This document shows, piece by piece, positions 1 through 64,000 of a stretch of DNA of 64,000 nt; the stretch's first letter is position 1, and each line of letters opens with the position of its first letter. A program made the translations under genes and the position numbers. Source of the stretch: a virus. The notes under the pieces were generated by a model. It was given only the letters and a program-made list of their open reading frames with translations. It made no database searches and was not told the origin of the DNA. Location: IMG/VR virus record IMGVR_UViG_3300034520_000378, one strand, 5' to 3'.

Positions 1-461
1 TACATTATTCTACACTGATAGTCATTTTCCTCCTGTTCAGAACAGAATTCGGAATGAACACAAGACAGCGTAAAAGTGAACTTGTATGAGCGAAATCATG
101 AAGAACCGGAAAGCTAGAGGTGGCAGGACTTAAAGTGCGTATAAACCCTGCAGAACATGGAAGTCACGCCTAAAGGATAATTTGTGCGGGAGAAATCCCG
201 AAGGGCAGGATGCTGAAGACAGCAGCGCGCTAAAGGGGATTTTGCACGGACGAAATCCTGAGGGGGCCACCTCTCTCATCACATCGTTTCTCGCCCGTTT
301 TGGCCCCCTCCCCCTTTGTTACCCCTCCCTCCCTGCTTCCACCTTCCTCCTCCTCGCACCACCGCTCCGCTCCCTCTAGTTGTGTGGGTGCAATAAATCA
401 TCCCCCGTTGACAGTCCGTTGAGCCGTGCGGCGGGCCGAGGGGGCAGAGGAGGTGGTTAGC

Positions 462-966
462 ATGGCAGTCAGGTTTTCAGCTGTTGTTAGTGAGTTGAGG
501 GAGGCAGGGTACATACCCGAGGGCATCGAGGTGTTTGTGGGGTCTCCGTGGGGCCCATCGGCGGTGCTGCCCCTGGAGTGCACCCGGGAGGAAAGAGAGT
601 TTATGGAGCTCCAGGTGGGGATTCACCTGCCGGATGAGCTGGACCCCGAGGGCTGGGGGGGAAGACGCGCAGTTGGAGCTGCAGCTCCTCCGCGACAAGC
701 TTACCCAAGCCGGTCTACCCGATGACGACCTAGCGTTAGCCAGGTTCTTCGTGCTCCACGAGGTTGGCCACTGGGTCCACTTCATACAGGAAGGCGAGCT
801 TCCCTTTGCAGAGGACCTTATCCTCCGCCTTGGGCTCCTCGTCGATGCAGAGGAGCAGGGCTGGAGCGATGAAGAGGCGGCCCGTCAGTATAGGCAGCTG
901 CCAGTGGAGGTGCGGGCAGGCGCCTATACCTTGGAACAACTGAAACAGCTGTACGGGCGGAGCTGA
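462..966 (+). pseudogene. HExxH zinc-metallopeptidase-like protein, frameshifted at a G7 tract (655-661)
   Basis: An RBS and ATG at 462 open one frame; the LHEVGH motif is in the +1 frame. Removing one G joins them into 167 aa. Confidence 0.55.
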
Positions 967-1070
967 AACAAGGCTCCGCCTTTTCTTGTTTTGCTGGTGA
1001 AATAAAACAACCCCGATGAAAGCTCACTCTAGCATGCGGTGAGCTGAGGGGATGTAAGGAGGTGATTAGC

Positions 1071-1439
1071 ATGCTGAAGATGATTCCTGATGTCGATACA
1101 AAAGCGCTGGAGGCGGTTATTGTCCGTCTCGCAGCTAGGATCAAACAGAAAGGAGATTGGCCGGTAGAGCCGACTATTGCCGAGTGGAAAGGCTTCCGGC
1201 TCTGGGCGGGAGTCACGCCGAGGCAGGGGTTCCGGCGGGTCGTTATTACCCCGTCCGGCAAGGCGTCCTGGGCGGTCACGTTAATCGACGCCAACCCCGC
1301 CAAAGTAAGGCAAGCCGAACACAAGGTCATGGTGTACCTCACCATTGGCCTGAGGCAGGTCGTCGGCCAGGTCGACTTCAGCGGCCGGCGCCCCCTGCTC
1401 AGATGGTTCGGAGATCGAAAGGAGGTGAAAGCATGCTGA
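1071..1439 (+). CDS. hypothetical early protein
   Basis: AAGGAGG RBS; coupled to the next ORF. Confidence 0.7.
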   Translation: MLKMIPDVDTKALEAVIVRLAARIKQKGDWPVEPTIAEWKGFRLWAGVTPRQGFRRVVITPSGKASWAVTLIDANPAKVRQAEHKVMVYLTIGLRQVVGQVDFSGRRPLLRWFGDRKEVKAC

Positions 1440-1591
1440 AGAAGTACACGATCAGAAAGGGCAGCCTGGCCTGGTGGATCTCCAAGCTGCTGCCCTGGCT
1501 CGGATTGGCGCTCTTCCTCGTGGTCCTGGGGCTTATCGGCCACGAGGAGCTGAGCATTTATTGTCAGCGGCATTACCTGCCACTGCCGTAA
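1433..1591 (+). CDS. small membrane protein
   Basis: AAGGAGGTG RBS; one hydrophobic segment; followed by a terminator hairpin. Confidence 0.6.
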   Translation: MLKKYTIRKGSLAWWISKLLPWLGLALFLVVLGLIGHEELSIYCQRHYLPLP

Positions 1592-1623
1592 GGGAGGGGA
1601 CGCACTGTCTCCTCCCTTTTCTT
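1590..1623 (+). terminator. intrinsic terminator
   Basis: aagggagg-ggac/gtct-cctccctt stem followed by a T-rich tail. Confidence 0.6.
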
Positions 1624-1749
1624 GTTTGTCACACAGAAGAGCTGAATGGGACCGGCCGCTGCTCCGCATCCCCCTAGCTCTCCGGGTGAATAAACTGCCC
1701 CGTCCCGCTTCCCCATGCGGCGGCACGGGGAATGAAGGAGGTGACAAGC

Positions 1750-2241
1750 ATGGGTTGCTTTGAAGCGCGCATGTGGCTTCAGCAGTTCTGGGACCGGCAT
1801 GGCCGGCTCCCACAGACTCAAGAGGTACCCATCGAGCACAGCCGGTACCTCCGCGGTTTCAAGGTCGTCCCGGTCGGCTGGGAGTTCGAGCTCCGGCTTG
1901 CCAGTGCCCTTGCCGACCTAGGGCTGTATGTCTACCCCTACAGCCCCGAACAGGACAGACAGGGGGTAGATATCTCGTTCGAGCTGGGCGACTACATCGT
2001 CGACCTCCAGCTCAAAGCATGCAGGCCGTACCTCAATGTCGAGCTCCTTGGCTGGCACTGGCGCTCCCCATATGTGTTGGTCGAGGCACCCTACCGCGGT
2101 GGCGAGCTCCTCACCGCAGAGGTGGAAGCAATCGTAGGCCGCCTACTACGACTGCTCGACCTCGACTACACAGTCGTGCCAGCCTGGGCTCCCAAAACCG
2201 TCCTCTGCCGCTCGTGCCGTTCCTACCGCCGTTCTCGTTAG
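1750..2241 (+). CDS. putative PD-(D/E)xK nuclease-fold protein
   Basis: E...DxxGVD...DLQLK motif; AAGGAGG RBS. Confidence 0.45.
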   Translation: MGCFEARMWLQQFWDRHGRLPQTQEVPIEHSRYLRGFKVVPVGWEFELRLASALADLGLYVYPYSPEQDRQGVDISFELGDYIVDLQLKACRPYLNVELLGWHWRSPYVLVEAPYRGGELLTAEVEAIVGRLLRLLDLDYTVVPAWAPKTVLCRSCRSYRRSR

Positions 2242-2548
2242 TTATTGTACCACAGGGGAGACAGGAAGTCAAGCCCCCCTCCTGTCTCCCCTGTTCTTTT
2301 TGCCTCCACTGCTCCGCACTGATTTGTTGTTTGGGTGAATTTAGTCTCCGAGCCGCGCCGGTTGGTTGGATGAGCTGGCACCGGGAATACATAAGCCGGG
2401 CCGTAAGTCATGACGTCGCCAGCCGGTCACCTCCTCTTGCGCCGGGAGAGGAGGGAGCGACTCCCTGTAACCCCTTTTGCCAGAAGGGACGCAGGGAGGG
2501 TAATAGCCACGACGGAGAATCAAACAGGCATGAAAGGAGGAGATAACG

Positions 2549-2884
2549 ATGCTGAAGAAAGTGTGGGGCCTGCTCAAGCAAGGTGCCCTCGCCGTGGCTA
2601 AGGCAGTCATGAAAGTTGCTGCTTTCCTGTACAGCCTTGCAACCGCCTTGAAAGCCCGGCTGGCTACCGTCCACCCGCTGCTGCCGGTAGCCACAGCACC
2701 CGGTGTGGCTTACGCAGCCTATAAGGGCGCCCAGCTGTTTATGGCCTTCTGGGCTATCCTGCTTGCGCTGCCGTTCGGCCTCCTGGGTGCCCAGGGGCTC
2801 GTGAACGCTGTGGTCTTTGTGACCATGCTGCTTGTTCCGTTCACAGTAGCCGGCCTCTTCTTCACCCTGGTGGAGCAGAAGTGA
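2549..2884 (+). CDS. membrane protein
   Basis: Strong RBS; several hydrophobic helices. Confidence 0.65.
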   Translation: MLKKVWGLLKQGALAVAKAVMKVAAFLYSLATALKARLATVHPLLPVATAPGVAYAAYKGAQLFMAFWAILLALPFGLLGAQGLVNAVVFVTMLLVPFTVAGLFFTLVEQK

Positions 2885-2900
2885 TCCACTAGGGTGAAGG

Positions 2901-3085
2901 TGGAACGAACCATACTATGGCTAGATATAGCAGTATGGTATGGTACATCCACATACGTGGAACGAACCAATACTATACTGCTATATCTAGATCCCTGTTC
3001 TGTTAGAAGGGTATATAGAGTACCGTAAGCTAAGAAGCTCATATGAGCTATATAGCTTACGGTATGTTTAGTATGGTTCGTTCCA
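2901..3085. repeat. non-coding palindromic element, copy 1
   Basis: TGGAACGAACCA at 2901 and 2958, its reverse complement at 3074; nested inverted repeats; related copy at 35073-35196. Confidence 0.8.
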
Positions 3086-3203
3086 GGCCAGCTTTATTCT
3101 ATACCCTCGCTCCGCTCGGTTTAGCTGTTTAGGTGACTCTGCCGGACCCGGTGAGGCCGTGTGCGGCCGGTGGAGGCGTCCGGCACAGAAAGGAGGTGTT
3201 AGT

Positions 3204-3740
3204 GTGAATCGGATTGCTATTATTGGCACCCGGCATCCCGCGCCGGAGGCAGCGGAGCTTATCGTCCGGATCGCCCGCGCCTTCCGTGACCTGGGCTGGA
3301 CCTTGGTCACAGGCAATGCGGACGGCGTGGACAGCCTGGCGCGGGATGCGTGGAACGAGACAGCGCCGGAGCGCGTGCTGCTGTTCCTGCCGTGGCGCGG
3401 GTACAATGCAGCATACATCCACCCCCGGAACCGCGTGATCGTGTTTGACCCGCAGGTGCACCGGGTGTGGCACGACTCAGTGGCTGTTTACCATCCCGCT
3501 GCTGAGCGCCTCTCCCCTGGCGCGGTCAAGCTCCACGCCCGCAACTATGGGATCGTGGAGGCGGCCGACGTTGTCATCGCCCTGCCCAACGACAGTATCG
3601 AGGGCGGTGGGACTGGCCAGGGGATCCGGGTGGCTCGGGCGATGGGCAAACCGCTGTTTGTCCTGCCCGGCGACCTGGAGGCGCTCAGACAGTTTTACCG
3701 CCGGGCTCGGGGACTAGCTTTCGTGCCGCACCGGGGCTAG
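3204..3740 (+). CDS. DprA/Smf-like (SLOG superfamily) protein
   Basis: IAIIGTR, LVTGNADGVD, ARNYGIV and GGGTG motifs. Confidence 0.75.
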   Translation: MNRIAIIGTRHPAPEAAELIVRIARAFRDLGWTLVTGNADGVDSLARDAWNETAPERVLLFLPWRGYNAAYIHPRNRVIVFDPQVHRVWHDSVAVYHPAAERLSPGAVKLHARNYGIVEAADVVIALPNDSIEGGGTGQGIRVARAMGKPLFVLPGDLEALRQFYRRARGLAFVPHRG

Positions 3741-3838
3741 TCTCCTCTCGTAAAGCCCAGTGCCCCCACGGGTGTCTCTACTGCTATTGGAAGGCGTAGA
3801 GGCCCCGTCGGGGCTTTTTTGTTGTACTCCCCTCTCCC

Positions 3839-4087
3839 TTATACCCTCTCCTCTTTCTCCTCCCCTCCTTTCTCCCTGCAGCAGTGATGATCCGCCCGCC
3901 GCAGTCGCCGCGCCCGCCTCAGCTCCTCATACATCTCCTCCCTACCCCTCTCATATCCCTGTTCGTACACATACCTCACCAGAGCTTCTACCGTCAGCGC
4001 CTCAAGCCGTCCATCACGCAGCATGTTGTATACCGTAGCCCTGCTCACGCCGAGCAGCTTTGCAGCCATCGTCGCACTTACCTCCAT
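3839..4087 (-). CDS. excisionase-like helix-turn-helix protein
   Basis: MEVSATMAAKLLGVSRATVYNMLRDGRL; GGGG RBS. Confidence 0.7.
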   Translation of the reverse strand: MEVSATMAAKLLGVSRATVYNMLRDGRLEALTVEALVRYVYEQGYERGREEMYEELRRARRLRRADHHCCREKGGEEKEERV

Positions 4088-4100
4088 CGTGATACCCCTT

Positions 4101-4289
4101 CTGTCTAAAAGTGTCACATTAGTCCACTGGATTAACATCACTTCTTTAGACACCTCTATTCCGTATATTACCCCCGATCTCAAAATGCCGCATCCCATCG
4201 CCGTTTTCGCTCCCGCTCTATACCGCATACCTCTCTCTGTCTAAAAGTGTCGCCTTAATCCACTGGATTAACACCGCTTCTTTAGACAC
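4101..4289. repeat. two 53-bp imperfect palindromes in direct repeat (4101-4153, 4237-4289)
   Basis: ctgtctaaaagtgtc...ccactggattaaca...cttctttagacac twice. Confidence 0.85.
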
Positions 4290-4576
4290 ACAGCTCCCCT
4301 CCGCTGGCTGTAGTGTGATTTAACCAGCCTCCGGCTTACTTTAGTCCCCTTGAGTGAAGCTGCGGAGCCGGTAAACTACTCCTCCCCGGGTGGGGTGCTA
4401 TGGTGGTTGCAAAAACGCCCGCGGGACGGTAGGTCGCGACACGGGCGGCACGACCCCTCTTCGCTTCCCGTTGCCGCCAGCGCTCCGCGCTCCGTAGTCT
4501 GAACAGCAAAATTACGCAGCGGCAATCGGGATATATACCCGCACACCGGTTGTCGTTGCTGTAGGAGGTGAGAGAT

Positions 4577-5452
4577 ATGTGCGGGAGAGCTCCAAGAGAT
4601 AACCATCTGATGGGGGTTGAGCCCCCGGTGACGGCGATGGTGGTGGTCGCCGCAGACTTGCGGCTGCCGGGTGCACCGGTGCGTACTTGGCAGTTGGCGA
4701 AGGGAGGTGAGTTGGTAATTGGCGTGGCACTGGTGGAATTCAGGAATAGGACAACCGTTGGGTATATCACCACGGTTGATCATATAGGGGAAATTCGATG
4801 GCGAATCGAGGCCGGCCCGATGGGGGTATATGCCACCCAGAGTGTTATGCCCGGCCAAGAGTGGAGTCACTTCCTGGACCCGCTTGGGAGAGATGTTAGT
4901 CCGTATGTGCACGCTGCCGTGGCCCGGGCGGCGGCGGAGCTGCTGCGGCTGGATCCGGGTAAGCCCCTTGGGGACAGTAGGTTTAGTGGCGTAAGTCAGT
5001 GCGTGGCGTGTCATGCGTTTAGGATCTTGCCGCAGGGCGATCAGGTTTTAGGAGACGCCGAGGGATGGGTGCGCACGCCCAGTACTGGTGATCTCCGCGA
5101 CAGGGGGTTATGGCAGGCTGAAAGGTACTATTGCGTTGTCCGCCATGAGACGCCCGAGGATATAGAGCGTCTTGTGGCGAAGGCCAATGCGGAATACACG
5201 AGGGGATGGAGCGCCCCCATCCTTCCCCTCCATTATGCGGGAGAGGAGTGTCCGTACTTCCTCCCGAAGGGAGCCGGGCGCCGCGGTGGTTTCCCGGCTT
5301 GGGAAGTCCCCGGTGGCCAGATCTCGAGCGATAATGTCGACATCGTTGACCGGGATGGCGTCAGGACTCTGCGTGTGCGAGCAGGGTTCTGGCAGGTTGA
5401 GGTGCCAGTGAAAAAGAATACCCCGTGCGCACACACGGGGCAAAAACAGTAA
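4577..5452 (+). CDS. hypothetical protein (Cys-containing)
   Basis: AGGAGGTG RBS; long ORF. Confidence 0.65.
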   Translation: MCGRAPRDNHLMGVEPPVTAMVVVAADLRLPGAPVRTWQLAKGGELVIGVALVEFRNRTTVGYITTVDHIGEIRWRIEAGPMGVYATQSVMPGQEWSHFLDPLGRDVSPYVHAAVARAAAELLRLDPGKPLGDSRFSGVSQCVACHAFRILPQGDQVLGDAEGWVRTPSTGDLRDRGLWQAERYYCVVRHETPEDIERLVAKANAEYTRGWSAPILPLHYAGEECPYFLPKGAGRRGGFPAWEVPGGQISSDNVDIVDRDGVRTLRVRAGFWQVEVPVKKNTPCAHTGQKQ

Positions 5453-5468
5453 AAGGAGGTCGATAGTT

Positions 5469-6575
5469 ATGCTGAAAGCATTCATTCTCACAGATGATTA
5501 TACTGCGATCCTGTTTGACGATCAAGGGGAGGAGACCATCATCGGACGGCTCCTACCCGGCCTCCAGGAGGTTATTGCAGAGGAGTTTGGCCAGGCGGTT
5601 CCCGAAGTTGACGAGGTGGTTGACGAGGTTGCTGATGAACCTATCGAGGCCTGTCTGATAGACGAGGATATTGAGTTCGAGGGTGTCGCCGACCTCGAGC
5701 TCCTCGGGGACGACGGAGACCCCGGGGATCGTATACTCCCGGAGGAGTTTATCCGGTCCGGCGACCCGGTGGAGGACGAAGGCCTCACTCCACTGGACGC
5801 CGAGGAACTCATTCCAACCGGCGTGCTTTCCCAGGTAGCGGCTCCGCAGGATCTCTATGTTGCATATTTTGTCAATATCCAGCGGAGCGCGGAGAATCCG
5901 TGGGGTTCCCGCGACTCCTTCGCTGGGATCGACGCTATCGCTGCTGCCGGAAGCTCCCTCCGCAGCTTACCGTACTTCTTCCAGGTTGTTGCTGTACTCC
6001 CCCGACAGCCGCGGGGAGAGTTCAGGAATTTTATAGGCCGCGACGGCCGTGTCCACACAGTCCAGATGAAGGACCGGCCGTACGTGGTGGTTCGAGCTGG
6101 CGACATCGACGAAAACGGGAACTTCGTCCCCGGGATCGTCGATGAGGAGACTAGTGAGAGGAGGGAGCGGTACTTTGTTATCGCAGCCTGGAGCCTGTAT
6201 AACATTCGAACAGGCGAGCGGTTCCAGTACACGGAGCCGACAGCTCCAGTGCGGCTTAACGAGGAATTCCGGCGGCGTGTGTTCCAAGTTTGCTGCGAGC
6301 GGTATCCCCACCTCTTCCAGAAGGTGCTTCACCCGAGGAAACACCTCGGTGTGAAGTACTGGCGGGTTGAGGTGCCGACCGAGGGAGACGGTGAGGCCTA
6401 CGTCTCCTTCAGGTTCTGGGATGGCCGCTATACCAGAGAGGTTGTGCAAGTCTCCGGTTCTCAGCCCGTGCTTCCCGCTGCTCCAATTTCCCAGCTCCGG
6501 CTCTTTGCTCTACAGGCCGTCGCGTGGCGGCTTGTAGAGCAGGAGCTGGCTGGCGGAAAGGAGGTGAGTGAGTGA
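5469..6575 (+). CDS. hypothetical protein with a highly acidic N-terminus
   Basis: 368-aa ORF; AAGGAGG RBS. Confidence 0.7.
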   Translation: MLKAFILTDDYTAILFDDQGEETIIGRLLPGLQEVIAEEFGQAVPEVDEVVDEVADEPIEACLIDEDIEFEGVADLELLGDDGDPGDRILPEEFIRSGDPVEDEGLTPLDAEELIPTGVLSQVAAPQDLYVAYFVNIQRSAENPWGSRDSFAGIDAIAAAGSSLRSLPYFFQVVAVLPRQPRGEFRNFIGRDGRVHTVQMKDRPYVVVRAGDIDENGNFVPGIVDEETSERRERYFVIAAWSLYNIRTGERFQYTEPTAPVRLNEEFRRRVFQVCCERYPHLFQKVLHPRKHLGVKYWRVEVPTEGDGEAYVSFRFWDGRYTREVVQVSGSQPVLPAAPISQLRLFALQAVAWRLVEQELAGGKEVSE

Positions 6576-6799
6576 TGGCTCACCTCTCCCGCCAAGCGAT
6601 GGAGCAGCAGCTTCTCCAGTGGAATCCACACTGGAAGCGAACTACCGTAGAGAGTTGGCATGATCGCCAGCTCTATGCGGTCTACATGCGCTGCTTGGAG
6701 CAGCAGCGTCAGCGCCAGTGGGTGCAGCAGCGACGGACAGTACAATACTCCACACAGAGAGCCGTCCAGCTCTCTCTGTTTGACATCATCCAGGGGTGA
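6572..6799 (+). CDS. hypothetical protein
   Basis: Coupled start with RBS; terminator-like hairpin downstream. Confidence 0.6.
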   Translation: MMAHLSRQAMEQQLLQWNPHWKRTTVESWHDRQLYAVYMRCLEQQRQRQWVQQRRTVQYSTQRAVQLSLFDIIQG

Positions 6800-6982
6800 G
6801 CCCGGACCTTACCGGGTTCACCCCTTTTTTGCTTGCAATACACCGCTTCCTTGGATACAGCTTCTGGCTTGTCTTTACTTCTTACGGTGAATTACCTCTC
6901 TTAAAGGTGATTCAACTAATAGCCTGAACTTGGGACAAAAGCGCTCCGTCCAGGGTTCAGTGCCTTGCAAGGAGGTGAAAGC

Positions 6983-7186
6983 GTGTTCAAGCAAATTCTT
7001 CTTGACCTCCTCCAGCTTGGTATTACCGATACCGAGCTGGAGGACGGCACGGAGGTACGCAACCTCCGTGTCGAGCCCGGCAGGTATCCCTGCGCCTGCC
7101 GTGGTTATGTGGTGGCCGAGGTTAATGGCCGCTAGGTGCGCTACCGCTATGCACTCCCCTGCCAGGAGTGCGGCGGTTGCCACTAA
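6983..7186 (+). pseudogene. small Zn-finger-like ORF with an internal in-frame TAG (7133-7135)
   Basis: AAGGAGGTG RBS; MFKQILL...PCACRG...NGR*VRYRYALPCQECGGCH. Confidence 0.5.
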
Positions 7187-7275
7187 CAGCAGGGAAATCA
7201 CCTTACCAGGCACCCGGGTAAGGTGATTCAAACAACAGGGTGCAAATAATAACATCTTAAGGAGGTTGATAGTTT

Positions 7276-7800
7276 ATGATCATTTCGTTAGTAGGTAACG
7301 TGGGCAATGTAAGGGTGTTTACAGGGGAGGACGGCAAGAAGGCTGTCTTGTTCTCCGTCGCGGTTGACCAGAAGGCCGCGAACGGGGAAAAAGCAGCTCC
7401 AATATGGTACAGTTTCAGAGCGGTAAACGGCTTAGCTGAGACGCTAAGCCAGTACTTGACAAAGGGGCGGCTTGTGTATGTCGCGGGGACCTCCCCACGG
7501 ATACGCCAGTACGAGGTTGAGCGCACGCTCAACGTCGCTGGCGTGGGGACGGTGAAATTCAAGGACATTCGCCAGGAGGTTGAATACCTTCTGACGGACT
7601 TCAGATTCCTTGATGCGCCTGCTACTCAGGCTGCCCCGCAGGTTATCGAAGCTCAGGTTGTTGCTCCTGCTGCTCAGGCTGCTACCGCACAGGCTGCTCC
7701 TCAAGCTACTCCGCAGACGGTCGCCCAGGCCTCCCTGAAGGCTTCGGCTGTTCAGGTCGCTCAGGCTGCTCAGGCCATTCCTGAAGACTTGCCGTTCTGA
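7276..7800 (+). CDS. ssb: single-stranded DNA-binding protein
   Basis: OB-fold motifs (LVGNVG, YLTKGRLVYVAG); Ala/Gln linker; EDLPF tail. Confidence 0.85.
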   Translation: MIISLVGNVGNVRVFTGEDGKKAVLFSVAVDQKAANGEKAAPIWYSFRAVNGLAETLSQYLTKGRLVYVAGTSPRIRQYEVERTLNVAGVGTVKFKDIRQEVEYLLTDFRFLDAPATQAAPQVIEAQVVAPAAQAATAQAAPQATPQTVAQASLKASAVQVAQAAQAIPEDLPF

Positions 7801-7805
7801 AAGCA

Positions 7806-7842
7806 AGGCAGCGCTGGACCTCCCGGTGCTGCCTTTTCTTGT
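7806..7842 (+). terminator. intrinsic terminator
   Basis: aaggcagc...gctgcctt stem followed by TTCTTGTT. Confidence 0.65.
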
Positions 7843-7964
7843 TCAGCTTTGCCTGGTGCTTGGCCGGCACAGACCAGCGGTAGGCGGCTGAATGATTTCG
7901 CTTAAAGGTGCAAGTAGAGTGCCTCTCTAGGCAGCAACACAAACCTGTTGCTGCCTTTTCTTGT

Positions 7965-7993
7965 TTGACTTTGTGTCTCGCATATGGTACAAT
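7965..7993 (+). promoter_or_regulatory. sigmaA-like promoter with embedded operator
   Basis: TTGACT-17-TACAAT with extended -10 TG; TGTCTC-N6-GGTACA. Confidence 0.75.
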
Positions 7994-8019
7994 GTGTCTG
8001 AAAGGAGGTGCCTAGTGTC

Positions 8020-10740
8020 ATGGTGAAGTACGAGGTTCGCGGTAATGTTGCTGTTGTCACGTTCAACTATGACCCGGACTATGTTACTAGGATAAAGCAG
8101 GTGCCGGGTGCTAGATGGAATCCCGAGGAGAAGGCCTGGCAGATACCGGCACAGCACATAGAGACGTTCCGGCGGCTGTTCGATGGCGAGATAATTGAAG
8201 ACCGGCTGCCGGATTTTCATGCAGACATTGTCAAACAGGAAGTCGGCACAGCCGTGCCACTCTATGAGTTCCAGAAGTTCGGGGCGTCGTTCCTAGCTCA
8301 GAGGGCGGCACAGAACGGCTTTGCGTTCTTGTGTGACGCAACAGGCATTGGGAAGGGTCATCCTGTAGACACTAATATTCTTACCCCCGCTGGATGGCGT
8401 CGGATAGGAGATCTGCGAGTAGGTGACAAAGTCATAGGATCAAATGGGCAGGCGGTAACGGTAACAGGTGTATTTAGGCGTGGTATATTGCCAGTGTATC
8501 GTGTTACCTTTAACGACGGTTGCTCTATTCTTGTCGATGCTGACCATGTCTGGGCTGTTCGCACGGGTAGTGATCAGCACCGTGGGCGCAACTTCTACCT
8601 GAAGACAACTCGTGAACTTATGAACGACCTTACTTATAGCAATGGTTACTGTAAGTGGCGTATTCCACTGGTAGCACCGGTTCAGTTCCAAGATAGCGGT
8701 GAGAGGCCTATAGATCCATATGTCCTTGGTGTTCTATTGGCAGACGGATGTTTTAGTGGGCATACTGTACGATTTACACCTGGTGACAAACATGTTGCAG
8801 AAGAGGTGGCCTCATTACTACCTCCAGGACTTAGCTTGACAAAAGAGCGAGGTAGTCGATCTAGCTCTACCACATATTGTATATCTTCTGGTAAACCTGG
8901 AGCATCCAACCCCGTACTTGATGCACTAAGGCAACTAGGGCTTATGGGGTTGCGCTCTCACGAACGCTTCGTGCCTCGGTCTTATCTTTTTGCACCTGTT
9001 GAGGATCGGATAGCATTGCTCCAAGGTTTATTAGATTCAGACGGCGAATTTTATGTGGGCACTAACCATGTTGGGTTCTGTACTACCTCTCTCCACCTGG
9101 CGGAGGCTGTTACATTTTTGGTCCAAAGTTTCGGCGGTGTAGTGTGGCAAACGATAAAACGATCCCCAAAGTATAGACATAACGGAGAGCTTCGTGTTGG
9201 GAAACAAGCTTACTTGCTCTCTATTCGCCTGCCCGACTCTATTACACCCTTCCGTATAAGGAAACTGCCACCTCTTAAGAGGCCCAGAAAGTACTTGCCT
9301 AACCGAATCATACGCTCCATTGAACCGGCTGGTCAAGCTGAAGTGATATGTATTGCTGTCGATGCTCCTGATCAGCTCTACGTTACCGAACACTTCATAG
9401 TTACTCATAATACACCGCAGTCCCTCGGTGCCTGGCTGCTCCTTAAGGACATGCTCGGCACCGAGTCCCTACCTACTCTTGTTGTCACGCCTGCCGCCGT
9501 GCGGCACCAGTGGGTGGTTGACGCCATCCCCAAGTTCCTGGGGAGCGACACCGACGTGGTTGAGGTGGTCGGTACGCAGCAGCAGCGGCTTGCGCTTTAC
9601 GGCACGGCGGAGATAACCGTGGTTAACTACGAGGCGCTCATGCGCGATGCCGAGCTCATCCCCAAGGATACTAAGTTTGCCTTGTTCGTCTTCGATGAGT
9701 GCCAGAGACTCAAGAATAAGAGCGGCGTTACATATAGGGCTGTCAAGAAGTTGCTTAAGCGGATGCCGGGTGCGTTTAAGTTCTTCCTGACGGCCACACC
9801 GCTCATGAACAACCTGGACGAGCTTTATGCCCTGTTCGAATTGGCTCAGCCTGGCTTCTTCGGCAAGTACAGTCAGTTCAAACAGGAGCATATGAAGTTC
9901 GTCTGGACTGGCAAGTACCCCAAGCTTGTCGGCTATAAGAAGCTTGGTATGATTGCCCAGAAGATTGCCCCACATATCCTCCGCCGTACAGCAGAGCATC
10001 CGGAAGTTGCCACTGCGCTGCCGGAGTTTGTTGAGCAGGTGCTGTACGTGGAGCCGTCCCCCCTACAGCGGCAGCTGCATGACCTCATATACGACGACTG
10101 GCTCAAAACGCAGCAGGAGCTTGCCAAGCTTGAAGGTCCGGCACGTGAGCAGGCCGAGGTGCGCTGCCGCGGCCAGATTGTGCTTATGCAGGGTGCGGCG
10201 GATGACCCGCGGCTCTTCACTATGAGCAGCTCAAGGCAGACGGAGTACTACCTGGAGCACGTGGGAAACATTCCTGATTCTCCTTCCCCGAAGCTCCAGG
10301 CATTGTGCGAGCTTGTTAACGACCTTGTACCCGATGGCAAGGTCGTCATATTCACCTGCTTTGAACGCATGGCGCGTCTTATCCACGGCGCACTGCAGCA
10401 ATACAATCCGGCCTTGTTCACGGGTAAGAACAAGGACGAGCGCGAGGTCGAGCTTAAGCGCTTCTGGCAGGATCCGTCCTGTAAGGTTATTGTCATGACT
10501 GACGCTGGAGGAGTGGGGTTGAACGTCCAAATCGCCAGGTTCCTCATTAACTTCGACCTCCCATGGAGCCCCGGCCAACTGGAACAGCGGTACGGCCGCA
10601 TCAAACGCTTCGGCTCACAGTACCGCTCTGTTGTCGTTTTCAACATGCTTACGCTGGGCACCATCGACCAGCGCGTTATGCAGGCACTCCAGCGCAAGCA
10701 GGAGGTGTTTACAGCGCTCATCTATGCATACCCCGTGTGA
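8020..10740 (+). CDS. SNF2-family helicase/ATPase containing an intein
   Basis: DATGIGK|T, FDECQ, LTATP, GGVGLN, QRYGRIKR motifs. Confidence 0.9.
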   Translation: MVKYEVRGNVAVVTFNYDPDYVTRIKQVPGARWNPEEKAWQIPAQHIETFRRLFDGEIIEDRLPDFHADIVKQEVGTAVPLYEFQKFGASFLAQRAAQNGFAFLCDATGIGKGHPVDTNILTPAGWRRIGDLRVGDKVIGSNGQAVTVTGVFRRGILPVYRVTFNDGCSILVDADHVWAVRTGSDQHRGRNFYLKTTRELMNDLTYSNGYCKWRIPLVAPVQFQDSGERPIDPYVLGVLLADGCFSGHTVRFTPGDKHVAEEVASLLPPGLSLTKERGSRSSSTTYCISSGKPGASNPVLDALRQLGLMGLRSHERFVPRSYLFAPVEDRIALLQGLLDSDGEFYVGTNHVGFCTTSLHLAEAVTFLVQSFGGVVWQTIKRSPKYRHNGELRVGKQAYLLSIRLPDSITPFRIRKLPPLKRPRKYLPNRIIRSIEPAGQAEVICIAVDAPDQLYVTEHFIVTHNTPQSLGAWLLLKDMLGTESLPTLVVTPAAVRHQWVVDAIPKFLGSDTDVVEVVGTQQQRLALYGTAEITVVNYEALMRDAELIPKDTKFALFVFDECQRLKNKSGVTYRAVKKLLKRMPGAFKFFLTATPLMNNLDELYALFELAQPGFFGKYSQFKQEHMKFVWTGKYPKLVGYKKLGMIAQKIAPHILRRTAEHPEVATALPEFVEQVLYVEPSPLQRQLHDLIYDDWLKTQQELAKLEGPAREQAEVRCRGQIVLMQGAADDPRLFTMSSSRQTEYYLEHVGNIPDSPSPKLQALCELVNDLVPDGKVVIFTCFERMARLIHGALQQYNPALFTGKNKDEREVELKRFWQDPSCKVIVMTDAGGVGLNVQIARFLINFDLPWSPGQLEQRYGRIKRFGSQYRSVVVFNMLTLGTIDQRVMQALQRKQEVFTALIYAYPV
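8356..9411 (+). mobile_element. intein (352 aa, class 3 signature) with LAGLIDADG endonuclease
   Basis: GK|GHPVDT...IVTHN|T; DADHVW, VICIAV; LGVLLADG and LQGLLDSDG. Confidence 0.9.
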
Positions 10741-11103
10741 TTTAGCTTAGGTGTGAGCCGGAGAGAAAAAAGCTCCGGTTTGCAAACAAGCACACGGGAG
10801 GTTGAAAGCTATGCAGTCTTCTTCTGTTTACTTCGATGAGGTTAAGGAACGTACACTGCTTGCGCGTACGTCAAGGAAACACAGGATTAAGCGCGTTAGC
10901 TGGTGCACGTCGCCTATGGATGTCATCGATAGGCGGCGCCATCCGGAGTACCGCGCCAGCCGCGTGAAAGTGTATCACATTGACGCGCTTAAACTTCAAC
11001 ACGCCTAATCCTCTCTGTTGGAACAATTACCGCCAGCCCGAGGTCGCGGGGCGACTAACAAATACCGCGGCACCCCACCGGGGGAGGGTTAAAGGAGGTT
11101 AAC

Positions 11104-11679
11104 ATGTCGTTTAAGGTTGATTCGATTCGTGTCCAGTACAAGGAAGTCGATGGTACCCGCTTCTACTATGCTGACGTAGGCTCTGAAGTCCATGGACGCT
11201 ATAGTTTTAGGCTTTGGATCTCCGGTCGTCTTGTTAAGCAGGTTGTAGACAAGGATGGCAATGTTACTTACCTGGTCACGTTCCCGGTGAAGGATGCAGC
11301 AATCGTGCGGACGGAAAAAGGCACTCTTGTCCTGCGTCCAGTGCCCGGCAAGGTCACTCACAACATTCTGGTGCCATGTGGCTATCGCGGCACATCGTCT
11401 ATACAGGTCGATGACATGGCAGGCGTAGAGGTGTATACTTATTACGTGTACGAGTCTCCACGCGGGAACCTTGGTATCAGCACTGGCGCACTCATCGTTG
11501 CTAATGACGTACCGGTGTTTGTCAACTGGTCGCGCTCCGGCAGGCTGTACGGTGTCCCGGACAAGGGTGTGCTTATCCTCTATCCGGACGGGGACACATA
11601 CGAGCGCGAGGCGTGCGAGTGCCTCGATGGACTGCCGGACCGTGAGGAGCTCGAGGAGCTTAAGGAACTTCTCTCCTAG
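11104..11679 (+). CDS. hypothetical protein
   Basis: AAGGAGG RBS; 191 aa. Confidence 0.7.
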   Translation: MSFKVDSIRVQYKEVDGTRFYYADVGSEVHGRYSFRLWISGRLVKQVVDKDGNVTYLVTFPVKDAAIVRTEKGTLVLRPVPGKVTHNILVPCGYRGTSSIQVDDMAGVEVYTYYVYESPRGNLGISTGALIVANDVPVFVNWSRSGRLYGVPDKGVLILYPDGDTYEREACECLDGLPDREELEELKELLS

Positions 11680-11682
11680 GGG

Positions 11683-12036
11683 GTGATAAGAGTGTCGGCA
11701 CAGCTGGAGCGCATTGTAGACCACCGTATCCTCAAGCATCCCCAGACGGGTCACATTGTCTATGTTAAGACAGGCTTTAACTGGTATGCTTTTCTGTTCG
11801 GCCCGTTCTGGTATATCTTCAATGATCTAGTCTTCCAAGGTCTGGCTTGGTTTGCTGTTAGTGCCGCTGCTACATCTCTCTTTAACATCGTCGGCTTAGT
11901 CCTTGTTTGGACTATTGCCGGCTTCACTGCTTATGATGCCAAGTACAAGCAGCTTTTGAAGAAGGGCTATGTCGACATTACTGCCGAGCTGCTTGAGCGC
12001 TGGCATACGGAGTCTGATCAGAGCCAAGCTAACTAA
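11683..12036 (+). CDS. DUF2628-like membrane protein
   Basis: GFNWYAFLFGPFW motif plus TM helices. Confidence 0.65.
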   Translation: MIRVSAQLERIVDHRILKHPQTGHIVYVKTGFNWYAFLFGPFWYIFNDLVFQGLAWFAVSAAATSLFNIVGLVLVWTIAGFTAYDAKYKQLLKKGYVDITAELLERWHTESDQSQAN

Positions 12037-12115
12037 ATGCTACTACAGGCAGGAGGAGGCTGAATGTGATTCGGTTAAATCCTGCCTAAATCATATCACA
12101 GGAGAGGATAGCATT

Positions 12116-12496
12116 ATGGCTTTGTGTGCACGTAAATTTCTCCCACACGAGGATGGGGTTATCATCAACTGCATTATAGGCGCGCCTTCTTTGCATGATG
12201 GTCTACAAAAGGCTGCTACTCAGCTAGGTAGATCGTTCCGTAGTGTTGAGAGCCGTTATAGGAGACTCAAGAGCAAAGGTCTTGTATCCGCTTCGGCGCA
12301 GAGCACAGCGCCGTCTTGTAAGGTGCATCAAACTTTTGCATCTGCACAGTCGGCAGCGAATTCTAACATGAACCGTGTCATCCAGCGCCTGCTGGACAAT
12401 GCCGATGCGGTTGTCATCTATACAGGGGACTATGAGTGTCGAATTGTGCGTACCAAGCGCGTTCAGCTTGCGGCTGTCAAGCAGAGCACCGGCTGA
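12116..12496 (+). CDS. putative HTH DNA-binding protein
   Basis: AATQLGRSFRSVESRYRRL. Confidence 0.5.
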   Translation: MALCARKFLPHEDGVIINCIIGAPSLHDGLQKAATQLGRSFRSVESRYRRLKSKGLVSASAQSTAPSCKVHQTFASAQSAANSNMNRVIQRLLDNADAVVIYTGDYECRIVRTKRVQLAAVKQSTG

Positions 12497-12594
12497 CAGC
12501 CGGTATATGGCAGCCAGGACAAGTCCTAGTTGTATTCACCTTCCGCCGGTGTTATAATGTGTGCAGGAGTTCCTGTGCAGGGAGGTGAGAGCTG

Positions 12595-13125
12595 GTGTCA
12601 CAAACTACTCAACAGTCATCATCACCAGGGTCACACAGGGCGCGTGCATTCATAGCATTTATCATCGCTGGCATCATGTTACTAGAGTTTATCTATCTTT
12701 ACATCCCCCTGTTCCCCAGCTCCAGGAATACTTACCATTTCTACCTATACACCCTGTTTAGCGTGCTAAGTCCTATGAAAGCCCAGTTGGAGACGCTGAT
12801 ACAGACTGATCCTAGCTTTCCATCTGAGTACCGCACTGACGAGTACATTCGGCTTCTGGACGGCCTTATCCGCCGATCCTACTTTGTGCTCATCGCTCTC
12901 CACTTGCGTTGTCCACCACTGGGCTACTGGAAGATGCATCGCTCCTACATAGAGGTCGCCAAGTTCTACATACGTTACTTCAAGACGGCTAAGCACTATG
13001 TTCAGGATCCGCTTGACCCCAATGTAGAGGCTGAGTGTATGTTTCTACTGTACGAAATAGACCGTCTTAACAACGAACTATACCTAGAGGACCCGCTCAC
13101 TGGTATAGTACCACTGCCCTACTAG
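12595..13125 (+). CDS. membrane-anchored hypothetical protein
   Basis: N-terminal TM helix; RBS; downstream hairpin. Confidence 0.6.
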   Translation: MSQTTQQSSSPGSHRARAFIAFIIAGIMLLEFIYLYIPLFPSSRNTYHFYLYTLFSVLSPMKAQLETLIQTDPSFPSEYRTDEYIRLLDGLIRRSYFVLIALHLRCPPLGYWKMHRSYIEVAKFYIRYFKTAKHYVQDPLDPNVEAECMFLLYEIDRLNNELYLEDPLTGIVPLPY

Positions 13126-13228
13126 AGGGACGAGTATTTGTGCTCGTCCCTTTTTCTTACTTGTTGTGTCTCGTAATATTGACGCCGTGATGCTTATATG
13201 TTATCCTAGTATCGGAGGTGATACGAGT

Positions 13229-14098
13229 ATGCCGTACTTTTCACACTGCGTTCCGTGTCTTCTAGCAGTTTGTACGGAGAAGTTCGACATGCCGGCGGAT
13301 CTTGCCAACATGCTTGCGGCACAGGACGAGCGCGGACTGACGCTTTTGGAGCGTGTTATCCACTCTGACCACTTACTGCACAGCGCTCTTATGTCCTGTT
13401 CTGCGCGCACTCCTTGCGTTCCGGATACTCCTCAGTTCCTGTTTTCCCACGTTATGTCAGCCGTTGTATCATGTCCTGTAGTTGAGCCCGCCGTGGCAGA
13501 CCGAGTCCTGGAGTATGCCAGTCAAATTGAGCATGAGATCCGGCACTGGACATTTACGCGGTTTATCAGGGCACGCTCGCCAGCACAGACTGAGCGCTAT
13601 CTCTCTCCTATGTACATTGAACAGTACTACGGCCTGCACACTCTGCGTGGACCGGACCGTGCATACGTTCTCTGCCTGATTGGTAATCTACTGGTTACTG
13701 CACTTGGCGTTCCGGGGTTTCAGCCAAGCACGACGGCCACGCTTGTCGACTACTTTGTCATGTTGTGCCACGAGTGTCCGGCTATCCTTGATTTTGCTTC
13801 CCTTTCCTCTTTGTTGTCCAAACGAAATGGCAATCTCACGCAGGAACAAAGGGAACGCATATTCCAGCTTTTGCTTGATTATCCGTACTCAAGCGCTACC
13901 TACAGCGTGATTTCAACTATCGACTGCCCTAGTTGTTTTGTTAGAGCCTTAGCAGACATCCTGCTGAGTGACCGGGACGCTCCCGAGATGTTGCGTCTGC
14001 AGCGTGCCACGGCTCTGCTGGACCGCCAGGCTTGGCACCTTGATGAGCATATTGCGGTTGCTCTTGGGCTGCTCTGCAGCAGCTGTCCCACTAATTAG
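13229..14098 (+). CDS. hypothetical helical protein
   Basis: Promoter TTGACG-17-TATCCT; GGAGGTG RBS. Confidence 0.6.
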   Translation: MPYFSHCVPCLLAVCTEKFDMPADLANMLAAQDERGLTLLERVIHSDHLLHSALMSCSARTPCVPDTPQFLFSHVMSAVVSCPVVEPAVADRVLEYASQIEHEIRHWTFTRFIRARSPAQTERYLSPMYIEQYYGLHTLRGPDRAYVLCLIGNLLVTALGVPGFQPSTTATLVDYFVMLCHECPAILDFASLSSLLSKRNGNLTQEQRERIFQLLLDYPYSSATYSVISTIDCPSCFVRALADILLSDRDAPEMLRLQRATALLDRQAWHLDEHIAVALGLLCSSCPTN

Positions 14099-14114
14099 AC
14101 AGGAGGTGGTCAGT

Positions 14115-14477
14115 GTGGGCTACTATTCTGAAGTGATCATCGTAATTGCGAAGGATGCGCATGAGGCCTTCCTCAATGCGCTTGCAGCTCGAGCGTTTGA
14201 GCTGCAGTGTATCGGTGAATGCAGCCCGGCAGAACTGCTTGCGGCTGCAGAAAAGGAGGAACATCCTGATGCGGTTGTCTACCACTGGCCGTTCGTCAAG
14301 TGGTACGATAACTATGACCCTGACGTGATGGCCATAAGGGATGCACTCAAAGAGCTTGACTCTGACTGCTACAAGTTCTACCGCCTTGGTGAGGAGTACG
14401 GCGACTTTGAGGAAGATGGTAACTATCTTGGCGATCCACAGTTCTATATGGTGCACAGGCTTGAGATGCTGTCGTAA
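14115..14477 (+). CDS. hypothetical phage protein
   Basis: AGGAGG RBS; MGYYSEV...FYRLGEEYGD. Confidence 0.65.
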   Translation: MGYYSEVIIVIAKDAHEAFLNALAARAFELQCIGECSPAELLAAAEKEEHPDAVVYHWPFVKWYDNYDPDVMAIRDALKELDSDCYKFYRLGEEYGDFEEDGNYLGDPQFYMVHRLEMLS

Positions 14478-14558
14478 AGGAGTTGGCCGTGTTTTGCTTC
14501 ATTACCGCCAGCCGGGCGGCGGACAGTAAATAGCCCGGCTATCTGAAAGGAGGTAATT

Positions 14559-14915
14559 ATGGAACTGGCAAACAGACTTATGGCACTGCTGAGCGTGCTA
14601 CCTCAGAGGATCGAAGAAGCGGAAAAGGAGGTTGTCAGCGCAACCAATGCCCTCAAGGAAGCTGAAGATGCCCTGGCGATGAAGGAAGCCACACTCATAA
14701 TGGAAGGCAGGATCAACGGCAGGAATGAGACTGAGCGGAAAGCGCAGTTGCTCGCCCTCACTACCGATGAGCGCCGTGCTGTAACCGAGGCTCAGGAGCG
14801 GTTGTCGCTTGCCAAGCTCAGCTACAACAGGTTAGTCAACGAATTCAAAGCAGCCCGCTCCATTGCTCTTGTCATAGCTCAGCTGTCGGAATTCCAGGAA
14901 GCCCAGGAGGTATAG
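14559..14915 (+). CDS. coiled-coil protein
   Basis: Heptad pattern; strong RBS. Confidence 0.7.
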   Translation: MELANRLMALLSVLPQRIEEAEKEVVSATNALKEAEDALAMKEATLIMEGRINGRNETERKAQLLALTTDERRAVTEAQERLSLAKLSYNRLVNEFKAARSIALVIAQLSEFQEAQEV

Positions 14916-14920
14916 GGGGT

Positions 14921-15103
14921 GTGTCTATGGATCCTTTGAAGGAACTGCTTTTGTTTGTCCAGGAACAGGAGGAGTTCTATTATCACCTGATGTGGGATGA
15001 GATGGCAAAGGGCAATATGGTTGGTATGGTTGCTATGCAGTGCCAGGCTGCAGCATTCCATAAGGTCCGCTGCAAGATCGAAGCTATGCTTGAAGAAGAG
15101 TAG
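14921..15103 (+). CDS. hypothetical protein
   Basis: Fills the operon gap; RBS. Confidence 0.55.
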   Translation: MSMDPLKELLLFVQEQEEFYYHLMWDEMAKGNMVGMVAMQCQAAAFHKVRCKIEAMLEEE

Positions 15104-15109
15104 AGGGAG

Positions 15110-16201
15110 GTGAATGTTTTGACTGCTGCTATTGATGCCAGTACTATGACTTTAGATCAGATTATGGCCGTTCTCCAGCTTTCAACTAATCTACCGCGCT
15201 TTAAGTGCCGCCACTGCGGGAGGCATCATAGCTATGGCTGGCGACGCTGCTATGAACAGATAGGGGCACCGTTTGCGGATTTATCTCTTGCGTGCAATAG
15301 AGCATTTATCCACGCTGCCACTTTGTATGCGGAGGAGCTAGATGGTGGTACTCTTCTTCACCTGCCGGCCGTTCGTGTCTCAATCCCGCGTGTCATTCCG
15401 TACAAGGTCGTGTTCTACAAACAGGAGGAAGCTTTATCGCTGCTTGAGCAGTACGTTGAAATACGCAATGCCATCCCGGAGCCACCACCCATTACTCTGT
15501 TTGAAAAGCGTGTTCCGCTCTCCCTTATGCTCACACCACAGCAATACCGGGAACTGGTTTGTCGGCTGATGGACTCCCCTGCGTACAATGAGTACACGGA
15601 GTGGCTTAAGAGCTTTGTACAGCAGGTTGTGAACTTTGTCACTGCACACCCTGTACTGTTTGTACCATCTGTACCGGTACAGACCAAGCTCTGGTTTGGT
15701 AGACAGTGTTCGGGGATACCAGGTCCATTCATGCCCGATGTCTACGTGCTTCCATCTGGGCATGACCAACCTCTCAGTCTCAACTCTATATTCTCACGCT
15801 TGGACGTGCTTAGTGCCCACCTTGTGCGGGCGGTATACAGCTTTCATGACTTCGGTTTTCTGGACCCACCACGTGCTGCCGTGCTTAATGGTATGCTGTT
15901 GCTCTCTCCTGCTGGTACACACGAGTATACCGATGCGCAGTACTTATGCAAGACTACTCTCCTTCCCCTGGTCAATGGTTTCCAGTTCTCATTCCGCGTC
16001 AATACATTATCCAAGAATGGGCCACTAAACCATATTGACTGCAGTGATGGGATCACCGCCCGTCTTTCTGCATTATGCCACGAGCTTGACGCCATCACCC
16101 GCCCTGCCTTTAAGGCCATGTTCAGGACGTATCTTGCTGACATGGGGCGCGCTATTTGCGCCAAGGAGGTGCAGTCATGCAACCCACCGCTGCCACTCTG
16201 A
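15110..16201 (+). CDS. hypothetical protein with an N-terminal CxxC..H..C motif
   Basis: Long ORF in operon. Confidence 0.6.
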   Translation: MNVLTAAIDASTMTLDQIMAVLQLSTNLPRFKCRHCGRHHSYGWRRCYEQIGAPFADLSLACNRAFIHAATLYAEELDGGTLLHLPAVRVSIPRVIPYKVVFYKQEEALSLLEQYVEIRNAIPEPPPITLFEKRVPLSLMLTPQQYRELVCRLMDSPAYNEYTEWLKSFVQQVVNFVTAHPVLFVPSVPVQTKLWFGRQCSGIPGPFMPDVYVLPSGHDQPLSLNSIFSRLDVLSAHLVRAVYSFHDFGFLDPPRAAVLNGMLLLSPAGTHEYTDAQYLCKTTLLPLVNGFQFSFRVNTLSKNGPLNHIDCSDGITARLSALCHELDAITRPAFKAMFRTYLADMGRAICAKEVQSCNPPLPL

Positions 16202-17007
16202 TTGAGGTTGTGGAGTGGGAGCCGGCCCTGCTTCAGACTATTGCAAATAAACTGGTGGCGGAGCTGTCGTTTGACATGTTCCATACCGTGTTTGAACGTC
16301 TTACTTCCCAGCCCTACTCTGTACAAGGGCGCCGCAAAAAGCTCAGGCCGTCGTTCTTGGCTGCAGCCCAGGAGCTTCCGTCTCTGTTCGATAATATCAG
16401 AGTTCTATGTCGCCTTGGCATGGGTGATTCCCTGGTTGCCCGCCTGTTTCACGACTACTCCACGCTTTACGTGGACCGCGTTATACCGCCGCTTCGACAG
16501 CATGGTACTAAGCGCAATCTTGCCCATACAGCTATGTCCATGTTTAACAGCCTTTCAGGGCCGGTTGCTATGCTGAGTCTTGATTCTGATTCTGATGTGC
16601 TTCCTTGTCTTGAGCCGATATCACGCATGGTTATCGCAATGACTGACTGCCTGTTGGAGCGACAGGTCAAGTCTACTACCGCTGCACGCACTGCGCGGAT
16701 GCTTCTTGGGCGCTATCTCCACTTTGTCACACTCGTCAGCGACAGTCAGTCTATTATCGATCAGGTCATCCACTTACTCGCAAAGTACGCACTCCGGATG
16801 GGCAGCATATCTGTTGTTGAGTCGTTCTCGACGCTCACTACCTTGCCTGCCGATGTGATAGAGAAGCGCGTACTTGACTGCCTCGAGGAACCCCCGTGCC
16901 GAATACGTGATCCTCTGTATGCCGTTCTGCTACGCACGCTTGCGCGACTGCCTAACGCACCGGACCACGTCAAGGCTGCTGTCGAGCTTGCGCTGGTTAA
17001 TCTCTAG
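16177..17007 (+). CDS. hypothetical helical protein
   Basis: AAGGAGGTG RBS. Confidence 0.6.
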   Translation: MQPTAATLIEVVEWEPALLQTIANKLVAELSFDMFHTVFERLTSQPYSVQGRRKKLRPSFLAAAQELPSLFDNIRVLCRLGMGDSLVARLFHDYSTLYVDRVIPPLRQHGTKRNLAHTAMSMFNSLSGPVAMLSLDSDSDVLPCLEPISRMVIAMTDCLLERQVKSTTAARTARMLLGRYLHFVTLVSDSQSIIDQVIHLLAKYALRMGSISVVESFSTLTTLPADVIEKRVLDCLEEPPCRIRDPLYAVLLRTLARLPNAPDHVKAAVELALVNL

Positions 17008-17022
17008 GAAAGGAGGGTTGCA

Positions 17023-17337
17023 ATGCCTAGAGTGTGTGTTGTAGGCGACAGTATAATTGGTATCTGTGACCACGGTCAGGAGTGCTGCCCGCATAATGTT
17101 ACCGGCTACTTCACCGAGGGCAGCCCAACCGTGTCCTTTAACAACAAACCGGTTGTCCGCGACGGTGACAGGTGCCGGACCACCTGTCCGCACTGCCATA
17201 CAGGCTATGCAGTAGGCAGAGCGTCGCGTATTACAGTCGATGGCAAGCCGGTCCACCGCTTAGGCGATCCGGTTGTTCTCGGTGGCGGTACCGGGATATC
17301 GGTGACTGCATCAACCACAATGGAAGACAACTCGTAG
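17023..17337 (+). CDS. PAAR-domain spike-tip protein
   Basis: VGD...CPH, GSPTV...KPVVRDGD, DGKPVHRLGD repeats. Confidence 0.85.
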   Translation: MPRVCVVGDSIIGICDHGQECCPHNVTGYFTEGSPTVSFNNKPVVRDGDRCRTTCPHCHTGYAVGRASRITVDGKPVHRLGDPVVLGGGTGISVTASTTMEDNS

Positions 17338-17352
17338 GGAGGGTTGTGTTAT

Positions 17353-17892
17353 ATGCGGATACTGCTGATTGGTAAGGCTGGTTCAGGCAAAGATACTGTA
17401 GCAGACTATCTTGGCCAGCGGTATGGTTTTAAGCGGTATGCCTTTGCTGATAAGCTCAAACAGATAGCGCTTGAGCTGTTTCCTGATATGTTTAAGCAGG
17501 GCAAGCCGCGCTCCCTGCTCCAGAACATTGGTACCTACTTCCGCACGATTGATGAAGATGTGTGGGTCAACTATGTGCTCAAGCGTATCCAGGCTGAAGC
17601 CCCGGAGCATGCTGTTATATCCGACTGTCGCTATGCTAACGAGCTGCACAGGTGCCTCGAGGAGGGTTTTGTGCCGGTGCTGGTCGAGTGTCCGCTGGAG
17701 ATACGAAACGCACACCTGATTGCGCGCGGCGACCAGCCTCTGACTCCCGCGCAGCAGAGCCATCCATCAGAAAACGATGTATTCAATGCGCTTGATACAA
17801 GATACATCTACAAGCTCGATAACTCCGGTACACTGGATGAGCTTTATAGGCAGGTAGACGAGCTGATAGCGTACTGGACATCCTGCATATGA
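17353..17892 (+). CDS. deoxynucleoside monophosphate kinase
   Basis: GKAGSGKDT, FADKLK, RSLLQNIG, ISDCRYANE, HPSE. Confidence 0.85.
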   Translation: MRILLIGKAGSGKDTVADYLGQRYGFKRYAFADKLKQIALELFPDMFKQGKPRSLLQNIGTYFRTIDEDVWVNYVLKRIQAEAPEHAVISDCRYANELHRCLEEGFVPVLVECPLEIRNAHLIARGDQPLTPAQQSHPSENDVFNALDTRYIYKLDNSGTLDELYRQVDELIAYWTSCI

Positions 17893-17959
17893 TGCACTAC
17901 GGGGATGCCTCGTGGTGATTCCGCCTAGAGGTTGAGTTTTGAAGAGAGGAGGGGGCTCA

Positions 17960-18316
17960 ATGCGCCTATTCCGTACCGTCATCTCTATATATGTCTACTT
18001 CCTTTGCCGCCTCTGTATATCGGACTTTGAGTTTGGCTACGAGGCGGTTGACAGGTATGATACGCCCGAGGCTGTCACTTGCTCAGAGCTCATTGTCTTG
18101 ATCGAGCGCCTTCCTCAGGCCACGCCGCAAGAGCTTGATCTGTTCTTTCAGGAGCTGGTCAGAGAACTTACAGAAGGTCCCTACCTGCTTCCTGCTAACC
18201 GCGAGCGTTTCGTCAGCCGGCTTCATGCTTTCCTTGATCTTGCCGGTGCTGAGCCTGAGGTGCGTGATATGTTTATCCAGGCAATTGAGACTGCTGAAGG
18301 GAGGAAGCAAATATGA
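17960..18316 (+). CDS. hypothetical protein
   Basis: RBS plus ORF. Confidence 0.5.
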   Translation: MRLFRTVISIYVYFLCRLCISDFEFGYEAVDRYDTPEAVTCSELIVLIERLPQATPQELDLFFQELVRELTEGPYLLPANRERFVSRLHAFLDLAGAEPEVRDMFIQAIETAEGRKQI

Positions 18317-18330
18317 AAGGAGGAAGCTCT

Positions 18331-18465
18331 ATGGCAACTATTGAGTTCAAGTACCTATCCGTCCAGGTTCCGGACGATAAGGTACAGGAGTTCCTTGCTC
18401 AACTGGAAAGCGTGCTTGAGAAGTATGCAGAGGACTTCGCGTTTAAGTTCAGCGTTAACGAATAG
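18331..18465 (+). CDS. 44-aa small protein (below the ORF-track cutoff)
   Basis: AAAGGAGG RBS; MATIEFKYLSVQVPDDKVQEF... Confidence 0.55.
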   Translation: MATIEFKYLSVQVPDDKVQEFLAQLESVLEKYAEDFAFKFSVNE

Positions 18466-18468
18466 GAG

Positions 18469-18834
18469 GTGTTTTGTGTGCTACACACAACCAGAAAGTG
18501 GTGCGTTGTGGACATTGATGATGCCGATAAGCTTGCCGAACTGCTGACCGAATATACACATACTCTCTGCTCCGGCTTCAGGTACAAAGGATACCTGTTC
18601 CTCAACGACTCTACCAGCGAGAACGGTGCCCAGGAGTACGCAGTTGTCAAGGAAGATACCAAACAGCAAGTGGAATCGATCACCTTTTCGTGGTGTACGC
18701 TGGACGAAGCCAAGACGTATATCCAGCGCATAGCAGCCGGCGAGTTTGATGATCAAGCGTGGGATCTGGGCTATGACATAAGCCGGTACATTGAAACGCC
18801 TGATGAACACGGTGTCTGTCCGTTTTGTGCATGA
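18469..18834 (+). CDS. hypothetical protein
   Basis: FLNDSTSENGAQEYAVVK...ESITFSW; CPFC at C-terminus. Confidence 0.65.
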   Translation: MFCVLHTTRKWCVVDIDDADKLAELLTEYTHTLCSGFRYKGYLFLNDSTSENGAQEYAVVKEDTKQQVESITFSWCTLDEAKTYIQRIAAGEFDDQAWDLGYDISRYIETPDEHGVCPFCA

Positions 18835-18844
18835 GGAGGTGTAA

Positions 18845-19555
18845 GTGTTGCGTATCATCGATCCATGTGTATACGTTCAACCGTTTGATCCGGACAGGCT
18901 GCTGCGCAGTATAGAGCTCGCCGGGCGCGTGTGCTACAAGAGCGAGGACAGAATAACAGCCGACAGTGCAGAGCAGTTTGTGCGTAAGCTTATAAGCCGC
19001 GGCCACGAATCGGTACTTGAGCACGAGAAGATCACCGTCAAGTTTGTCACCGACCGCGCCACAGCCAATCAGATTGTACGACACAGGCTCTGCAGCTACT
19101 CACAGGAAAGCACGCGCTACTGCAACTATGCATCGGAGAAGTTTGGCCAGGAGATCACCGTTATCCGCCCCGTCATCGTTGATACCGACCACCGTATCTA
19201 CCAGGTCTGGCGCGCTGCATGCCAGCAGGCCGAGACAGCATACTTCCAGCTGCTCTCACTACCTGGTGTGCAGCCCGAGGATGCGCGCTTTGTGCTTCCC
19301 CACTCACTCAAGACTGAGCTGTTTATGACAGCCAACATCCGCGAGTGGCGCCACGTGTTGCGCCTGCGTGCCGCCTGCAGCGCGCATCCGGAGATGCGCC
19401 GGCTCATGATACCTTTGCTCCTCTACTTCCGCCAGGTCCTCAGGCCACTGTTTGAAGATATACCATGGGACTACGATTTTCCCTCCGCCTGGTGTGTCAA
19501 GGTTTTGTCGCTGGATGACGATACTATTCTATATGAGCCCATCACACTTTCCTGA
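18845..19555 (+). CDS. thyX: flavin-dependent thymidylate synthase
   Basis: GHESVLEH and RHRxxSxSQESTRY signature; EDARFVLP. Confidence 0.95.
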   Translation: MLRIIDPCVYVQPFDPDRLLRSIELAGRVCYKSEDRITADSAEQFVRKLISRGHESVLEHEKITVKFVTDRATANQIVRHRLCSYSQESTRYCNYASEKFGQEITVIRPVIVDTDHRIYQVWRAACQQAETAYFQLLSLPGVQPEDARFVLPHSLKTELFMTANIREWRHVLRLRAACSAHPEMRRLMIPLLLYFRQVLRPLFEDIPWDYDFPSAWCVKVLSLDDDTILYEPITLS

Positions 19556-19570
19556 GAGGGGTGTTGCGTA

Positions 19571-19765
19571 ATGCTTATTATCGCTGCTCTCTTTCTCCTT
19601 GTCTTCATATTTGGTAACGACGCAGACCGCAAGTATGCGCTCAAGGTGCTGTTCTTCATGCTTATCCTAGGGCTTATAGGCGTGCCACATCCGATCACGG
19701 CAGCTTTGGGTGCAGCGGGCTATGCAATCAAGCACAGCACTAAAAAGGACGTACCTGGAGGGTAA
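19571..19765 (+). CDS. small membrane protein
   Basis: Hydrophobic 64-aa ORF. Confidence 0.5.
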   Translation: MLIIAALFLLVFIFGNDADRKYALKVLFFMLILGLIGVPHPITAALGAAGYAIKHSTKKDVPGG

Positions 19766-19867
19766 AAACAGTTAAAGATAACTATGCAGTGCAGTGCAAT
19801 TTTAACCAGGTTGCACTAGATGTTATTGAAAGTGCAGAAAATATCTATTAAGCGAGTGAACGAAAGT

Positions 19868-21199
19868 ATGATAACGATTAAAGCAAGGATATATCCAGAT
19901 GGAGAAAATAGAATACTGCTGGATGATTTAATGCAGAAATGGAATTCCTGCAAGAGATATGCTTACAATCGTTTACTTGAAGGAAAAACACGGAAAGAGC
20001 TTAAGAAAGAGCTACAGAGCTTGTTCGAACTTAATTCTAGATATGTTGACGATGCCATTCTTGAAGCCAGCGAAATTCTACAGAGTGCTAAAGAACTTGG
20101 ACAAAATCCCAGAAAGGTCATCTTCGGTGGAAGAGACTTGTTTAACAAGCTAAAAAGCAAGCATTTGAGCACCAAGCAACTTAAAAAGTACAGGCAGGAA
20201 TGGGAAGATAAACGTAAAGGCTCTCTCTTTTCTAGAGGTGATAGCACAAAACAAGGCAATTTAAACTTAAGAGTTATTAAGCAGAATGGTCAATACTTTG
20301 TAAGAGTAAATACAGGCAATAGAAAATGGTTATTTATCCAACTCAAAAGTTCTCACAAGAAATGGGAAAAGTTTGAAGCTGTAATGCTAAACTCTCAACC
20401 TTACAGTGTTCGTATTCAGAGGAAAAACAATAAGTATTATGCTTACATTTCCTTTGAAGAAGACATACCGAACACAGTAATAGATTTTACCAATGGAGCC
20501 ATAGGGATAGATTTAAATGCATTTCCCTCTCATATAGCATGGGCTGAAACAAAAGCAAACGGTAATTTAGCAAGCTATGGAGAAATACCAACGCCGCATC
20601 TATGGGATGGAAGAAGAGAAAAGAGAGACTACTTTGGTTGGGTATATGCTCACGAGGTTATAAAACTGGCTCGTGAAAAGAATAAAGGCATTGTGATAGA
20701 AGATTTATCAATAAAAAACAAAGGCTATAGAGGGGATTACAAAGGTAGAAAGTCCAGAAGGATAAAGCATAATTTTAGTTACAGGAAGCTCATTATGAGG
20801 ATAAAAGCACTCGCCAAGAGGTATGGTATAGCAGTAAAAGAAGTAAATCCATGCTATACAAGCGTAATAGGGATGCTGAAATATGCACCTCAGTTTAATC
20901 TAACAAAAGATGTAGCAGCAGCTTATGTGATAGCCAGAAAGGGATTGGCTTTAAGGGAGAGAGTTCCTTTAAAGTATAGAGAGATTTTAGGAAGCCTGCA
21001 AAGCGAGCCATGGTCGGTATCCTTGTCAACCGCTGGAAGGAACGAGGGTACTGCGGCAAAGGCGAAGACCTTGCTGTACAAACCGTGGCGAGTTTTGCGG
21101 GTAGCCCTCCTGACGGGAGCTCTCCTTGACAGGGAACTGTATAGGGACCTGTCACCGCTAAAGAGAGTACTCTTTAGTGGTTTGGGAGATGGCGGGTGA
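19868..21199 (+). CDS. tnpB: TnpB-related RNA-guided endonuclease
   Basis: KRYAYNRL; RuvC motifs GIDLN, VIEDL, VNPCYTS, KDVAAAYVIA. Confidence 0.85.
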   Translation: MITIKARIYPDGENRILLDDLMQKWNSCKRYAYNRLLEGKTRKELKKELQSLFELNSRYVDDAILEASEILQSAKELGQNPRKVIFGGRDLFNKLKSKHLSTKQLKKYRQEWEDKRKGSLFSRGDSTKQGNLNLRVIKQNGQYFVRVNTGNRKWLFIQLKSSHKKWEKFEAVMLNSQPYSVRIQRKNNKYYAYISFEEDIPNTVIDFTNGAIGIDLNAFPSHIAWAETKANGNLASYGEIPTPHLWDGRREKRDYFGWVYAHEVIKLAREKNKGIVIEDLSIKNKGYRGDYKGRKSRRIKHNFSYRKLIMRIKALAKRYGIAVKEVNPCYTSVIGMLKYAPQFNLTKDVAAAYVIARKGLALRERVPLKYREILGSLQSEPWSVSLSTAGRNEGTAAKAKTLLYKPWRVLRVALLTGALLDRELYRDLSPLKRVLFSGLGDGG

Positions 21200-21347
21200 G
21201 AAACCTGCGGCAAGTTCCATATCCTGGTGATGGGACTATGAGAGTGCCTAAAAACCGCCTGCTGGGAGTAGGTACTCTCTGAAAGGGCGGACTACAAATA
21301 GCCCAGCTCTCAAACTCGTGCATTTTTGCACAGTTTGGGATACCAGG
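21200..21347 (+). ncRNA. putative omegaRNA/reRNA scaffold (5' end probably lies within tnpB)
   Basis: Structured non-coding right end downstream of tnpB. Confidence 0.5.
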
Positions 21348-21354
21348 TGATGTG

Positions 21355-21870
21355 ATGTCAAGACAGGTTATATGTGAAAGGTGCGGCGCAGAGGTTGACG
21401 TACGCGGGCTGGCAAGTCATCGGCGGAGCTATGCATGTAAGGTAGGATACACACAAAAGAAGTATGCTGCTAAGGGCTACGTTGTGTTCCGCGGTCTCCG
21501 CTCCAATTCAGCATACTATATCGATGGGCTCTTCAAAAACGACATCGTAGGGTATTACAGACGCGGATGGTACAACTTTTACAGATACGGCTACTACGGT
21601 CCGAGCTGGCTGCATCCCGTCTGGGAGCTGGCCACGATCGTACACACAATCGACCGTGGAAAAGCCCTCGAAATGTACCGCGAAGCAATCAATCTCGGGC
21701 GTCCCGGTCCTATGTTCGAACAGCTGAACCACGAACGTGATTTTATCCTAAGACTGGCTTATTCGGATCTAAAACCGCGCTACAAGAAGCATATTCTCGC
21801 AATGCTCCTCGAAGGTGACCAGGTTACCGCCAAGGCTACATTCGAACTATTGTCTGCTTCTTCCCCTTGA
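21355..21870 (+). CDS. hypothetical protein with an N-terminal Zn finger
   Basis: CERC...H...C. Confidence 0.6.
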   Translation: MSRQVICERCGAEVDVRGLASHRRSYACKVGYTQKKYAAKGYVVFRGLRSNSAYYIDGLFKNDIVGYYRRGWYNFYRYGYYGPSWLHPVWELATIVHTIDRGKALEMYREAINLGRPGPMFEQLNHERDFILRLAYSDLKPRYKKHILAMLLEGDQVTAKATFELLSASSP

Positions 21871-21897
21871 CTTTGTGTCTCACATATGATATACAAT
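21867..21897 (+). promoter_or_regulatory. sigmaA-like promoter/operator, near-copy of 7965-7993, pointing antisense into the amidase gene
   Basis: TTGACTttgtgtctcacatatgaTATACAAT. Confidence 0.55.
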
Positions 21898-21909
21898 GTC
21901 TAGAGTCTG

Positions 21910-22590
21910 TTACTTGTTCCCGAGCAGCTCTGCAATCTTCGCCCATGTTAGCGGCCCCACGATACCGTCCGCTACCAGCCCGTACTTCTTCTGGAACGCC
22001 TTAACGGCGGCCTGGGTCTTGGGACCGAATATGCCATCGGCTGCGCCGCAGTTGAACCCTAGACTGTTTAGCATCTCCTGCAGCTTCCTCACGGTTTCGC
22101 CCCGTGAACCCACCTTCAGCAGCATTGTCTTTGCCTTCTCTATCCATGTATTCTCAACTGCCTCCTTGACTTTGGCCAGCGGATAGTTCTTGCCCGGGCA
22201 GTTTGTGGCGGCAAGATCCCGGTGCCCCACGATCTTGGCGTTGGGATACTTCTTCTTGAGGTAGCGGACGAGTTCAATCAGGGCTGCACTCTGCTTCTCA
22301 CCCATCTGTTCGACTTCGAAATTGCCTTCGCAGCAGATGCCTATGGATTTGCTGTTGTAGCCCTGGCAGTGGGCGCCCACTGTATTCTCGGGACGCAGGC
22401 TGTACACGGTACCGTCCTTACGGACAAAGTAATGGTATCCAGCACCGGCCCAGCCTCTCTTGAGGTGCCATTCATGTATATCCTCTGGACTGCACACAGA
22501 GGCTGCAGCGTGATGCAAGACGATGTACTGGGTTGACGATCTACGACTTAAGTGATTCCTAAACTTAAGATTGGCATTTATGATTTGCAT
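21910..22590 (-). CDS. N-acetylmuramoyl-L-alanine amidase (Amidase_2 plus PG_binding_1), endolysin-like
   Basis: IVLHH, GYHY, GAHC, SIGIC, GHRD...CPG; DGIFGPKTxAAVKAFQ. Confidence 0.92.
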   Translation of the reverse strand: MQIINANLKFRNHLSRRSSTQYIVLHHAAASVCSPEDIHEWHLKRGWAGAGYHYFVRKDGTVYSLRPENTVGAHCQGYNSKSIGICCEGNFEVEQMGEKQSAALIELVRYLKKKYPNAKIVGHRDLAATNCPGKNYPLAKVKEAVENTWIEKAKTMLLKVGSRGETVRKLQEMLNSLGFNCGAADGIFGPKTQAAVKAFQKKYGLVADGIVGPLTWAKIAELLGNK

Positions 22591-22658
22591 CTTGGCTTCC
22601 CCCTAATGACTTGGTCTTCTATTTCGTATAATACCTAATATCTTGAGGAGGGATAGAT

Positions 22659-23705
22659 ATGATGACAACTGTAGACAAACTCATTGACCTTGATTTACCT
22701 GTTCTGCTCTGGGGGCCGCCCGGGGTCGGTAAATCGTCCATGGTGCGTGCTATTGCCGAACGCCGCGGCTGGAAACTGATTGATATGCGGCTCTCTCAGA
22801 TGTCTCCTGTAGACCTAAGAGGCATCCCGGTTCCGGATCATCAAACAGGCAGGACGAAGTGGTATCCACCTGCTGAGCTGCCACTTGCCGAGCGGGACGG
22901 TGATCAGGGCATCCTGTTCCTTGATGAGCTGTTGCAGGCACCGCGCGATGTCCAGTCCGCTGCGCTGCAGCTGGTTTTGGACAGGCGGCTTGGCGAGTAC
23001 GAGCTTCCCAAAGGCTGGCGGATCATTGCCGCATCAAATCGCGTGTCTGACCAGACCGGCTCGTACCAGATCATTGCTGCACTGGCCAATAGGTTTGTCC
23101 ATATCCCGGTAGGCTGTTCACTTCCGCCGCTGCATCTGGACAGCTCCGAGTCCATTACGCTTGACTTCGATGCTTGGAAGAAGTGGGCGTATGAAAACAA
23201 CGTACATCCGAACGTAATTGGTTTCTTATCTTATCGTCCCGACTTCCTGTGGAAGGCAACCGGACAGGTGGCGTTTGCTACACCGCGTACCTGGGCTGAT
23301 TACGTGTCCAAGATACTCCACCATATTGGTCCGGACTTTACTGCTGTTGCTGGCTGCATTGGCGAGGGCCCCGCCACCGAGTTTACAGCTTTCTGCAACC
23401 TGCAGGACAAGCTGCCGCCGGTGCAGGACATCCTGGACGGCAAGGAGGCTGATGTTCCGAGCGCACCTGACGTGCTGTATGCTCTGTCCTGTGCAATCGT
23501 GTCTGCACTTATCAGGCTCAAGGGTAAATCAACTCTCCAGCGTGCCGTCACGAACGTGATGCGGTACACGCTGCGCCTGCCGTCCGAGTTCCAGGTGCTC
23601 ATACTCAAGGACGCGTTCGGTGCTGGCCTGGCGGCGCACTTCAGCAAGCTTGACGACTTCCGTACCTGGGCTGCTCAAAACCGCAGCATTGTGCTTGCAG
23701 CGTGA
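22659..23705 (+). CDS. MoxR/dynein-related AAA+ ATPase
   Basis: GPPGVGKS, DLRGIP, LFLDE, AASNR, ALANRF, TPRTW. Confidence 0.88.
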   Translation: MMTTVDKLIDLDLPVLLWGPPGVGKSSMVRAIAERRGWKLIDMRLSQMSPVDLRGIPVPDHQTGRTKWYPPAELPLAERDGDQGILFLDELLQAPRDVQSAALQLVLDRRLGEYELPKGWRIIAASNRVSDQTGSYQIIAALANRFVHIPVGCSLPPLHLDSSESITLDFDAWKKWAYENNVHPNVIGFLSYRPDFLWKATGQVAFATPRTWADYVSKILHHIGPDFTAVAGCIGEGPATEFTAFCNLQDKLPPVQDILDGKEADVPSAPDVLYALSCAIVSALIRLKGKSTLQRAVTNVMRYTLRLPSEFQVLILKDAFGAGLAAHFSKLDDFRTWAAQNRSIVLAA

Positions 23706-23780
23706 AAAAGGGTGGGGACTCTCCCGCCCTTTCGTTATCCCTGCACAGAGAAGAATGCGCATATAAGGAGGTGACCGTTT

Positions 23781-24245
23781 GTGCTCGTTATCAATGCCGC
23801 TTTTTGTCCTTCATGTGGCTCCCCACAGCTGAACTATAATGCCACTGCTTATATAGCCGGCTATAATCTGCTTGATGGGCGCATAGTACTTTCATATGAC
23901 ATATCGTACGTGCCAGTGTCATGCAGCGGCTGCGGCGCTGTCTTCTCACAGCCGTATGAAGGACGCATTGTCCTGCTGCCAGACGCCCCGAACAGGGTGC
24001 ATGCTTTTGTCATTGACGACATCTTTTCGCCGTCCATGTGCGAGGTGTATGAGCTGGTATGCACACGGACAGGCGGGAATGTTGCGGTCTTCCACAACCC
24101 AAAACGCCTGGCCAGGCTGGATATGAACGAGATAGTTGACCAGCTGTACTCTGCCCTGACTGCTGCGCAGGACGATGTAGCGCTTTCTGCTTATGAAACC
24201 CTGATTTCAATGGCTACGGGATATGTGATTCCATCTAAAGGTTGA
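23781..24245 (+). CDS. Zn-ribbon protein, distant member of paralog family A
   Basis: MLVINAAFCPSCGSP...CSGC. Confidence 0.6.
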   Translation: MLVINAAFCPSCGSPQLNYNATAYIAGYNLLDGRIVLSYDISYVPVSCSGCGAVFSQPYEGRIVLLPDAPNRVHAFVIDDIFSPSMCEVYELVCTRTGGNVAVFHNPKRLARLDMNEIVDQLYSALTAAQDDVALSAYETLISMATGYVIPSKG

Positions 24246-24663
24246 ACCATTACGAAAGGAGGGGTGTAGGGGTGTTCTGGAATACATTTGACCGGGTAGT
24301 TGGTCGTCTACTTGTCAAGTGTCTCGTGCTGTTCTATTGTCTTCTACCGCTGCCAAGGAGGCGGCTGCCATGACAGCGCTGCTCAGGCTCCTTATGCTGT
24401 TTGGCAGGCGCTTTGCATACCGCCTGCCCTATACGCTGGCCAGGGCCATATCATATGCTATTGTCGACGCACTTGTGATGGCGGCAGGCAGCCGGGCACT
24501 CAACCGTTATGCATCACCATCGCACTCACGGCCTGGGCGCCTGCGCAAGAAGAGGGGCTCCAAGTGAGCCTCTCTTCCATTCTCTTTGTGTCTCAATATG
24601 TTTACATTGCCCTTCAGTTATGGTACAATAGAAGAGTGACCAACGCATAAGGAGGGGACAGTA

Positions 24664-25683
24664 ATGTCTGATGACAAGAGGCAAGCTCTGCTGAAGGTCG
24701 TCGAACAGATTAACAAGAAGTTCGGCGACAATACCGTAGTGGTGCTGGGCGAAAGTGCAGACAGACTCAAGGTGGAGGTGATACCGACTCAAAGCCTGCT
24801 GCTCAACTATGCGCTCGGCATAGGCGGCCTTCCCAAAGGCAGGATCACCGAGATATACGGTCCTGCACACAGCGGTAAGACCGGTATATGCCTTGGTGCC
24901 GTAGCCGAGTGTCAGCGGCTCGGCGGTACCGCCGCGTGGATCGACGCTGAAAATGCCATGGATCCCGACTATGCGCGCCTGCTCGGTGTTGACCTGAACG
25001 GTATGTTCTACTGCCAGCCGCCCAATGGTGAAGAAGCAATCAATATAGCTGAGGCGCTCATCAATTCCGGTGGCCTGGACCTGCTGGTTATTGATTCAGT
25101 TGCTGCTTTAGTACCCAGTGCCGAGGTAGAGGCAGAAATGGAGCAGAACCTCATTGGTACACATGCCAGGCTGATGTCCAAGGCCCTGCGGAAGCTGGTC
25201 GGCACGGTGGCCAGAAACAACACTGCGCTGGTGTTTATCAATCAAACCAGGGAGAAAGTCGGTGTGATGTACGGTTCACCTGAAATAACGACCGGCGGGA
25301 ACGCCCTTAAGTTTTATGCCTCTGTCCGAATCGAAGTACGACGAGGTGAGGAGTTCAAGAAAAAGGACGAGGTTATAGGTCACACACTGCGGTGCCGGAT
25401 AGTCAAAAATAGGCTTGCCATGCCGTTCAAGAGATGCGAGTTCCCTGTCTATTACGGCAAGGGCGTGGATACCAACTATGAGCTGCTTGAGCTTGGTGTA
25501 CACCTTGGGATTATTAAACGTACAGGCTCATGGTTTGCTGTTGAGATAAATGGTGAGCAGCATAAGGTGAACAGCAAGGACGCCTTTGTTGCCTATCTCA
25601 ACGAACATCCCGAGGTTCGTGATTTCATCAAAGGACGAATCTTTAGCTCATTCAGCGGCGTGCCGGTGGGTGCTGCTACCTAA
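24664..25683 (+). CDS. recA: recombinase A
   Basis: GGLPKGRITEIYG...SGKT, IDSVAAL, ARLMSKALRK, TTGGNALKFYAS. Confidence 0.97.
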   Translation: MSDDKRQALLKVVEQINKKFGDNTVVVLGESADRLKVEVIPTQSLLLNYALGIGGLPKGRITEIYGPAHSGKTGICLGAVAECQRLGGTAAWIDAENAMDPDYARLLGVDLNGMFYCQPPNGEEAINIAEALINSGGLDLLVIDSVAALVPSAEVEAEMEQNLIGTHARLMSKALRKLVGTVARNNTALVFINQTREKVGVMYGSPEITTGGNALKFYASVRIEVRRGEEFKKKDEVIGHTLRCRIVKNRLAMPFKRCEFPVYYGKGVDTNYELLELGVHLGIIKRTGSWFAVEINGEQHKVNSKDAFVAYLNEHPEVRDFIKGRIFSSFSGVPVGAAT

Positions 25684-25725
25684 TCCCGCCGGTGTCGCTA
25701 ATTCTATGTCCAGGGAGGGATTGTA

Positions 25726-26589
25726 ATGTTCAAGAAAGCACAGAAGTCGCAAAGCAAGGCGCGCATAGCCATCATTGGCCCCAGCGGCAGTGGTAAGACC
25801 TATACTGCACTTGCCATTGCCTCGGCACTGGGGAAGCGGATCGCGGTGATTGATACCGAGAACGGCTCTGCGTCGAAGTATGCTGACATCTTCGATTTCG
25901 ATACTGCTAATCTCACGTCGTATCATCCGGACAACTACATCAGGATGATACGCGAGGCCGAGAGTGAAGGCTATGACGTGCTGATAATTGACAGCTTGAG
26001 CCATGCCTGGTCCGGTCCGGAAGGCGTCCTGGAGCTGGTGGACAAGGCGGCTGTCAAGTACAAGGACAACAGGTTCAGCGCCTGGCGTGATGCTTCACCA
26101 GTCCACAACCGGCTTGTGCATACCATTGTGACTGCGAACATGCACATTATAGCTACTCTGCGCTCCAAGACCGAATGGCTTGTGTCCACTGATGAGCGCG
26201 GGAGGATGATACCGCAGAAGGTTGGCCTGGCGCCCGTCCAGCGTGAAGGTATCGAGTACGAGTTTGACATCGTCATGGAGATGGATATTGACCATAACCT
26301 GCGTGTCATCAAGACAAGGTGCATGGCGTTGGACAACTACGTGGTTAACAAGCCGGACAGGAGCCTGGGTCTCATCATCAAAAACTGGCTTGACGAAGGC
26401 CTGCCGCCAGACCAGGTACCGGCAACGCCGCAGGAACTCAAGAAGATGATGGAGGTAGCGGCACAGGCCGGCATCTCCGTAGACCAGCTGAAGACAATCG
26501 TCTTCCAGAAGACCGGTAAAACGTCGAGCCAGGAGCTCACGTCTGCAGATGTCAGCGCGATTGTGGCGGAGCTCACGAAGGCTTCGTAA
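25726..26589 (+). CDS. AAA_24/Sak4-like ATPase
   Basis: GPSGSGKT, IDTENGS, IIDSLSHAW, EYEFD. Confidence 0.8.
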   Translation: MFKKAQKSQSKARIAIIGPSGSGKTYTALAIASALGKRIAVIDTENGSASKYADIFDFDTANLTSYHPDNYIRMIREAESEGYDVLIIDSLSHAWSGPEGVLELVDKAAVKYKDNRFSAWRDASPVHNRLVHTIVTANMHIIATLRSKTEWLVSTDERGRMIPQKVGLAPVQREGIEYEFDIVMEMDIDHNLRVIKTRCMALDNYVVNKPDRSLGLIIKNWLDEGLPPDQVPATPQELKKMMEVAAQAGISVDQLKTIVFQKTGKTSSQELTSADVSAIVAELTKAS

Positions 26590-26623
26590 GCTCCGCCCTA
26601 ACTTCTGTCGGGGGTGAAAGTGT

Positions 26624-27772
26624 ATGGACATACTCAGTGCTGCGCGCTCAAGACTGCTGCTTAAGCAGCCGTTCTTCGGCACACTGGCACTGTACCTTTA
26701 TCCGGTGAAAAAGCCGGATATACCCACTGCTGCAACGGATGGAATGTATCTGTACTACAACGAGGAGTGGCTGAATGAGATTAACAGTAAGTATGGCCTT
26801 GATACCGCTGCTGCTATCATAGCGCATGAGGTAATGCACTGCGCACTGCTCCACATTACCAGGCGAGCGTCGCGCCAGCCCGCACTGTGGAACATTGCTG
26901 CTGACTACGCCGTCAATGACATTCTTGCTTCCAGTGGTGTGCCGCTCCCTGAGGGTGTGCTGCGCGACAGCAAGTATCACAACATGTCAGCTGAAGAGAT
27001 TTATGCTGACCTTACCAAGAACATGCAGCAGCTGCCGCTTGAGGCACTGCTTGATGCGCTGTTGGATGACCACAGCGTATGGGATCAAGCCGTTTCCCAG
27101 GGTAACGGCGATCCTCAGTCGTCTGGCGCAAAACCGATTCTGGTGCCCGGCCAGCTTGAGTCACAGTGGCAGGCACGTGTGGCGAGCGCCGCTCAGGCGG
27201 CACGGATGCAGGGGCGCCTGCCGGCTGCGCTGGAGCGTTTGGTAGACGATCTGCTTGCACCCAAGATATCGTACAAACAGCTGCTTGCAGACTATATGCA
27301 GAGGATACAGCAGGACTACGCATGGGGGCCGTTCGACAGAAGGCACATACATGCAGGCTCCTATCTCCCCTCTGTTAGTGGTTATGGCATACAGGAAATC
27401 GTAGTGGCAATTGACACCAGTGGTTCGATATCCGATAATGAGCTCGCCCAGTTCCTTGCAGAGGTGCACGGTGTAGCGTCCGTTAACGTGTCACAGCTGC
27501 ACATAGTCTTTTGCGATGCTGACGTACATGACTGGTGCACGATATCCATGTCCGATCCGCTGCCCAAGCTGAAACCGCACGGCGGTGGCGGTACCGATTT
27601 CCGACCTGTATTTGATGAAGTACACCGCCGGAACATTAATCCAGCTGTGCTGCTCTACCTAACCGATGGTTACGGTTCATATCCCGAGATGCCTCAGTAT
27701 CCCGTCATCTGGGTACTAACTGGTAAGGATGCTCAAAAGCCGCCGTGGGGCGCTATTGCATATCTTCACTAA
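26624..27772 (+). CDS. DUF2201-type metallopeptidase-VWA protein (MoxR partner)
   Basis: TAATDG, AHEVMH, WNIAAD, DTSGS, GGGGTDF, YLTDG. Confidence 0.88.
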   Translation: MDILSAARSRLLLKQPFFGTLALYLYPVKKPDIPTAATDGMYLYYNEEWLNEINSKYGLDTAAAIIAHEVMHCALLHITRRASRQPALWNIAADYAVNDILASSGVPLPEGVLRDSKYHNMSAEEIYADLTKNMQQLPLEALLDALLDDHSVWDQAVSQGNGDPQSSGAKPILVPGQLESQWQARVASAAQAARMQGRLPAALERLVDDLLAPKISYKQLLADYMQRIQQDYAWGPFDRRHIHAGSYLPSVSGYGIQEIVVAIDTSGSISDNELAQFLAEVHGVASVNVSQLHIVFCDADVHDWCTISMSDPLPKLKPHGGGGTDFRPVFDEVHRRNINPAVLLYLTDGYGSYPEMPQYPVIWVLTGKDAQKPPWGAIAYLH

Positions 27773-27831
27773 CAGGAGGTGCTTGCTCATGGTACACTAT
27801 GTCCGGTGCTGTGGTCTAAATACTGCTACAT

Positions 27832-28128
27832 ATGCCCGCTCAAGCCGTGCACAAGCTTGCCGGTAGCTCGTACTTCACGCGCTGCCGGCGCTCTGTCGAT
27901 AAGCCCATATTCTTTACGGACCACAGCCTGAAACGTCTTGAAGGAAAGCGGCAGAACGGCATTACACAGGAGGATGTTATTGCTGCTGCACGCTCTATTC
28001 CCGGTACAGTTGTCACACCGACCCGGTTCAAGAACTTCAGGAGCGCCGCCGGGCGATTGTTTGACATCGTGATTTGCGATATGGGCGAAAGAAGAATTAT
28101 TGTCACCATCATTGGAAAGGGAGGTTGA
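27832..28128 (+). CDS. DUF4258/RelE-like small protein (start uncertain)
   Basis: FTDHSLKRL...ITQEDVI...RIIVTII. Confidence 0.4.
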   Translation: MPAQAVHKLAGSSYFTRCRRSVDKPIFFTDHSLKRLEGKRQNGITQEDVIAAARSIPGTVVTPTRFKNFRSAAGRLFDIVICDMGERRIIVTIIGKGG

Positions 28129-28133
28129 TTACT

Positions 28134-28577
28134 GTGAACATGTGCTGCTTTGTAGGCCGTATTGCCACCGATCTGGAGATAAAGGAGAGTAACAATGTGT
28201 CGTACCTCAGATTCAGGGTTGCGGTCAGACGTCCTGTTTCGCGTAAGGAGGGTGAGCCGGACACCGATTTTGTACCGTGCGTAGCATTCAATAAGACGGC
28301 GGAATTCATACACAAGAACTTCAAGAAAGGCGATTACATCTCGCTCATCACGACATACAGGACGGATAAGTACACTGCACCTGACGGTACGTCACGTACA
28401 ACGCACGACTTCTACGTTGAACATGCAGAGTTTTGCTCTCCGCGTCAGAGTAGGCACGAAGGTGAAGAACTGCCGCCGTCTCCAGCTCCGCGGCTCACGG
28501 TAGTCAATACCAAACAACAGAATGCCCCTGCTTCGTCCAGCACTGTTGCGGACTTTGGTATCGAATTGCCGTTTTAA
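28134..28577 (+). CDS. ssb: single-stranded DNA-binding protein 2
   Basis: VGRIATD, TDFVPCVAF, FKKGD, ELPF tail. Confidence 0.9.
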   Translation: MNMCCFVGRIATDLEIKESNNVSYLRFRVAVRRPVSRKEGEPDTDFVPCVAFNKTAEFIHKNFKKGDYISLITTYRTDKYTAPDGTSRTTHDFYVEHAEFCSPRQSRHEGEELPPSPAPRLTVVNTKQQNAPASSSTVADFGIELPF

Positions 28578-28646
28578 CACCTTATCCCCTCCGGCCTCGT
28601 GCTGGAGGGGATTTTTGCTTACCACCACAAAGGGGAGGTAGATACC

Positions 28647-29135
28647 GTGCTGGTTATGCACGACGTGTTGATGTGCAGATATTGTGGTTCGCCGTATATT
28701 GCCTACTATACCCGGACTACGCATTTTGGTTTCGGGCCGGATGGCTCTGTCTTACAGGACACGGACCATGCTTCGGACTTTGACTACTGCTACGTATGCG
28801 GCGAAGAGCCGGACTTTGAGGAGGGCGCACTGGTCTACGTGCCCAAGCGCTCATTACTGCTTGCCTTCGGTCGCGGATCGGACTTTGGTGTGCTTCATGT
28901 GTACCGGGTACCGCATTCCGTGTCGGATGACGGTAGTGTCTATTACGATGATATGCGTCCCACCGAGATAGCCACCCTGCAGGAGAATGAGTTCACGTTA
29001 TCTCTGCTCCGCTCTCTGTTCTCCGGCGATTCTTCCGACGAACAGAAGATGGAGATACTTGAGACGCTGTTAGGCCCTGCGCTCTGCGATCCGTTCTACG
29101 ACGGAGGCGAAGAAGATGCATACGCTGCTCAATGA
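28647..29135 (+). CDS. paralog family A Zn-ribbon protein
   Basis: CRYCGSPY...YCYVC...TLQENEFT...LETLLG. Confidence 0.7.
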   Translation: MLVMHDVLMCRYCGSPYIAYYTRTTHFGFGPDGSVLQDTDHASDFDYCYVCGEEPDFEEGALVYVPKRSLLLAFGRGSDFGVLHVYRVPHSVSDDGSVYYDDMRPTEIATLQENEFTLSLLRSLFSGDSSDEQKMEILETLLGPALCDPFYDGGEEDAYAAQ

Positions 29136-29742
29136 ATTGTACGACCTGGCCAGCCGCCTGGATGTATACCTAGATATGACGCTAGAGGACAATTTACTAC
29201 TCCTTAACTTCGATGAGACACTCACCAGTACTGCTCAGGTCCTTGTACGAGCTGTAGCTGTTAATGATAGGCATACCGATGCTGGATATGACGTACCATG
29301 GATCCCGTTTATTGTGTTTTACGCCAAACACAGCAATTTTGATCCGGAGCAGTTTGTTGGTCAGACTATGTCATTTGTTCGAGACCTCATACGTACGGCT
29401 ATTCAAGTAACACAGCAGATTGTGGATGGCGCTGGTCCCGAGACGGCTGCTAACGAAGTGGACAGGTTCATTGCACACGCATCTGCTGTATATGACTATG
29501 CGTTCACCGTGCTCAGCTCATGTACGGGCATGTTTAGCACTTTCTCTATGCATGATGTGTATACTCTGCCGGCTGTGGTGCGTACCGCATCAGACGCCCA
29601 TGCCGCTGCAAAGCATCTGCTCTGCTCTACTGTACACATTGTCAGCTGCCTTGCGTTTGAACTGCACACGTGGCGCGAGCGTGCTGATGAGTTCATTCGT
29701 GATTTAGCTAAACGGTGCAACCAAGAGGAGGTGAAAGCATGA
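29116..29742 (+). CDS. paralog family B protein
   Basis: LLNELYDLASRLD...WRERADEF. Confidence 0.65.
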   Translation: MHTLLNELYDLASRLDVYLDMTLEDNLLLLNFDETLTSTAQVLVRAVAVNDRHTDAGYDVPWIPFIVFYAKHSNFDPEQFVGQTMSFVRDLIRTAIQVTQQIVDGAGPETAANEVDRFIAHASAVYDYAFTVLSSCTGMFSTFSMHDVYTLPAVVRTASDAHAAAKHLLCSTVHIVSCLAFELHTWRERADEFIRDLAKRCNQEEVKA

Positions 29743-30191
29743 CCTTGATTGTGAAGCGCTTGCTTGTGTGTCCCTGCTGCGGCTCACCATACGTTGAATA
29801 CCAGCATGGTACTACCACGTATGGATTTGCCTTTACCGGTGAAGCACTATCGCACAACAGTTATATAAACACCTACTGTTGGGTGTGTGAGGACCATGTG
29901 AGCCCGCAGGAAGTATCCGTGATATACACACCGGACGGTCGGTTGTTCACGCTACTGTGTCAGTATGCAGAGGGAACTATGTACGTCTATAACGTTTCGT
30001 GTACTGCTGATGATAATGCTGTACACTTTACCGACGACGAGCAGATACTGATCGCCCAGCTCACACTCAACCAGTTTACCGAGTCTCTTCTTGCCACCGT
30101 TACAGACGTTTCACTGCCGGACGAGGACAGGCTCCAAGCACTGAGCATACTGCTTGGAGAATCAGAGGAGGTGAAAGAGCGTGCTTGTTAA
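29739..30191 (+). CDS. paralog family A Zn-ribbon protein
   Basis: CPCCGSPY...YCWVC...LTLNQFT...ILLGE. Confidence 0.7.
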   Translation: MTLIVKRLLVCPCCGSPYVEYQHGTTTYGFAFTGEALSHNSYINTYCWVCEDHVSPQEVSVIYTPDGRLFTLLCQYAEGTMYVYNVSCTADDNAVHFTDDEQILIAQLTLNQFTESLLATVTDVSLPDEDRLQALSILLGESEEVKERAC

Positions 30192-30615
30192 GCGTATGTT
30201 CCTGTGCGAGCTTTGCGGCTCGCCATACATACGGTATACACAGACAGTTGACTTTGAAGGCTTTACGTTAGATGGCAAGGATGTTGTGGACATAGCATAT
30301 GCAGGGTATGCCTACTGCTGGGTTTGTGAAAGCAATATGGAGGCAACGGACGGATACCTAATATATGCCGATGGCAAGTTATACGGCCTGCTGGAGGACT
30401 ATAACCGACAGCTGCGCATATACGAAGTGCCTTTTACATTGCAGCACGATACCGTCTCTCCCAAGAAGCAGTCGCCGCAGCTGCTTACCACACTGCAACT
30501 CAATGACTTCACGCGTGCGATCCTAGATACGCTGCTTGATGATTACGCTCCCAAAGGATACAGGTTTGAGATGTTACACATTCTTCTTGGGGAGGTGTCA
30601 GAGCATGCTTGTTAA
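30181..30615 (+). CDS. paralog family A Zn-ribbon protein
   Basis: CELCGSPY...YCWVC...TLQLNDFT. Confidence 0.75.
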   Translation: MLVKRMFLCELCGSPYIRYTQTVDFEGFTLDGKDVVDIAYAGYAYCWVCESNMEATDGYLIYADGKLYGLLEDYNRQLRIYEVPFTLQHDTVSPKKQSPQLLTTLQLNDFTRAILDTLLDDYAPKGYRFEMLHILLGEVSEHAC

Positions 30616-31039
30616 GCGTATGTTCCTGTGCGAGCTTTGCGGCTCGCCATGCATTCAGTACACACAGACAGTAGAGTTCGCAGGCTTTACCCTTAGCGGC
30701 AAGGAGATAACTGAAACTATGTATGATGGGTATGCCTACTGCTGGGCTTGCGAGCGTACCACAGAAGCTATGGAGGGCTACCTGCTGTACAACGATGGTG
30801 AGCTGTACAGCATAATGGAGGACTACGACCGGCACCTGCGCATATACATGGTGCCGTTTAGAATGACTCACGACGAGCTTTACCCTGAGGAGCAGCCGCC
30901 GGAGCTGCTTGCCACACTGCAGCTTAACGAGTTCACACGTGCGCTCCTCAACGCACTGCTTGATGACTATGCTCCTCACGGCTACAGGCTCGAGATGTTC
31001 TACACTCTGCTGGGGGAGGTGGTAGATTATGCTCAATGA
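30605..31039 (+). CDS. paralog family A Zn-ribbon protein (recent duplicate of the previous gene)
   Basis: About 45 nt identical to the start of 30181. Confidence 0.75.
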   Translation: MLVKRMFLCELCGSPCIQYTQTVEFAGFTLSGKEITETMYDGYAYCWACERTTEAMEGYLLYNDGELYSIMEDYDRHLRIYMVPFRMTHDELYPEEQPPELLATLQLNEFTRALLNALLDDYAPHGYRLEMFYTLLGEVVDYAQ

Positions 31040-32030
31040 ACTTGTCCATGACCTGTTTGATATGGCAGCGGAGCTGGATGTTGAGCTACCGCTGGATATT
31101 GAGCAGACTGTGATGATAAGCGACATGGAATCGGTAATTGCCTCTACTGCCAGGATCCTAAAACAGCTTACCAACTACCGACAGGCTGTTTACACCGGAT
31201 ACATAGACGCGCAGTTTAACGTACCGCAGCCGTCACTGCCAGCTGAGTTTAAGTCATACCCGGATCTGATGGCTGGGGCCCACGCTCAAATGCTTGCCGA
31301 CAGATGGTACTTGTACCGCGACCTGTCTGATTCGAACCTTTTTACATGCTGCAGCCCCAAACACCTTAAGGACGCAGTCCGTACCTACTTCAGTGGTATC
31401 GTACACAAAGCATCCGGTGACGGCTGTGATACGTACAGCGCTGTAGTGGCAATCCCGCTTTGCGCATCGCAGCTGCTGCCCATGGTCAAATGGGGGCTTG
31501 ATGCTGATGCGCTAACCGACCAGCTTCTCTATTTGCTCAGCGAGCTGACGCGCACCACTCTAGCAGCGGTAGAGAAGCTGCGTGCCGGCCAAAGGCCTTT
31601 TGACGTCTCCGAGCTGTTCTTCGTCACGCTCACCCGCGTCACACCGGTATGCAGCTATGCACGGGTCGTCGTAAACGACTGCACGACACCCAGCACATTC
31701 CTGTGCTTTGACGACATATACCTGGCCATCTCTATACTGCGTGACACGGATTCCTCAGCCGAGGCTGCGCGCCTCTTGCTGCAGCACACCGCTAGTGCCA
31801 TGGCCCACTTTGCTAAACTGCTTACCCAGTGGCAGCACCAGGCTAATGAGTTCATGCGCGGCATAGAACTTGCCAGTGCGGTGCTCCGCTTCGTTACTGA
31901 TGTAGCAAAGCAAAGGCTGGAGGAATACGCTGCATCCTGTGCTACGCTCCAGCACTGGGAATCGTTTATAAGCTATAACTATCCCGGTTACTACACTCTA
32001 TTCTTCGGACGGGAGGCGGTCGTGATATGA
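31029..32030 (+). CDS. paralog family B protein
   Basis: LVHDLFDMAAELD...HWESFISYNYPGYY. Confidence 0.7.
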   Translation: MLNELVHDLFDMAAELDVELPLDIEQTVMISDMESVIASTARILKQLTNYRQAVYTGYIDAQFNVPQPSLPAEFKSYPDLMAGAHAQMLADRWYLYRDLSDSNLFTCCSPKHLKDAVRTYFSGIVHKASGDGCDTYSAVVAIPLCASQLLPMVKWGLDADALTDQLLYLLSELTRTTLAAVEKLRAGQRPFDVSELFFVTLTRVTPVCSYARVVVNDCTTPSTFLCFDDIYLAISILRDTDSSAEAARLLLQHTASAMAHFAKLLTQWQHQANEFMRGIELASAVLRFVTDVAKQRLEEYAASCATLQHWESFISYNYPGYYTLFFGREAVVI

Positions 32031-33067
32031 CACAGGTTTCTATAGCTGACTATCGCATTGACCAGCTGCTGTCAAAACTGTTCGATGTAGCGGCACAGTT
32101 TGACTTTGAGCCGGACATGCCAGTCGATACCGCCATGCTGATTACAACACTCCCCTCTCTGTTGGATAAGGCTATGAACGCAATGCATGAGGCGGTGAAA
32201 GTGTATAGTGACGAATACGAGGACGGCTACATTATTGACACGATAACAGTTTATGAACCGTCTCCACCGTCGTCGTTCTTTGACTATGATGACCTACTCA
32301 ACGCAGCATACCACATATTATCCTTAGACTTGGGCGATCTGTATGACAACCTTAACGATCCTGACTATCTTGCGGAGCTCGTTTCTCCTGAACACAAGCG
32401 CATCATTAAGGAGTACTTTCATGAGTTTAAGTACTCCAGCTCGTATGGCTGCGTGGACTACTTTAACCTGCGCCTTGACCTTCCCAGTTGTCCGGATATC
32501 GTCCATGCATTCTACAACTGGGAGATTTCCGCTCTTGATCTTGGCGACGCGCTCAAGGAACTGATAGTTGACCTATTTGAGTATGTCACCTCTGCGCTTG
32601 TCAAACTCCATACTGATGGTGACATGGAAGCTGCACGTCGTGCGCTATATGACGTTTATTACAGTATCACTGAGCACCACTCCGAGACTATCGATAAGTT
32701 GGCGTTTGTAGCTGATCTCCATACGGACATAGACAGCTTCAGATACGGCTTCGACAAGGATGCACACTTCTCCAGTGCCGACGAGCTGGCCCATACCGCT
32801 CTTCAGACTCTGTTCGAATTCCTGACAGAACTGACAGAGTCATTGGTAGAATGGGAAGCAGATGCCAGGTGGTTTGTAGAAGAGTGTCGGGCCTGCTTCA
32901 AAGCATTCAATAAACTGACTGACGCTATACAGAAACAGTTCAAAGACCTTGAGGTGTGGGCTGAGGATGAGGAGGCCTGGCGCGATTTTGTCGCTGAAGC
33001 CTACCCAGAGTACTACGCTGAGGTATACGAGTCCGACGCTGTGGCAGGTGGCTGCAATGCATCCTGA
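32027..33067 (+). CDS. paralog family B protein, very acidic
   Basis: LLSKLFDVAAQFD...AWRDFVAEAYPEYY. Confidence 0.7.
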   Translation: MTQVSIADYRIDQLLSKLFDVAAQFDFEPDMPVDTAMLITTLPSLLDKAMNAMHEAVKVYSDEYEDGYIIDTITVYEPSPPSSFFDYDDLLNAAYHILSLDLGDLYDNLNDPDYLAELVSPEHKRIIKEYFHEFKYSSSYGCVDYFNLRLDLPSCPDIVHAFYNWEISALDLGDALKELIVDLFEYVTSALVKLHTDGDMEAARRALYDVYYSITEHHSETIDKLAFVADLHTDIDSFRYGFDKDAHFSSADELAHTALQTLFEFLTELTESLVEWEADARWFVEECRACFKAFNKLTDAIQKQFKDLEVWAEDEEAWRDFVAEAYPEYYAEVYESDAVAGGCNAS

Positions 33068-33637
33068 AGAGGCTCTGCGTCAGGCGCTCCTCGCTTTTCA
33101 TACCGCCACCGAGCTTTGCTCAAGCCTGCCGGGCGTATCTATTGAGTCAATCTCGCTCGAGACCGCGCTTTTTCTCGAGGATGCGCATGCAAACTTTGCG
33201 TCTGTCTTCAAACAGACAGCTGATTTCTACCGGTCCTGCCAGCGCTACTTAACCGTTCTAGTCGAGATACCGGAAATTAATGTACCCAAGCTTTTCGACC
33301 AGGAACGCTATCTTGACCTTTCCATGGCCGTGTTCAAGGAAATAGCGGTGCGCTTAGTGTTGATGAGACGGTAGATTCGCTTCTGACTCACGCCGACCGT
33401 ACCGTCGACAGCCTGGTCGGTACTATCATGGGCTGGCTTGACGATATTGCCTGCGACAGACGTATAAACGAGAGGCGCGCTTCTGCTCTAGACATGATTT
33501 CCCGCTTCGTACAGGATATGCTTGAAGACTATGCCAGACGCTGTGCTGACCCGGGGCACTGGCGCGGTTTCGTTGCTCAGCACTTTCCCCAGTACTACCA
33601 TGAGCTGTACCCGGAAATTCCTCAAGAAACATGTTGA
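33057..33637 (+). pseudogene. family B member split by a probable frameshift (33057-33374 and 33428-33637)
   Basis: C-terminal piece HWRGFVAQHFPQYY matches family B ends; the frames overlap near 33320-33374. Confidence 0.45.
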
Positions 33638-33663
33638 CACATGTGTCCCATATATGGTACAAT
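33634..33663 (+). promoter_or_regulatory. sigmaA-like promoter with operator
   Basis: TTGACA-18-TACAAT; TGTCCC-N6-GGTACA. Confidence 0.65.
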
Positions 33664-34209
33664 ATAATTAGCAACACCCCTCCACCCCTGCACTGAAGTG
33701 CCCCGGAAGAGTTCACGAGTTACCGGGTTGAATGCAGCCCGCCGGAAAGCCGGCGGGCTGCATAACACTGTCTTTCAGGAGAGGTTGTGCATGCTTATTG
33801 ATGCACTCATCGTGAAGAACAACAAGCCGATAGTCTTCAAATGCGATACCTCATGCCCCTATTTTCACGATCACTGCTGCTGTGCAGGCAAGAAAGCGTT
33901 CAGGGGCATTCTAATTGAGCCAGGTATGCTCTGTCCACTCTTACCCAAGGAAGGAGGTGTTTTTCTTGCCGAAGATAGCGATAACCGATCTGGACGGTAG
34001 AGACGTTACTATTGACGCCCAGGAGTTTATACTAGTTGGCTATGGTACGCCGGAGGGCGAAAAGGAACCGCGGATCTTCTCGCTTTCGCATGCCGCTCCA
34101 ATCTTTGTTGCGCTGGCCTCCAAGATTGTAGATACCATGGCATACAACGAGATTGACGAGATCATGCGCGCAACGCAGCTTCTGCAGTCTGAAGAGGAGG
34201 AGAAGTGAC

Positions 34210-34497
34210 ATGCTGCGACCGATTGGAGCACGGTGTGTTATACAGCGCATCAAAGATCCCAACTCCAAGATCATTATCCCCGAAAGCGATAAGCTGCGCG
34301 GTGATGTGTACGTCCCGGCTGTAGTCCTGGCAGTCGGTGACGGTGCCTACCTCGAGTCCGGCGAAAAGGTGCCGGTCTGTGTGAAGCCGGGCGACAAAGT
34401 CCTGGTTCCCGAGCGTGTTGGCTACCACATTCGCCAGGACAATCAGGAGTACATCATCATAAACGAGCGCGACATTATTGCCGTCCTTGAGGAGTGA
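34210..34497 (+). CDS. groES: co-chaperonin GroES-like
   Basis: MLRPIGAR, IIIPES, VLAVGDG, VKPGDKV, ERDIIAVLE. Confidence 0.9.
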   Translation: MLRPIGARCVIQRIKDPNSKIIIPESDKLRGDVYVPAVVLAVGDGAYLESGEKVPVCVKPGDKVLVPERVGYHIRQDNQEYIIINERDIIAVLEE

Positions 34498-34528
34498 CTT
34501 ATCGCCGGGCCTATGGCCCGGCTGTACG

Positions 34529-34605
34529 GGCGGAGTAGCTCAATCAGGCAGAGCAGCAGTCTCCAAAACTGCCGGCTGCGGGTTCAAGTCCCGCCTCCCC
34601 CGCCA
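34529..34605 (+). tRNA. tRNA-Trp(CCA)
   Basis: Cloverleaf; anticodon arm gcagt-CTCCAAA-actgc; T-loop TTCAAGT; G73; encoded CCA; C3:C70 mismatch. Confidence 0.9.
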
Positions 34606-34630
34606 AAACTCTGAGAAAGGAGGTAAAAGC

Positions 34631-34828
34631 ATGCTTTTCAAGAGCGTTGAAGTAAGATGTCCGTATTGCGGAACAGTCAATATGGTCGACATTGAATTTC
34701 CTGGATACTCTCAACCCAGAGTAATCACATGCGACATTGAACAGGGCGGTTGCGACAAATACTTTGTCGTACAGCCTCATGTAAATGTCGAAGTGAAAAC
34801 CTACAAAATCGAAGGGATGGAGGATTGA
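34631..34828 (+). CDS. small Zn-ribbon protein
   Basis: AAAGGAGG RBS; CPYC...C...GGC. Confidence 0.6.
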   Translation: MLFKSVEVRCPYCGTVNMVDIEFPGYSQPRVITCDIEQGGCDKYFVVQPHVNVEVKTYKIEGMED

Positions 34829-35072
34829 ATCAGGACATTCGCATAACAAGTTCTCAACAGGAGAGATGATCTTTGTTACCGTGGTAGGCGTAAGGATCAA
34901 GCGTAGGAGGTGAAGGTATGCCCAATATGATACGTGTCCAAACCGAACAGGATAGGGATCAGCTTGCGATAATCCTCATCAGGGCCGGCTATAAGGTCTG
35001 GGCCGAGCGCAAGCATGACGCCAGCCTGACAAGCTGCAGTCACTATGTCTATTGGGAAGACATATCCCAGGA

Positions 35073-35196
35073 TGGAACGAACCAATCATATTCAGTAGAT
35101 CTCTAAGCTCATATAAGCAGGTATGTTACAGTAGTACAGGATCCCTGCTATACACAAGCGTAAGCTAAGCCTTGTTTAATGGTATGGTTCGTTCCA
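35073..35196. repeat. palindromic element, copy 2
   Basis: TGGAACGAACCA...TGGTTCGTTCCA with internal words shared with 2901-3085. Confidence 0.75.
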
Positions 35197-35233
35197 GGGG
35201 ACCATACCAAATACTAGCACGGAGGTGTGACGA

Positions 35234-36559
35234 TTGATTTACGCGCTAACGGACGTGCCACAGAAGCTCAACTCACAGACCAAGTCAAAGCTCACATGGC
35301 TCTCGCGCTACATGAGCTATGACTATATTGCCATCTTCAAGGCCGGGGGCTGGTCTGAGGCCGACGGCTACCGCTTTACGGCGTTTCTCAACTTCATGTA
35401 TCCCGAACTGAAGCATGCCATTATCTTCAACTATCCCATTGGGCATTCGGTAGGCTATATAGCCAAGCAGCTGGGCATGCGCAAGGAGGACGTCAACCAC
35501 TGCCAGCACCTTGCCTGTCTGTTTGGGATGCTCGAGAAGGATCGTCTGCTCTACTCACGCAAGAAAAAGCGTCCGGACAGGTTCCACTTTAAGACCGGTG
35601 TACCGCCGCAGCAGATAGTGGACGTGCTGCGCAGGCTCTCCTCTGCCGGTATAAAGTCTCTCAAACAGCTTACGAAGAAGAATGTTGCAGAGGCTGGTTT
35701 TACCGGTCTTGACAGAATCTATAGGCGCGACCGCCGCGGCGACAAAGGCATAACGTTTGAGGAATCCTACGCAGCAAGGCGTATGGACCAGCAGCTGCTG
35801 TTCAATATTGTCACATCACGTCCAGAGGAGCTGCTCCCCTATCTTCCCGATGGTATCAAGCCACAGCCGTTCACTCTGCCGTCCGGAAAGCAGGTCTACA
35901 GGTTTGTCGGCAAGTATGTTGACAGGTACGTTGTCGCTGTCCTGCCGCCGATTAACCCTGGAGAGAGCTACAGCTTCAAGATCTATCCTGACCTTGACCG
36001 TTCTTTGGATGACTACAACACATTTGCCATACTGCACAAAGGCAAGCCGCTTGATGCTCCTGGTGTGGTCTTTGATGGTCTCATCAAGGACTTCATAGAG
36101 TGCTACCACGGTGTGCCGCAGGGCTACAGCATTGTGCCTGCAGGTAATGGGATGTACAGGTTCCACAAAGATTTACCGGACGCCCCCACATCTGTCTGGC
36201 AGACCATGTTGGGCAATTACGACGCCTCTCACTTGCTCGACAGGATGTACAATTCTATTCTGGCTCCGTGTCTTGATTACGACTACTTTGAGCGGTTTGT
36301 CAATCGCCCGGCTCATGTAATCACGACTAAATATCCCGAACTCCTGCCAGCACCTGACGGTATGGAGTGGAAACTGCGGCATGGCCGTCACGGCTGTTAC
36401 TATCAGCTTACACCCCTTTCCCCGCACCTTAAGACCGTTCCCGTTCTTACGCGCACCTACCGCGGACGCGGGCTTATGTGGCACTTTGTCAGCAAGGATA
36501 AGGTAGACGAGTTTGTAAACAGGTTCGAGAAGGAGAGAAAAAAGATCACTGCTGCGTAA
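35234..36559 (+). CDS. hypothetical basic protein, possible DNA-binding or replication factor
   Basis: 441 aa; HTH-like SVGYIAKQLGM; directly upstream of dnaE. Confidence 0.6.
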   Translation: MIYALTDVPQKLNSQTKSKLTWLSRYMSYDYIAIFKAGGWSEADGYRFTAFLNFMYPELKHAIIFNYPIGHSVGYIAKQLGMRKEDVNHCQHLACLFGMLEKDRLLYSRKKKRPDRFHFKTGVPPQQIVDVLRRLSSAGIKSLKQLTKKNVAEAGFTGLDRIYRRDRRGDKGITFEESYAARRMDQQLLFNIVTSRPEELLPYLPDGIKPQPFTLPSGKQVYRFVGKYVDRYVVAVLPPINPGESYSFKIYPDLDRSLDDYNTFAILHKGKPLDAPGVVFDGLIKDFIECYHGVPQGYSIVPAGNGMYRFHKDLPDAPTSVWQTMLGNYDASHLLDRMYNSILAPCLDYDYFERFVNRPAHVITTKYPELLPAPDGMEWKLRHGRHGCYYQLTPLSPHLKTVPVLTRTYRGRGLMWHFVSKDKVDEFVNRFEKERKKITAA

Positions 36560-36631
36560 GGGCGGCGTCACTCTCCGTTCGCGCCGAATGTGATTCAGCT
36601 AAATAGTGCATCTAATTGAACACGAAAGGGG

Positions 36632-39600
36632 GTGTTGCCGATACTCTATGTCCCGACCCACGTCCATACCGCATTCAGCGTCCTCGATGGCCTCGCCAAG
36701 ACTGAAGATCTGGTTGCCAAGGCAAAAGAGTTCGGCATGCCAGCCATTGCGGTGACGGACCATCGCAACACCGCTGCGCATGTGAAGTTCTACAGGGTAT
36801 GTCAGGAGGCGGAAATAAAACCCCTGCTCGGCGTTGAGCTGAATGAAGCTGACGACAGGCTGCTGCACTCCCGTAAAGCGCGTCAGGAAAGAGGCTACGA
36901 TGACTACCACATCATCATGATTGCCAAGAACCAGGAAGGCTACAAAAACCTCATGGAGATAGTCTCGGACGCCTCTACTGCGGGCTACTTTGACAAGACC
37001 GAGCAGACAGACATGACGGTCCTCCGCGAGCGCGGCAGGGGAATTATAGCCACTTCGGCGTGCCTGGCCGGCCGCATCCCGCGGTACATCCTCCAAAACA
37101 GGCTGGACGATGCCGAGCGATGGATATCCGACTTCAAGGAAGTCTTCGACCAGTTCTATCTGGAGATTCAGCCAAACTCCCTGCCGGAGCAGGCTGTAGT
37201 AAACGAAGCGCTCATTCAGCTTGCACGCAAGACGAACACGCCGCTCATTCTTGGCACTGACGTGCACTATGTGAACCGCGAGGACGCCTTTGCACAGGAC
37301 ATTCTATTGTGTATCCAGACAGGCAAGAAGCTCAAAGACCAGGATCGTCTCAAGTTCAACGGAGATCCGGACTACTACATGTGGTCGCCGGAGGAGATAG
37401 ACAAGTGGATTGCCGCCTCTTCCCTGCCTCATGATGCTCTGTATGAAGCTGTAGAGAACACTCTACGCGTTGCCGAAGAATGCGACGTCACACTGGATCT
37501 TGGCACGCACAAGATGCCAACGTTCAAGACACCGGACGGCTCAACGCCTGAAGACTATCTTACACGCATCTGCTACACCGAACTTGACCGCAGGTTTGCC
37601 GATCACCCCGATTACGGCACATACAAGGCACGGCTTGAGATGGAGCTGTCTGTCATAATTCCCAAAGGCTTTGCGAGCTACTTCCTCATACTGCAGGATA
37701 TCCTGGACTACTGCAGACGTCAGGGTATACCGCGTGGCGGTGGGCGCGGCAGTGCGGCGGGATGCTTCGTAGCTTACCTGCTTGGGATAACAACAATAGA
37801 TCCGATACAGAACGGTCTATTGTTCGAGCGTTAGAGGATAGCGCTCGTTAAACTGGGTGAATTCGGGGAAACTCCCTTTAGGGACAACCCCGAGCCGAGC
37901 CTGGCCGGGCCCGGCGCAAGCCGGTGGTAGCCAGGAAGGTGTAGAGGCCAGCGGCTGAGTCCCAACGATAATGCCGCCACGAGCGCCCGGCACCGGAGTC
38001 CTCCGGTGATGATATGGTCCGACCTGCCTGGCAACAGGCAGAACCAGGAGATAAAAAGCTCCTGGGATAACATAAGTGTTCCTCAACCCCGAGCGCGTGA
38101 GCTTGCCCGACATTGATGTGGATATCAGTCACGAGCGTCGCGATGAGGTTATAGCCTACGTCCGCCAGACATACGGCCACGTTGCCCAAATAGCCACCTA
38201 TTCCCTACTCCATCCCAAGAGTGCCGTCCGTGACATATGTCGCGTACTGGATCTTTCCTATTCTTATGCTGACATGCTCTCCAAGCTGGTGCCCGAGAAG
38301 ATGCCAGACCAGTCCGAGGTAACGCTTGAGAAGTTCCTGCTCCCCGTAAACGACTTTGACAAGGCTGCCGAGAAGTGGGGACCGGCCGAGGCAAAAGCAA
38401 TCAAGGCACAGGCCGAGCAGTTCCTCAAGGAAGCGCAGAAGCACCCGGAGATTATGAACATCCTCCACAAGATAGAAGGCTGTGTCCGCTCTGTAGGAAT
38501 ACACGCTGGTGGCGTCCTCATAGCTCCCACGGAGCTTACGGACTACTGCAGCCTTATTGCTTCTCCGGGCAAGGTCGTCTGTTCGCTCGATATGGAGGAT
38601 GTCGATGTCTACGGCCTGCTGAAAGTCGACCTTCTCGGCTTAAAGACGGTGTCTATCATTTATCGAACAGCAGAAAGAGTTGGCGTTGACATAGACAGTG
38701 TGCCGCTAGATGATCCTGCTGTCTACGAGCTCTACCAGAACGGTCAGACCCACGGTATATTCCAGCTGTCCGGTGATGGTATCACGAGGTATGCCAAGGA
38801 GGTGAAGCCGCGAGAGTTCTCGGACCTGGTTGACATATTGGCCCTTGCCTAGGTGGTAGGGGGCCGTTAAAGCGGGTAATATGCTGGGACGCCCTTAGAG
38901 TCCAACCGACGATACCGACCGGTGACGGATCGGCGACCCGTAAAACTGGTTGGAATTGGGCAATCAGCAGGCAAAGTACTGAGTCAGTCAGTACTGGCCT
39001 CAGAGACTGCGGAGTATTCCGGCTCATGATTGGTGACAATCATGAGTATCCCCGCTAGGCCTCTAAGGAGGCCGAATGATACAGTCCGAACCCTAGGCGA
39101 AAGCTTAGGGAGTCAGGCAGAAATGACCTGACCTTCCAGGGCCATAGCTAGGCGTTGTCTAAGCCATTCTTCAGTTATTGGTTCATCGTACCGTATAACT
39201 AACAGTTTTAATCCATGGGCACTAATTAGTTTCTGCTTAATATAGTCCCGATACTTTCTGACCTTGAACTTCTCTAGCTCGTCTTCACCGAAGCGTTCTG
39301 TTTGCGGTATATAGTGTTGCTCACCATTGTACTCTATGCATAGTTTATAGGCTGGAAAGTAAGCATCAACATAGAGCTTACGTCCCGTTTTAGGGTTAAC
39401 TAGCCATGGAAATGACTTCTCCAGGATATAGGTGCTATTGAGAATCTTGGCTATTTTCTCTATAATGATTCGCGCTGTTACTGGATTGCCTGGTATTCGA
39501 TCTTCTAGTCCGGCAGCTCTGTAAGCATTATTAAGAGAGCCGAATCTGCGCATGAATGTCTCAACTGAGTAGCGTGATGCCTCCTTAATGACCTTGTGAG

Positions 39601-42600
39601 AAACATACCCGTATTCGTCTTTGAGTCGTCTTAGCTCTTCAAGGAGGTGTTCTTCAGGAATGTTTATCTCACAGTTGATGGGTAGCCCAAGTTCTCTAAG
39701 CATGTTGTTAAAGCTTCCAAACAGGCGCTCTATAGGTTTGCGTGAATACTTGCCTTCTCGTAGATAGAGTTCTTTGGTGATGCGACCATGCTCCCTAAAG
39801 ACTCTTAGGACGTCTTCAACTAGTTCTTCTCTTGTAATTGGCGTGGCCCTGTGAGACGCTTCTTTATGCGGCTCGAGACCAAGAAGGCGGTAGACGTTTA
39901 GAAGTGATCCAAAGTGATCCTTATATGCCGTAGGTCCAAACCGCCCATGGTTGGCGATTATCTGATTGGTTACCTTACCGAATAGTTCGTAAAGCCGCAG
40001 GAATTCTTGTAGCAACTCTTCGTCGCTTATCTTTCCTTTATGCGGTGTTCTCACAGGACTCCGCCAGTTACGAGTTGAGATCCGTTTACTATCCTGTTTG
40101 TTAAGTTTAAGTTCTTCTGCAAGGCGCTTTATACCTCCGTACTTCTTCACTTGATAATACGTAAGTACGGGATGCTTCTGAATAAGCTCTTTGCTGATGT
40201 GCCCATGGGACTTGTAGATCTCATACAGATACCTGAGGACTTCTTCGCGAGTCATACCGTACTATACCTCCCATTGGTATTCTCATGGAGGTATAGTACC
40301 TGGAACAAAACGTTCACATTGCCTAGCTATACCTGGATGTAACATAAAGCTACCGTCCAGGCCCACTCGACGCCGTAGTAGAAACAGGGCGCACCATTGC
40401 AGAACAGTATATCTACAATCGTGAGCATCCAGATGAGATAACCTACCCGCACCCGGATTTGGAGGATATACTGAGGCCGACATACGGCGTTATGATATAC
40501 CAGGAGCAGGTGACTTCGTCGCCTGGCAGATACAGAAATGTATCTGCGTAGAACCGGGCAAAATCGGCGGAGCCAACATACCGTATCGTTTAGCAGGAGG
40601 AAAACGATATGTCCAAGAGCGCTTGTCATGACCCCGTCCGAGAGCAAGCAGTTGCATTATACAGCCAGGGATTACTTATTCGTGAAGTTGCCGAACTGTT
40701 ATCCCTTAAGCCCAGTACTGTCCAGTCGTGGATATCTAAGGCTGGTATAAGCAGACATCGTGGTCCCGCTTCTGGCGTGGTTAACGAAGATTACTTCGAT
40801 TACATTGATACAGAAGACAAAGCTTACTGGCTTGGTTGGCTTATGGCTGACAGCTGTATTAGCGTCTACAACGGACAGTACTCTCTTAAGATTCACATAG
40901 CCATTGAAGATAGGATACTCATTGATACGTTTCTAAGGTTTATTAGATCAAGCAATAAGCCATGCATCAAGCAGTACCGAGGATGTACTTCATACTACGT
41001 TAGTTTGACATCGCGCCACATGGTTGAGGCTCTAATAAGACATGGTGTAGTCCAAGGTAAATCGGCGCGTTGTTCTATTCCAGATATACCGCAAGACCTT
41101 GTTAGACATTTTGTACGCGGTTATTTTGATGGAGACGGTACGATTGAGACACGTGGCAAACGACGCAGGGCAGGGATAACAGGACATCCGCTTTTGCTTG
41201 AGCAAATTTTAGACATGATCATCCAGTCACACCCGTTAGAACGGTGTCCTAAAATATATCCTTCAACCGGAACATCTTACTTTCTCATTAGTAGGCGCCA
41301 TGATTTAGAGATGTTTTATGACTATCTGTATGGAGATGCAACTATATGGCTTCCCAGGAAGCGCGATGCTTTTGTTGAAGCTCTTGGGCGTGGCAACGCC
41401 GAGGTAACCATCTAGCCTAAAAACAAGATGGCACCGTAACGCATAGAGGGTGAACCTGTGAGCACGAAATGTGCTCACAGAATATAATCCCTCCACGAGT
41501 GTCCGGCACCCAAACCGTAAAGGTCGGTGGGTGAAAACGTATGCTGACCTGTGCCGAGTGGTATGGTAGGCACAGAACTAGAGGATAAAAAGCCTCTAGG
41601 GTAACAAAGTGGATGAACATTGCTAAGAAGCTTGCGGGCTACACTCTAGGTCAAGCGGACGCCCTAAGAAAACTTATAGCCAAAAAGAAGCTTGATGAGC
41701 TTCCTGCAGCTCGTGCACAATTTGTCCAGGGCGGCGTAGCAAATGGTTATCCTGAAGAGCTGATGAACCAGCTCTTCGACCAAATAGAGAAGTTCGGTGG
41801 GTTGACAGAACAGCCCCCGTGCGGAGCAATCCGCACGTGCAAACCGGGTGAATTCAGGGGAAGCCTGAGATGGTCACCCTGAGCCAAGCCCAGCCAGGGG
41901 CCCGATGGATAATCGGTGGCGGCTGGGAAGGTGCAACGACCAGGACGTGCGTCCCCGACAATAAGCGTTCCTCGAGCGCCCGGCATCCCTCTGGGATGAT
42001 GATATGGTCTAGCCCAACGGGAAATGAACCGTTGGTAGGAGCGATGCCTTCAACAAGTCCCATTCCGCAGCGTACGCATACCTGTCATACCAAACGGCCT
42101 ATCTCAAAGCACATTACCCGGTAGAGTTCATGGCCGAGTTGATGTCAAGCGATGTGGACAATCCCGATAAGCTGCTGGAGCACGTACAGGAGTGCCGCAA
42201 GATGGGCATCCCGCTGCTCCCGGTAGACGTAAACCACAGTAAAGCGGAGTTCTCCATTGAGACTGTTGACATTGCAGGCCGCCCGGTCAAGGCAATCAGG
42301 TACGCCTTAACCGGTATCAAGACCATAGGCCGCAGTGTAGCTGACGAGATTGTAGCGCACCAGCCGTACGAGTCGTTTGAAGACTTCGTGCAGAAGGTGC
42401 GCGGGCGGACGGTACACAAGAAGGTCATGCGCACGCTTATCCTTGCCGGTCTGTTTGACTGCTTTAAACCAAACAGGTACGCTCTTCTGCACAAGTACTA
42501 CTTTGTGCTACGCAGAGAAAAGCCTGATGATGTCGACTGTCCTGATCCGGCTACATGGAGTGATTCAGCTAAATATAGTCTTGATCAAGAGTCTTACGGT

Positions 42601-43017
42601 TTTGCGCTGTCTGGCCATCCTGCAGAATCGTATCCATGTCACTATCCACCTGCTGTACCGTACGATAGGCCGTTCTACATTTCCGGAGTTATCACTGACG
42701 TAATCGTGGACAAGGACAAGCAGGGGCGGCAGATGGCCAAGGTGCGGCTCGATACGCCATTTGGTCTGTATGCCATAAGATTCTACTACCGCCAGTGGCA
42801 GCGCTACAGGTCGCTCGTCAATCAGATACGTCAGCTCGACCTGCCGCTTGTCACCATCAAGGTTAGGAAGACACGGTACATGTCACATGACATCATCGAA
42901 GCGGTCCATGTGCTTGTGCCAGAGGAAGCACAGCGGATGTGGCAGGAGTATCTTGACAGCTGCTTTAACGTTCACACGGTCCTGCGCTCGAGCCGCCTTG
43001 TGCGATTCTACGCGTGA
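36632..43017 (+). CDS. dnaE: DNA polymerase III alpha subunit; exons 36632-37831, 38079-38845, 40350-40511, 41612-41802, 42044-43017 (1097 aa spliced)
   Basis: PHP domain; GRGSAAG; junctions restore LLFER|FLNPER, LAL|YRPGP, YQEQV|MNIA, FGGY|AFNKSH; 3294 nt in frame. Confidence 0.95.
37832..38078 (+). ncRNA. group I intron 1 (247 nt, no ORF)
   Basis: P1 GAGCGU/GCGCUC with U.G; P10 GAGGA/UCCUC; GAUAUGGUCC S element; terminal G. Confidence 0.92.
39113..40255 (-). CDS. intron-encoded endonuclease: four helical repeats plus a DUF559/Vsr-like nuclease domain
   Basis: Four ~50-aa repeats ending (F)GS/G..N....LGL; C-terminal LYVDAYFP...IEYNGEQHY. Confidence 0.8.
   Translation of the reverse strand: MTREEVLRYLYEIYKSHGHISKELIQKHPVLTYYQVKKYGGIKRLAEELKLNKQDSKRISTRNWRSPVRTPHKGKISDEELLQEFLRLYELFGKVTNQIIANHGRFGPTAYKDHFGSLLNVYRLLGLEPHKEASHRATPITREELVEDVLRVFREHGRITKELYLREGKYSRKPIERLFGSFNNMLRELGLPINCEINIPEEHLLEELRRLKDEYGYVSHKVIKEASRYSVETFMRRFGSLNNAYRAAGLEDRIPGNPVTARIIIEKIAKILNSTYILEKSFPWLVNPKTGRKLYVDAYFPAYKLCIEYNGEQHYIPQTERFGEDELEKFKVRKYRDYIKQKLISAHGLKLLVIRYDEPITEEWLRQRLAMALEGQVISA
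40259..40299 (-). promoter_or_regulatory. hairpin sequestering the endonuclease RBS
   Basis: Minus strand: GTACTATACCTCCAT-loop-ATGGGAGGTATAGTAC-ggt-ATG. Confidence 0.7.
40512..41611 (+). ncRNA. group I intron 3 (1100 nt) with LAGLIDADG ORF
   Basis: P1 CAGGU/GCCUG; P10 UUCGUC/GAUGAA; P4 UCGGCG/CGCCGA flanks the ORF; P7 GCAUA/UAUGC; terminal G. Confidence 0.9.
40609..41415 (+). CDS. LAGLIDADG homing endonuclease with N-terminal HTH
   Basis: [12 protein letters not shown] and [11 protein letters not shown]; AGGAGG RBS. Confidence 0.88.
   Translation: MSKSACHDPVREQAVALYSQGLLIREVAELLSLKPSTVQSWISKAGISRHRGPASGVVNEDYFDYIDTEDKAYWLGWLMADSCISVYNGQYSLKIHIAIEDRILIDTFLRFIRSSNKPCIKQYRGCTSYYVSLTSRHMVEALIRHGVVQGKSARCSIPDIPQDLVRHFVRGYFDGDGTIETRGKRRRAGITGHPLLLEQILDMIIQSHPLERCPKIYPSTGTSYFLISRRHDLEMFYDYLYGDATIWLPRKRDAFVEALGRGNAEVTI
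41803..42043 (+). ncRNA. group I intron 4 (241 nt, no ORF)
   Basis: P1 GGGU/GCCC; core similar to intron 1 (GGGUGAAUUC, GAGCGCCCGGCA, GAUGAUAUGGUC); terminal G. Confidence 0.9.
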
Positions 43018-43034
43018 AGGGAGGTGCTTCATCT

Positions 43035-43406
43035 TTGCCTCGTGCCCCACATGTGCAAGCACATGAGGTGCTTTCACTTGATGACGTTATAACGAAGCTG
43101 GCTACGCAGACAGGGATGTTTAAAAGCGACGTCCGTCGGGTGGTTGTTGCTCTGCGCGACCTTATCCTGGACGAGGTAGCCAAAGGAAATGCCGTCAGGC
43201 TGTACCGCCTGGGGATCTTCGTTCCCCGGCCGCGCTACATGACAGAGAAGACCAGTGACGGCAAAAAGCGCTTCGTCCTTGACAAAAGCAAGCTGGGGCT
43301 GGTGTTTTATCCTTCCACCCCGGCTGCCACACTCAAAGCCAAAACTGATGTGGAGCAGTTAATCAATACCCCTTACACAGGGTTCAAGCATAACTATGTA
43401 TTCTAA
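43035..43406 (+). CDS. HU/IHF-like DNA-binding protein 1
   Basis: VRLYRLGIF...LVFYPS. Confidence 0.7.
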   Translation: MPRAPHVQAHEVLSLDDVITKLATQTGMFKSDVRRVVVALRDLILDEVAKGNAVRLYRLGIFVPRPRYMTEKTSDGKKRFVLDKSKLGLVFYPSTPAATLKAKTDVEQLINTPYTGFKHNYVF

Positions 43407-43425
43407 AGGAGGAGGTATAGCTATC

Positions 43426-43704
43426 ATGAGAAAGAACGAGCTTATTTCCACTATTGCAAGCCTAACTGGTAGGGAGAAGAAGGTTGTGCGCGAGGTGCTC
43501 AATACGTTTGTGGACGTTGTACGTCAGTCCGTGCGCCAGGGGGCGAAGGTGCGCATTGCCGGGCTGGGCACATTTGCTACCGTTGACAGGCCTGCACGCA
43601 GGTACAAAAACCCCATCACCGGAGGCGACGTGATGGTTCCCCCTGGCAAGCGCGTGAAGTTTTCACCAAGTGCTGACTTTAAAAGCTACGTTAACAATGC
43701 CTGA
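43426..43704 (+). CDS. hup: HU DNA-binding protein 2
   Basis: MRKNELI, IAGLGTF, RPARRYKNPITG, VKFSPS. Confidence 0.9.
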   Translation: MRKNELISTIASLTGREKKVVREVLNTFVDVVRQSVRQGAKVRIAGLGTFATVDRPARRYKNPITGGDVMVPPGKRVKFSPSADFKSYVNNA

Positions 43705-43766
43705 TGAACCGAGCCGGGTATAACGCCCGGCTCTATGTATCTTAACTATCAAGGAGGGCGATTGAC

Positions 43767-44186
43767 ATGCGTTGGTCAGATATGTCTACGATCGAGCTTT
43801 TGCAGCTCTACGAGTCTGCACGCCAGGTAATAAACAGTGACTGCTACGGTATATCGGACATATCGATTATTGCAGGTGTCGAGGCGGAGCTGAAGCGCCG
43901 TGCCAAATCCGTCGTTGATGAGGCCAAAGCACTAATTCACGAGGTAAAAGCTGGTATTGAGCAGGAGTTTTACCGTATCCTAGATACACAGCCGCATGAG
44001 ATGGCTGTTAACAAAGCCTTTGAGCTCATGCTGGAGGCCTCTGCTCTTGCAGAGGGATACTACACCCAGGATGACATTGTTCTGGCCGTGCGCGAGTTCC
44101 TGCGTCAAGCAGTTGAGGCATGGGTTGAAACGCAGATTCAAGGGGGGCGCATGAGTGATTCGTCTAATGGATGTAGTAGTTACTAA
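43767..44186 (+). CDS. hypothetical protein
   Basis: AAGGAGG RBS. Confidence 0.6.
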   Translation: MRWSDMSTIELLQLYESARQVINSDCYGISDISIIAGVEAELKRRAKSVVDEAKALIHEVKAGIEQEFYRILDTQPHEMAVNKAFELMLEASALAEGYYTQDDIVLAVREFLRQAVEAWVETQIQGGRMSDSSNGCSSY

Positions 44187-44243
44187 CTTATAAGTTATTT
44201 ACTCATGAGTTAGTAACACATCCAGGCTTAATGGAGGTGAACA

Positions 44244-45002
44244 GTGATGGGTCTTGTTTTGAGCATAATCCCAACAGATGAAACCTTGATCGGTATTATC
44301 AAGCGCTTGAACGAGTCGTATCCTCATAAAGGCAGCAGCTGCATGCTTATAGCCAAACAGATCAAAGAGCGCGACTATATAGGCGCTGCTACTACGTTTG
44401 CTCTGTCATTTGCACAGCTTGGAGATGATGACGACTTGCCCAAGGTACTAGCGGCGCTGGCGGAGAAGCAGTATGACAGCGACCAAGTACTCATGTCTCT
44501 GTACGATATTCTTGGAGACTTGACTGAGGAGGGTGACGACTTTCAGCTCAACGAGACTAGCGACAGCTTTGGTTCATACCGTTCAGTGCACTACTTCCGC
44601 TCGTTTGCTGCACACACGCTTGACCTGTGGTGCCGTGCCGGCAGGCTATCCCTGGAAGACGGCCTGCAGCTGCTGAAAACCTCGCAGGACGCACCACTGG
44701 TTTACGACTCTATCATGTGTCCTCATCTTACCGAGCATTCCGATTGTGATGGCTACTACTTCCCTATTTACACCAAATACCCCATCAATCCGGTGTTTGG
44801 TTCGCTGTATGGTTTGGCGGAAGAGCTTGTGCTGCTTTACCGGACGGGCATATTCGGCATTCTGTCCTCGCTCAAGGAGCGCAGGCTGGGTTTTGACGCT
44901 TATCTCCTTGACTATATAGGGTTCATTCTAACACGGTATGTAATGCTTGTGCGGTTTGTTGTGACTGCCCTTGAGTTTGATGATACCATCGTATTCTGCT
45001 GA
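44244..45002 (+). CDS. hypothetical protein
   Basis: GGAGGTG RBS; 252 aa. Confidence 0.6.
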   Translation: MMGLVLSIIPTDETLIGIIKRLNESYPHKGSSCMLIAKQIKERDYIGAATTFALSFAQLGDDDDLPKVLAALAEKQYDSDQVLMSLYDILGDLTEEGDDFQLNETSDSFGSYRSVHYFRSFAAHTLDLWCRAGRLSLEDGLQLLKTSQDAPLVYDSIMCPHLTEHSDCDGYYFPIYTKYPINPVFGSLYGLAEELVLLYRTGIFGILSSLKERRLGFDAYLLDYIGFILTRYVMLVRFVVTALEFDDTIVFC

Positions 45003-45012
45003 AGGAGGTTGA

Positions 45013-45354
45013 GTGTTGATGTCCAATGTGGTGCTCAAACCAATTCCTGAGCTTACCGAAACCAATCCTGCCGCCAGGCTGGTAGAGTTTTATGCGAAGC
45101 TCGGCTGGAACATGGAGGATCAACTGGATCCAACCAGGGTTAGGATGTGGCGCGACGACCTAAACGCGCTGATGGCTGCTGAGACCGAGCATGCCAAGCG
45201 CGTGCTCACTGACCCGGGCTCTAACCCCGTCTTGCTTGTGGGATTCCTTTGGGCCAGCAAGGGACCGAGTGCAGACGGCGTCACACCCGGCAAGGTTGAG
45301 CTGCATCCCGGTTGGACTATACCGGTAACCAAGAAACAGGAGGTGTCTGCATAA
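45013..45354 (+). CDS. hypothetical protein
   Basis: AAGGAGG RBS. Confidence 0.6.
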   Translation: MLMSNVVLKPIPELTETNPAARLVEFYAKLGWNMEDQLDPTRVRMWRDDLNALMAAETEHAKRVLTDPGSNPVLLVGFLWASKGPSADGVTPGKVELHPGWTIPVTKKQEVSA

Positions 45355-45716
45355 TGGCATATCAACCAGTGTTTGTCACTATAACCGATGTTAACGGCAC
45401 GAGGCAGTCGTATTCCTGCAGGAAAAAAGTGACATGGGTTGACACGTGCATTAACTTTTCCTCTGGAGCCCGTATCGAGGTAAGCTCTTCGTACGGCGAT
45501 GAAATGTCTAGTGATGTTCCAAGTATATCTATACAGAGAAATAACAGAGGCGGGCCTGTATCACTGGATATTTCCGGATTACTTGGTACTGATACGGAGC
45601 TCTACTTAGGTGATGCGAAGGTAAATATGAGAGAGCTTGCCAGAGACCCGCAGACGGCACTGGCCAAGCTGGTTGCGCAATATCTGGAACAATGCGCTCA
45701 AGCTCGTGTCTCATAG
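45354..45716 (+). CDS. hypothetical protein
   Basis: TAATG coupling plus RBS. Confidence 0.55.
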   Translation: MAYQPVFVTITDVNGTRQSYSCRKKVTWVDTCINFSSGARIEVSSSYGDEMSSDVPSISIQRNNRGGPVSLDISGLLGTDTELYLGDAKVNMRELARDPQTALAKLVAQYLEQCAQARVS

Positions 45717-45718
45717 TA

Positions 45719-45747
45719 TTGACATTATGAGTCTTATTAGATACAAT
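45719..45747 (+). promoter_or_regulatory. sigmaA-like promoter
   Basis: TTGACA-17-TACAAT; operator overlaps the -35. Confidence 0.75.
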
Positions 45748-45776
45748 TAGTATAGTACAGGAAAGGGGGTGTCGAG

Positions 45777-47780
45777 GTGTCTACTGCTGCCGCAGCGGCA
45801 CTCGACCGGTTTCAACAGCAGGCAGTAGAAGCGCCGATCGATCAGCACGTGCTCGTCACCGCTCCGCCGGGCAGCGGTAAAACCCGTGTGCTCACGCACC
45901 GCTATCTGTACCTTGTCCAAAACGCTGGTATCCCCGCTGAATCGATAGTAGCTGTAACCTTTACAAACAAGGCAGCTAATGAGATGAAGCAGCGCATATC
46001 CTCCGTCCTTGGTTTGGATGATGTAAGTAAACTACCGATTGCCACCTTCCACTCCCTTGCCTACCGCTGGTTGCGCAGGTATCACAATGTTGTCGATCTA
46101 CCGAGCACGCTGACAGTGTTTGACGAAAGCAAGACGCGCAAGGTGATACGCGAGATTGTGCAGGACACTCCGTACGATACTGATATACTCTGCGCTGCTA
46201 TCTCCTATCTTGCCAACCAGGGCATGTTTCCGGGATATGACACAGGCTTTTTTGACTGGTCCGGCTTTGAAGAGCGCTACCGCGGCATAGACAAATACCA
46301 GATGCTTTCGATATACCGTGAGTTCTTCGACCGGATGCTCAAGCTGCGAGCCCTCAGCTTTGACATGCTCATCCTTTACGCCATCCGTCTGTTTGAAAGA
46401 AAGACGAGTGCAGAGATGCACATATCGCACGTCCTGGTTGATGAGTGCCAAGACATAAATCCCGCACAGTATGAGCTTTTGAGGCAGATGGCAGCTGGTG
46501 GTGCCCTGCTTTATCTAACAGGTGACATAGACCAAAGCCTGTACGGCTTTCGCGGCAGCCGCCCCGAGCTGATAGAGGACTTTGTGCAGGAGTTCCAGCC
46601 GCAGCAGTACAGGCTGGTATACAACTACCGCTCTGGTGCCGAGATAGTCAACGTTGCTTCGGATGTTATACGCGTTAACTATCTTGGCAGCAACAGCAAG
46701 ATCCAATTTAAGCCTATACAACCAGTGAAGGACGGCGGTCTGGTGCGCTGGTTTAACATAGTATGCGATGGCGACCAACCCATTTCCTCTGCCAAGCTCA
46801 TTGCGGACACTCTGACGCTGCTTGTCCACAGCGGCGGCTATAAACCTGGTGATATAGCGGTGCTGTCCCGCGCATCCAGGCCTATCATCTCGATGCTGGA
46901 CGAGGTGATACGTGAGCTTGCAAAGTATGCGGCACAATCCGAGACCGATCAGATCCCTGTACGGCTCGTACTGCCGCGCTATCCACTTGATGACGCAGCA
47001 AAGTCGTTCATCCTGTTTGCTGCCAATCCCCACGATGTTGTCAGCCTTCGTGATTTGCTTGAAAGGTTGAAGTTTATTGGCGAGAAGACCGCTGCACGGC
47101 TGGCAAACAAGTATGCACGCTCGCCAGTGGATAGTATCACTGATCTACCGGCGGTATTCAGAGGCGACCTGGTCAAGGGACTATCCAAGCGCACCAGGAA
47201 GGTGCTAGACGTTCTGGCGGACGCGTTTGACAAGATAGCCGATACAACCAAGCCGCTTTCGGAGCGTGTGTACGACTCCACACTCGAGCTGCTCTACATC
47301 CTCAAGGATGCGTCCGAGGATGACACGTCCATTGCTTTAGCCATTGAGCTTGCAGAGCAGTACAATGGCTCAGCGACGGACTTGCTCGACCTTGCTTCAA
47401 TGCTTAATCTCGTCTATTCGACATACGAGGATGCCAAGGCCGGCAAAACCGACTCGGTAGTCTTTTCCACCATCCACTCAGCCAAGGGGCTGGAGTACAA
47501 GGTGGTGGTTATACTCGAGTTCCCGCGCAGCAGCTTCCTGCTCAACTCGATGGATCTAACAGAGGAGCGCAGAGTGTTTTATGTGGCCGTCACTCGCGCG
47601 ATAGAGCGCGCCTATATCATCTCGTTCTATCCCAAATCGTTCTTCCTAGATGACGACTTCATTATAACCGACGTACAGCATCCAAACCTGGTACGTGAAT
47701 TCCTTATGCTCACAGACGTTGAGCCCGTGCACATCGAGAGTGACTTTGAGTTTACTATTGCACTCTCTGCAGAGCTGTAA
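45777..47780 (+). CDS. UvrD/PcrA family helicase
   Basis: APPGSGKT, TFTNKAA, VDECQD, GDIDQSLYGFRG, NYRS, TIHSAKGLE, YVAVTRA. Confidence 0.93.
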   Translation: MSTAAAAALDRFQQQAVEAPIDQHVLVTAPPGSGKTRVLTHRYLYLVQNAGIPAESIVAVTFTNKAANEMKQRISSVLGLDDVSKLPIATFHSLAYRWLRRYHNVVDLPSTLTVFDESKTRKVIREIVQDTPYDTDILCAAISYLANQGMFPGYDTGFFDWSGFEERYRGIDKYQMLSIYREFFDRMLKLRALSFDMLILYAIRLFERKTSAEMHISHVLVDECQDINPAQYELLRQMAAGGALLYLTGDIDQSLYGFRGSRPELIEDFVQEFQPQQYRLVYNYRSGAEIVNVASDVIRVNYLGSNSKIQFKPIQPVKDGGLVRWFNIVCDGDQPISSAKLIADTLTLLVHSGGYKPGDIAVLSRASRPIISMLDEVIRELAKYAAQSETDQIPVRLVLPRYPLDDAAKSFILFAANPHDVVSLRDLLERLKFIGEKTAARLANKYARSPVDSITDLPAVFRGDLVKGLSKRTRKVLDVLADAFDKIADTTKPLSERVYDSTLELLYILKDASEDDTSIALAIELAEQYNGSATDLLDLASMLNLVYSTYEDAKAGKTDSVVFSTIHSAKGLEYKVVVILEFPRSSFLLNSMDLTEERRVFYVAVTRAIERAYIISFYPKSFFLDDDFIITDVQHPNLVREFLMLTDVEPVHIESDFEFTIALSAEL

Positions 47781-47806
47781 AACTACAAAGGAGGTGCCCT
47801 AGCTTG

Positions 47807-48382
47807 ATGGAGCTTACTCCTGAGTTTAGGCAACAGTATGTCGAAGTGGTTGAGGGGCGCGACTTCATCAAGTACGACGGCTTGATGGAGCTCGCTCACG
47901 ATCACATTGCAAGCATTGAGGTTGAGCTGATTGCCCTTCCTGCCGTTACAAACCTCAACACAGCGGTGGTGAAAGCCACCATCACTGATACCGATGGACG
48001 CAAGTGGTCGGCGCTTGGTGATGCGTCCGACACGACTTGCGCGCCCGAGCTTGCACCGCACAAGATACGCATTGCGGAAACGCGTGCCAAAGGGCGTGCG
48101 TTGAGGGACATGCTCAACATCGGCATGCCGATGTACGAGGAAGTCTTCCCCACACCGTCACAACAGACCTCTGTCGACGACAACGCGCCTATAACGCTTG
48201 AGCAGATAGCCCGGTTCAAGCAGTTTATAGACGCCGGGCTCATGACGAAGGACGAGGCGCGCGACATCATGGTCAAAGCCGTGAACAAGGAAAGCTTGAA
48301 CCAGTTAACCAGAGCAGAGGCAGATGCGCTGCTTAAAACCTTCACTCTGTATGTGGAGTCAAAAAGGAGCAGGGTCTCTTGA
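47807..48382 (+). CDS. Rad52/Sak-like ssDNA-annealing protein (putative)
   Basis: IKYDGL...GDA...IAETRAKGRALR. Confidence 0.55.
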   Translation: MELTPEFRQQYVEVVEGRDFIKYDGLMELAHDHIASIEVELIALPAVTNLNTAVVKATITDTDGRKWSALGDASDTTCAPELAPHKIRIAETRAKGRALRDMLNIGMPMYEEVFPTPSQQTSVDDNAPITLEQIARFKQFIDAGLMTKDEARDIMVKAVNKESLNQLTRAEADALLKTFTLYVESKRSRVS

Positions 48383-49026
48383 ACCTTGTCGTCAAAATCC
48401 TGCTCCCCATTCTCATCTTAATCCTTCTGTTTGCCTCTGCTCGATCCTGTCCTGCACCGCCCGCTAAACGCAGTACAACTGTTGTAACTAACAACGTGCC
48501 AGCCAGCAGCGGTGCAGACAGGACCGATGGAGGAGCCGAGACTGACGAGAAAGCCGAGCCTGACGAGAAAGCCGAGCCTGACGAGAAAGCCGAGCCTGAC
48601 GAGAAAGCTGAGACTGATGAGCCGAGCTGTACAGTTACAGTTTCGCCAGCGCCACAGGTCAGCAAGGCAGATGTCTCATCCCGTCACGCGGATGAGCACA
48701 AGTCCAAGCCAGACCTGGTGGCGCAGTTCACGGTTACAGCCTATACGGCACATGATGCAGGTATGGATGGGCGCGGTATCACAGCTACCGGTACAAAAGC
48801 TACGTATGGGCGTACGATAGCAGTCGATCCGCGCCTTATCCCCTACGGCTCCAAGGTGTATATCCCCGCGCTCCAAGACTGGCCCAATAAAGGCTGGTTC
48901 ATAGCCGAGGACACCGGTGGGGCCATCAAGGGATACAAGCTGGACATCTTTATTCCGGACAGAGGTGCTGCACTACGGTTCGGCAGACAGCGCCTGGAAG
49001 CACACGTATACAAACCTAAGGACTAG
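48379..49026 (+). CDS. 3D-domain cell-wall enzyme with N-terminal anchor
   Basis: VTAY, TATG, IAVDP, AEDTGGAIKG, LDIF. Confidence 0.88.
   Translation: MNLVVKILLPILILILLFASARSCPAPPAKRSTTVVTNNVPASSGADRTDGGAETDEKAEPDEKAEPDEKAEPDEKAETDEPSCTVTVSPAPQVSKADVSSRHADEHKSKPDLVAQFTVTAYTAHDAGMDGRGITATGTKATYGRTIAVDPRLIPYGSKVYIPALQDWPNKGWFIAEDTGGAIKGYKLDIFIPDRGAALRFGRQRLEAHVYKPKD
48535..48621 (+). repeat. 18-bp coding tandem repeat (AEPDEK, about 4.8 copies)
   Basis: gccgagcctgacgagaaa units. Confidence 0.9.
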
Positions 49027-49036
49027 GAGGGTATTT

Positions 49037-49489
49037 ATGGCTGAAACTCAGTATCCAAGATTCGAGCTTGTATCAAACGCACGGCCGGGCGCCAAGCTTC
49101 CCACCAGAGCAGATACCGGCAGTGCCGGCTATGACTTCTATCTTCCGGAAGACGTGGTGCTAAAGGCTGGCGAGGTAACTCTGGTCTTCACCGATGTTAA
49201 GGCTTATATGCCCAAGAACATGGTACTACTGATAACGATCAGGAGCTCGCTGGCAAAGCAGGGCATACTCATTGCTAACGCACCCGGTGTGGTTGATGCA
49301 ACGTACTACAACAATCCCACAAACGAGGGCAATATAGGTCTCCTGCTCTTCAATACCAACTCTGATGATGTGTTCCTTAGTGCAGGGACCAGGGTGGCCC
49401 AGGGGATATTTGCAGAGTACTACCTTGCTTCAAATGACAGTACTCTAAATGACGCAAGAACCGGCGGGTTTGGATCCTCAGGTGCATGA
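49037..49489 (+). CDS. dut: dUTPase
   Basis: SAGYDF, IRSS, GVVDATY, RVAQG, RTGGFGSSG. Confidence 0.95.
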   Translation: MAETQYPRFELVSNARPGAKLPTRADTGSAGYDFYLPEDVVLKAGEVTLVFTDVKAYMPKNMVLLITIRSSLAKQGILIANAPGVVDATYYNNPTNEGNIGLLLFNTNSDDVFLSAGTRVAQGIFAEYYLASNDSTLNDARTGGFGSSGA

Positions 49490-49496
49490 TATTGCG

Positions 49497-49790
49497 GTCA
49501 ACCACCCCCGACTGAAGTCGGAGACATGTAGGCCTCGTGGTTGACCAGCCTGAGTACCTGACCCGAAGGACAAGGGGATGATGGTACTACGTTGGCAGCA
49601 GGTCAAAGACCCACTCCGGGATGCTCCTCCAGTCCCGGACTCTGGAAGTGCCGGTTGCAGACAACCTTCGGGGTGTGGGCGAAACGGACCGGCACAAGTG
49701 CCGGTTGCCAACATTGGCGAGGAGGGCGCCGGGGAGAGTCCGCCCCGGCGCGTCACCAGGCCCGTAAGGGTACTCCGAAAGGAGTGGTGT
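49497..49790 (+). ncRNA. IscB omegaRNA (HEARO-like) scaffold
   Basis: gtcaacc/ggttgac stem, ACCAGCCTGAG, CTACGTT, GATGCTCCTCCAGTCC, ACATTGGCGAGG motifs upstream of iscB. Confidence 0.8.
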
Positions 49791-51135
49791 ATATGGTCTT
49801 TGTTTTGGACAAACACAAGAGACCACTGATGCCCTGTACTGAGAAGCGTGCCAGGTTGTTGCTGCGTCGCGGTAGGGCAGTGGTGCATAGGGTACAACCA
49901 TTCACCATTCGTTTGAAGGATAGAACAGTAGAACAAAGTCAACTTCAGCCACTGCGTCTCAAACTTGACCCAGGAGCGAAAGTTACAGGTGTAGCCGTAT
50001 TACGAGAGGACAGCGAGGGTGAGGCTGAAACCGTATTGTTGGCCGAGATACACCACAAGACAAACATCAAGGCTAGCCTTGATACGCGCCGGGCCATCCG
50101 TCGTAGTCGCAGGAACCGCAAGACACGCTATCGCGAACCCCGGTTTCTGAACCGTAGGCGCTCGGAGGGGTGGCTACCGCCTTCACTCAAAGCTAGAGTT
50201 AATCAAACCTTGAGCGCAGTTAATAAACTCCTAAAGTTATTGCCGGTCACGGCTATTTCCACTGAACACGTTAAGTTTGACACTCAGAAGCTCCAGAACC
50301 CTGAGATTTCTGGTGTTGAATACCAGAGAGGTGCGCTCTTCGGTTATGAAATCAGAGAGTACCTCCTTGAAAAATGGGGTCGTAAATGTGCCTACTGCGG
50401 CAGAGAGGATGTGCCCCTTGAGATTGAGCACATTGTACCAAAATCGAGGGGTGGCACCGATAGGGTGTCTAACCTGACGCTCGCCTGCCGCGACTGTAAC
50501 CAGAGGAAAGGTAATATGACAGCCAGCGAGTTTGATTATCCCCACATACAGGAGCAAGCCGAGCAGCCGTTGAAGGGAGCAACCTTCATGAATGCCACTC
50601 GGTGGTATCTGTATGAGCAGCTAGAGATCATTGGCTTACCGGTTGAGTGCGGCAGTGGCGCTCTGACCAAGATGAATCGCATTACTCGCGGTTTACCCAA
50701 AGAACACTACTTCGATGCCTGCTGTGTTGGACAGAGCACACCGCTGGTAATCCGTATAACCCAGGATTATGTCCACGTCTGGCGCGCATTAGGTCGCGGC
50801 ACAAGGCGTATATGCAACCTCGATAAGTATGGTTTCCCTCGCGGGCACAGAGGAAGACGCAAGAACTGTTTCGGTTTTCAGACCGGAGATATAGTCAAAG
50901 CCGTGGTACCTAAGGGAAAATATGCAGGCAAATGGACAGGGAGGGTGGCAGTACGCACCTCTGGATACTTCGACCTGAAAGACAGCTCTGGCAAGAGGAT
51001 ATGTCAGGGTATAAACCACAAATACTGCAGGCTTGTTCAAAGGGCCGATGGTTGGCAGTATGATAAACTCAGTCGAAAGGAGGGGGGCGCATTCCTCCTC
51101 CCAATGAATTGGGAGGCATCCTGCGCCGACTTTTT
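49497..51135 (+). mobile_element. IS200/IS605-superfamily IscB element (no tnpA)
   Basis: Starts GTCAACCACCCC with a terminal hairpin; ends with hairpin cctcccaa-tgaa-ttgggagg. Confidence 0.8.
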
Positions 51136-51139
51136 GTGA
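49793..51139 (+). CDS. iscB: RNA-guided endonuclease IscB
   Basis: PLMP, LDPG, RRxRRxR bridge helix, EHVKFD, HNH (CAYC...EHIVP...N...CN), HYFDA. Confidence 0.93.
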   Translation: MVFVLDKHKRPLMPCTEKRARLLLRRGRAVVHRVQPFTIRLKDRTVEQSQLQPLRLKLDPGAKVTGVAVLREDSEGEAETVLLAEIHHKTNIKASLDTRRAIRRSRRNRKTRYREPRFLNRRRSEGWLPPSLKARVNQTLSAVNKLLKLLPVTAISTEHVKFDTQKLQNPEISGVEYQRGALFGYEIREYLLEKWGRKCAYCGREDVPLEIEHIVPKSRGGTDRVSNLTLACRDCNQRKGNMTASEFDYPHIQEQAEQPLKGATFMNATRWYLYEQLEIIGLPVECGSGALTKMNRITRGLPKEHYFDACCVGQSTPLVIRITQDYVHVWRALGRGTRRICNLDKYGFPRGHRGRRKNCFGFQTGDIVKAVVPKGKYAGKWTGRVAVRTSGYFDLKDSSGKRICQGINHKYCRLVQRADGWQYDKLSRKEGGAFLLPMNWEASCADFL

Positions 51140-51152
51140 AGGAGGTATCGGT

Positions 51153-51575
51153 ATGCCAGCAACAAAGCATGTTTATCAGTTCAATCTAGTGGTATCTCAG
51201 GATGCGAGGTCTAACATACATGTCGACCTCAAGCAGCTCGTAGAGGAGCTGCGCGACAGACCTGTTTATACAATCCGCTCATACGAGAACGGGGAGATAG
51301 AATTCAGTCCCCGTCCGGTTGGCCAGGTCATTGCCGTTATGACGAATGAGCAGACAGGGGCCACAACAGCGCTCATCTCCCTGGACAGCTATATCAATCC
51401 CAAGCTGTTCACTATTGAGCCTTTGTTTGAGAAGTCCAGTGATGACGACACAGCGCACCTGAACCGTCTTGTACTGAGGCCGGAGTCCCAGCCGGGCTTC
51501 ATGTACTTCGTCCTGGATACTGAAGAGTATCCCAGGGTTGAAGATACGTTTAGCGCCGATACACTGGACACATAA
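51153..51575 (+). CDS. hypothetical protein
   Basis: AAGGAGG RBS. Confidence 0.6.
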   Translation: MPATKHVYQFNLVVSQDARSNIHVDLKQLVEELRDRPVYTIRSYENGEIEFSPRPVGQVIAVMTNEQTGATTALISLDSYINPKLFTIEPLFEKSSDDDTAHLNRLVLRPESQPGFMYFVLDTEEYPRVEDTFSADTLDT

Positions 51576-51631
51576 CTCAGTCCCGGGGCGCAGAGGTGCC
51601 CCGGGTATGTTTCTGGAAGGAGGTTTCGGTA

Positions 51632-53947
51632 TTGCGCATCCTGTTCTTCACTGACACGCACATACGGTTTTTCTCGCCTGTCAATCGCAAGGACAATTTC
51701 CAGGAAGCCATCTTCACGAAGCTTGAAGAGGTTGTCCAAATCGCAAATGAGCACAATGTTGACCTGGTAGTGCACGGTGGCGATCTGTTTGACAGATATG
51801 ACGTCACAAACAAGCTGCTTGGCCGCACGGCCGCACTGCTACGCCAGTTCAAGTGCCCCATATATGTCCTGCCGGGCAACCACGACATAGTGGGCTACTC
51901 GGTAGAAACTCTCCCCTCTACCTCGCTTGATGTCCTAGCCAAGAGCGGTGTTATAAAGCTGCTGCTTGAGCCGCAGGTGATAGACGATGTGCTCCTCTAC
52001 CCTATTCCCTCCTCTGCTGATATACCGGAGTCTTCATACAGAATAGAGAGAGGTGCGGCCAGGGTTGTTGTGATTGTTGCCCACGACAATCTCCTGCCTC
52101 AGCCGGTGCATAAAGATATCCCGCATAAGGTGATATCTGATTCCCTGTCCAATGCCGATATCGTGCTCTTGGGTCACTGGCATCCGGGCTGGCCGGAGCC
52201 GGTAAAAGCCGGTTCAACGCTGTACGTCAATCCCGGTTCGATTGCGCGTCTGGACATCGGCCCTGGCTCGAGGGACAGGCGCGTACAGGTGGCACTGATA
52301 GACATCAATGATTCTGTATCCGTGCAGTATGTTCCCCTTTCCTCTGCCAGGCCGTATGATGAAGTGTTTGTTGAGGTATCCAGCAAGCACACAGCGGGCC
52401 TTGAGGATGTAGGCAAGGCGATAAATGCGGCGTCATCCGACATACCGGTAGTTGATGTCTTTTCAATGCTTGCCGAGATGGACGTGCCGGATGAACTGCG
52501 TGCTGTCATCAACGAAAAGCTGGGTACAGCCAGTCAGGCATCGGATGTCTGTTGGACATCGGACCTGGTGCACATATCGGAAGTTGAGCTTACCAACTTC
52601 CAGAGCCATGCTGATACTAAACTGAGATTAGCACCCGGGCTCAATGTCATAGTTGGCCCAAGTGACAGTGGCAAGAGTGCTGTCCTTCGGGCGCTGTGGT
52701 GGCTGTTCTACAATAAACCCAAGGGTGCAGACTTTGTGCGGATAGGCAGCCAGAGCACATCGGTAAAAGCTGTATTCTCAAGCGGGTCGTACATTGAGCG
52801 TTCAAGGACACGGTCGTCATCGGGAAGCTATACCTATCGCGTCCCCGGTTCAGAGCCGGTAGAGCTTAAAGGGTTTGGCTCGACGCTCCCGCCAGAGGTA
52901 GTATCAATACACAAGACGCCGCTTCTTACCATTGCCGGCGAGGATGTTTCGATAAACATAGCCCGTCAGTTTGACCCGCCGTTTATACTGGGCTCGGGCC
53001 CGTCGTTCACCATATCCCTGCTTGATGTTATGACGCGCAATGACGTAGTGTTTGAGGCTATAAAGCAGCTTAAGGCAGAGCTGCAGGCAACCAAGACCGT
53101 GCTGCCGCAGTACCAGGAGCTGCTTGACAAGCAGGCCAAAGCGATAGCCTCTTTAGAGCAGCTGCTTTCTCTGTCGGACCGTGTCGAACAGATTGAGCAT
53201 GAGCTTATGCGGCTGGTGGACGATTGCCGCAAACTGATACGTATACGTGATTTGTATAATGGGTGGATTAAGTTGAAAGAAAGCTCGGCGGAGCGGCTCC
53301 AGGCGCTTCAGGAGCTTCAGGCAAAAGCTGAGCGGCTGGATCGAATGCTGCAGGAAGCTGAGCGCGCCGCGTCACTGCTTAGCTCCAAGCACGTACCGTT
53401 TGCGCAGGGTTATAACCAGCGCATTGCGCAGCTGAGACGACTGCTGCCGCAGCTCTCCACAGCCCAGCTCGCAAATGCGTACAAGCGCTACGTTGAGCTT
53501 ATAAGTGAGCTGAACGTGTGTCCGCTGTGCGGCGGCGTGGTAAACACCTCAGGCATCATATCCGAGATAACATCGCAGTATGAGGCAATTGTAGACCAGG
53601 TCAACAGAATTGCAAAGGAGGTCATGGGAATGACGGCAAAGGAGATTAAGACCGCCGGCGACGACGTCATGCTAAAGGTCAGGGCACTCAGGTCGAACTT
53701 TGAGTCGGCATGCGCCAACCTCAACTCCGCAATAGCGGTCGCCGCTGCTAACATAGACGAAGCGAAGAAGCTTGAGCAGCAGTGTCAGGAGGAGTTTGGT
53801 GTTGACATTACACAGTTCGAGACGCTCATGAATGACATGCAGAAGAGCATTGAGCAGCAGCTCGGGCGTATCCAGCAGGAGCTTGAACAGCTCAAGCAGC
53901 AGTACACGGCTCTTCTTTCTTCGGTCAAGGAACAGGGGGTGTTGTAA
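51632..53947 (+). CDS. SbcD/Mre11 nuclease fused to the SbcC/Rad50 N-terminal half
   Basis: DTH, GGDLFD, GNHD, GHWH, NPGS; then NFQSH, GPSDSGKS, Q-loop, coiled coil, CPLC hook. Confidence 0.85.
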   Translation: MRILFFTDTHIRFFSPVNRKDNFQEAIFTKLEEVVQIANEHNVDLVVHGGDLFDRYDVTNKLLGRTAALLRQFKCPIYVLPGNHDIVGYSVETLPSTSLDVLAKSGVIKLLLEPQVIDDVLLYPIPSSADIPESSYRIERGAARVVVIVAHDNLLPQPVHKDIPHKVISDSLSNADIVLLGHWHPGWPEPVKAGSTLYVNPGSIARLDIGPGSRDRRVQVALIDINDSVSVQYVPLSSARPYDEVFVEVSSKHTAGLEDVGKAINAASSDIPVVDVFSMLAEMDVPDELRAVINEKLGTASQASDVCWTSDLVHISEVELTNFQSHADTKLRLAPGLNVIVGPSDSGKSAVLRALWWLFYNKPKGADFVRIGSQSTSVKAVFSSGSYIERSRTRSSSGSYTYRVPGSEPVELKGFGSTLPPEVVSIHKTPLLTIAGEDVSINIARQFDPPFILGSGPSFTISLLDVMTRNDVVFEAIKQLKAELQATKTVLPQYQELLDKQAKAIASLEQLLSLSDRVEQIEHELMRLVDDCRKLIRIRDLYNGWIKLKESSAERLQALQELQAKAERLDRMLQEAERAASLLSSKHVPFAQGYNQRIAQLRRLLPQLSTAQLANAYKRYVELISELNVCPLCGGVVNTSGIISEITSQYEAIVDQVNRIAKEVMGMTAKEIKTAGDDVMLKVRALRSNFESACANLNSAIAVAAANIDEAKKLEQQCQEEFGVDITQFETLMNDMQKSIEQQLGRIQQELEQLKQQYTALLSSVKEQGVL

Positions 53948-53948
53948 G

Positions 53949-54617
53949 GTGGACGAACTGCTTACACATATAGAGAAGCTCAAATCGGAGCTGGACGGCA
54001 TGCGCGCCGTCCTTTCCCACTACTCCGACTCACTCTCTTCTGTTCGAACAAAGAGAGATGAGCTGAAGACTCAAATCGACTCCCTTGAGCAAAGGGTTGA
54101 TGCTCTGCAGCGCGCTTCAGCACTGCTTCAGTCGTTGAGCAACCTCTCACGCGAGCGCGTGTCCAAACACCTGAGCGAGATCGTATCCACTGCACTCCAG
54201 TACGTCTACGGTTCAGACTTCAAGTTCGAGCTGGAGCTTGTCACGGACAAGCGCGGTAACACCACTGTTGAGTACTATGTCACAAGCGGTGATGGGATAC
54301 GTACCAGGCCGCAGGACTCACGCGGCGGTGGTGTGGTGGACGTGATAAGCATAGCCTTGCGGATAGGCGTCCTGCTGCTTATGAACAATCCTCCCCTGCC
54401 GGGGCCCATCATCCTGGACGAGCCGGGCAGGCACCTCGATCAGGAGTCTGCTGTGAGGTTTGCCGAGTTCCTCAAGTACATCTCTTCCACCACTGGGAGG
54501 CAGTTCATAGTGGTCACGCACCACGAGGCAATGCTGCCGTACGCTGATGCGGCATATGTTATCGAAAAGTCGGGTGATATCTCCACAGTGTCGGAGGTTG
54601 ATGTCAATGGCGGCTAA
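53949..54617 (+). CDS. SbcC/Rad50 C-terminal ATPase half
   Basis: SRGGG signature, IILDEP Walker B, VVTH. Confidence 0.85.
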   Translation: MDELLTHIEKLKSELDGMRAVLSHYSDSLSSVRTKRDELKTQIDSLEQRVDALQRASALLQSLSNLSRERVSKHLSEIVSTALQYVYGSDFKFELELVTDKRGNTTVEYYVTSGDGIRTRPQDSRGGGVVDVISIALRIGVLLLMNNPPLPGPIILDEPGRHLDQESAVRFAEFLKYISSTTGRQFIVVTHHEAMLPYADAAYVIEKSGDISTVSEVDVNGG

Positions 54618-54792
54618 GACCTACCGCCGGGTTGAGCCGGCGTACAGAAAGGATGGCAAGTATGTCTGTCCCGAGTGCCTGTCCAGGCAGAGCCTTGAGA
54701 TTGTCAACTACAACACGAAAGACAAGCTGTTTCTATTCGTCATACGCTGCAAGAAATGCTGCACTGAATTCCAGGTCTTAAAAGACGTATGA
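54607..54792 (+). CDS. small Zn-ribbon protein
   Basis: CPEC...CKKC; GGAGG RBS. Confidence 0.55.
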   Translation: MAAKTYRRVEPAYRKDGKYVCPECLSRQSLEIVNYNTKDKLFLFVIRCKKCCTEFQVLKDV

Positions 54793-54807
54793 GGAAGGAG
54801 AGCAGCT

Positions 54808-55326
54808 ATGTGGCGCTGCTACAAGCGCCGGGAATCGTACGGTTTCCCCGGGCTACCTACTCTATACACAGTTATCGTTAGGTTTTACCTGGACAGAAAC
54901 GGCAACCCTGTGCACCACAGCCTCGACGGCCCGGCGGCAGTAGTGATTAACGATAAGGGTGAAGTTATACACGAACAATATCTGATAGAAGGCCGCTTGA
55001 TACGCAAAGATCAGTTCTTTAAGGAGGTATGCAAGCTTATGGCACGTACGCGATGTCCACTGTGCAGGGCAGCAACAGATATAGACCTGGACACTGTTGA
55101 GACGGACACCATACAGTGCCCGGTATGCGGTGAAACGACCGATACTGCTCTATGGCGCGAGGCCAACCGTGATCCGTACGCATTCTTCGACGCGCAGGAC
55201 TTGTGCGACTGTGGCGGCGAGTTTTGGTACACCATCTCTAACGACAACTCGCCATGTATTAAATGCGACAGATGCGGCAAAGTCCGAGATCCACGGAAAG
55301 GAGCTGGTATACTTGGGACGGAGTAA
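54808..55326 (+). CDS. hypothetical protein with C-terminal Zn ribbons
   Basis: HSLDGPA motif; four Cys pairs. Confidence 0.6.
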   Translation: MWRCYKRRESYGFPGLPTLYTVIVRFYLDRNGNPVHHSLDGPAAVVINDKGEVIHEQYLIEGRLIRKDQFFKEVCKLMARTRCPLCRAATDIDLDTVETDTIQCPVCGETTDTALWREANRDPYAFFDAQDLCDCGGEFWYTISNDNSPCIKCDRCGKVRDPRKGAGILGTE

Positions 55327-55384
55327 CAGTACCAAAAAGGCTAAGCTCTATGTGTTCCCAGGTACTAAGGAGGATAACACCGGC

Positions 55385-55822
55385 ATGTCGGGGCCGGTGT
55401 GGAAGTCACCACGGCTCTACCGCTGTAAGGATTGCGGCAATACCAGGCTGTTTTACGGCCATACCGTTGTTCCTGCCGTGCTTACCGTAGCAGCCGTCAG
55501 TCCGTTTCACTATGACGTAATGGAATATGCCATTCCGGAAGAGGAAGAGGTCGATCATGTGGTAACCACGTGTGCGGAGTGCGGCTCGTCAGATGTGGAG
55601 ACGTACGAAGTCGATGTCAAGACTATGGCTATACACAATGTCGCTGATAAAGAAGGTGTATGGTCACACCTTATGCTCAAGACCGACGCGCTGCCGCCGC
55701 ACGAACGTGATGTGGTGCGCGGTGCAGACGGTAACTGGTACGTAGGCTGCGAGCGCACTCGTGATTATCTCCTGTTCGGTAGGTTCCAGGAGCAGAACAA
55801 AGACCGGGACGAAAAAGAGTAA
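55385..55822 (+). CDS. Zn-ribbon protein (start uncertain)
   Basis: CKDC...CAEC; AAGGAGG RBS. Confidence 0.55.
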   Translation: MSGPVWKSPRLYRCKDCGNTRLFYGHTVVPAVLTVAAVSPFHYDVMEYAIPEEEEVDHVVTTCAECGSSDVETYEVDVKTMAIHNVADKEGVWSHLMLKTDALPPHERDVVRGADGNWYVGCERTRDYLLFGRFQEQNKDRDEKE

Positions 55823-55877
55823 GCAAACACTTGTTCGTGTTTCGATATTGTGATATAATTAGCGGGAGGGGTGTCGC

Positions 55878-57068
55878 GTGAATCTGGCGCAGCTGAAAGA
55901 CGAGGTCAAGAACCGGGTAGACATTGTAAAGCTTATAGGCGAGACGGTAGAGCTGAAACGAATGGGCAGCCTTTACGTGGGAATATGTCCTTTCCCGCAC
56001 GGCTACAAGAGCGGCAGGCCGGTTTATGACAGTAAGCCGAGCCTTACCGTGTATCCCGAGCAGCAGACGTACTACTGCTACGGTTGCGGTGCCGGTGACG
56101 GCGTGAGCGTACATGGCGGAGCAAGTGACGTGATAGGCTGGGTACAAAACCTGCACGGCGTGGACTTCAAAACAGCGCTGTATTTCCTTGCCGACTATGC
56201 TGGCATCTCCTGTTCCCCTCTTGAACCTACAGACAAAGAAGACGTCATTGCCAGGCTGCAGGACGTTACGCGCCGCGATCTGGGGTACCGGCAGAACCTG
56301 CTGTCAAGCAAAGAGGCTCTTGGCTATCTTACAAGTCGCGGTATTGATGAGGAGCTGATACACTACGGCAGGCTTGGGCTTGTACTCAATACCGGCAGTT
56401 CGCTCCTGGATGGCCGTCTATCCTTTGGGATTGCTTCAATCTCCTATCCGGAATATACAGCTGGCATGGCCTATCGGTCTTTGGACGGTTCGCTCCCGAA
56501 GTACATCAACGACAGGCTGAATCCGTCCTTTAACCGTCGCAGCTCCCTTTATCTGTTCGCACAAAACCTGCCAGATATAAAGGCACTGCGTAGAGTCGTC
56601 ATTGTAGAAGGCTACTTTGATGCTCTGGTGCTCTACAAGTCTGGTGTCAAAAACGTATGTTCCTCACTTGGTACGATGGTGACGCAGGAGCAGGTGTCAA
56701 TTATAAGCCGCTATGCTAAAGAGGTAGTAATATGGTTTGACGGAGACTATGCAGGCACGCAGGCAGCGCTCAGAGCTATTCCTCTATTCCTGAAAGCGGG
56801 TGTAAAGCCGTACGTCATCAACATTCCGGGGCTTGACCCGGACACTTTCGCTCTGTCATATCAGGACGATGTTACGCAGTTCATTGAATCAGAGAAACAG
56901 TATGCCCTTGACTGGGTGGTACAGCTGGCTGCAAAGGAATATGCGGCGGTAGTTGAGGAGAAACTACGTATTATGAGGATGCTCAACCCGGTGCTACAGA
57001 GCATTCAGGATCCTGTAGAGTTTTCGGTGTATGACAGGAAGATAAGGACTGTTCTTGAAACAGCTTGA
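55878..57068 (+). CDS. dnaG: DNA primase
   Basis: CPFPH...CYGC Zn domain, PKYIN, VEGYFD, FDGDYAG, DPD. Confidence 0.93.
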   Translation: MNLAQLKDEVKNRVDIVKLIGETVELKRMGSLYVGICPFPHGYKSGRPVYDSKPSLTVYPEQQTYYCYGCGAGDGVSVHGGASDVIGWVQNLHGVDFKTALYFLADYAGISCSPLEPTDKEDVIARLQDVTRRDLGYRQNLLSSKEALGYLTSRGIDEELIHYGRLGLVLNTGSSLLDGRLSFGIASISYPEYTAGMAYRSLDGSLPKYINDRLNPSFNRRSSLYLFAQNLPDIKALRRVVIVEGYFDALVLYKSGVKNVCSSLGTMVTQEQVSIISRYAKEVVIWFDGDYAGTQAALRAIPLFLKAGVKPYVINIPGLDPDTFALSYQDDVTQFIESEKQYALDWVVQLAAKEYAAVVEEKLRIMRMLNPVLQSIQDPVEFSVYDRKIRTVLETA

Positions 57069-57093
57069 CTCTGTGTTTCTTAAGTGGTATAAT
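57065..57093 (+). promoter_or_regulatory. sigmaA-like promoter
   Basis: TTGACT-17-TATAAT with TG extension. Confidence 0.75.
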
Positions 57094-57192
57094 ACAAGCG
57101 ATGGTTGTAGCTATACAGCACTATGATGTTAAAAGCAGACACTATACTAGAAAGGAGGCTTAACCGCTATTAACAGATAGGAGGTTAGAACT

Positions 57193-57717
57193 ATGAGCAG
57201 GGGTGTTGTCAAAAGCCTAGCCGCAAGCACTACCTCTATGACGATTCTAGAGGCGCTGCGGCAAAACAGCATTAACGGCAAGGTAAAGATGTCGGTGCGG
57301 GACCTATCCCAGATTACGGGGCACTCACATTCAACTATCCACCGTGCACTGCAGCGACTGCGCTTTGAGGGATGGATAGACATTATTCCCTCGGACAAGG
57401 TAAACGAACCCGATACCATCGTTATCAAGCGCAAGCCTGACACAGTCCAGTCTTTGACGGAAAAGCTGACGCACGTCATGCAGCAGATGGAAGCTAACAT
57501 GGAAGAGGCGCTGTCTATTATTCCAGTTCTGTACCAGGCCGTCTCGGCCTCAAAGACACGTTCCTCAGACGAAGTGCTATCCATTCTACGCGATGCCGTT
57601 GCCAGCTGCAGTATACTCCCCGGTAACTTATGCAGTGTCGTCTTTGACCTCTCCAAACTGCCACCAGATGTTGCGCGCTACATCTCCTCTTTAGGAAGGA
57701 CTGATGATAACGACTAA
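57193..57717 (+). CDS. winged-HTH DNA-binding protein
   Basis: SVRDLSQITGHSHSTIHRALQRLRFEGWI. Confidence 0.75.
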   Translation: MSRGVVKSLAASTTSMTILEALRQNSINGKVKMSVRDLSQITGHSHSTIHRALQRLRFEGWIDIIPSDKVNEPDTIVIKRKPDTVQSLTEKLTHVMQQMEANMEEALSIIPVLYQAVSASKTRSSDEVLSILRDAVASCSILPGNLCSVVFDLSKLPPDVARYISSLGRTDDND

Positions 57718-57731
57718 AGGGGGAGTAATAG

Positions 57732-58241
57732 GTGATAGTGGATCTGGAGTACGAGACATTTTCACATCTCTTACACTGTGATATGCGCATCACACGCTGT
57801 TCCAACTATATTAATGCCCTGGTGTCCAACCTCATCAGGTACTCTGGTGAGATGGAAGAACTGCTGGACACCAGGTTGTACGTAAGGGACTATTTTTCGC
57901 AAGTGATCAGGTTGCTGCCGTATCATGTGTCGCTGGCAGATGCCATCTCTAAACACTCCCATGATATCCTTATGCCAGACCTCATCTATGCATCACCCGA
58001 GGCTCTGCCAGGGCTCAATATTCTAACTGACATATTCCCCTTTGTTGAGTACAAGCTTTTCAGGTCCATCTACGATATGGAAAAGGAGGTGCTGCGTCTC
58101 AATGGAAAAGAACTGGGAGTACAAGGTTCAGGAGATAACCTCTCAGATCGAGTCCTTGTACATACCTTCCGACCCATCCCCATCGACATTGATTGCGCTG
58201 CAGAGCAATTTAGACAGGTTGCAAACATCACTCAGCCTTGA
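57732..58241 (+). CDS. hypothetical protein
   Basis: RBS; overlaps the next ORF. Confidence 0.45.
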   Translation: MIVDLEYETFSHLLHCDMRITRCSNYINALVSNLIRYSGEMEELLDTRLYVRDYFSQVIRLLPYHVSLADAISKHSHDILMPDLIYASPEALPGLNILTDIFPFVEYKLFRSIYDMEKEVLRLNGKELGVQGSGDNLSDRVLVHTFRPIPIDIDCAAEQFRQVANITQP

Positions 58242-58581
58242 GCACACGCTGCTCAAGGCTGAGCTGTCTTCACTGAAAGAACAGCTCAAGGTCCGGTCCA
58301 AGATTCTCTACCTTGAGGTTAAAGACCAGGCAAAGACCGAGAAAGAACGCGAGGCACTCGTCTGCAAGAGATTGATGGAAGACTTCAGGTACGGCGAATA
58401 CGACGTGTTCACCGCCGTCAGTATTCTTGAAGGCCAGGTTGCATTCCTAGAGACTGCACTTTCGCTTATATCGTCCAAGACCCAGAGGCTGATCAATATA
58501 CTCGGCTCTTTGAAGCTTGAGCAGGCTATCATCTCCACCGAGCCAGTTGTTTCTGCTCATGTCTCAAGACGCACCGCATGA
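58102..58581 (+). CDS. coiled-coil protein (possible recombination mediator)
   Basis: AAGGAGG RBS; KTEKEREA. Confidence 0.55.
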   Translation: MEKNWEYKVQEITSQIESLYIPSDPSPSTLIALQSNLDRLQTSLSLEHTLLKAELSSLKEQLKVRSKILYLEVKDQAKTEKEREALVCKRLMEDFRYGEYDVFTAVSILEGQVAFLETALSLISSKTQRLINILGSLKLEQAIISTEPVVSAHVSRRTA

Positions 58582-59048
58582 GGTGTTTGCTCATGAACTG
58601 CGAAGGATGTATAAACACCGACAAGTGTTACCGGTGCAAAGACGGCAGCTTGTATAAGACGGAGAAGAAGCGTGCTCCGCTTAAGAAAGTGTCGCCCAAC
58701 AAGTCCTCGACTCCGTGGCGGAAGCTGGAGCATCAGGTAGCGTCAGCGCTGGCTGCGTGCGGCCACGAGGCCAAGCTGCAGCCGGCGTCGGGCAGCAAAT
58801 GGTACGCTCCCGGCGACGTCATATCATCTGACTTCCTTGTTGAATGCAAGTCTCATCCCGTCTCGGCACGCGGTGAGAAATACCACACAATAACCAAGGA
58901 GCAGCTCAAGAAGATTGAAGATGAGGCGGCAGTCAGCGGCCGCATTCCGATATATGCGTTCCAATTCAAAGGTGACACCGATGTTTACGTCGTCATGAAG
59001 ATGGACGTACTAGAAGAGATTCTGCAGGCTACCCGGAAGGGTATATAA
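58578..59048 (+). CDS. Holliday junction resolvase-like PD-(D/E)xK nuclease
   Basis: LEHQVA, QPASGS, GDV, LVECK. Confidence 0.75.
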   Translation: MRCLLMNCEGCINTDKCYRCKDGSLYKTEKKRAPLKKVSPNKSSTPWRKLEHQVASALAACGHEAKLQPASGSKWYAPGDVISSDFLVECKSHPVSARGEKYHTITKEQLKKIEDEAAVSGRIPIYAFQFKGDTDVYVVMKMDVLEEILQATRKGI

Positions 59049-59106
59049 TTTTATGCCCATGTGTCCCGTATAGGAGACAAAGTATCACAACAAGGAGGAC
59101 GGCGCT

Positions 59107-60936
59107 ATGCTTACAACCCGGACATTTGAAGAGGACTTAGCAAGAGAGCTTGTAGACTCATACCTTACGGAGCGTGACTGGAGGGTCAAGGAGAACGCCA
59201 ACTCTACCTTTTCTCTTCAGTCTCTTAACCATTATCTTGCCTCAAGGCTGATTGCAACTTACTGGCTGAGCGAGGTATACCCAAGAGATATTGCGGACGC
59301 TCACAGGAATGGTGATTTTCACATCCACGATCTGGGTTCTTTGTCGAGTTATTGCTGTGGGTGGGACCTGTATCAGCTGCTGGAGGAAGGGTTCAGGGGC
59401 TCGACGATTGGAGCTATCAGCGACCCACCCAAGCACTTCAGGACTGCCCTCGGACAGATAGTCAACTTCTTCTACACTCTGCAGGGCGAGGCAGCGGGAG
59501 CGCAGGCTTTTGCTTCGTTTGATACCTACCTCGCTCCGTTCGTGAGGGCTGACAAGCTAACGTACGAAGGGGTCAAGCAGGCGCTCCAGGAGTTTCTGTT
59601 CAACATGAACGTGCCGACCCGCGCTTCGTCGCAGGTGCCATTCACGAACATTACGCTGGACCTTAAGCCCTCCCCTGCCCTTGCTGATCTCCCAGCTCTT
59701 GTGGGTGGCAAGCCGTACGGCTACTACGGCGAGTTCCAGAAAGAGATGGACATGATAAACATGGCCCTTGCGGAGTTCATGCTGGAAGGTGATGCGCTTG
59801 GCCGTGGCTTCACATTCCCAATCCCCACGTACAACGTCACTCCGGACTTTGACCCATCCAACCCGGTCATACGCAAGGTGTTCGAGCTTACCGCCAAGTT
59901 CGGGAGTCCGTATTTTGCCAACTTCATATCCTCCGACATGAAGCCTGAGGATGTCAGATCGCTATGTTGCAGACTTCGCCTTGATCTGACAGAGCTTAAG
60001 AAGAAAGGCGGCGGGCTGTTTGGAGCAAACCCCATGACCGGTTCCATTGGAGTCGTAACAATCAATCTGCCGCGTCTTGGTTACCTCTCGAGGACCCGCG
60101 AGGAATACTTCCAGCGCCTTGGCGAGCTAGTAGACCTTGCGGTAGAGTCCCTCAACATCAAGCGTGCCAAGGTTGAAGAGCTTACAGAAAGAGGTTTGTA
60201 TCCGTACTCAAAGCACTACCTCAAGCATGTCAAAGAGGCCCGCAGCTCATACTGGGCAAACCATTTCGGTACTGTTGGAATCATTGGAATGAACGAAGCG
60301 TGCCTCAATCTACTGGGAGTTGATATAGCCCATCCGGACGGTTATCAGCTTGCGAAAGATACTCTCCTCTTCATCCGCGAGCGTCTTGTGGAGTATCAGA
60401 AGAAGTACGGCCTAATGTACAACCTTGAGGCCACACCTGCTGAAGGTACGTCCTACAGGTTTGCGCGCATAGACAAGAGGATGTATCCTGATATCATAGT
60501 TGCCAATGAGGAGGCTTACAGGAACGGCGCGGAGCCATATTACACTAACTCTACAATGCTTCCTGTGGGCTACACGGATGACGTGATTGAGCTTCTTGAG
60601 CATCAGTCACCGCTGCAGTCGCTCTACACGGGCGGTACGGTATTCCATATGTTCATCGGCGAGCGACAGCCGGATCCCGAGGCGTGCGCGTCGCTCATAC
60701 TCCGTGTATTCTCCAACTATACCCTGCCCTATATGTCCATAACACCGACGTATTCGGTATGTCCCGACCATGGCTATATATTCGGGGAGCATGAAGTATG
60801 CCCGACCTGCGGCGCAGAATGCGAGGTCTACTCAAGAATTGTAGGGTATATAAGGCCGGTCAAAAACTGGAACCCTGGGAAGAAGGCAGAATTCAGAGAC
60901 CGTGCCCTGTTTGACAGGGCGTTTTCATCCATCTAA
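59107..60936 (+). CDS. nrdD: anaerobic ribonucleoside-triphosphate reductase
   Basis: VKENAN, HIHDL, SLCCRL, EATPAEG, YTGGT, CPDH...CPTC, YSRIVGY. Confidence 0.95.
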   Translation: MLTTRTFEEDLARELVDSYLTERDWRVKENANSTFSLQSLNHYLASRLIATYWLSEVYPRDIADAHRNGDFHIHDLGSLSSYCCGWDLYQLLEEGFRGSTIGAISDPPKHFRTALGQIVNFFYTLQGEAAGAQAFASFDTYLAPFVRADKLTYEGVKQALQEFLFNMNVPTRASSQVPFTNITLDLKPSPALADLPALVGGKPYGYYGEFQKEMDMINMALAEFMLEGDALGRGFTFPIPTYNVTPDFDPSNPVIRKVFELTAKFGSPYFANFISSDMKPEDVRSLCCRLRLDLTELKKKGGGLFGANPMTGSIGVVTINLPRLGYLSRTREEYFQRLGELVDLAVESLNIKRAKVEELTERGLYPYSKHYLKHVKEARSSYWANHFGTVGIIGMNEACLNLLGVDIAHPDGYQLAKDTLLFIRERLVEYQKKYGLMYNLEATPAEGTSYRFARIDKRMYPDIIVANEEAYRNGAEPYYTNSTMLPVGYTDDVIELLEHQSPLQSLYTGGTVFHMFIGERQPDPEACASLILRVFSNYTLPYMSITPTYSVCPDHGYIFGEHEVCPTCGAECEVYSRIVGYIRPVKNWNPGKKAEFRDRALFDRAFSSI

Positions 60937-60967
60937 TTAAGCTATTTCAGTATCCAGGCGGAGCCGA

Positions 60968-61228
60968 ATGATATCGGCGATGAAGCCGTTCTTCCTCTGT
61001 GGCGTCAATCGTAACAACATTGCACCTCATAGGCGCTGTTGGGAACTGCATTATGGTGGCAACCGCCAGGTTGGCAGCATTCTCGACTGGCTCTACAAGG
61101 ACAGCACGCCAGAAATACGGCTGGACAGGAAGTATGATTTGTATTTGCAGTTTAAAGAGGACACAGGTAAGCAAGCAGAGTTCAAAGACCGCGCCTTATT
61201 CGATAAAGCATTTGCGGGAGTGTGTTGA
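60968..61228 (+). pseudogene. LAGLIDADG endonuclease C-terminal remnant fused to a duplicate nrdD C-terminus
   Basis: YGGNRQV..ILDWLYKDS...LDRKY, then GKQAEFKDRALFDKAF. Confidence 0.7.
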
Positions 61229-61230
61229 CG

Positions 61231-61848
61231 ATGTTACCTCCAGTAGCTGGTTTTGTGAAGCTTTCGCTATGCGACTGGCCGGGGCATGTGGCGGCCGTGG
61301 CATTTCTGCAGGGCTGCAATTTCCGCTGCCAGTGGTGCCACAACCCGGAATTGGTATATCCAAAGCTCTTCCCTATTCCGCTGCCGGATGACGAGGTAGA
61401 GCGCTTTATATCCTCGCTGTCTCCGAAAGTGTATGACGGGGTGGTGGTATCGGGCGGCGAGCCCACCGTCCACCATACCCTCCCCAATCTCCTTCTATTA
61501 GTCAAACAGAAAGGGATGAAGGTCAGGCTTGATACCAACGGGTATAACCCAGACCTGCTCGAACGGCTCATAGCCGAATCCCTCGTGGATGAAGTGGCTA
61601 TGGACTACAAACTGCCGCTTGATATGTACCACATGGTTGGGTACAGTGATTTTGATGCTGTGCGAAAGTCAATGGAGCTTATTGCAGAGCGCGGCAATGG
61701 CTATCTCAGGACAACCCTGGTGCCATGGCTGCACACTGATGAAGTAATCAACCGTATGCAAGATGAGTTTCAGCGCATCACCAAAGGGCGACTGGAGTGG
61801 GTTTTCCAGGAGTATCGTAAACCTGAGAAATCCCATCTGCTGCTTTGA
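61231..61848 (+). CDS. nrdG: anaerobic RNR activating protein (radical SAM)
   Basis: GCNFRCQWCHNP, SGGEPT, LDTNG. Confidence 0.92.
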   Translation: MLPPVAGFVKLSLCDWPGHVAAVAFLQGCNFRCQWCHNPELVYPKLFPIPLPDDEVERFISSLSPKVYDGVVVSGGEPTVHHTLPNLLLLVKQKGMKVRLDTNGYNPDLLERLIAESLVDEVAMDYKLPLDMYHMVGYSDFDAVRKSMELIAERGNGYLRTTLVPWLHTDEVINRMQDEFQRITKGRLEWVFQEYRKPEKSHLLL

Positions 61849-61864
61849 AAGGAGGAGCGATTTG

Positions 61865-62779
61865 ATGATAACTGCCGAACAGATACTTGAGGACAAGGAC
61901 CTAAGGGAAAAACTGATTAATCGGCTTGAGGTGCTAGACAAAGTTAAACAGGTCGTGACAATGCCAAACACGGATCTGCTAACAGTAGAACAAGTGGCTG
62001 ATTATTACGAAGCGGATGTCAAAGCAATAGATGCTATTACGTATCGCCATTATGATGAGTTAGCAGAAGATGGCTATAAGACGTATCTGAGGAGTGAGCT
62101 GGTACAACTTTTAAACCTGCAAGATGCAGATTTAAAAACCCTTCGTGGCAGAACCATCGCTACCATTGATAACCAAACTATTGTCATTCCCAACCGCGGC
62201 CTCCGTCTCTTCACCCGCCGTGCACTGCTACGCGTAGGCATGCTTCTGCGGGATTCCGAAGTAGCCAAGAGAGTCAGGACCTACTTACTCGACGTGGAGA
62301 ACCTTGCGACGACCGAACAGAAAATACAGGACATCCAAGAAGAGGACAGGCTGCTGCTGGCCGTCATTAAGGCTAAGACGCTGGATGAGCGGCTTGCGGC
62401 GATGAATGAGCTATACCAGTACATCGATCGCTACAAAGCACAGGTCGACTACCTGGTGAAGGAGAACAACCTCTTGGCTCGCGGCATTTCGTCCTGGCCT
62501 ACCAGGCAGGCCATTAATAAGCTTGTAAGAAAGCTGGCCTATTCAAGGTACGAGGGCAACTTTAAGGCTGCGTGGGAAAGGCTTTATGACGAGCTGCTGT
62601 ACAAGCACAATGTCAATGTCAGAGCAAGGATTAACCGCAAGGGCGGCCAAACCACGACACTTTTCGATGTTTTGTCAGACGACGAAGTGGTAAAGGCGTT
62701 CCAGTCGGCCCTTGTCCTGTGCAAGGAAGCGGAGATAGACGTCTCCGAGGTGCTTGCAAAGGTTGAGATTAGAGTTTAA
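61865..62779 (+). CDS. antirepressor-like DNA-binding protein
   Basis: LTVEQVADYY...RALLRVGMLLRDSEVAKRVR. Confidence 0.65.
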   Translation: MITAEQILEDKDLREKLINRLEVLDKVKQVVTMPNTDLLTVEQVADYYEADVKAIDAITYRHYDELAEDGYKTYLRSELVQLLNLQDADLKTLRGRTIATIDNQTIVIPNRGLRLFTRRALLRVGMLLRDSEVAKRVRTYLLDVENLATTEQKIQDIQEEDRLLLAVIKAKTLDERLAAMNELYQYIDRYKAQVDYLVKENNLLARGISSWPTRQAINKLVRKLAYSRYEGNFKAAWERLYDELLYKHNVNVRARINRKGGQTTTLFDVLSDDEVVKAFQSALVLCKEAEIDVSEVLAKVEIRV

Positions 62780-62814
62780 GCGTGGCTCGGAAAAGCTCTT
62801 GTGGAGGGATGCAG

Positions 62815-63027
62815 ATGTTCAGAAAGATCTGCCCGCACTGCAACCAGCCATCGTACAGTGCATGTATCGAAAAGGGCAGCTGGATTTGTGCGTACTGCGG
62901 GACCGACATAACGGATGCGCCCGCATCCGCAGACCTGCGGAAAACAGTAGCCGGGCCCCGCTCAAATCCCGATTCCGCTATCTCCTCGCCAACTGAAATC
63001 CAAGGCCAAAGGGGGAAGGACCGTTGA
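62815..63027 (+). CDS. small Zn-ribbon protein
   Basis: CPHC...WICAYC. Confidence 0.55.
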   Translation: MFRKICPHCNQPSYSACIEKGSWICAYCGTDITDAPASADLRKTVAGPRSNPDSAISSPTEIQGQRGKDR

Positions 63028-63365
63028 AGAAAGTATATGTTGCTCATCCATACCTAGGTCTTCCCGAGAATAGGGCGCGTGTAGAAGGAATCATCATTGG
63101 GCTTATGCAAGCGTACAAGGACACTGTATTCATCAGCCCAATACACACGTTCGGTTTCCTCTACAAGGTGCTCACGTACGAAGAAGGTATGAAGCTCTGT
63201 CTAGAGCTGCTCAAAATGTGCGACGAGCTGTGGTTGTGTCCCGGTTGGGAACAGAGTCGGGGCTGCCGGATAGAGAAAGAAACAGCCGAACAGTGCGGCA
63301 TTCCAATAAGGTACCTGAGCAAAGAGCTGACAGAAACTCGGGACGCCAGCTCAAGCGCGGCCTGA
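63024..63365 (+). CDS. DUF4406/nucleoside deoxyribosyltransferase-like protein
   Basis: VYVAHPY, CDELW, WEQSRGCRIE. Confidence 0.75.
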   Translation: MKKVYVAHPYLGLPENRARVEGIIIGLMQAYKDTVFISPIHTFGFLYKVLTYEEGMKLCLELLKMCDELWLCPGWEQSRGCRIEKETAEQCGIPIRYLSKELTETRDASSSAA

Positions 63366-63403
63366 TGAGAGCTCAGCTAGAACAACAACACGGCAAAGGA
63401 GGA

Positions 63404-64000
63404 ATGAGTTTGCAGATAGACAGAGCGCCGCAGTTTCAGATACTTGAGTCCTGCTATGCCATACTGAACGAGAGGTATAAGAAGCCACAGACCTGCTTTT
63501 CCGCCCTTCTCCAGTGGCTTGCACACAAGCTGCGCATCCAAGGCACACATGACTATCCCACTCCAACCCTTACGCTCGACATGGAAGCGAGACTGAACAG
63601 GACGCTCGACCTTGCTGTGTTGAAGCAGGACCAATGGGACTGGCTGGGCGAGCTCGCCGTGAAGCTCAACCTGCTTGATCACGTGCCCCACAGGCTGACG
63701 CTGGACGAGGCGGTGGCCTATGCGCAACAGCGCCTCTCGCGCCCGATACCGAAAACAGCTGTCGTCTTTGATCCAGCAGCCGGCACGGGCAGGCTTTTCT
63801 TCGGCATCATGCGCGCCGGTATAGAGTGCATCATGGCTGGCGCAGAGCCGTCTCCCAAGGCATATCGAATCCTGGTTGTCAACAAGCACCTGTACGATAT
63901 GCCAGCCTTTGTCGTCAGAGCCGAGCTGAAGGAACCATTTGCCTCCCCCGTCTGGAAGGAAGCCAATCTGTACAACCCACTGTTCAACTTCGACAGATGA
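63404..64000 (+). CDS. SAM-binding N6-methyltransferase-like protein, short or degenerate
   Basis: VFDPAAGTG motif I; YNPLF in place of NPPF just before the stop. Confidence 0.5.
   Translation: MSLQIDRAPQFQILESCYAILNERYKKPQTCFSALLQWLAHKLRIQGTHDYPTPTLTLDMEARLNRTLDLAVLKQDQWDWLGELAVKLNLLDHVPHRLTLDEAVAYAQQRLSRPIPKTAVVFDPAAGTGRLFFGIMRAGIECIMAGAEPSPKAYRILVVNKHLYDMPAFVVRAELKEPFASPVWKEANLYNPLFNFDR

Follow-up and report, generated by a model that had tools for sequence, protein, structure and literature searches.

Introduction

Landthaler and Shub reportedly described, in 1999, three introns in orf142 of Twort. Group I introns have been found in phage DNA polymerase genes, namely gene 31 of SPO1 and SP82 (I-HmuI) and the polymerase genes of Bastille (I-BasI) and the T7-like phage Pf-WMP3 (I-PfoP3I) (PMC3428280, PMC3984707). 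A TMP gene of B. cereus-group prophages has three intron sites, and homologous introns can be retargeted to other sites through changes in P1 (PMC2504315). In crAss-like Zeta phages, MCP is split into five and PolB into four fragments (PMC7886860), and Jug phages average 18.5 introns per genome (PMC12880540). PolIII alpha, for its part, is an intein host (PMC4760082), and the native flanks of the cyanobacterial split DnaE intein are KFAEY / CFNKS (10.1101/196105). Antisense homing-endonuclease genes have been documented in nuclear rDNA L2066 group I introns (PMC9548176).

Here we describe a phage gene for a C-family polymerase, dnaE, which is very probably interrupted by four group I introns that splice to give one mRNA. 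The gene lies at positions 36632-43017 of a 64,000-nt stretch of viral DNA (IMG/VR record IMGVR_UViG_3300034520_000378), which is the window analyzed throughout.

Results

A single dnaE frame in five exons

A sequence-only reading of the locus had proposed five exons in one 3294-nt frame, with splicing restoring LLFER|, YRPGP, YQEQV|M and FGGY|AFNKSH, and with a third exon of 162 nt. Joining segments 36632-37831, 38079-38845, 40350-40511, 41612-41802 and 42044-43017 indeed gives 3294 nt and 1097 aa, with a single, terminal stop in the translated frame. The junction peptides (LLFER|FLNPER, ILA(L)YRPGP, YQEQ(V)MNIA and FGG(Y)AFNKSH) were reproduced, as was the length of exon 3. The intervening introns 1-4 are 247, 1504, 1100 and 241 nt long.

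PHP, palm/NTPase, finger and HhH domains (PF02811, PF07733, PF17657 and PF14579) follow one another in order across exons 1-5, all on the plus strand. Exon 1 (36632-37831; 400 codons, ending in LLFER) contains the PHP domain (Pfam PHP, 6.9e-45) and the initial part of the Pol III alpha NTPase/palm profile (DNA_pol3_alpha 1-92 of 260). Exon 2 (38079-38845; 767 nt) supplies the remaining palm (93-260 of 260), including the catalytic PDIDVD motif, and the start of the finger domain (13-72), which continues in exon 3 (40350-40511; 162 nt, (L)YRPGP...YQEQ(V); 74-121 of 166) and exon 4 (41612-41802; 191 nt, (V)MNIAKK...EKFGG(Y); 122-166 of 166). Exon 5 (42044-43017; 974 nt, beginning (Y)AFNKSHS) holds the HhH domain (HHH_6, 1.6e-22) and the C-terminal region. 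Profile coordinates run on across the junctions, at 92|93 in DNA_pol3_alpha and at 72|74 and 121|122 in the finger profile, and all conserved DnaE motifs are kept in the joined exons with the frame intact.

Aligned with the intronless DnaE of Moorella phage MTATph1, the joined protein shows 40% identity over 1,030 residues. This alignment, a check that had been suggested with the original proposal, is free of gaps at all four junctions; exons 1 and 5 both align, the latter up to residue 1033. Exon 3 has no start codon of its own; in MTATph1 and in L130, the relative described below, nothing separates it from exons 2 and 4.

The one-strand replication module, PHROG matches and the phage origin of the nearest DnaE suggest that the source is a phage; no structural genes were found within the window. 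The contig of this uncultured large phage reaches about 148 kb. A megablast search of the locus against 50,697 phage records returned no match, and a search of exon 2 against bacterial and archaeal genomes found DnaE genes at 31-35% identity only, which gives no clue to the host.

Predicted splice sites and catalytic cores

Every junction had been predicted to combine a terminal U.G pair in P1 with a terminal intron G, three of them to have a clear P10, and every unspliced intron to add a stop; these predictions stood up to inspection by script. The U.G pairs are U37831.G37841, U38845.G38860, U40511.G40521 and U41802.G41813, each at the last exon base, in P1 helices of 7, 6, 5 and 6 bp for introns 1-4, and all four introns end in G (38078, 40349, 41611 and 42043). 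P10 helices of 5, 5 and 6 bp were found for introns 1, 2 and 3, while the pairing script found no P10 of at least 3 bp for intron 4. P10 is not obligatory for group I introns. The first in-frame stop lies 1, 5, 38 and 78 nt beyond the 5´ splice sites of introns 1-4, and at the distances seen in introns 3 and 4 ribosomes could enter the intron and disturb its folding.

The conserved core helices P3-P8 were located, and their complementarity checked, in all four introns, including the P3/P7 pseudoknot, which holds the G-binding site of group I introns. P7, assigned by hand, has 5 of 5 bp in each intron. Exon controls gave minimum free energy (MFE) z-scores of +0.3 and -1.3. Inteins were rejected as an explanation of the inserts, given the in-frame stops and RNA core in every one of them.

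Introns 1 and 4: two related ribozymes without an ORF

Introns 1 (37832-38078, plus strand, 247 nt) and 4 (41803-42043, plus strand, 241 nt) are ORF-less group I ribozymes that score 66.0 and 64.7 bits, respectively, against Rfam RF00028, for which the gathering score is 50 bits. Intron 1 (MFE z -5.1) forms P1 37825-31/37841-47, containing the U.G pair, P10 37834-38/38080-84 and P7 37946-50/38015-19, with a single hairpin between P7 and P3´, and ends at G38078. Intron 4 (P1 41799-804/41811-16, P7 41938-42/42005-09, terminal G 42043) is homologous to it, but with a P2. As proposed from the letters, where they had been put at about 245 nt, the two are related: they are 80% identical over aligned columns, and an alignment of the intron 1/4 family (A2) has compensatory changes in 23 of 42 predicted pairs. 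A 3´ hairpin common to introns 1 and 3, also proposed, was found at 81% identity with three compensatory pair changes. Comparison with Infernal group I models, suggested as a check, came out in part: introns 1 and 4 exceed the gathering score, intron 2 falls below it and intron 3 has no match.

Introns 2 and 3 carry putative homing-endonuclease genes

Intron 2 (38846-40349, plus strand, 1504 nt; MFE z -6.2 with its ORF deleted) has its group I core at 38846-39132 and scores 41.7 bits against RF00028, below the gathering score (E 1.5e-8 locally, 3.2e-7 over the window). Its pairings include P1 38840-45/38860-65, P10 38855-59/40350-54 and P7 39005-09/39082-86, as well as P3, P4, P6, P8, P9 and P9.1, and an unconstrained fold of the ORF-deleted intron recovers P3-P9.1. 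Two hairpins lie between P7 and P3´. The 3´ tail (40256-40349) is similar to that of intron 1. It is possible that a stem of CCAGG (39136-40) with CCUGG (40332-36) encloses the endonuclease gene.

That candidate gene is a 380-aa ORF on the minus strand (39113-40255), antisense to dnaE. It combines three repeats associated with homing endonucleases (Pfam PF18780 HNH_repeat, 2.7e-30, in three stretches) with a C-terminal domain common to phage homing and intron nucleases; PHROG 559, 9084 and 7140 match residues 264-365. GGAGG occurs 11 nt upstream of the ATG, within an inverted repeat (40258-40302). Pfam identified no nuclease domain in the ORF (best match PvuRts1I-like_N, E 0.053, below the cut-off), PDB sequences gave no match to it, and the AlphaFold2 single-sequence model of the C-terminal domain was unusable (pLDDT 51). 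A promoter scan yielded nothing beyond what shuffled sequence would give, and the antisense ORF had no candidate promoter.

Intron 3 (40512-41611, plus strand, 1100 nt) is a group I intron with an ORF in the P5 loop; with the ORF deleted, its MFE z-score is -7.85. The 5´ splice site helix P1 (40507-11/40521-25) and P10 (40515-20/41612-17) are accompanied by P2 40526-34/40539-47, P3 40554-60/41500-06, P4 40564-69/41397-402, P5 40572-75/41391-94, P6 41408-13/41426-31, P7 41441-45/41540-44, P8 41507-12/41528-33, P9 41549-55/41569-75 and P9.1 41578-84/41593-99. The unconstrained MFE structure of the ORF-deleted RNA has the canonical helix order from P2 to P9. The full intron had no match in Rfam, as expected with an 800-nt ORF in L5, and its 3´ half alone gave chance microRNA matches only. 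A covariance model built from eight intron 1/4-family sequences (R1) scored intron 3 at 3 bits and intron 2 at 12.4 bits, so that neither is close kin of introns 1 and 4, the 3´ hairpin excepted; nhmmer with a profile of intron 1/4 relatives matched intron 3 weakly (E 0.022). Given the lack of an Rfam match and the 3 bits from the custom model, the assignment of intron 3 rests on folding, hand-checked pairings and comparison.

The ORF of intron 3 (40609-41415, plus strand, 268 aa) encodes a predicted LAGLIDADG homing endonuclease with an N-terminal HTH. Its match to LAGLIDADG_3 (PF14528) scores 34.4 bits where the cut-off is 22.5, PHROG 4645 (endonuclease) is matched at 1.7e-46, and the motifs LGWLMADS and GYFDGDG are seen in the alignment. 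Directly before the ATG, a 7-bp hairpin has AGGAGG in its loop, and the 3´ end of the ORF overlaps P5´, P4´ and the start of P6.

Empty sites and a relative with a different set of introns

All four sites are empty in MTATph1 and in another dnaE, L002, and six other phage DnaE genes are uninterrupted at site 1. The closest comparison comes from L130, whose exons 2-4 encode protein 75.8% identical to that of the window (dN 0.17, dS saturated); judged by this pair, purifying selection on the dnaE exons is strong. At precisely the junctions predicted for introns 2 and 3, L130 has no insert: ALYRPGP and YQEQIM are contiguous, and the whole 1504 nt of intron 2 is missing. Precise excision restores the frame, and intronless alleles exist at all four sites. 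These comparative data, which were new relative to the sequence-only reading, add strong support to it.

Sites 1 and 4 of L130 are occupied by homologs of introns 1 and 4; the visible 3´ end of intron 1 is identical at 22 of 22 nt and the first 59 core nt of intron 4 at 59 of 59. A fifth intron (RF00028, 50.2 bits) interrupts L130 at SLPD|IDVD, inside the catalytic PDIDVD motif, and its ORF is 35% identical to the LAGLIDADG ORF of intron 3 (E 5e-34). About 28% of exon bases differ between L130 and the window; the two are identical over the opening 29 nt of exon 2, which separate intron 1 from the position of the fifth intron.

Pattern scans with the P3´/P7´ motif identified 4 viral and at least 119 metagenome loci, none of them in dnaE. 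We also screened 120 DnaE fragments of 140-447 aa for ends at the four junctions and opened four contigs with ends near them. L131-L134 were rejected as intron-split dnaE genes, all four being bacterial genes frameshifted into overlapping ORFs.

Discussion

We infer splicing itself from the sequence, and the mechanism that we propose is the standard one applied to four introns. Each intron is inserted in the codon block of a highly conserved dnaE motif. The gene would be transcribed as a single pre-mRNA, in which every intron folds into a ribozyme whose internal guide sequence base-pairs with the last nucleotides of the preceding exon to form P1 with its U.G wobble. An external guanosine bound in P7 would attack the 5´ splice site; the terminal G would then replace it, and the freed 3´-OH of the exon would attack the 3´ splice site, with P10 helping to align that site in introns 1-3. 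Four such events would yield the 3294-nt mRNA and the 1097-aa DnaE, and failure to splice any of the four would end translation within 1 to 78 nt.

Could the introns be group I by descent, with at least one, most likely intron 2 or 3, no longer self-splicing? The dnaE gene would then be a decaying pseudogene whose role is taken by another polymerase, or would need a protein cofactor such as a maturase. The sub-threshold Rfam score of intron 2, the failure to detect intron 3 and the missing P10 of intron 4 are compatible with such a history. Still, we consider it improbable, because all exons are in frame with every conserved DnaE motif kept, selection on the exons is strong against a 76%-identical relative, the core helices of introns 2 and 3 are all intact and strongly structured, and the same sequence occurs unchanged in several samples. 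Polymerases split by free-standing endonuclease genes are known (PMC2677866), and the endonuclease-bearing insertions could likewise be left unspliced, with DnaE made as separately translated polypeptides that assemble later ("fractured genes"). Exons 3 and 4, however, are 54 and 63 codons from inside the finger domain with neither a start codon nor a ribosome-binding site of their own, and both insertions have complete group I cores with P1, P10 and the terminal G exactly at the junctions, which makes such a split very improbable. As the sequence comes from an uncultured source, a metagenome misassembly might in principle have joined intron-like sequences into dnaE. We give this virtually no credence: the arrangement recurs in a contig from another sample (L003), which matches the window at every position over 17,951 nt, the same intron 3 and flanks are present in three more short contigs, and homologs of introns 1 and 4 occupy the corresponding sites of the diverged L130. 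Four spliced group I introns thus remain by far our preferred explanation.

How the introns spread can be suggested from their contents. Introns 2 and 3 would be mobile in the classical way, their own endonucleases cutting intronless dnaE and repair copying the intron; the putative gene in intron 2 is antisense, of a repeat-plus-nuclease type and located in the 3´ periphery, and that in intron 3 is a sense LAGLIDADG gene in the P5 loop. Introns 1 and 4, as related ribozymes, would have been retargeted to two sites by their guide sequences, and would probably spread by co-conversion with neighboring endonuclease-bearing introns or by means of an endonuclease acting in trans.

These observations can be combined into a bolder reading, which we put forward tentatively and regard as rather unlikely to hold in full. 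In this phage lineage the dnaE gene, where the two relatives together show at least five insertion sites, would be an intron hub; the ORF-less introns 1 and 4 would hitch-hike between phages on the double-strand-break repair of their neighbors; and intron 2 would provide the first case of a functional antisense homing-endonuclease gene in a group I intron of bacterial type. Hitch-hiking is suggested by the 100% identity of the visible parts of introns 1 and 4 against the roughly 28% base difference in exons, and by the identical start of exon 2. If the reading is true, the antisense gene of intron 2 would be expressed by convergent transcription and could interfere with the dnaE pre-mRNA. The window and L130 together form a natural test case for the movement of ORF-less introns, with introns 2 and 3 present in one and absent from the other, a fifth intron private to L130, and introns 1 and 4 identical in their visible parts against diverged exons.

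The family C replicative polymerase would join the phage DNA-metabolism genes colonized by group I introns, dnaE having been known until now mainly as an intein host. There is also a practical side: in the output of gene callers this polymerase appears as four or five unrelated ORFs, with exon 3 missed. The exact junctions allow correct annotation. The sequence-only reading had called four introns in one C-family polymerase gene unusual. As a class, phage genes with several introns have been published (PMC7886860, PMC12880540), so this part was overstated, while our literature search found no paper on group I introns in dnaE.

The multi-intron genes of Twort, the TMP prophages, crAss-like phages and Jug phages resemble this locus in having several group I introns in one essential gene, with ORF-less and endonuclease-bearing introns together, and P1-based retargeting as in the TMP introns would apply to introns 1 and 4 here. 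They differ in host gene and phage lineage, and here the junctions, core helices and intronless alleles are defined at base resolution. Intron 4 shares its residue boundary with the split DnaE intein (KFGGY|AFNKS here). The intein, in contrast, is removed at the protein level, whereas intron 4 combines a ribozyme core with in-frame stops, and the Ala at its +1 residue makes the site unusable by an intein. This shared boundary supports the view that selfish elements, whether they act at the level of RNA or of protein, converge on the same conserved targets.

An antisense endonuclease gene is unusual in a bacterial-type intron, and neither "antisense" nor "opposite" occurs in the text of a 2014 review on group I introns in bacteria. 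The L2066 introns are similar to intron 2 in having the endonuclease gene on the opposite strand in a peripheral loop. Those introns are eukaryotic and nucleolar, with His-Cys box enzymes and spliceosomal introns; intron 2, unlike them, is of bacterial type, lies in a phage protein-coding gene and carries a putative nuclease of a different family.

Close parallels are also found in the polymerase introns of SPO1/SP82, Bastille and Pf-WMP3, self-splicing introns with a homing endonuclease placed in conserved motifs of a replicative polymerase; the extra hairpins between P7 and P3´ predicted here would be as in subgroup IA. Those polymerases belong to family A, and each has a single intron with an HNH nicking enzyme. 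The dnaE gene described here, unlike them, encodes a family C polymerase and has four introns, with a predicted LAGLIDADG enzyme and a putative antisense repeat-type nuclease.

Results

A single polymerase frame spans five exons

Four DnaE-like pieces are listed among the ORFs of the plus strand (36632-37834, 38076-38852, 41613-41882 and 42130-43017), with two further ORFs of 380 and 268 aa between them. The pieces follow each other in Pfam order and the profile coordinates run unbroken from piece to piece: the DNA_pol3_alpha profile is matched up to position 92 by exon 1 and from 93 by exon 2, the finger profile up to 72 by exon 2, over 74-121 by exon 3 (54 codons) and over 122-166 by exon 4, and the HhH domain lies in exon 5. 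Joining 36632-37831, 38079-38845, 40350-40511, 41612-41802 and 42044-43017 gives 3294 nt in a single open frame of 1097 codons, exactly the frame and junction peptides that the sequence-only reading had put forward. An alignment to an intronless DnaE, also proposed there, was run against the uninterrupted protein of Moorella phage MTATph1; the spliced product is 40% identical over 1,030 aligned residues, and the alignment is gapless at all four junctions (LLFERFLNPER, AL(Y/V)RPGP, YQEQ(V/L)M and FGGY(A/G)FN). Every unspliced intron carries an in-frame stop, as had been claimed, the first being 1 nt into intron 1 (37832-38078), 5 nt into intron 2 (38846-40349), 38 nt into intron 3 (40512-41611) and 78 nt into intron 4 (41803-42043). 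Ribosomes could enter introns 3 and 4, since their stops lie 38 and 78 nt inside.

L003, an independent assembly of a different sample, is identical to 30621-48571 over all 17,951 nt. The same intron 3 also appears on three short contigs from other samples, and the exon 2 protein of this gene is recorded on four contigs, the longest of 148 kb. The surroundings of dnaE form a one-strand replication and nucleotide-metabolism module with PHROG matches, including helicases, a UvsX-like recombinase, SbcCD-like proteins, NrdD and HU-like proteins. Because of this module, its PHROG matches and the nearest DnaE being that of a phage, we infer, on good grounds, that the source is a phage. A few kb downstream of dnaE, the replication module holds another mobile element, a HEARO (IscB omega-RNA) match of 101 bits at 49497-49732 that adjoins a 515-aa ORF (49592-51139).

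Group I features of the four introns

Introns 1 and 4 score 66.0 and 64.7 bits with the Rfam group I model RF00028 (curated threshold, 50 bits). The core of intron 2 falls below threshold at 41.7 bits (E 1.5e-8 in a local search, 3.2e-7 across the window), and RF00028 gave no group I match in the 64 kb other than introns 1, 2 and 4. Intron 3 had no Rfam match, whether searched whole or as its 3´ half. The covariance-model check suggested in the sequence-only reading thus bears out introns 1 and 4, gives a sub-threshold score for intron 2 and leaves intron 3 unmatched. A custom model derived from eight intron 1/4 family members gave 12.4 bits for intron 2 and only 3 bits for intron 3, so intron 3 is not close kin of introns 1 and 4. 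Within that family, RNAalifold found compensatory changes in 23 of 42 predicted pairs.

The blindness of Rfam to intron 3 appears to be anatomical: its LAGLIDADG ORF occupies the P5 loop, and the 3´ end of the ORF passes through P5´ and P4´ into P6. When 40580-41386 was removed and the remaining 293 nt were folded without constraint, the minimum-energy structure contained, in canonical order, P2, P3 (7 bp, bridging the deletion), P4 (6 bp), P5, P6, an extended P7-P3´ hairpin, P8 and 3´ hairpins. Against dinucleotide shuffles its energy has a z-score of -7.85, and two exon controls of equal length gave +0.27 and -1.26. ORF-deleted intron 2 folds into P3, P4, P5, P6, two P7-P3´ hairpins, P8, P9 and P9.1 (z -6.2). 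In these models, the additional hairpins that lie between P7 and P3´ suggest subgroup IA, to which most phage introns belong.

In all four introns a script found a P1 in which the last exon base forms a U.G pair, a P7 of 5 bp and a terminal G, in agreement with the U.G pairs and terminal G first noticed from the sequence alone at every junction. The P10 pairings noticed at three junctions were likewise recovered, with 5, 5 and 6 bp in introns 1, 2 and 3, adjoining the P1 guide strand or within 2 nt of it; the script found no P10 in intron 4.

Intron polymorphism in a relative

Among DnaE fragments of 140-447 aa, to which our search for relatives was limited, one close relative was found: P0002, 72% identical to exon 2 and encoded on the 2.4-kb contig L130, which we then read base by base. 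The first 22 nt of L130 are the end of an intron, equal base for base to the 3´ end of intron 1; exon 2 starts right after them. After SLPD, 33 nt past the intron 1 site, L130 carries a fifth intron (L130:56-1215, 1160 nt), which follows an exon-terminal U, ends in G, contains a LAGLIDADG ORF and scores 50.2 bits with RF00028. Its removal restores SLPD|IDVD, inside the catalytic aspartate motif, where the window has no insert. The L130 frame continues uninterrupted across ALYRPGP and YQEQIM, and introns 2 and 3 are therefore absent exactly at their predicted junctions. The contig ends with FGG/t and an intron 4 homolog, the core of which equals ours over 59 nt while its P1 loop is longer. Six deposited phage genomes have no insert at site 1: in each, the exon 2 match begins at the base right after the end of the exon 1 match.

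Over exons 2-4 the two proteins are 75.8% identical, and a dN of 0.17 with saturated synonymous sites shows purifying selection on the exons. Most 10-codon blocks of the exons share about 70% of their nucleotides, whereas identity is 100% in the visible parts of introns 1 and 4 and in the 29 nt with which exon 2 opens. Such identity amid diverged exons is what one would expect if the introns had recently moved laterally and neighbouring exon sequence had been co-converted.

Frameshift artefacts, rather than split genes, may also account for other short DnaE "fragments" among the collected proteins. Four contigs were opened (L131-L134; ENA, Logan assemblies), and each holds a bacterial dnaE as overlapping ORFs, with frameshifts and no insert. 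On another IMG/VR contig (L002), two type-P5 twister ribozyme matches (203-272 and 1241-1310; 45-46 bits, threshold 37.6) lie ~9 kb upstream of an intronless DnaE.

Endonuclease genes

The ORF of intron 3 (40609-41415, plus strand, 268 aa) encodes an N-terminal helix-turn-helix and two LAGLIDADG motifs, and its AGGAGG sits in the loop of a 7-bp hairpin directly before the ATG. Its product is homologous to that of the fifth intron of L130 (35% identity, E 5e-34), although the insertion sites differ. The second motif reads GYFDGNG in the L130 enzyme (L130:225-890) and GYFDGDG in that of intron 3; the former may be a nickase or inactive.

The ORF of intron 2 (39113-40255, 380 aa) lies on the minus strand, opposite dnaE, and 3´ of P9.1. 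It contains three "homing endonuclease associated repeats" (PF18780, 2.7e-30), and over its C-terminal 100 residues it matches PHROG families whose annotation is homing or intron-encoded nuclease; Pfam and PDB searches gave no fold assignment for it. The 3´ tail of intron 2 is similar to the last segment of intron 1, and the ORF could be enclosed by a CCAGG/CCUGG stem. This arrangement suggests as its origin an ORF-less intron whose terminal hairpin was invaded by an endonuclease cassette. The antisense gene may be expressed; no promoter-like site was found for it. A near-perfect inverted repeat at 40258-40302, directly upstream of the antisense ATG on the minus strand and including its GGAGG, would also form a hairpin in the sense intron RNA and may control endonuclease translation. 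Elsewhere, a free-standing 382-aa ORF (26624-27772) matches PHROG 1314 "HNH endonuclease" (2.2e-96), and its product could be a candidate trans-acting endonuclease.

Discussion

The sequence-only observation of a dnaE cut by four group I introns is confirmed, and its interpretation is supported. Most likely, judging from the sequence, four independent guanosine-initiated self-splicing reactions take place on one pre-mRNA. Homing of introns 2 and 3 would depend on the predicted endonuclease that each encodes, and the spread of introns 1 and 4 would be passive.

The intron 4 site, KFGGY|AFNKS (41793-41802 and 42044-42060), falls at the same residue boundary as the classical cyanobacterial DnaE split intein, with native flanks KFAEY|CFNKS. 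Full-text literature searches found no description of a group I intron in a phage dnaE or DNA polymerase III alpha gene; a Thiomargarita paper describes an intein, not an intron, in dnaE. Antisense endonuclease genes have been described in nuclear rDNA introns (PMC9548176), and the words "antisense" and "opposite" are both absent from a 2014 review of bacterial group I introns. The multiple splitting of phage genes by group I introns is itself well published: in crAss-like Zeta phages the MCP gene is broken into five fragments and the PolB gene into four (PMC7886860), metatranscriptomes support the group I introns of Jug phages, which average 18.5 per genome (PMC12880540), and in prophages of the B. 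cereus group one gene has three intron sites and homologous introns have been retargeted via P1 (PMC2504315). The dnaE described here is thus a clean, richly documented instance of a known phenomenon; what it mainly adds is the variation in intron content among relatives, the spread of ORF-less introns and an antisense endonuclease gene.
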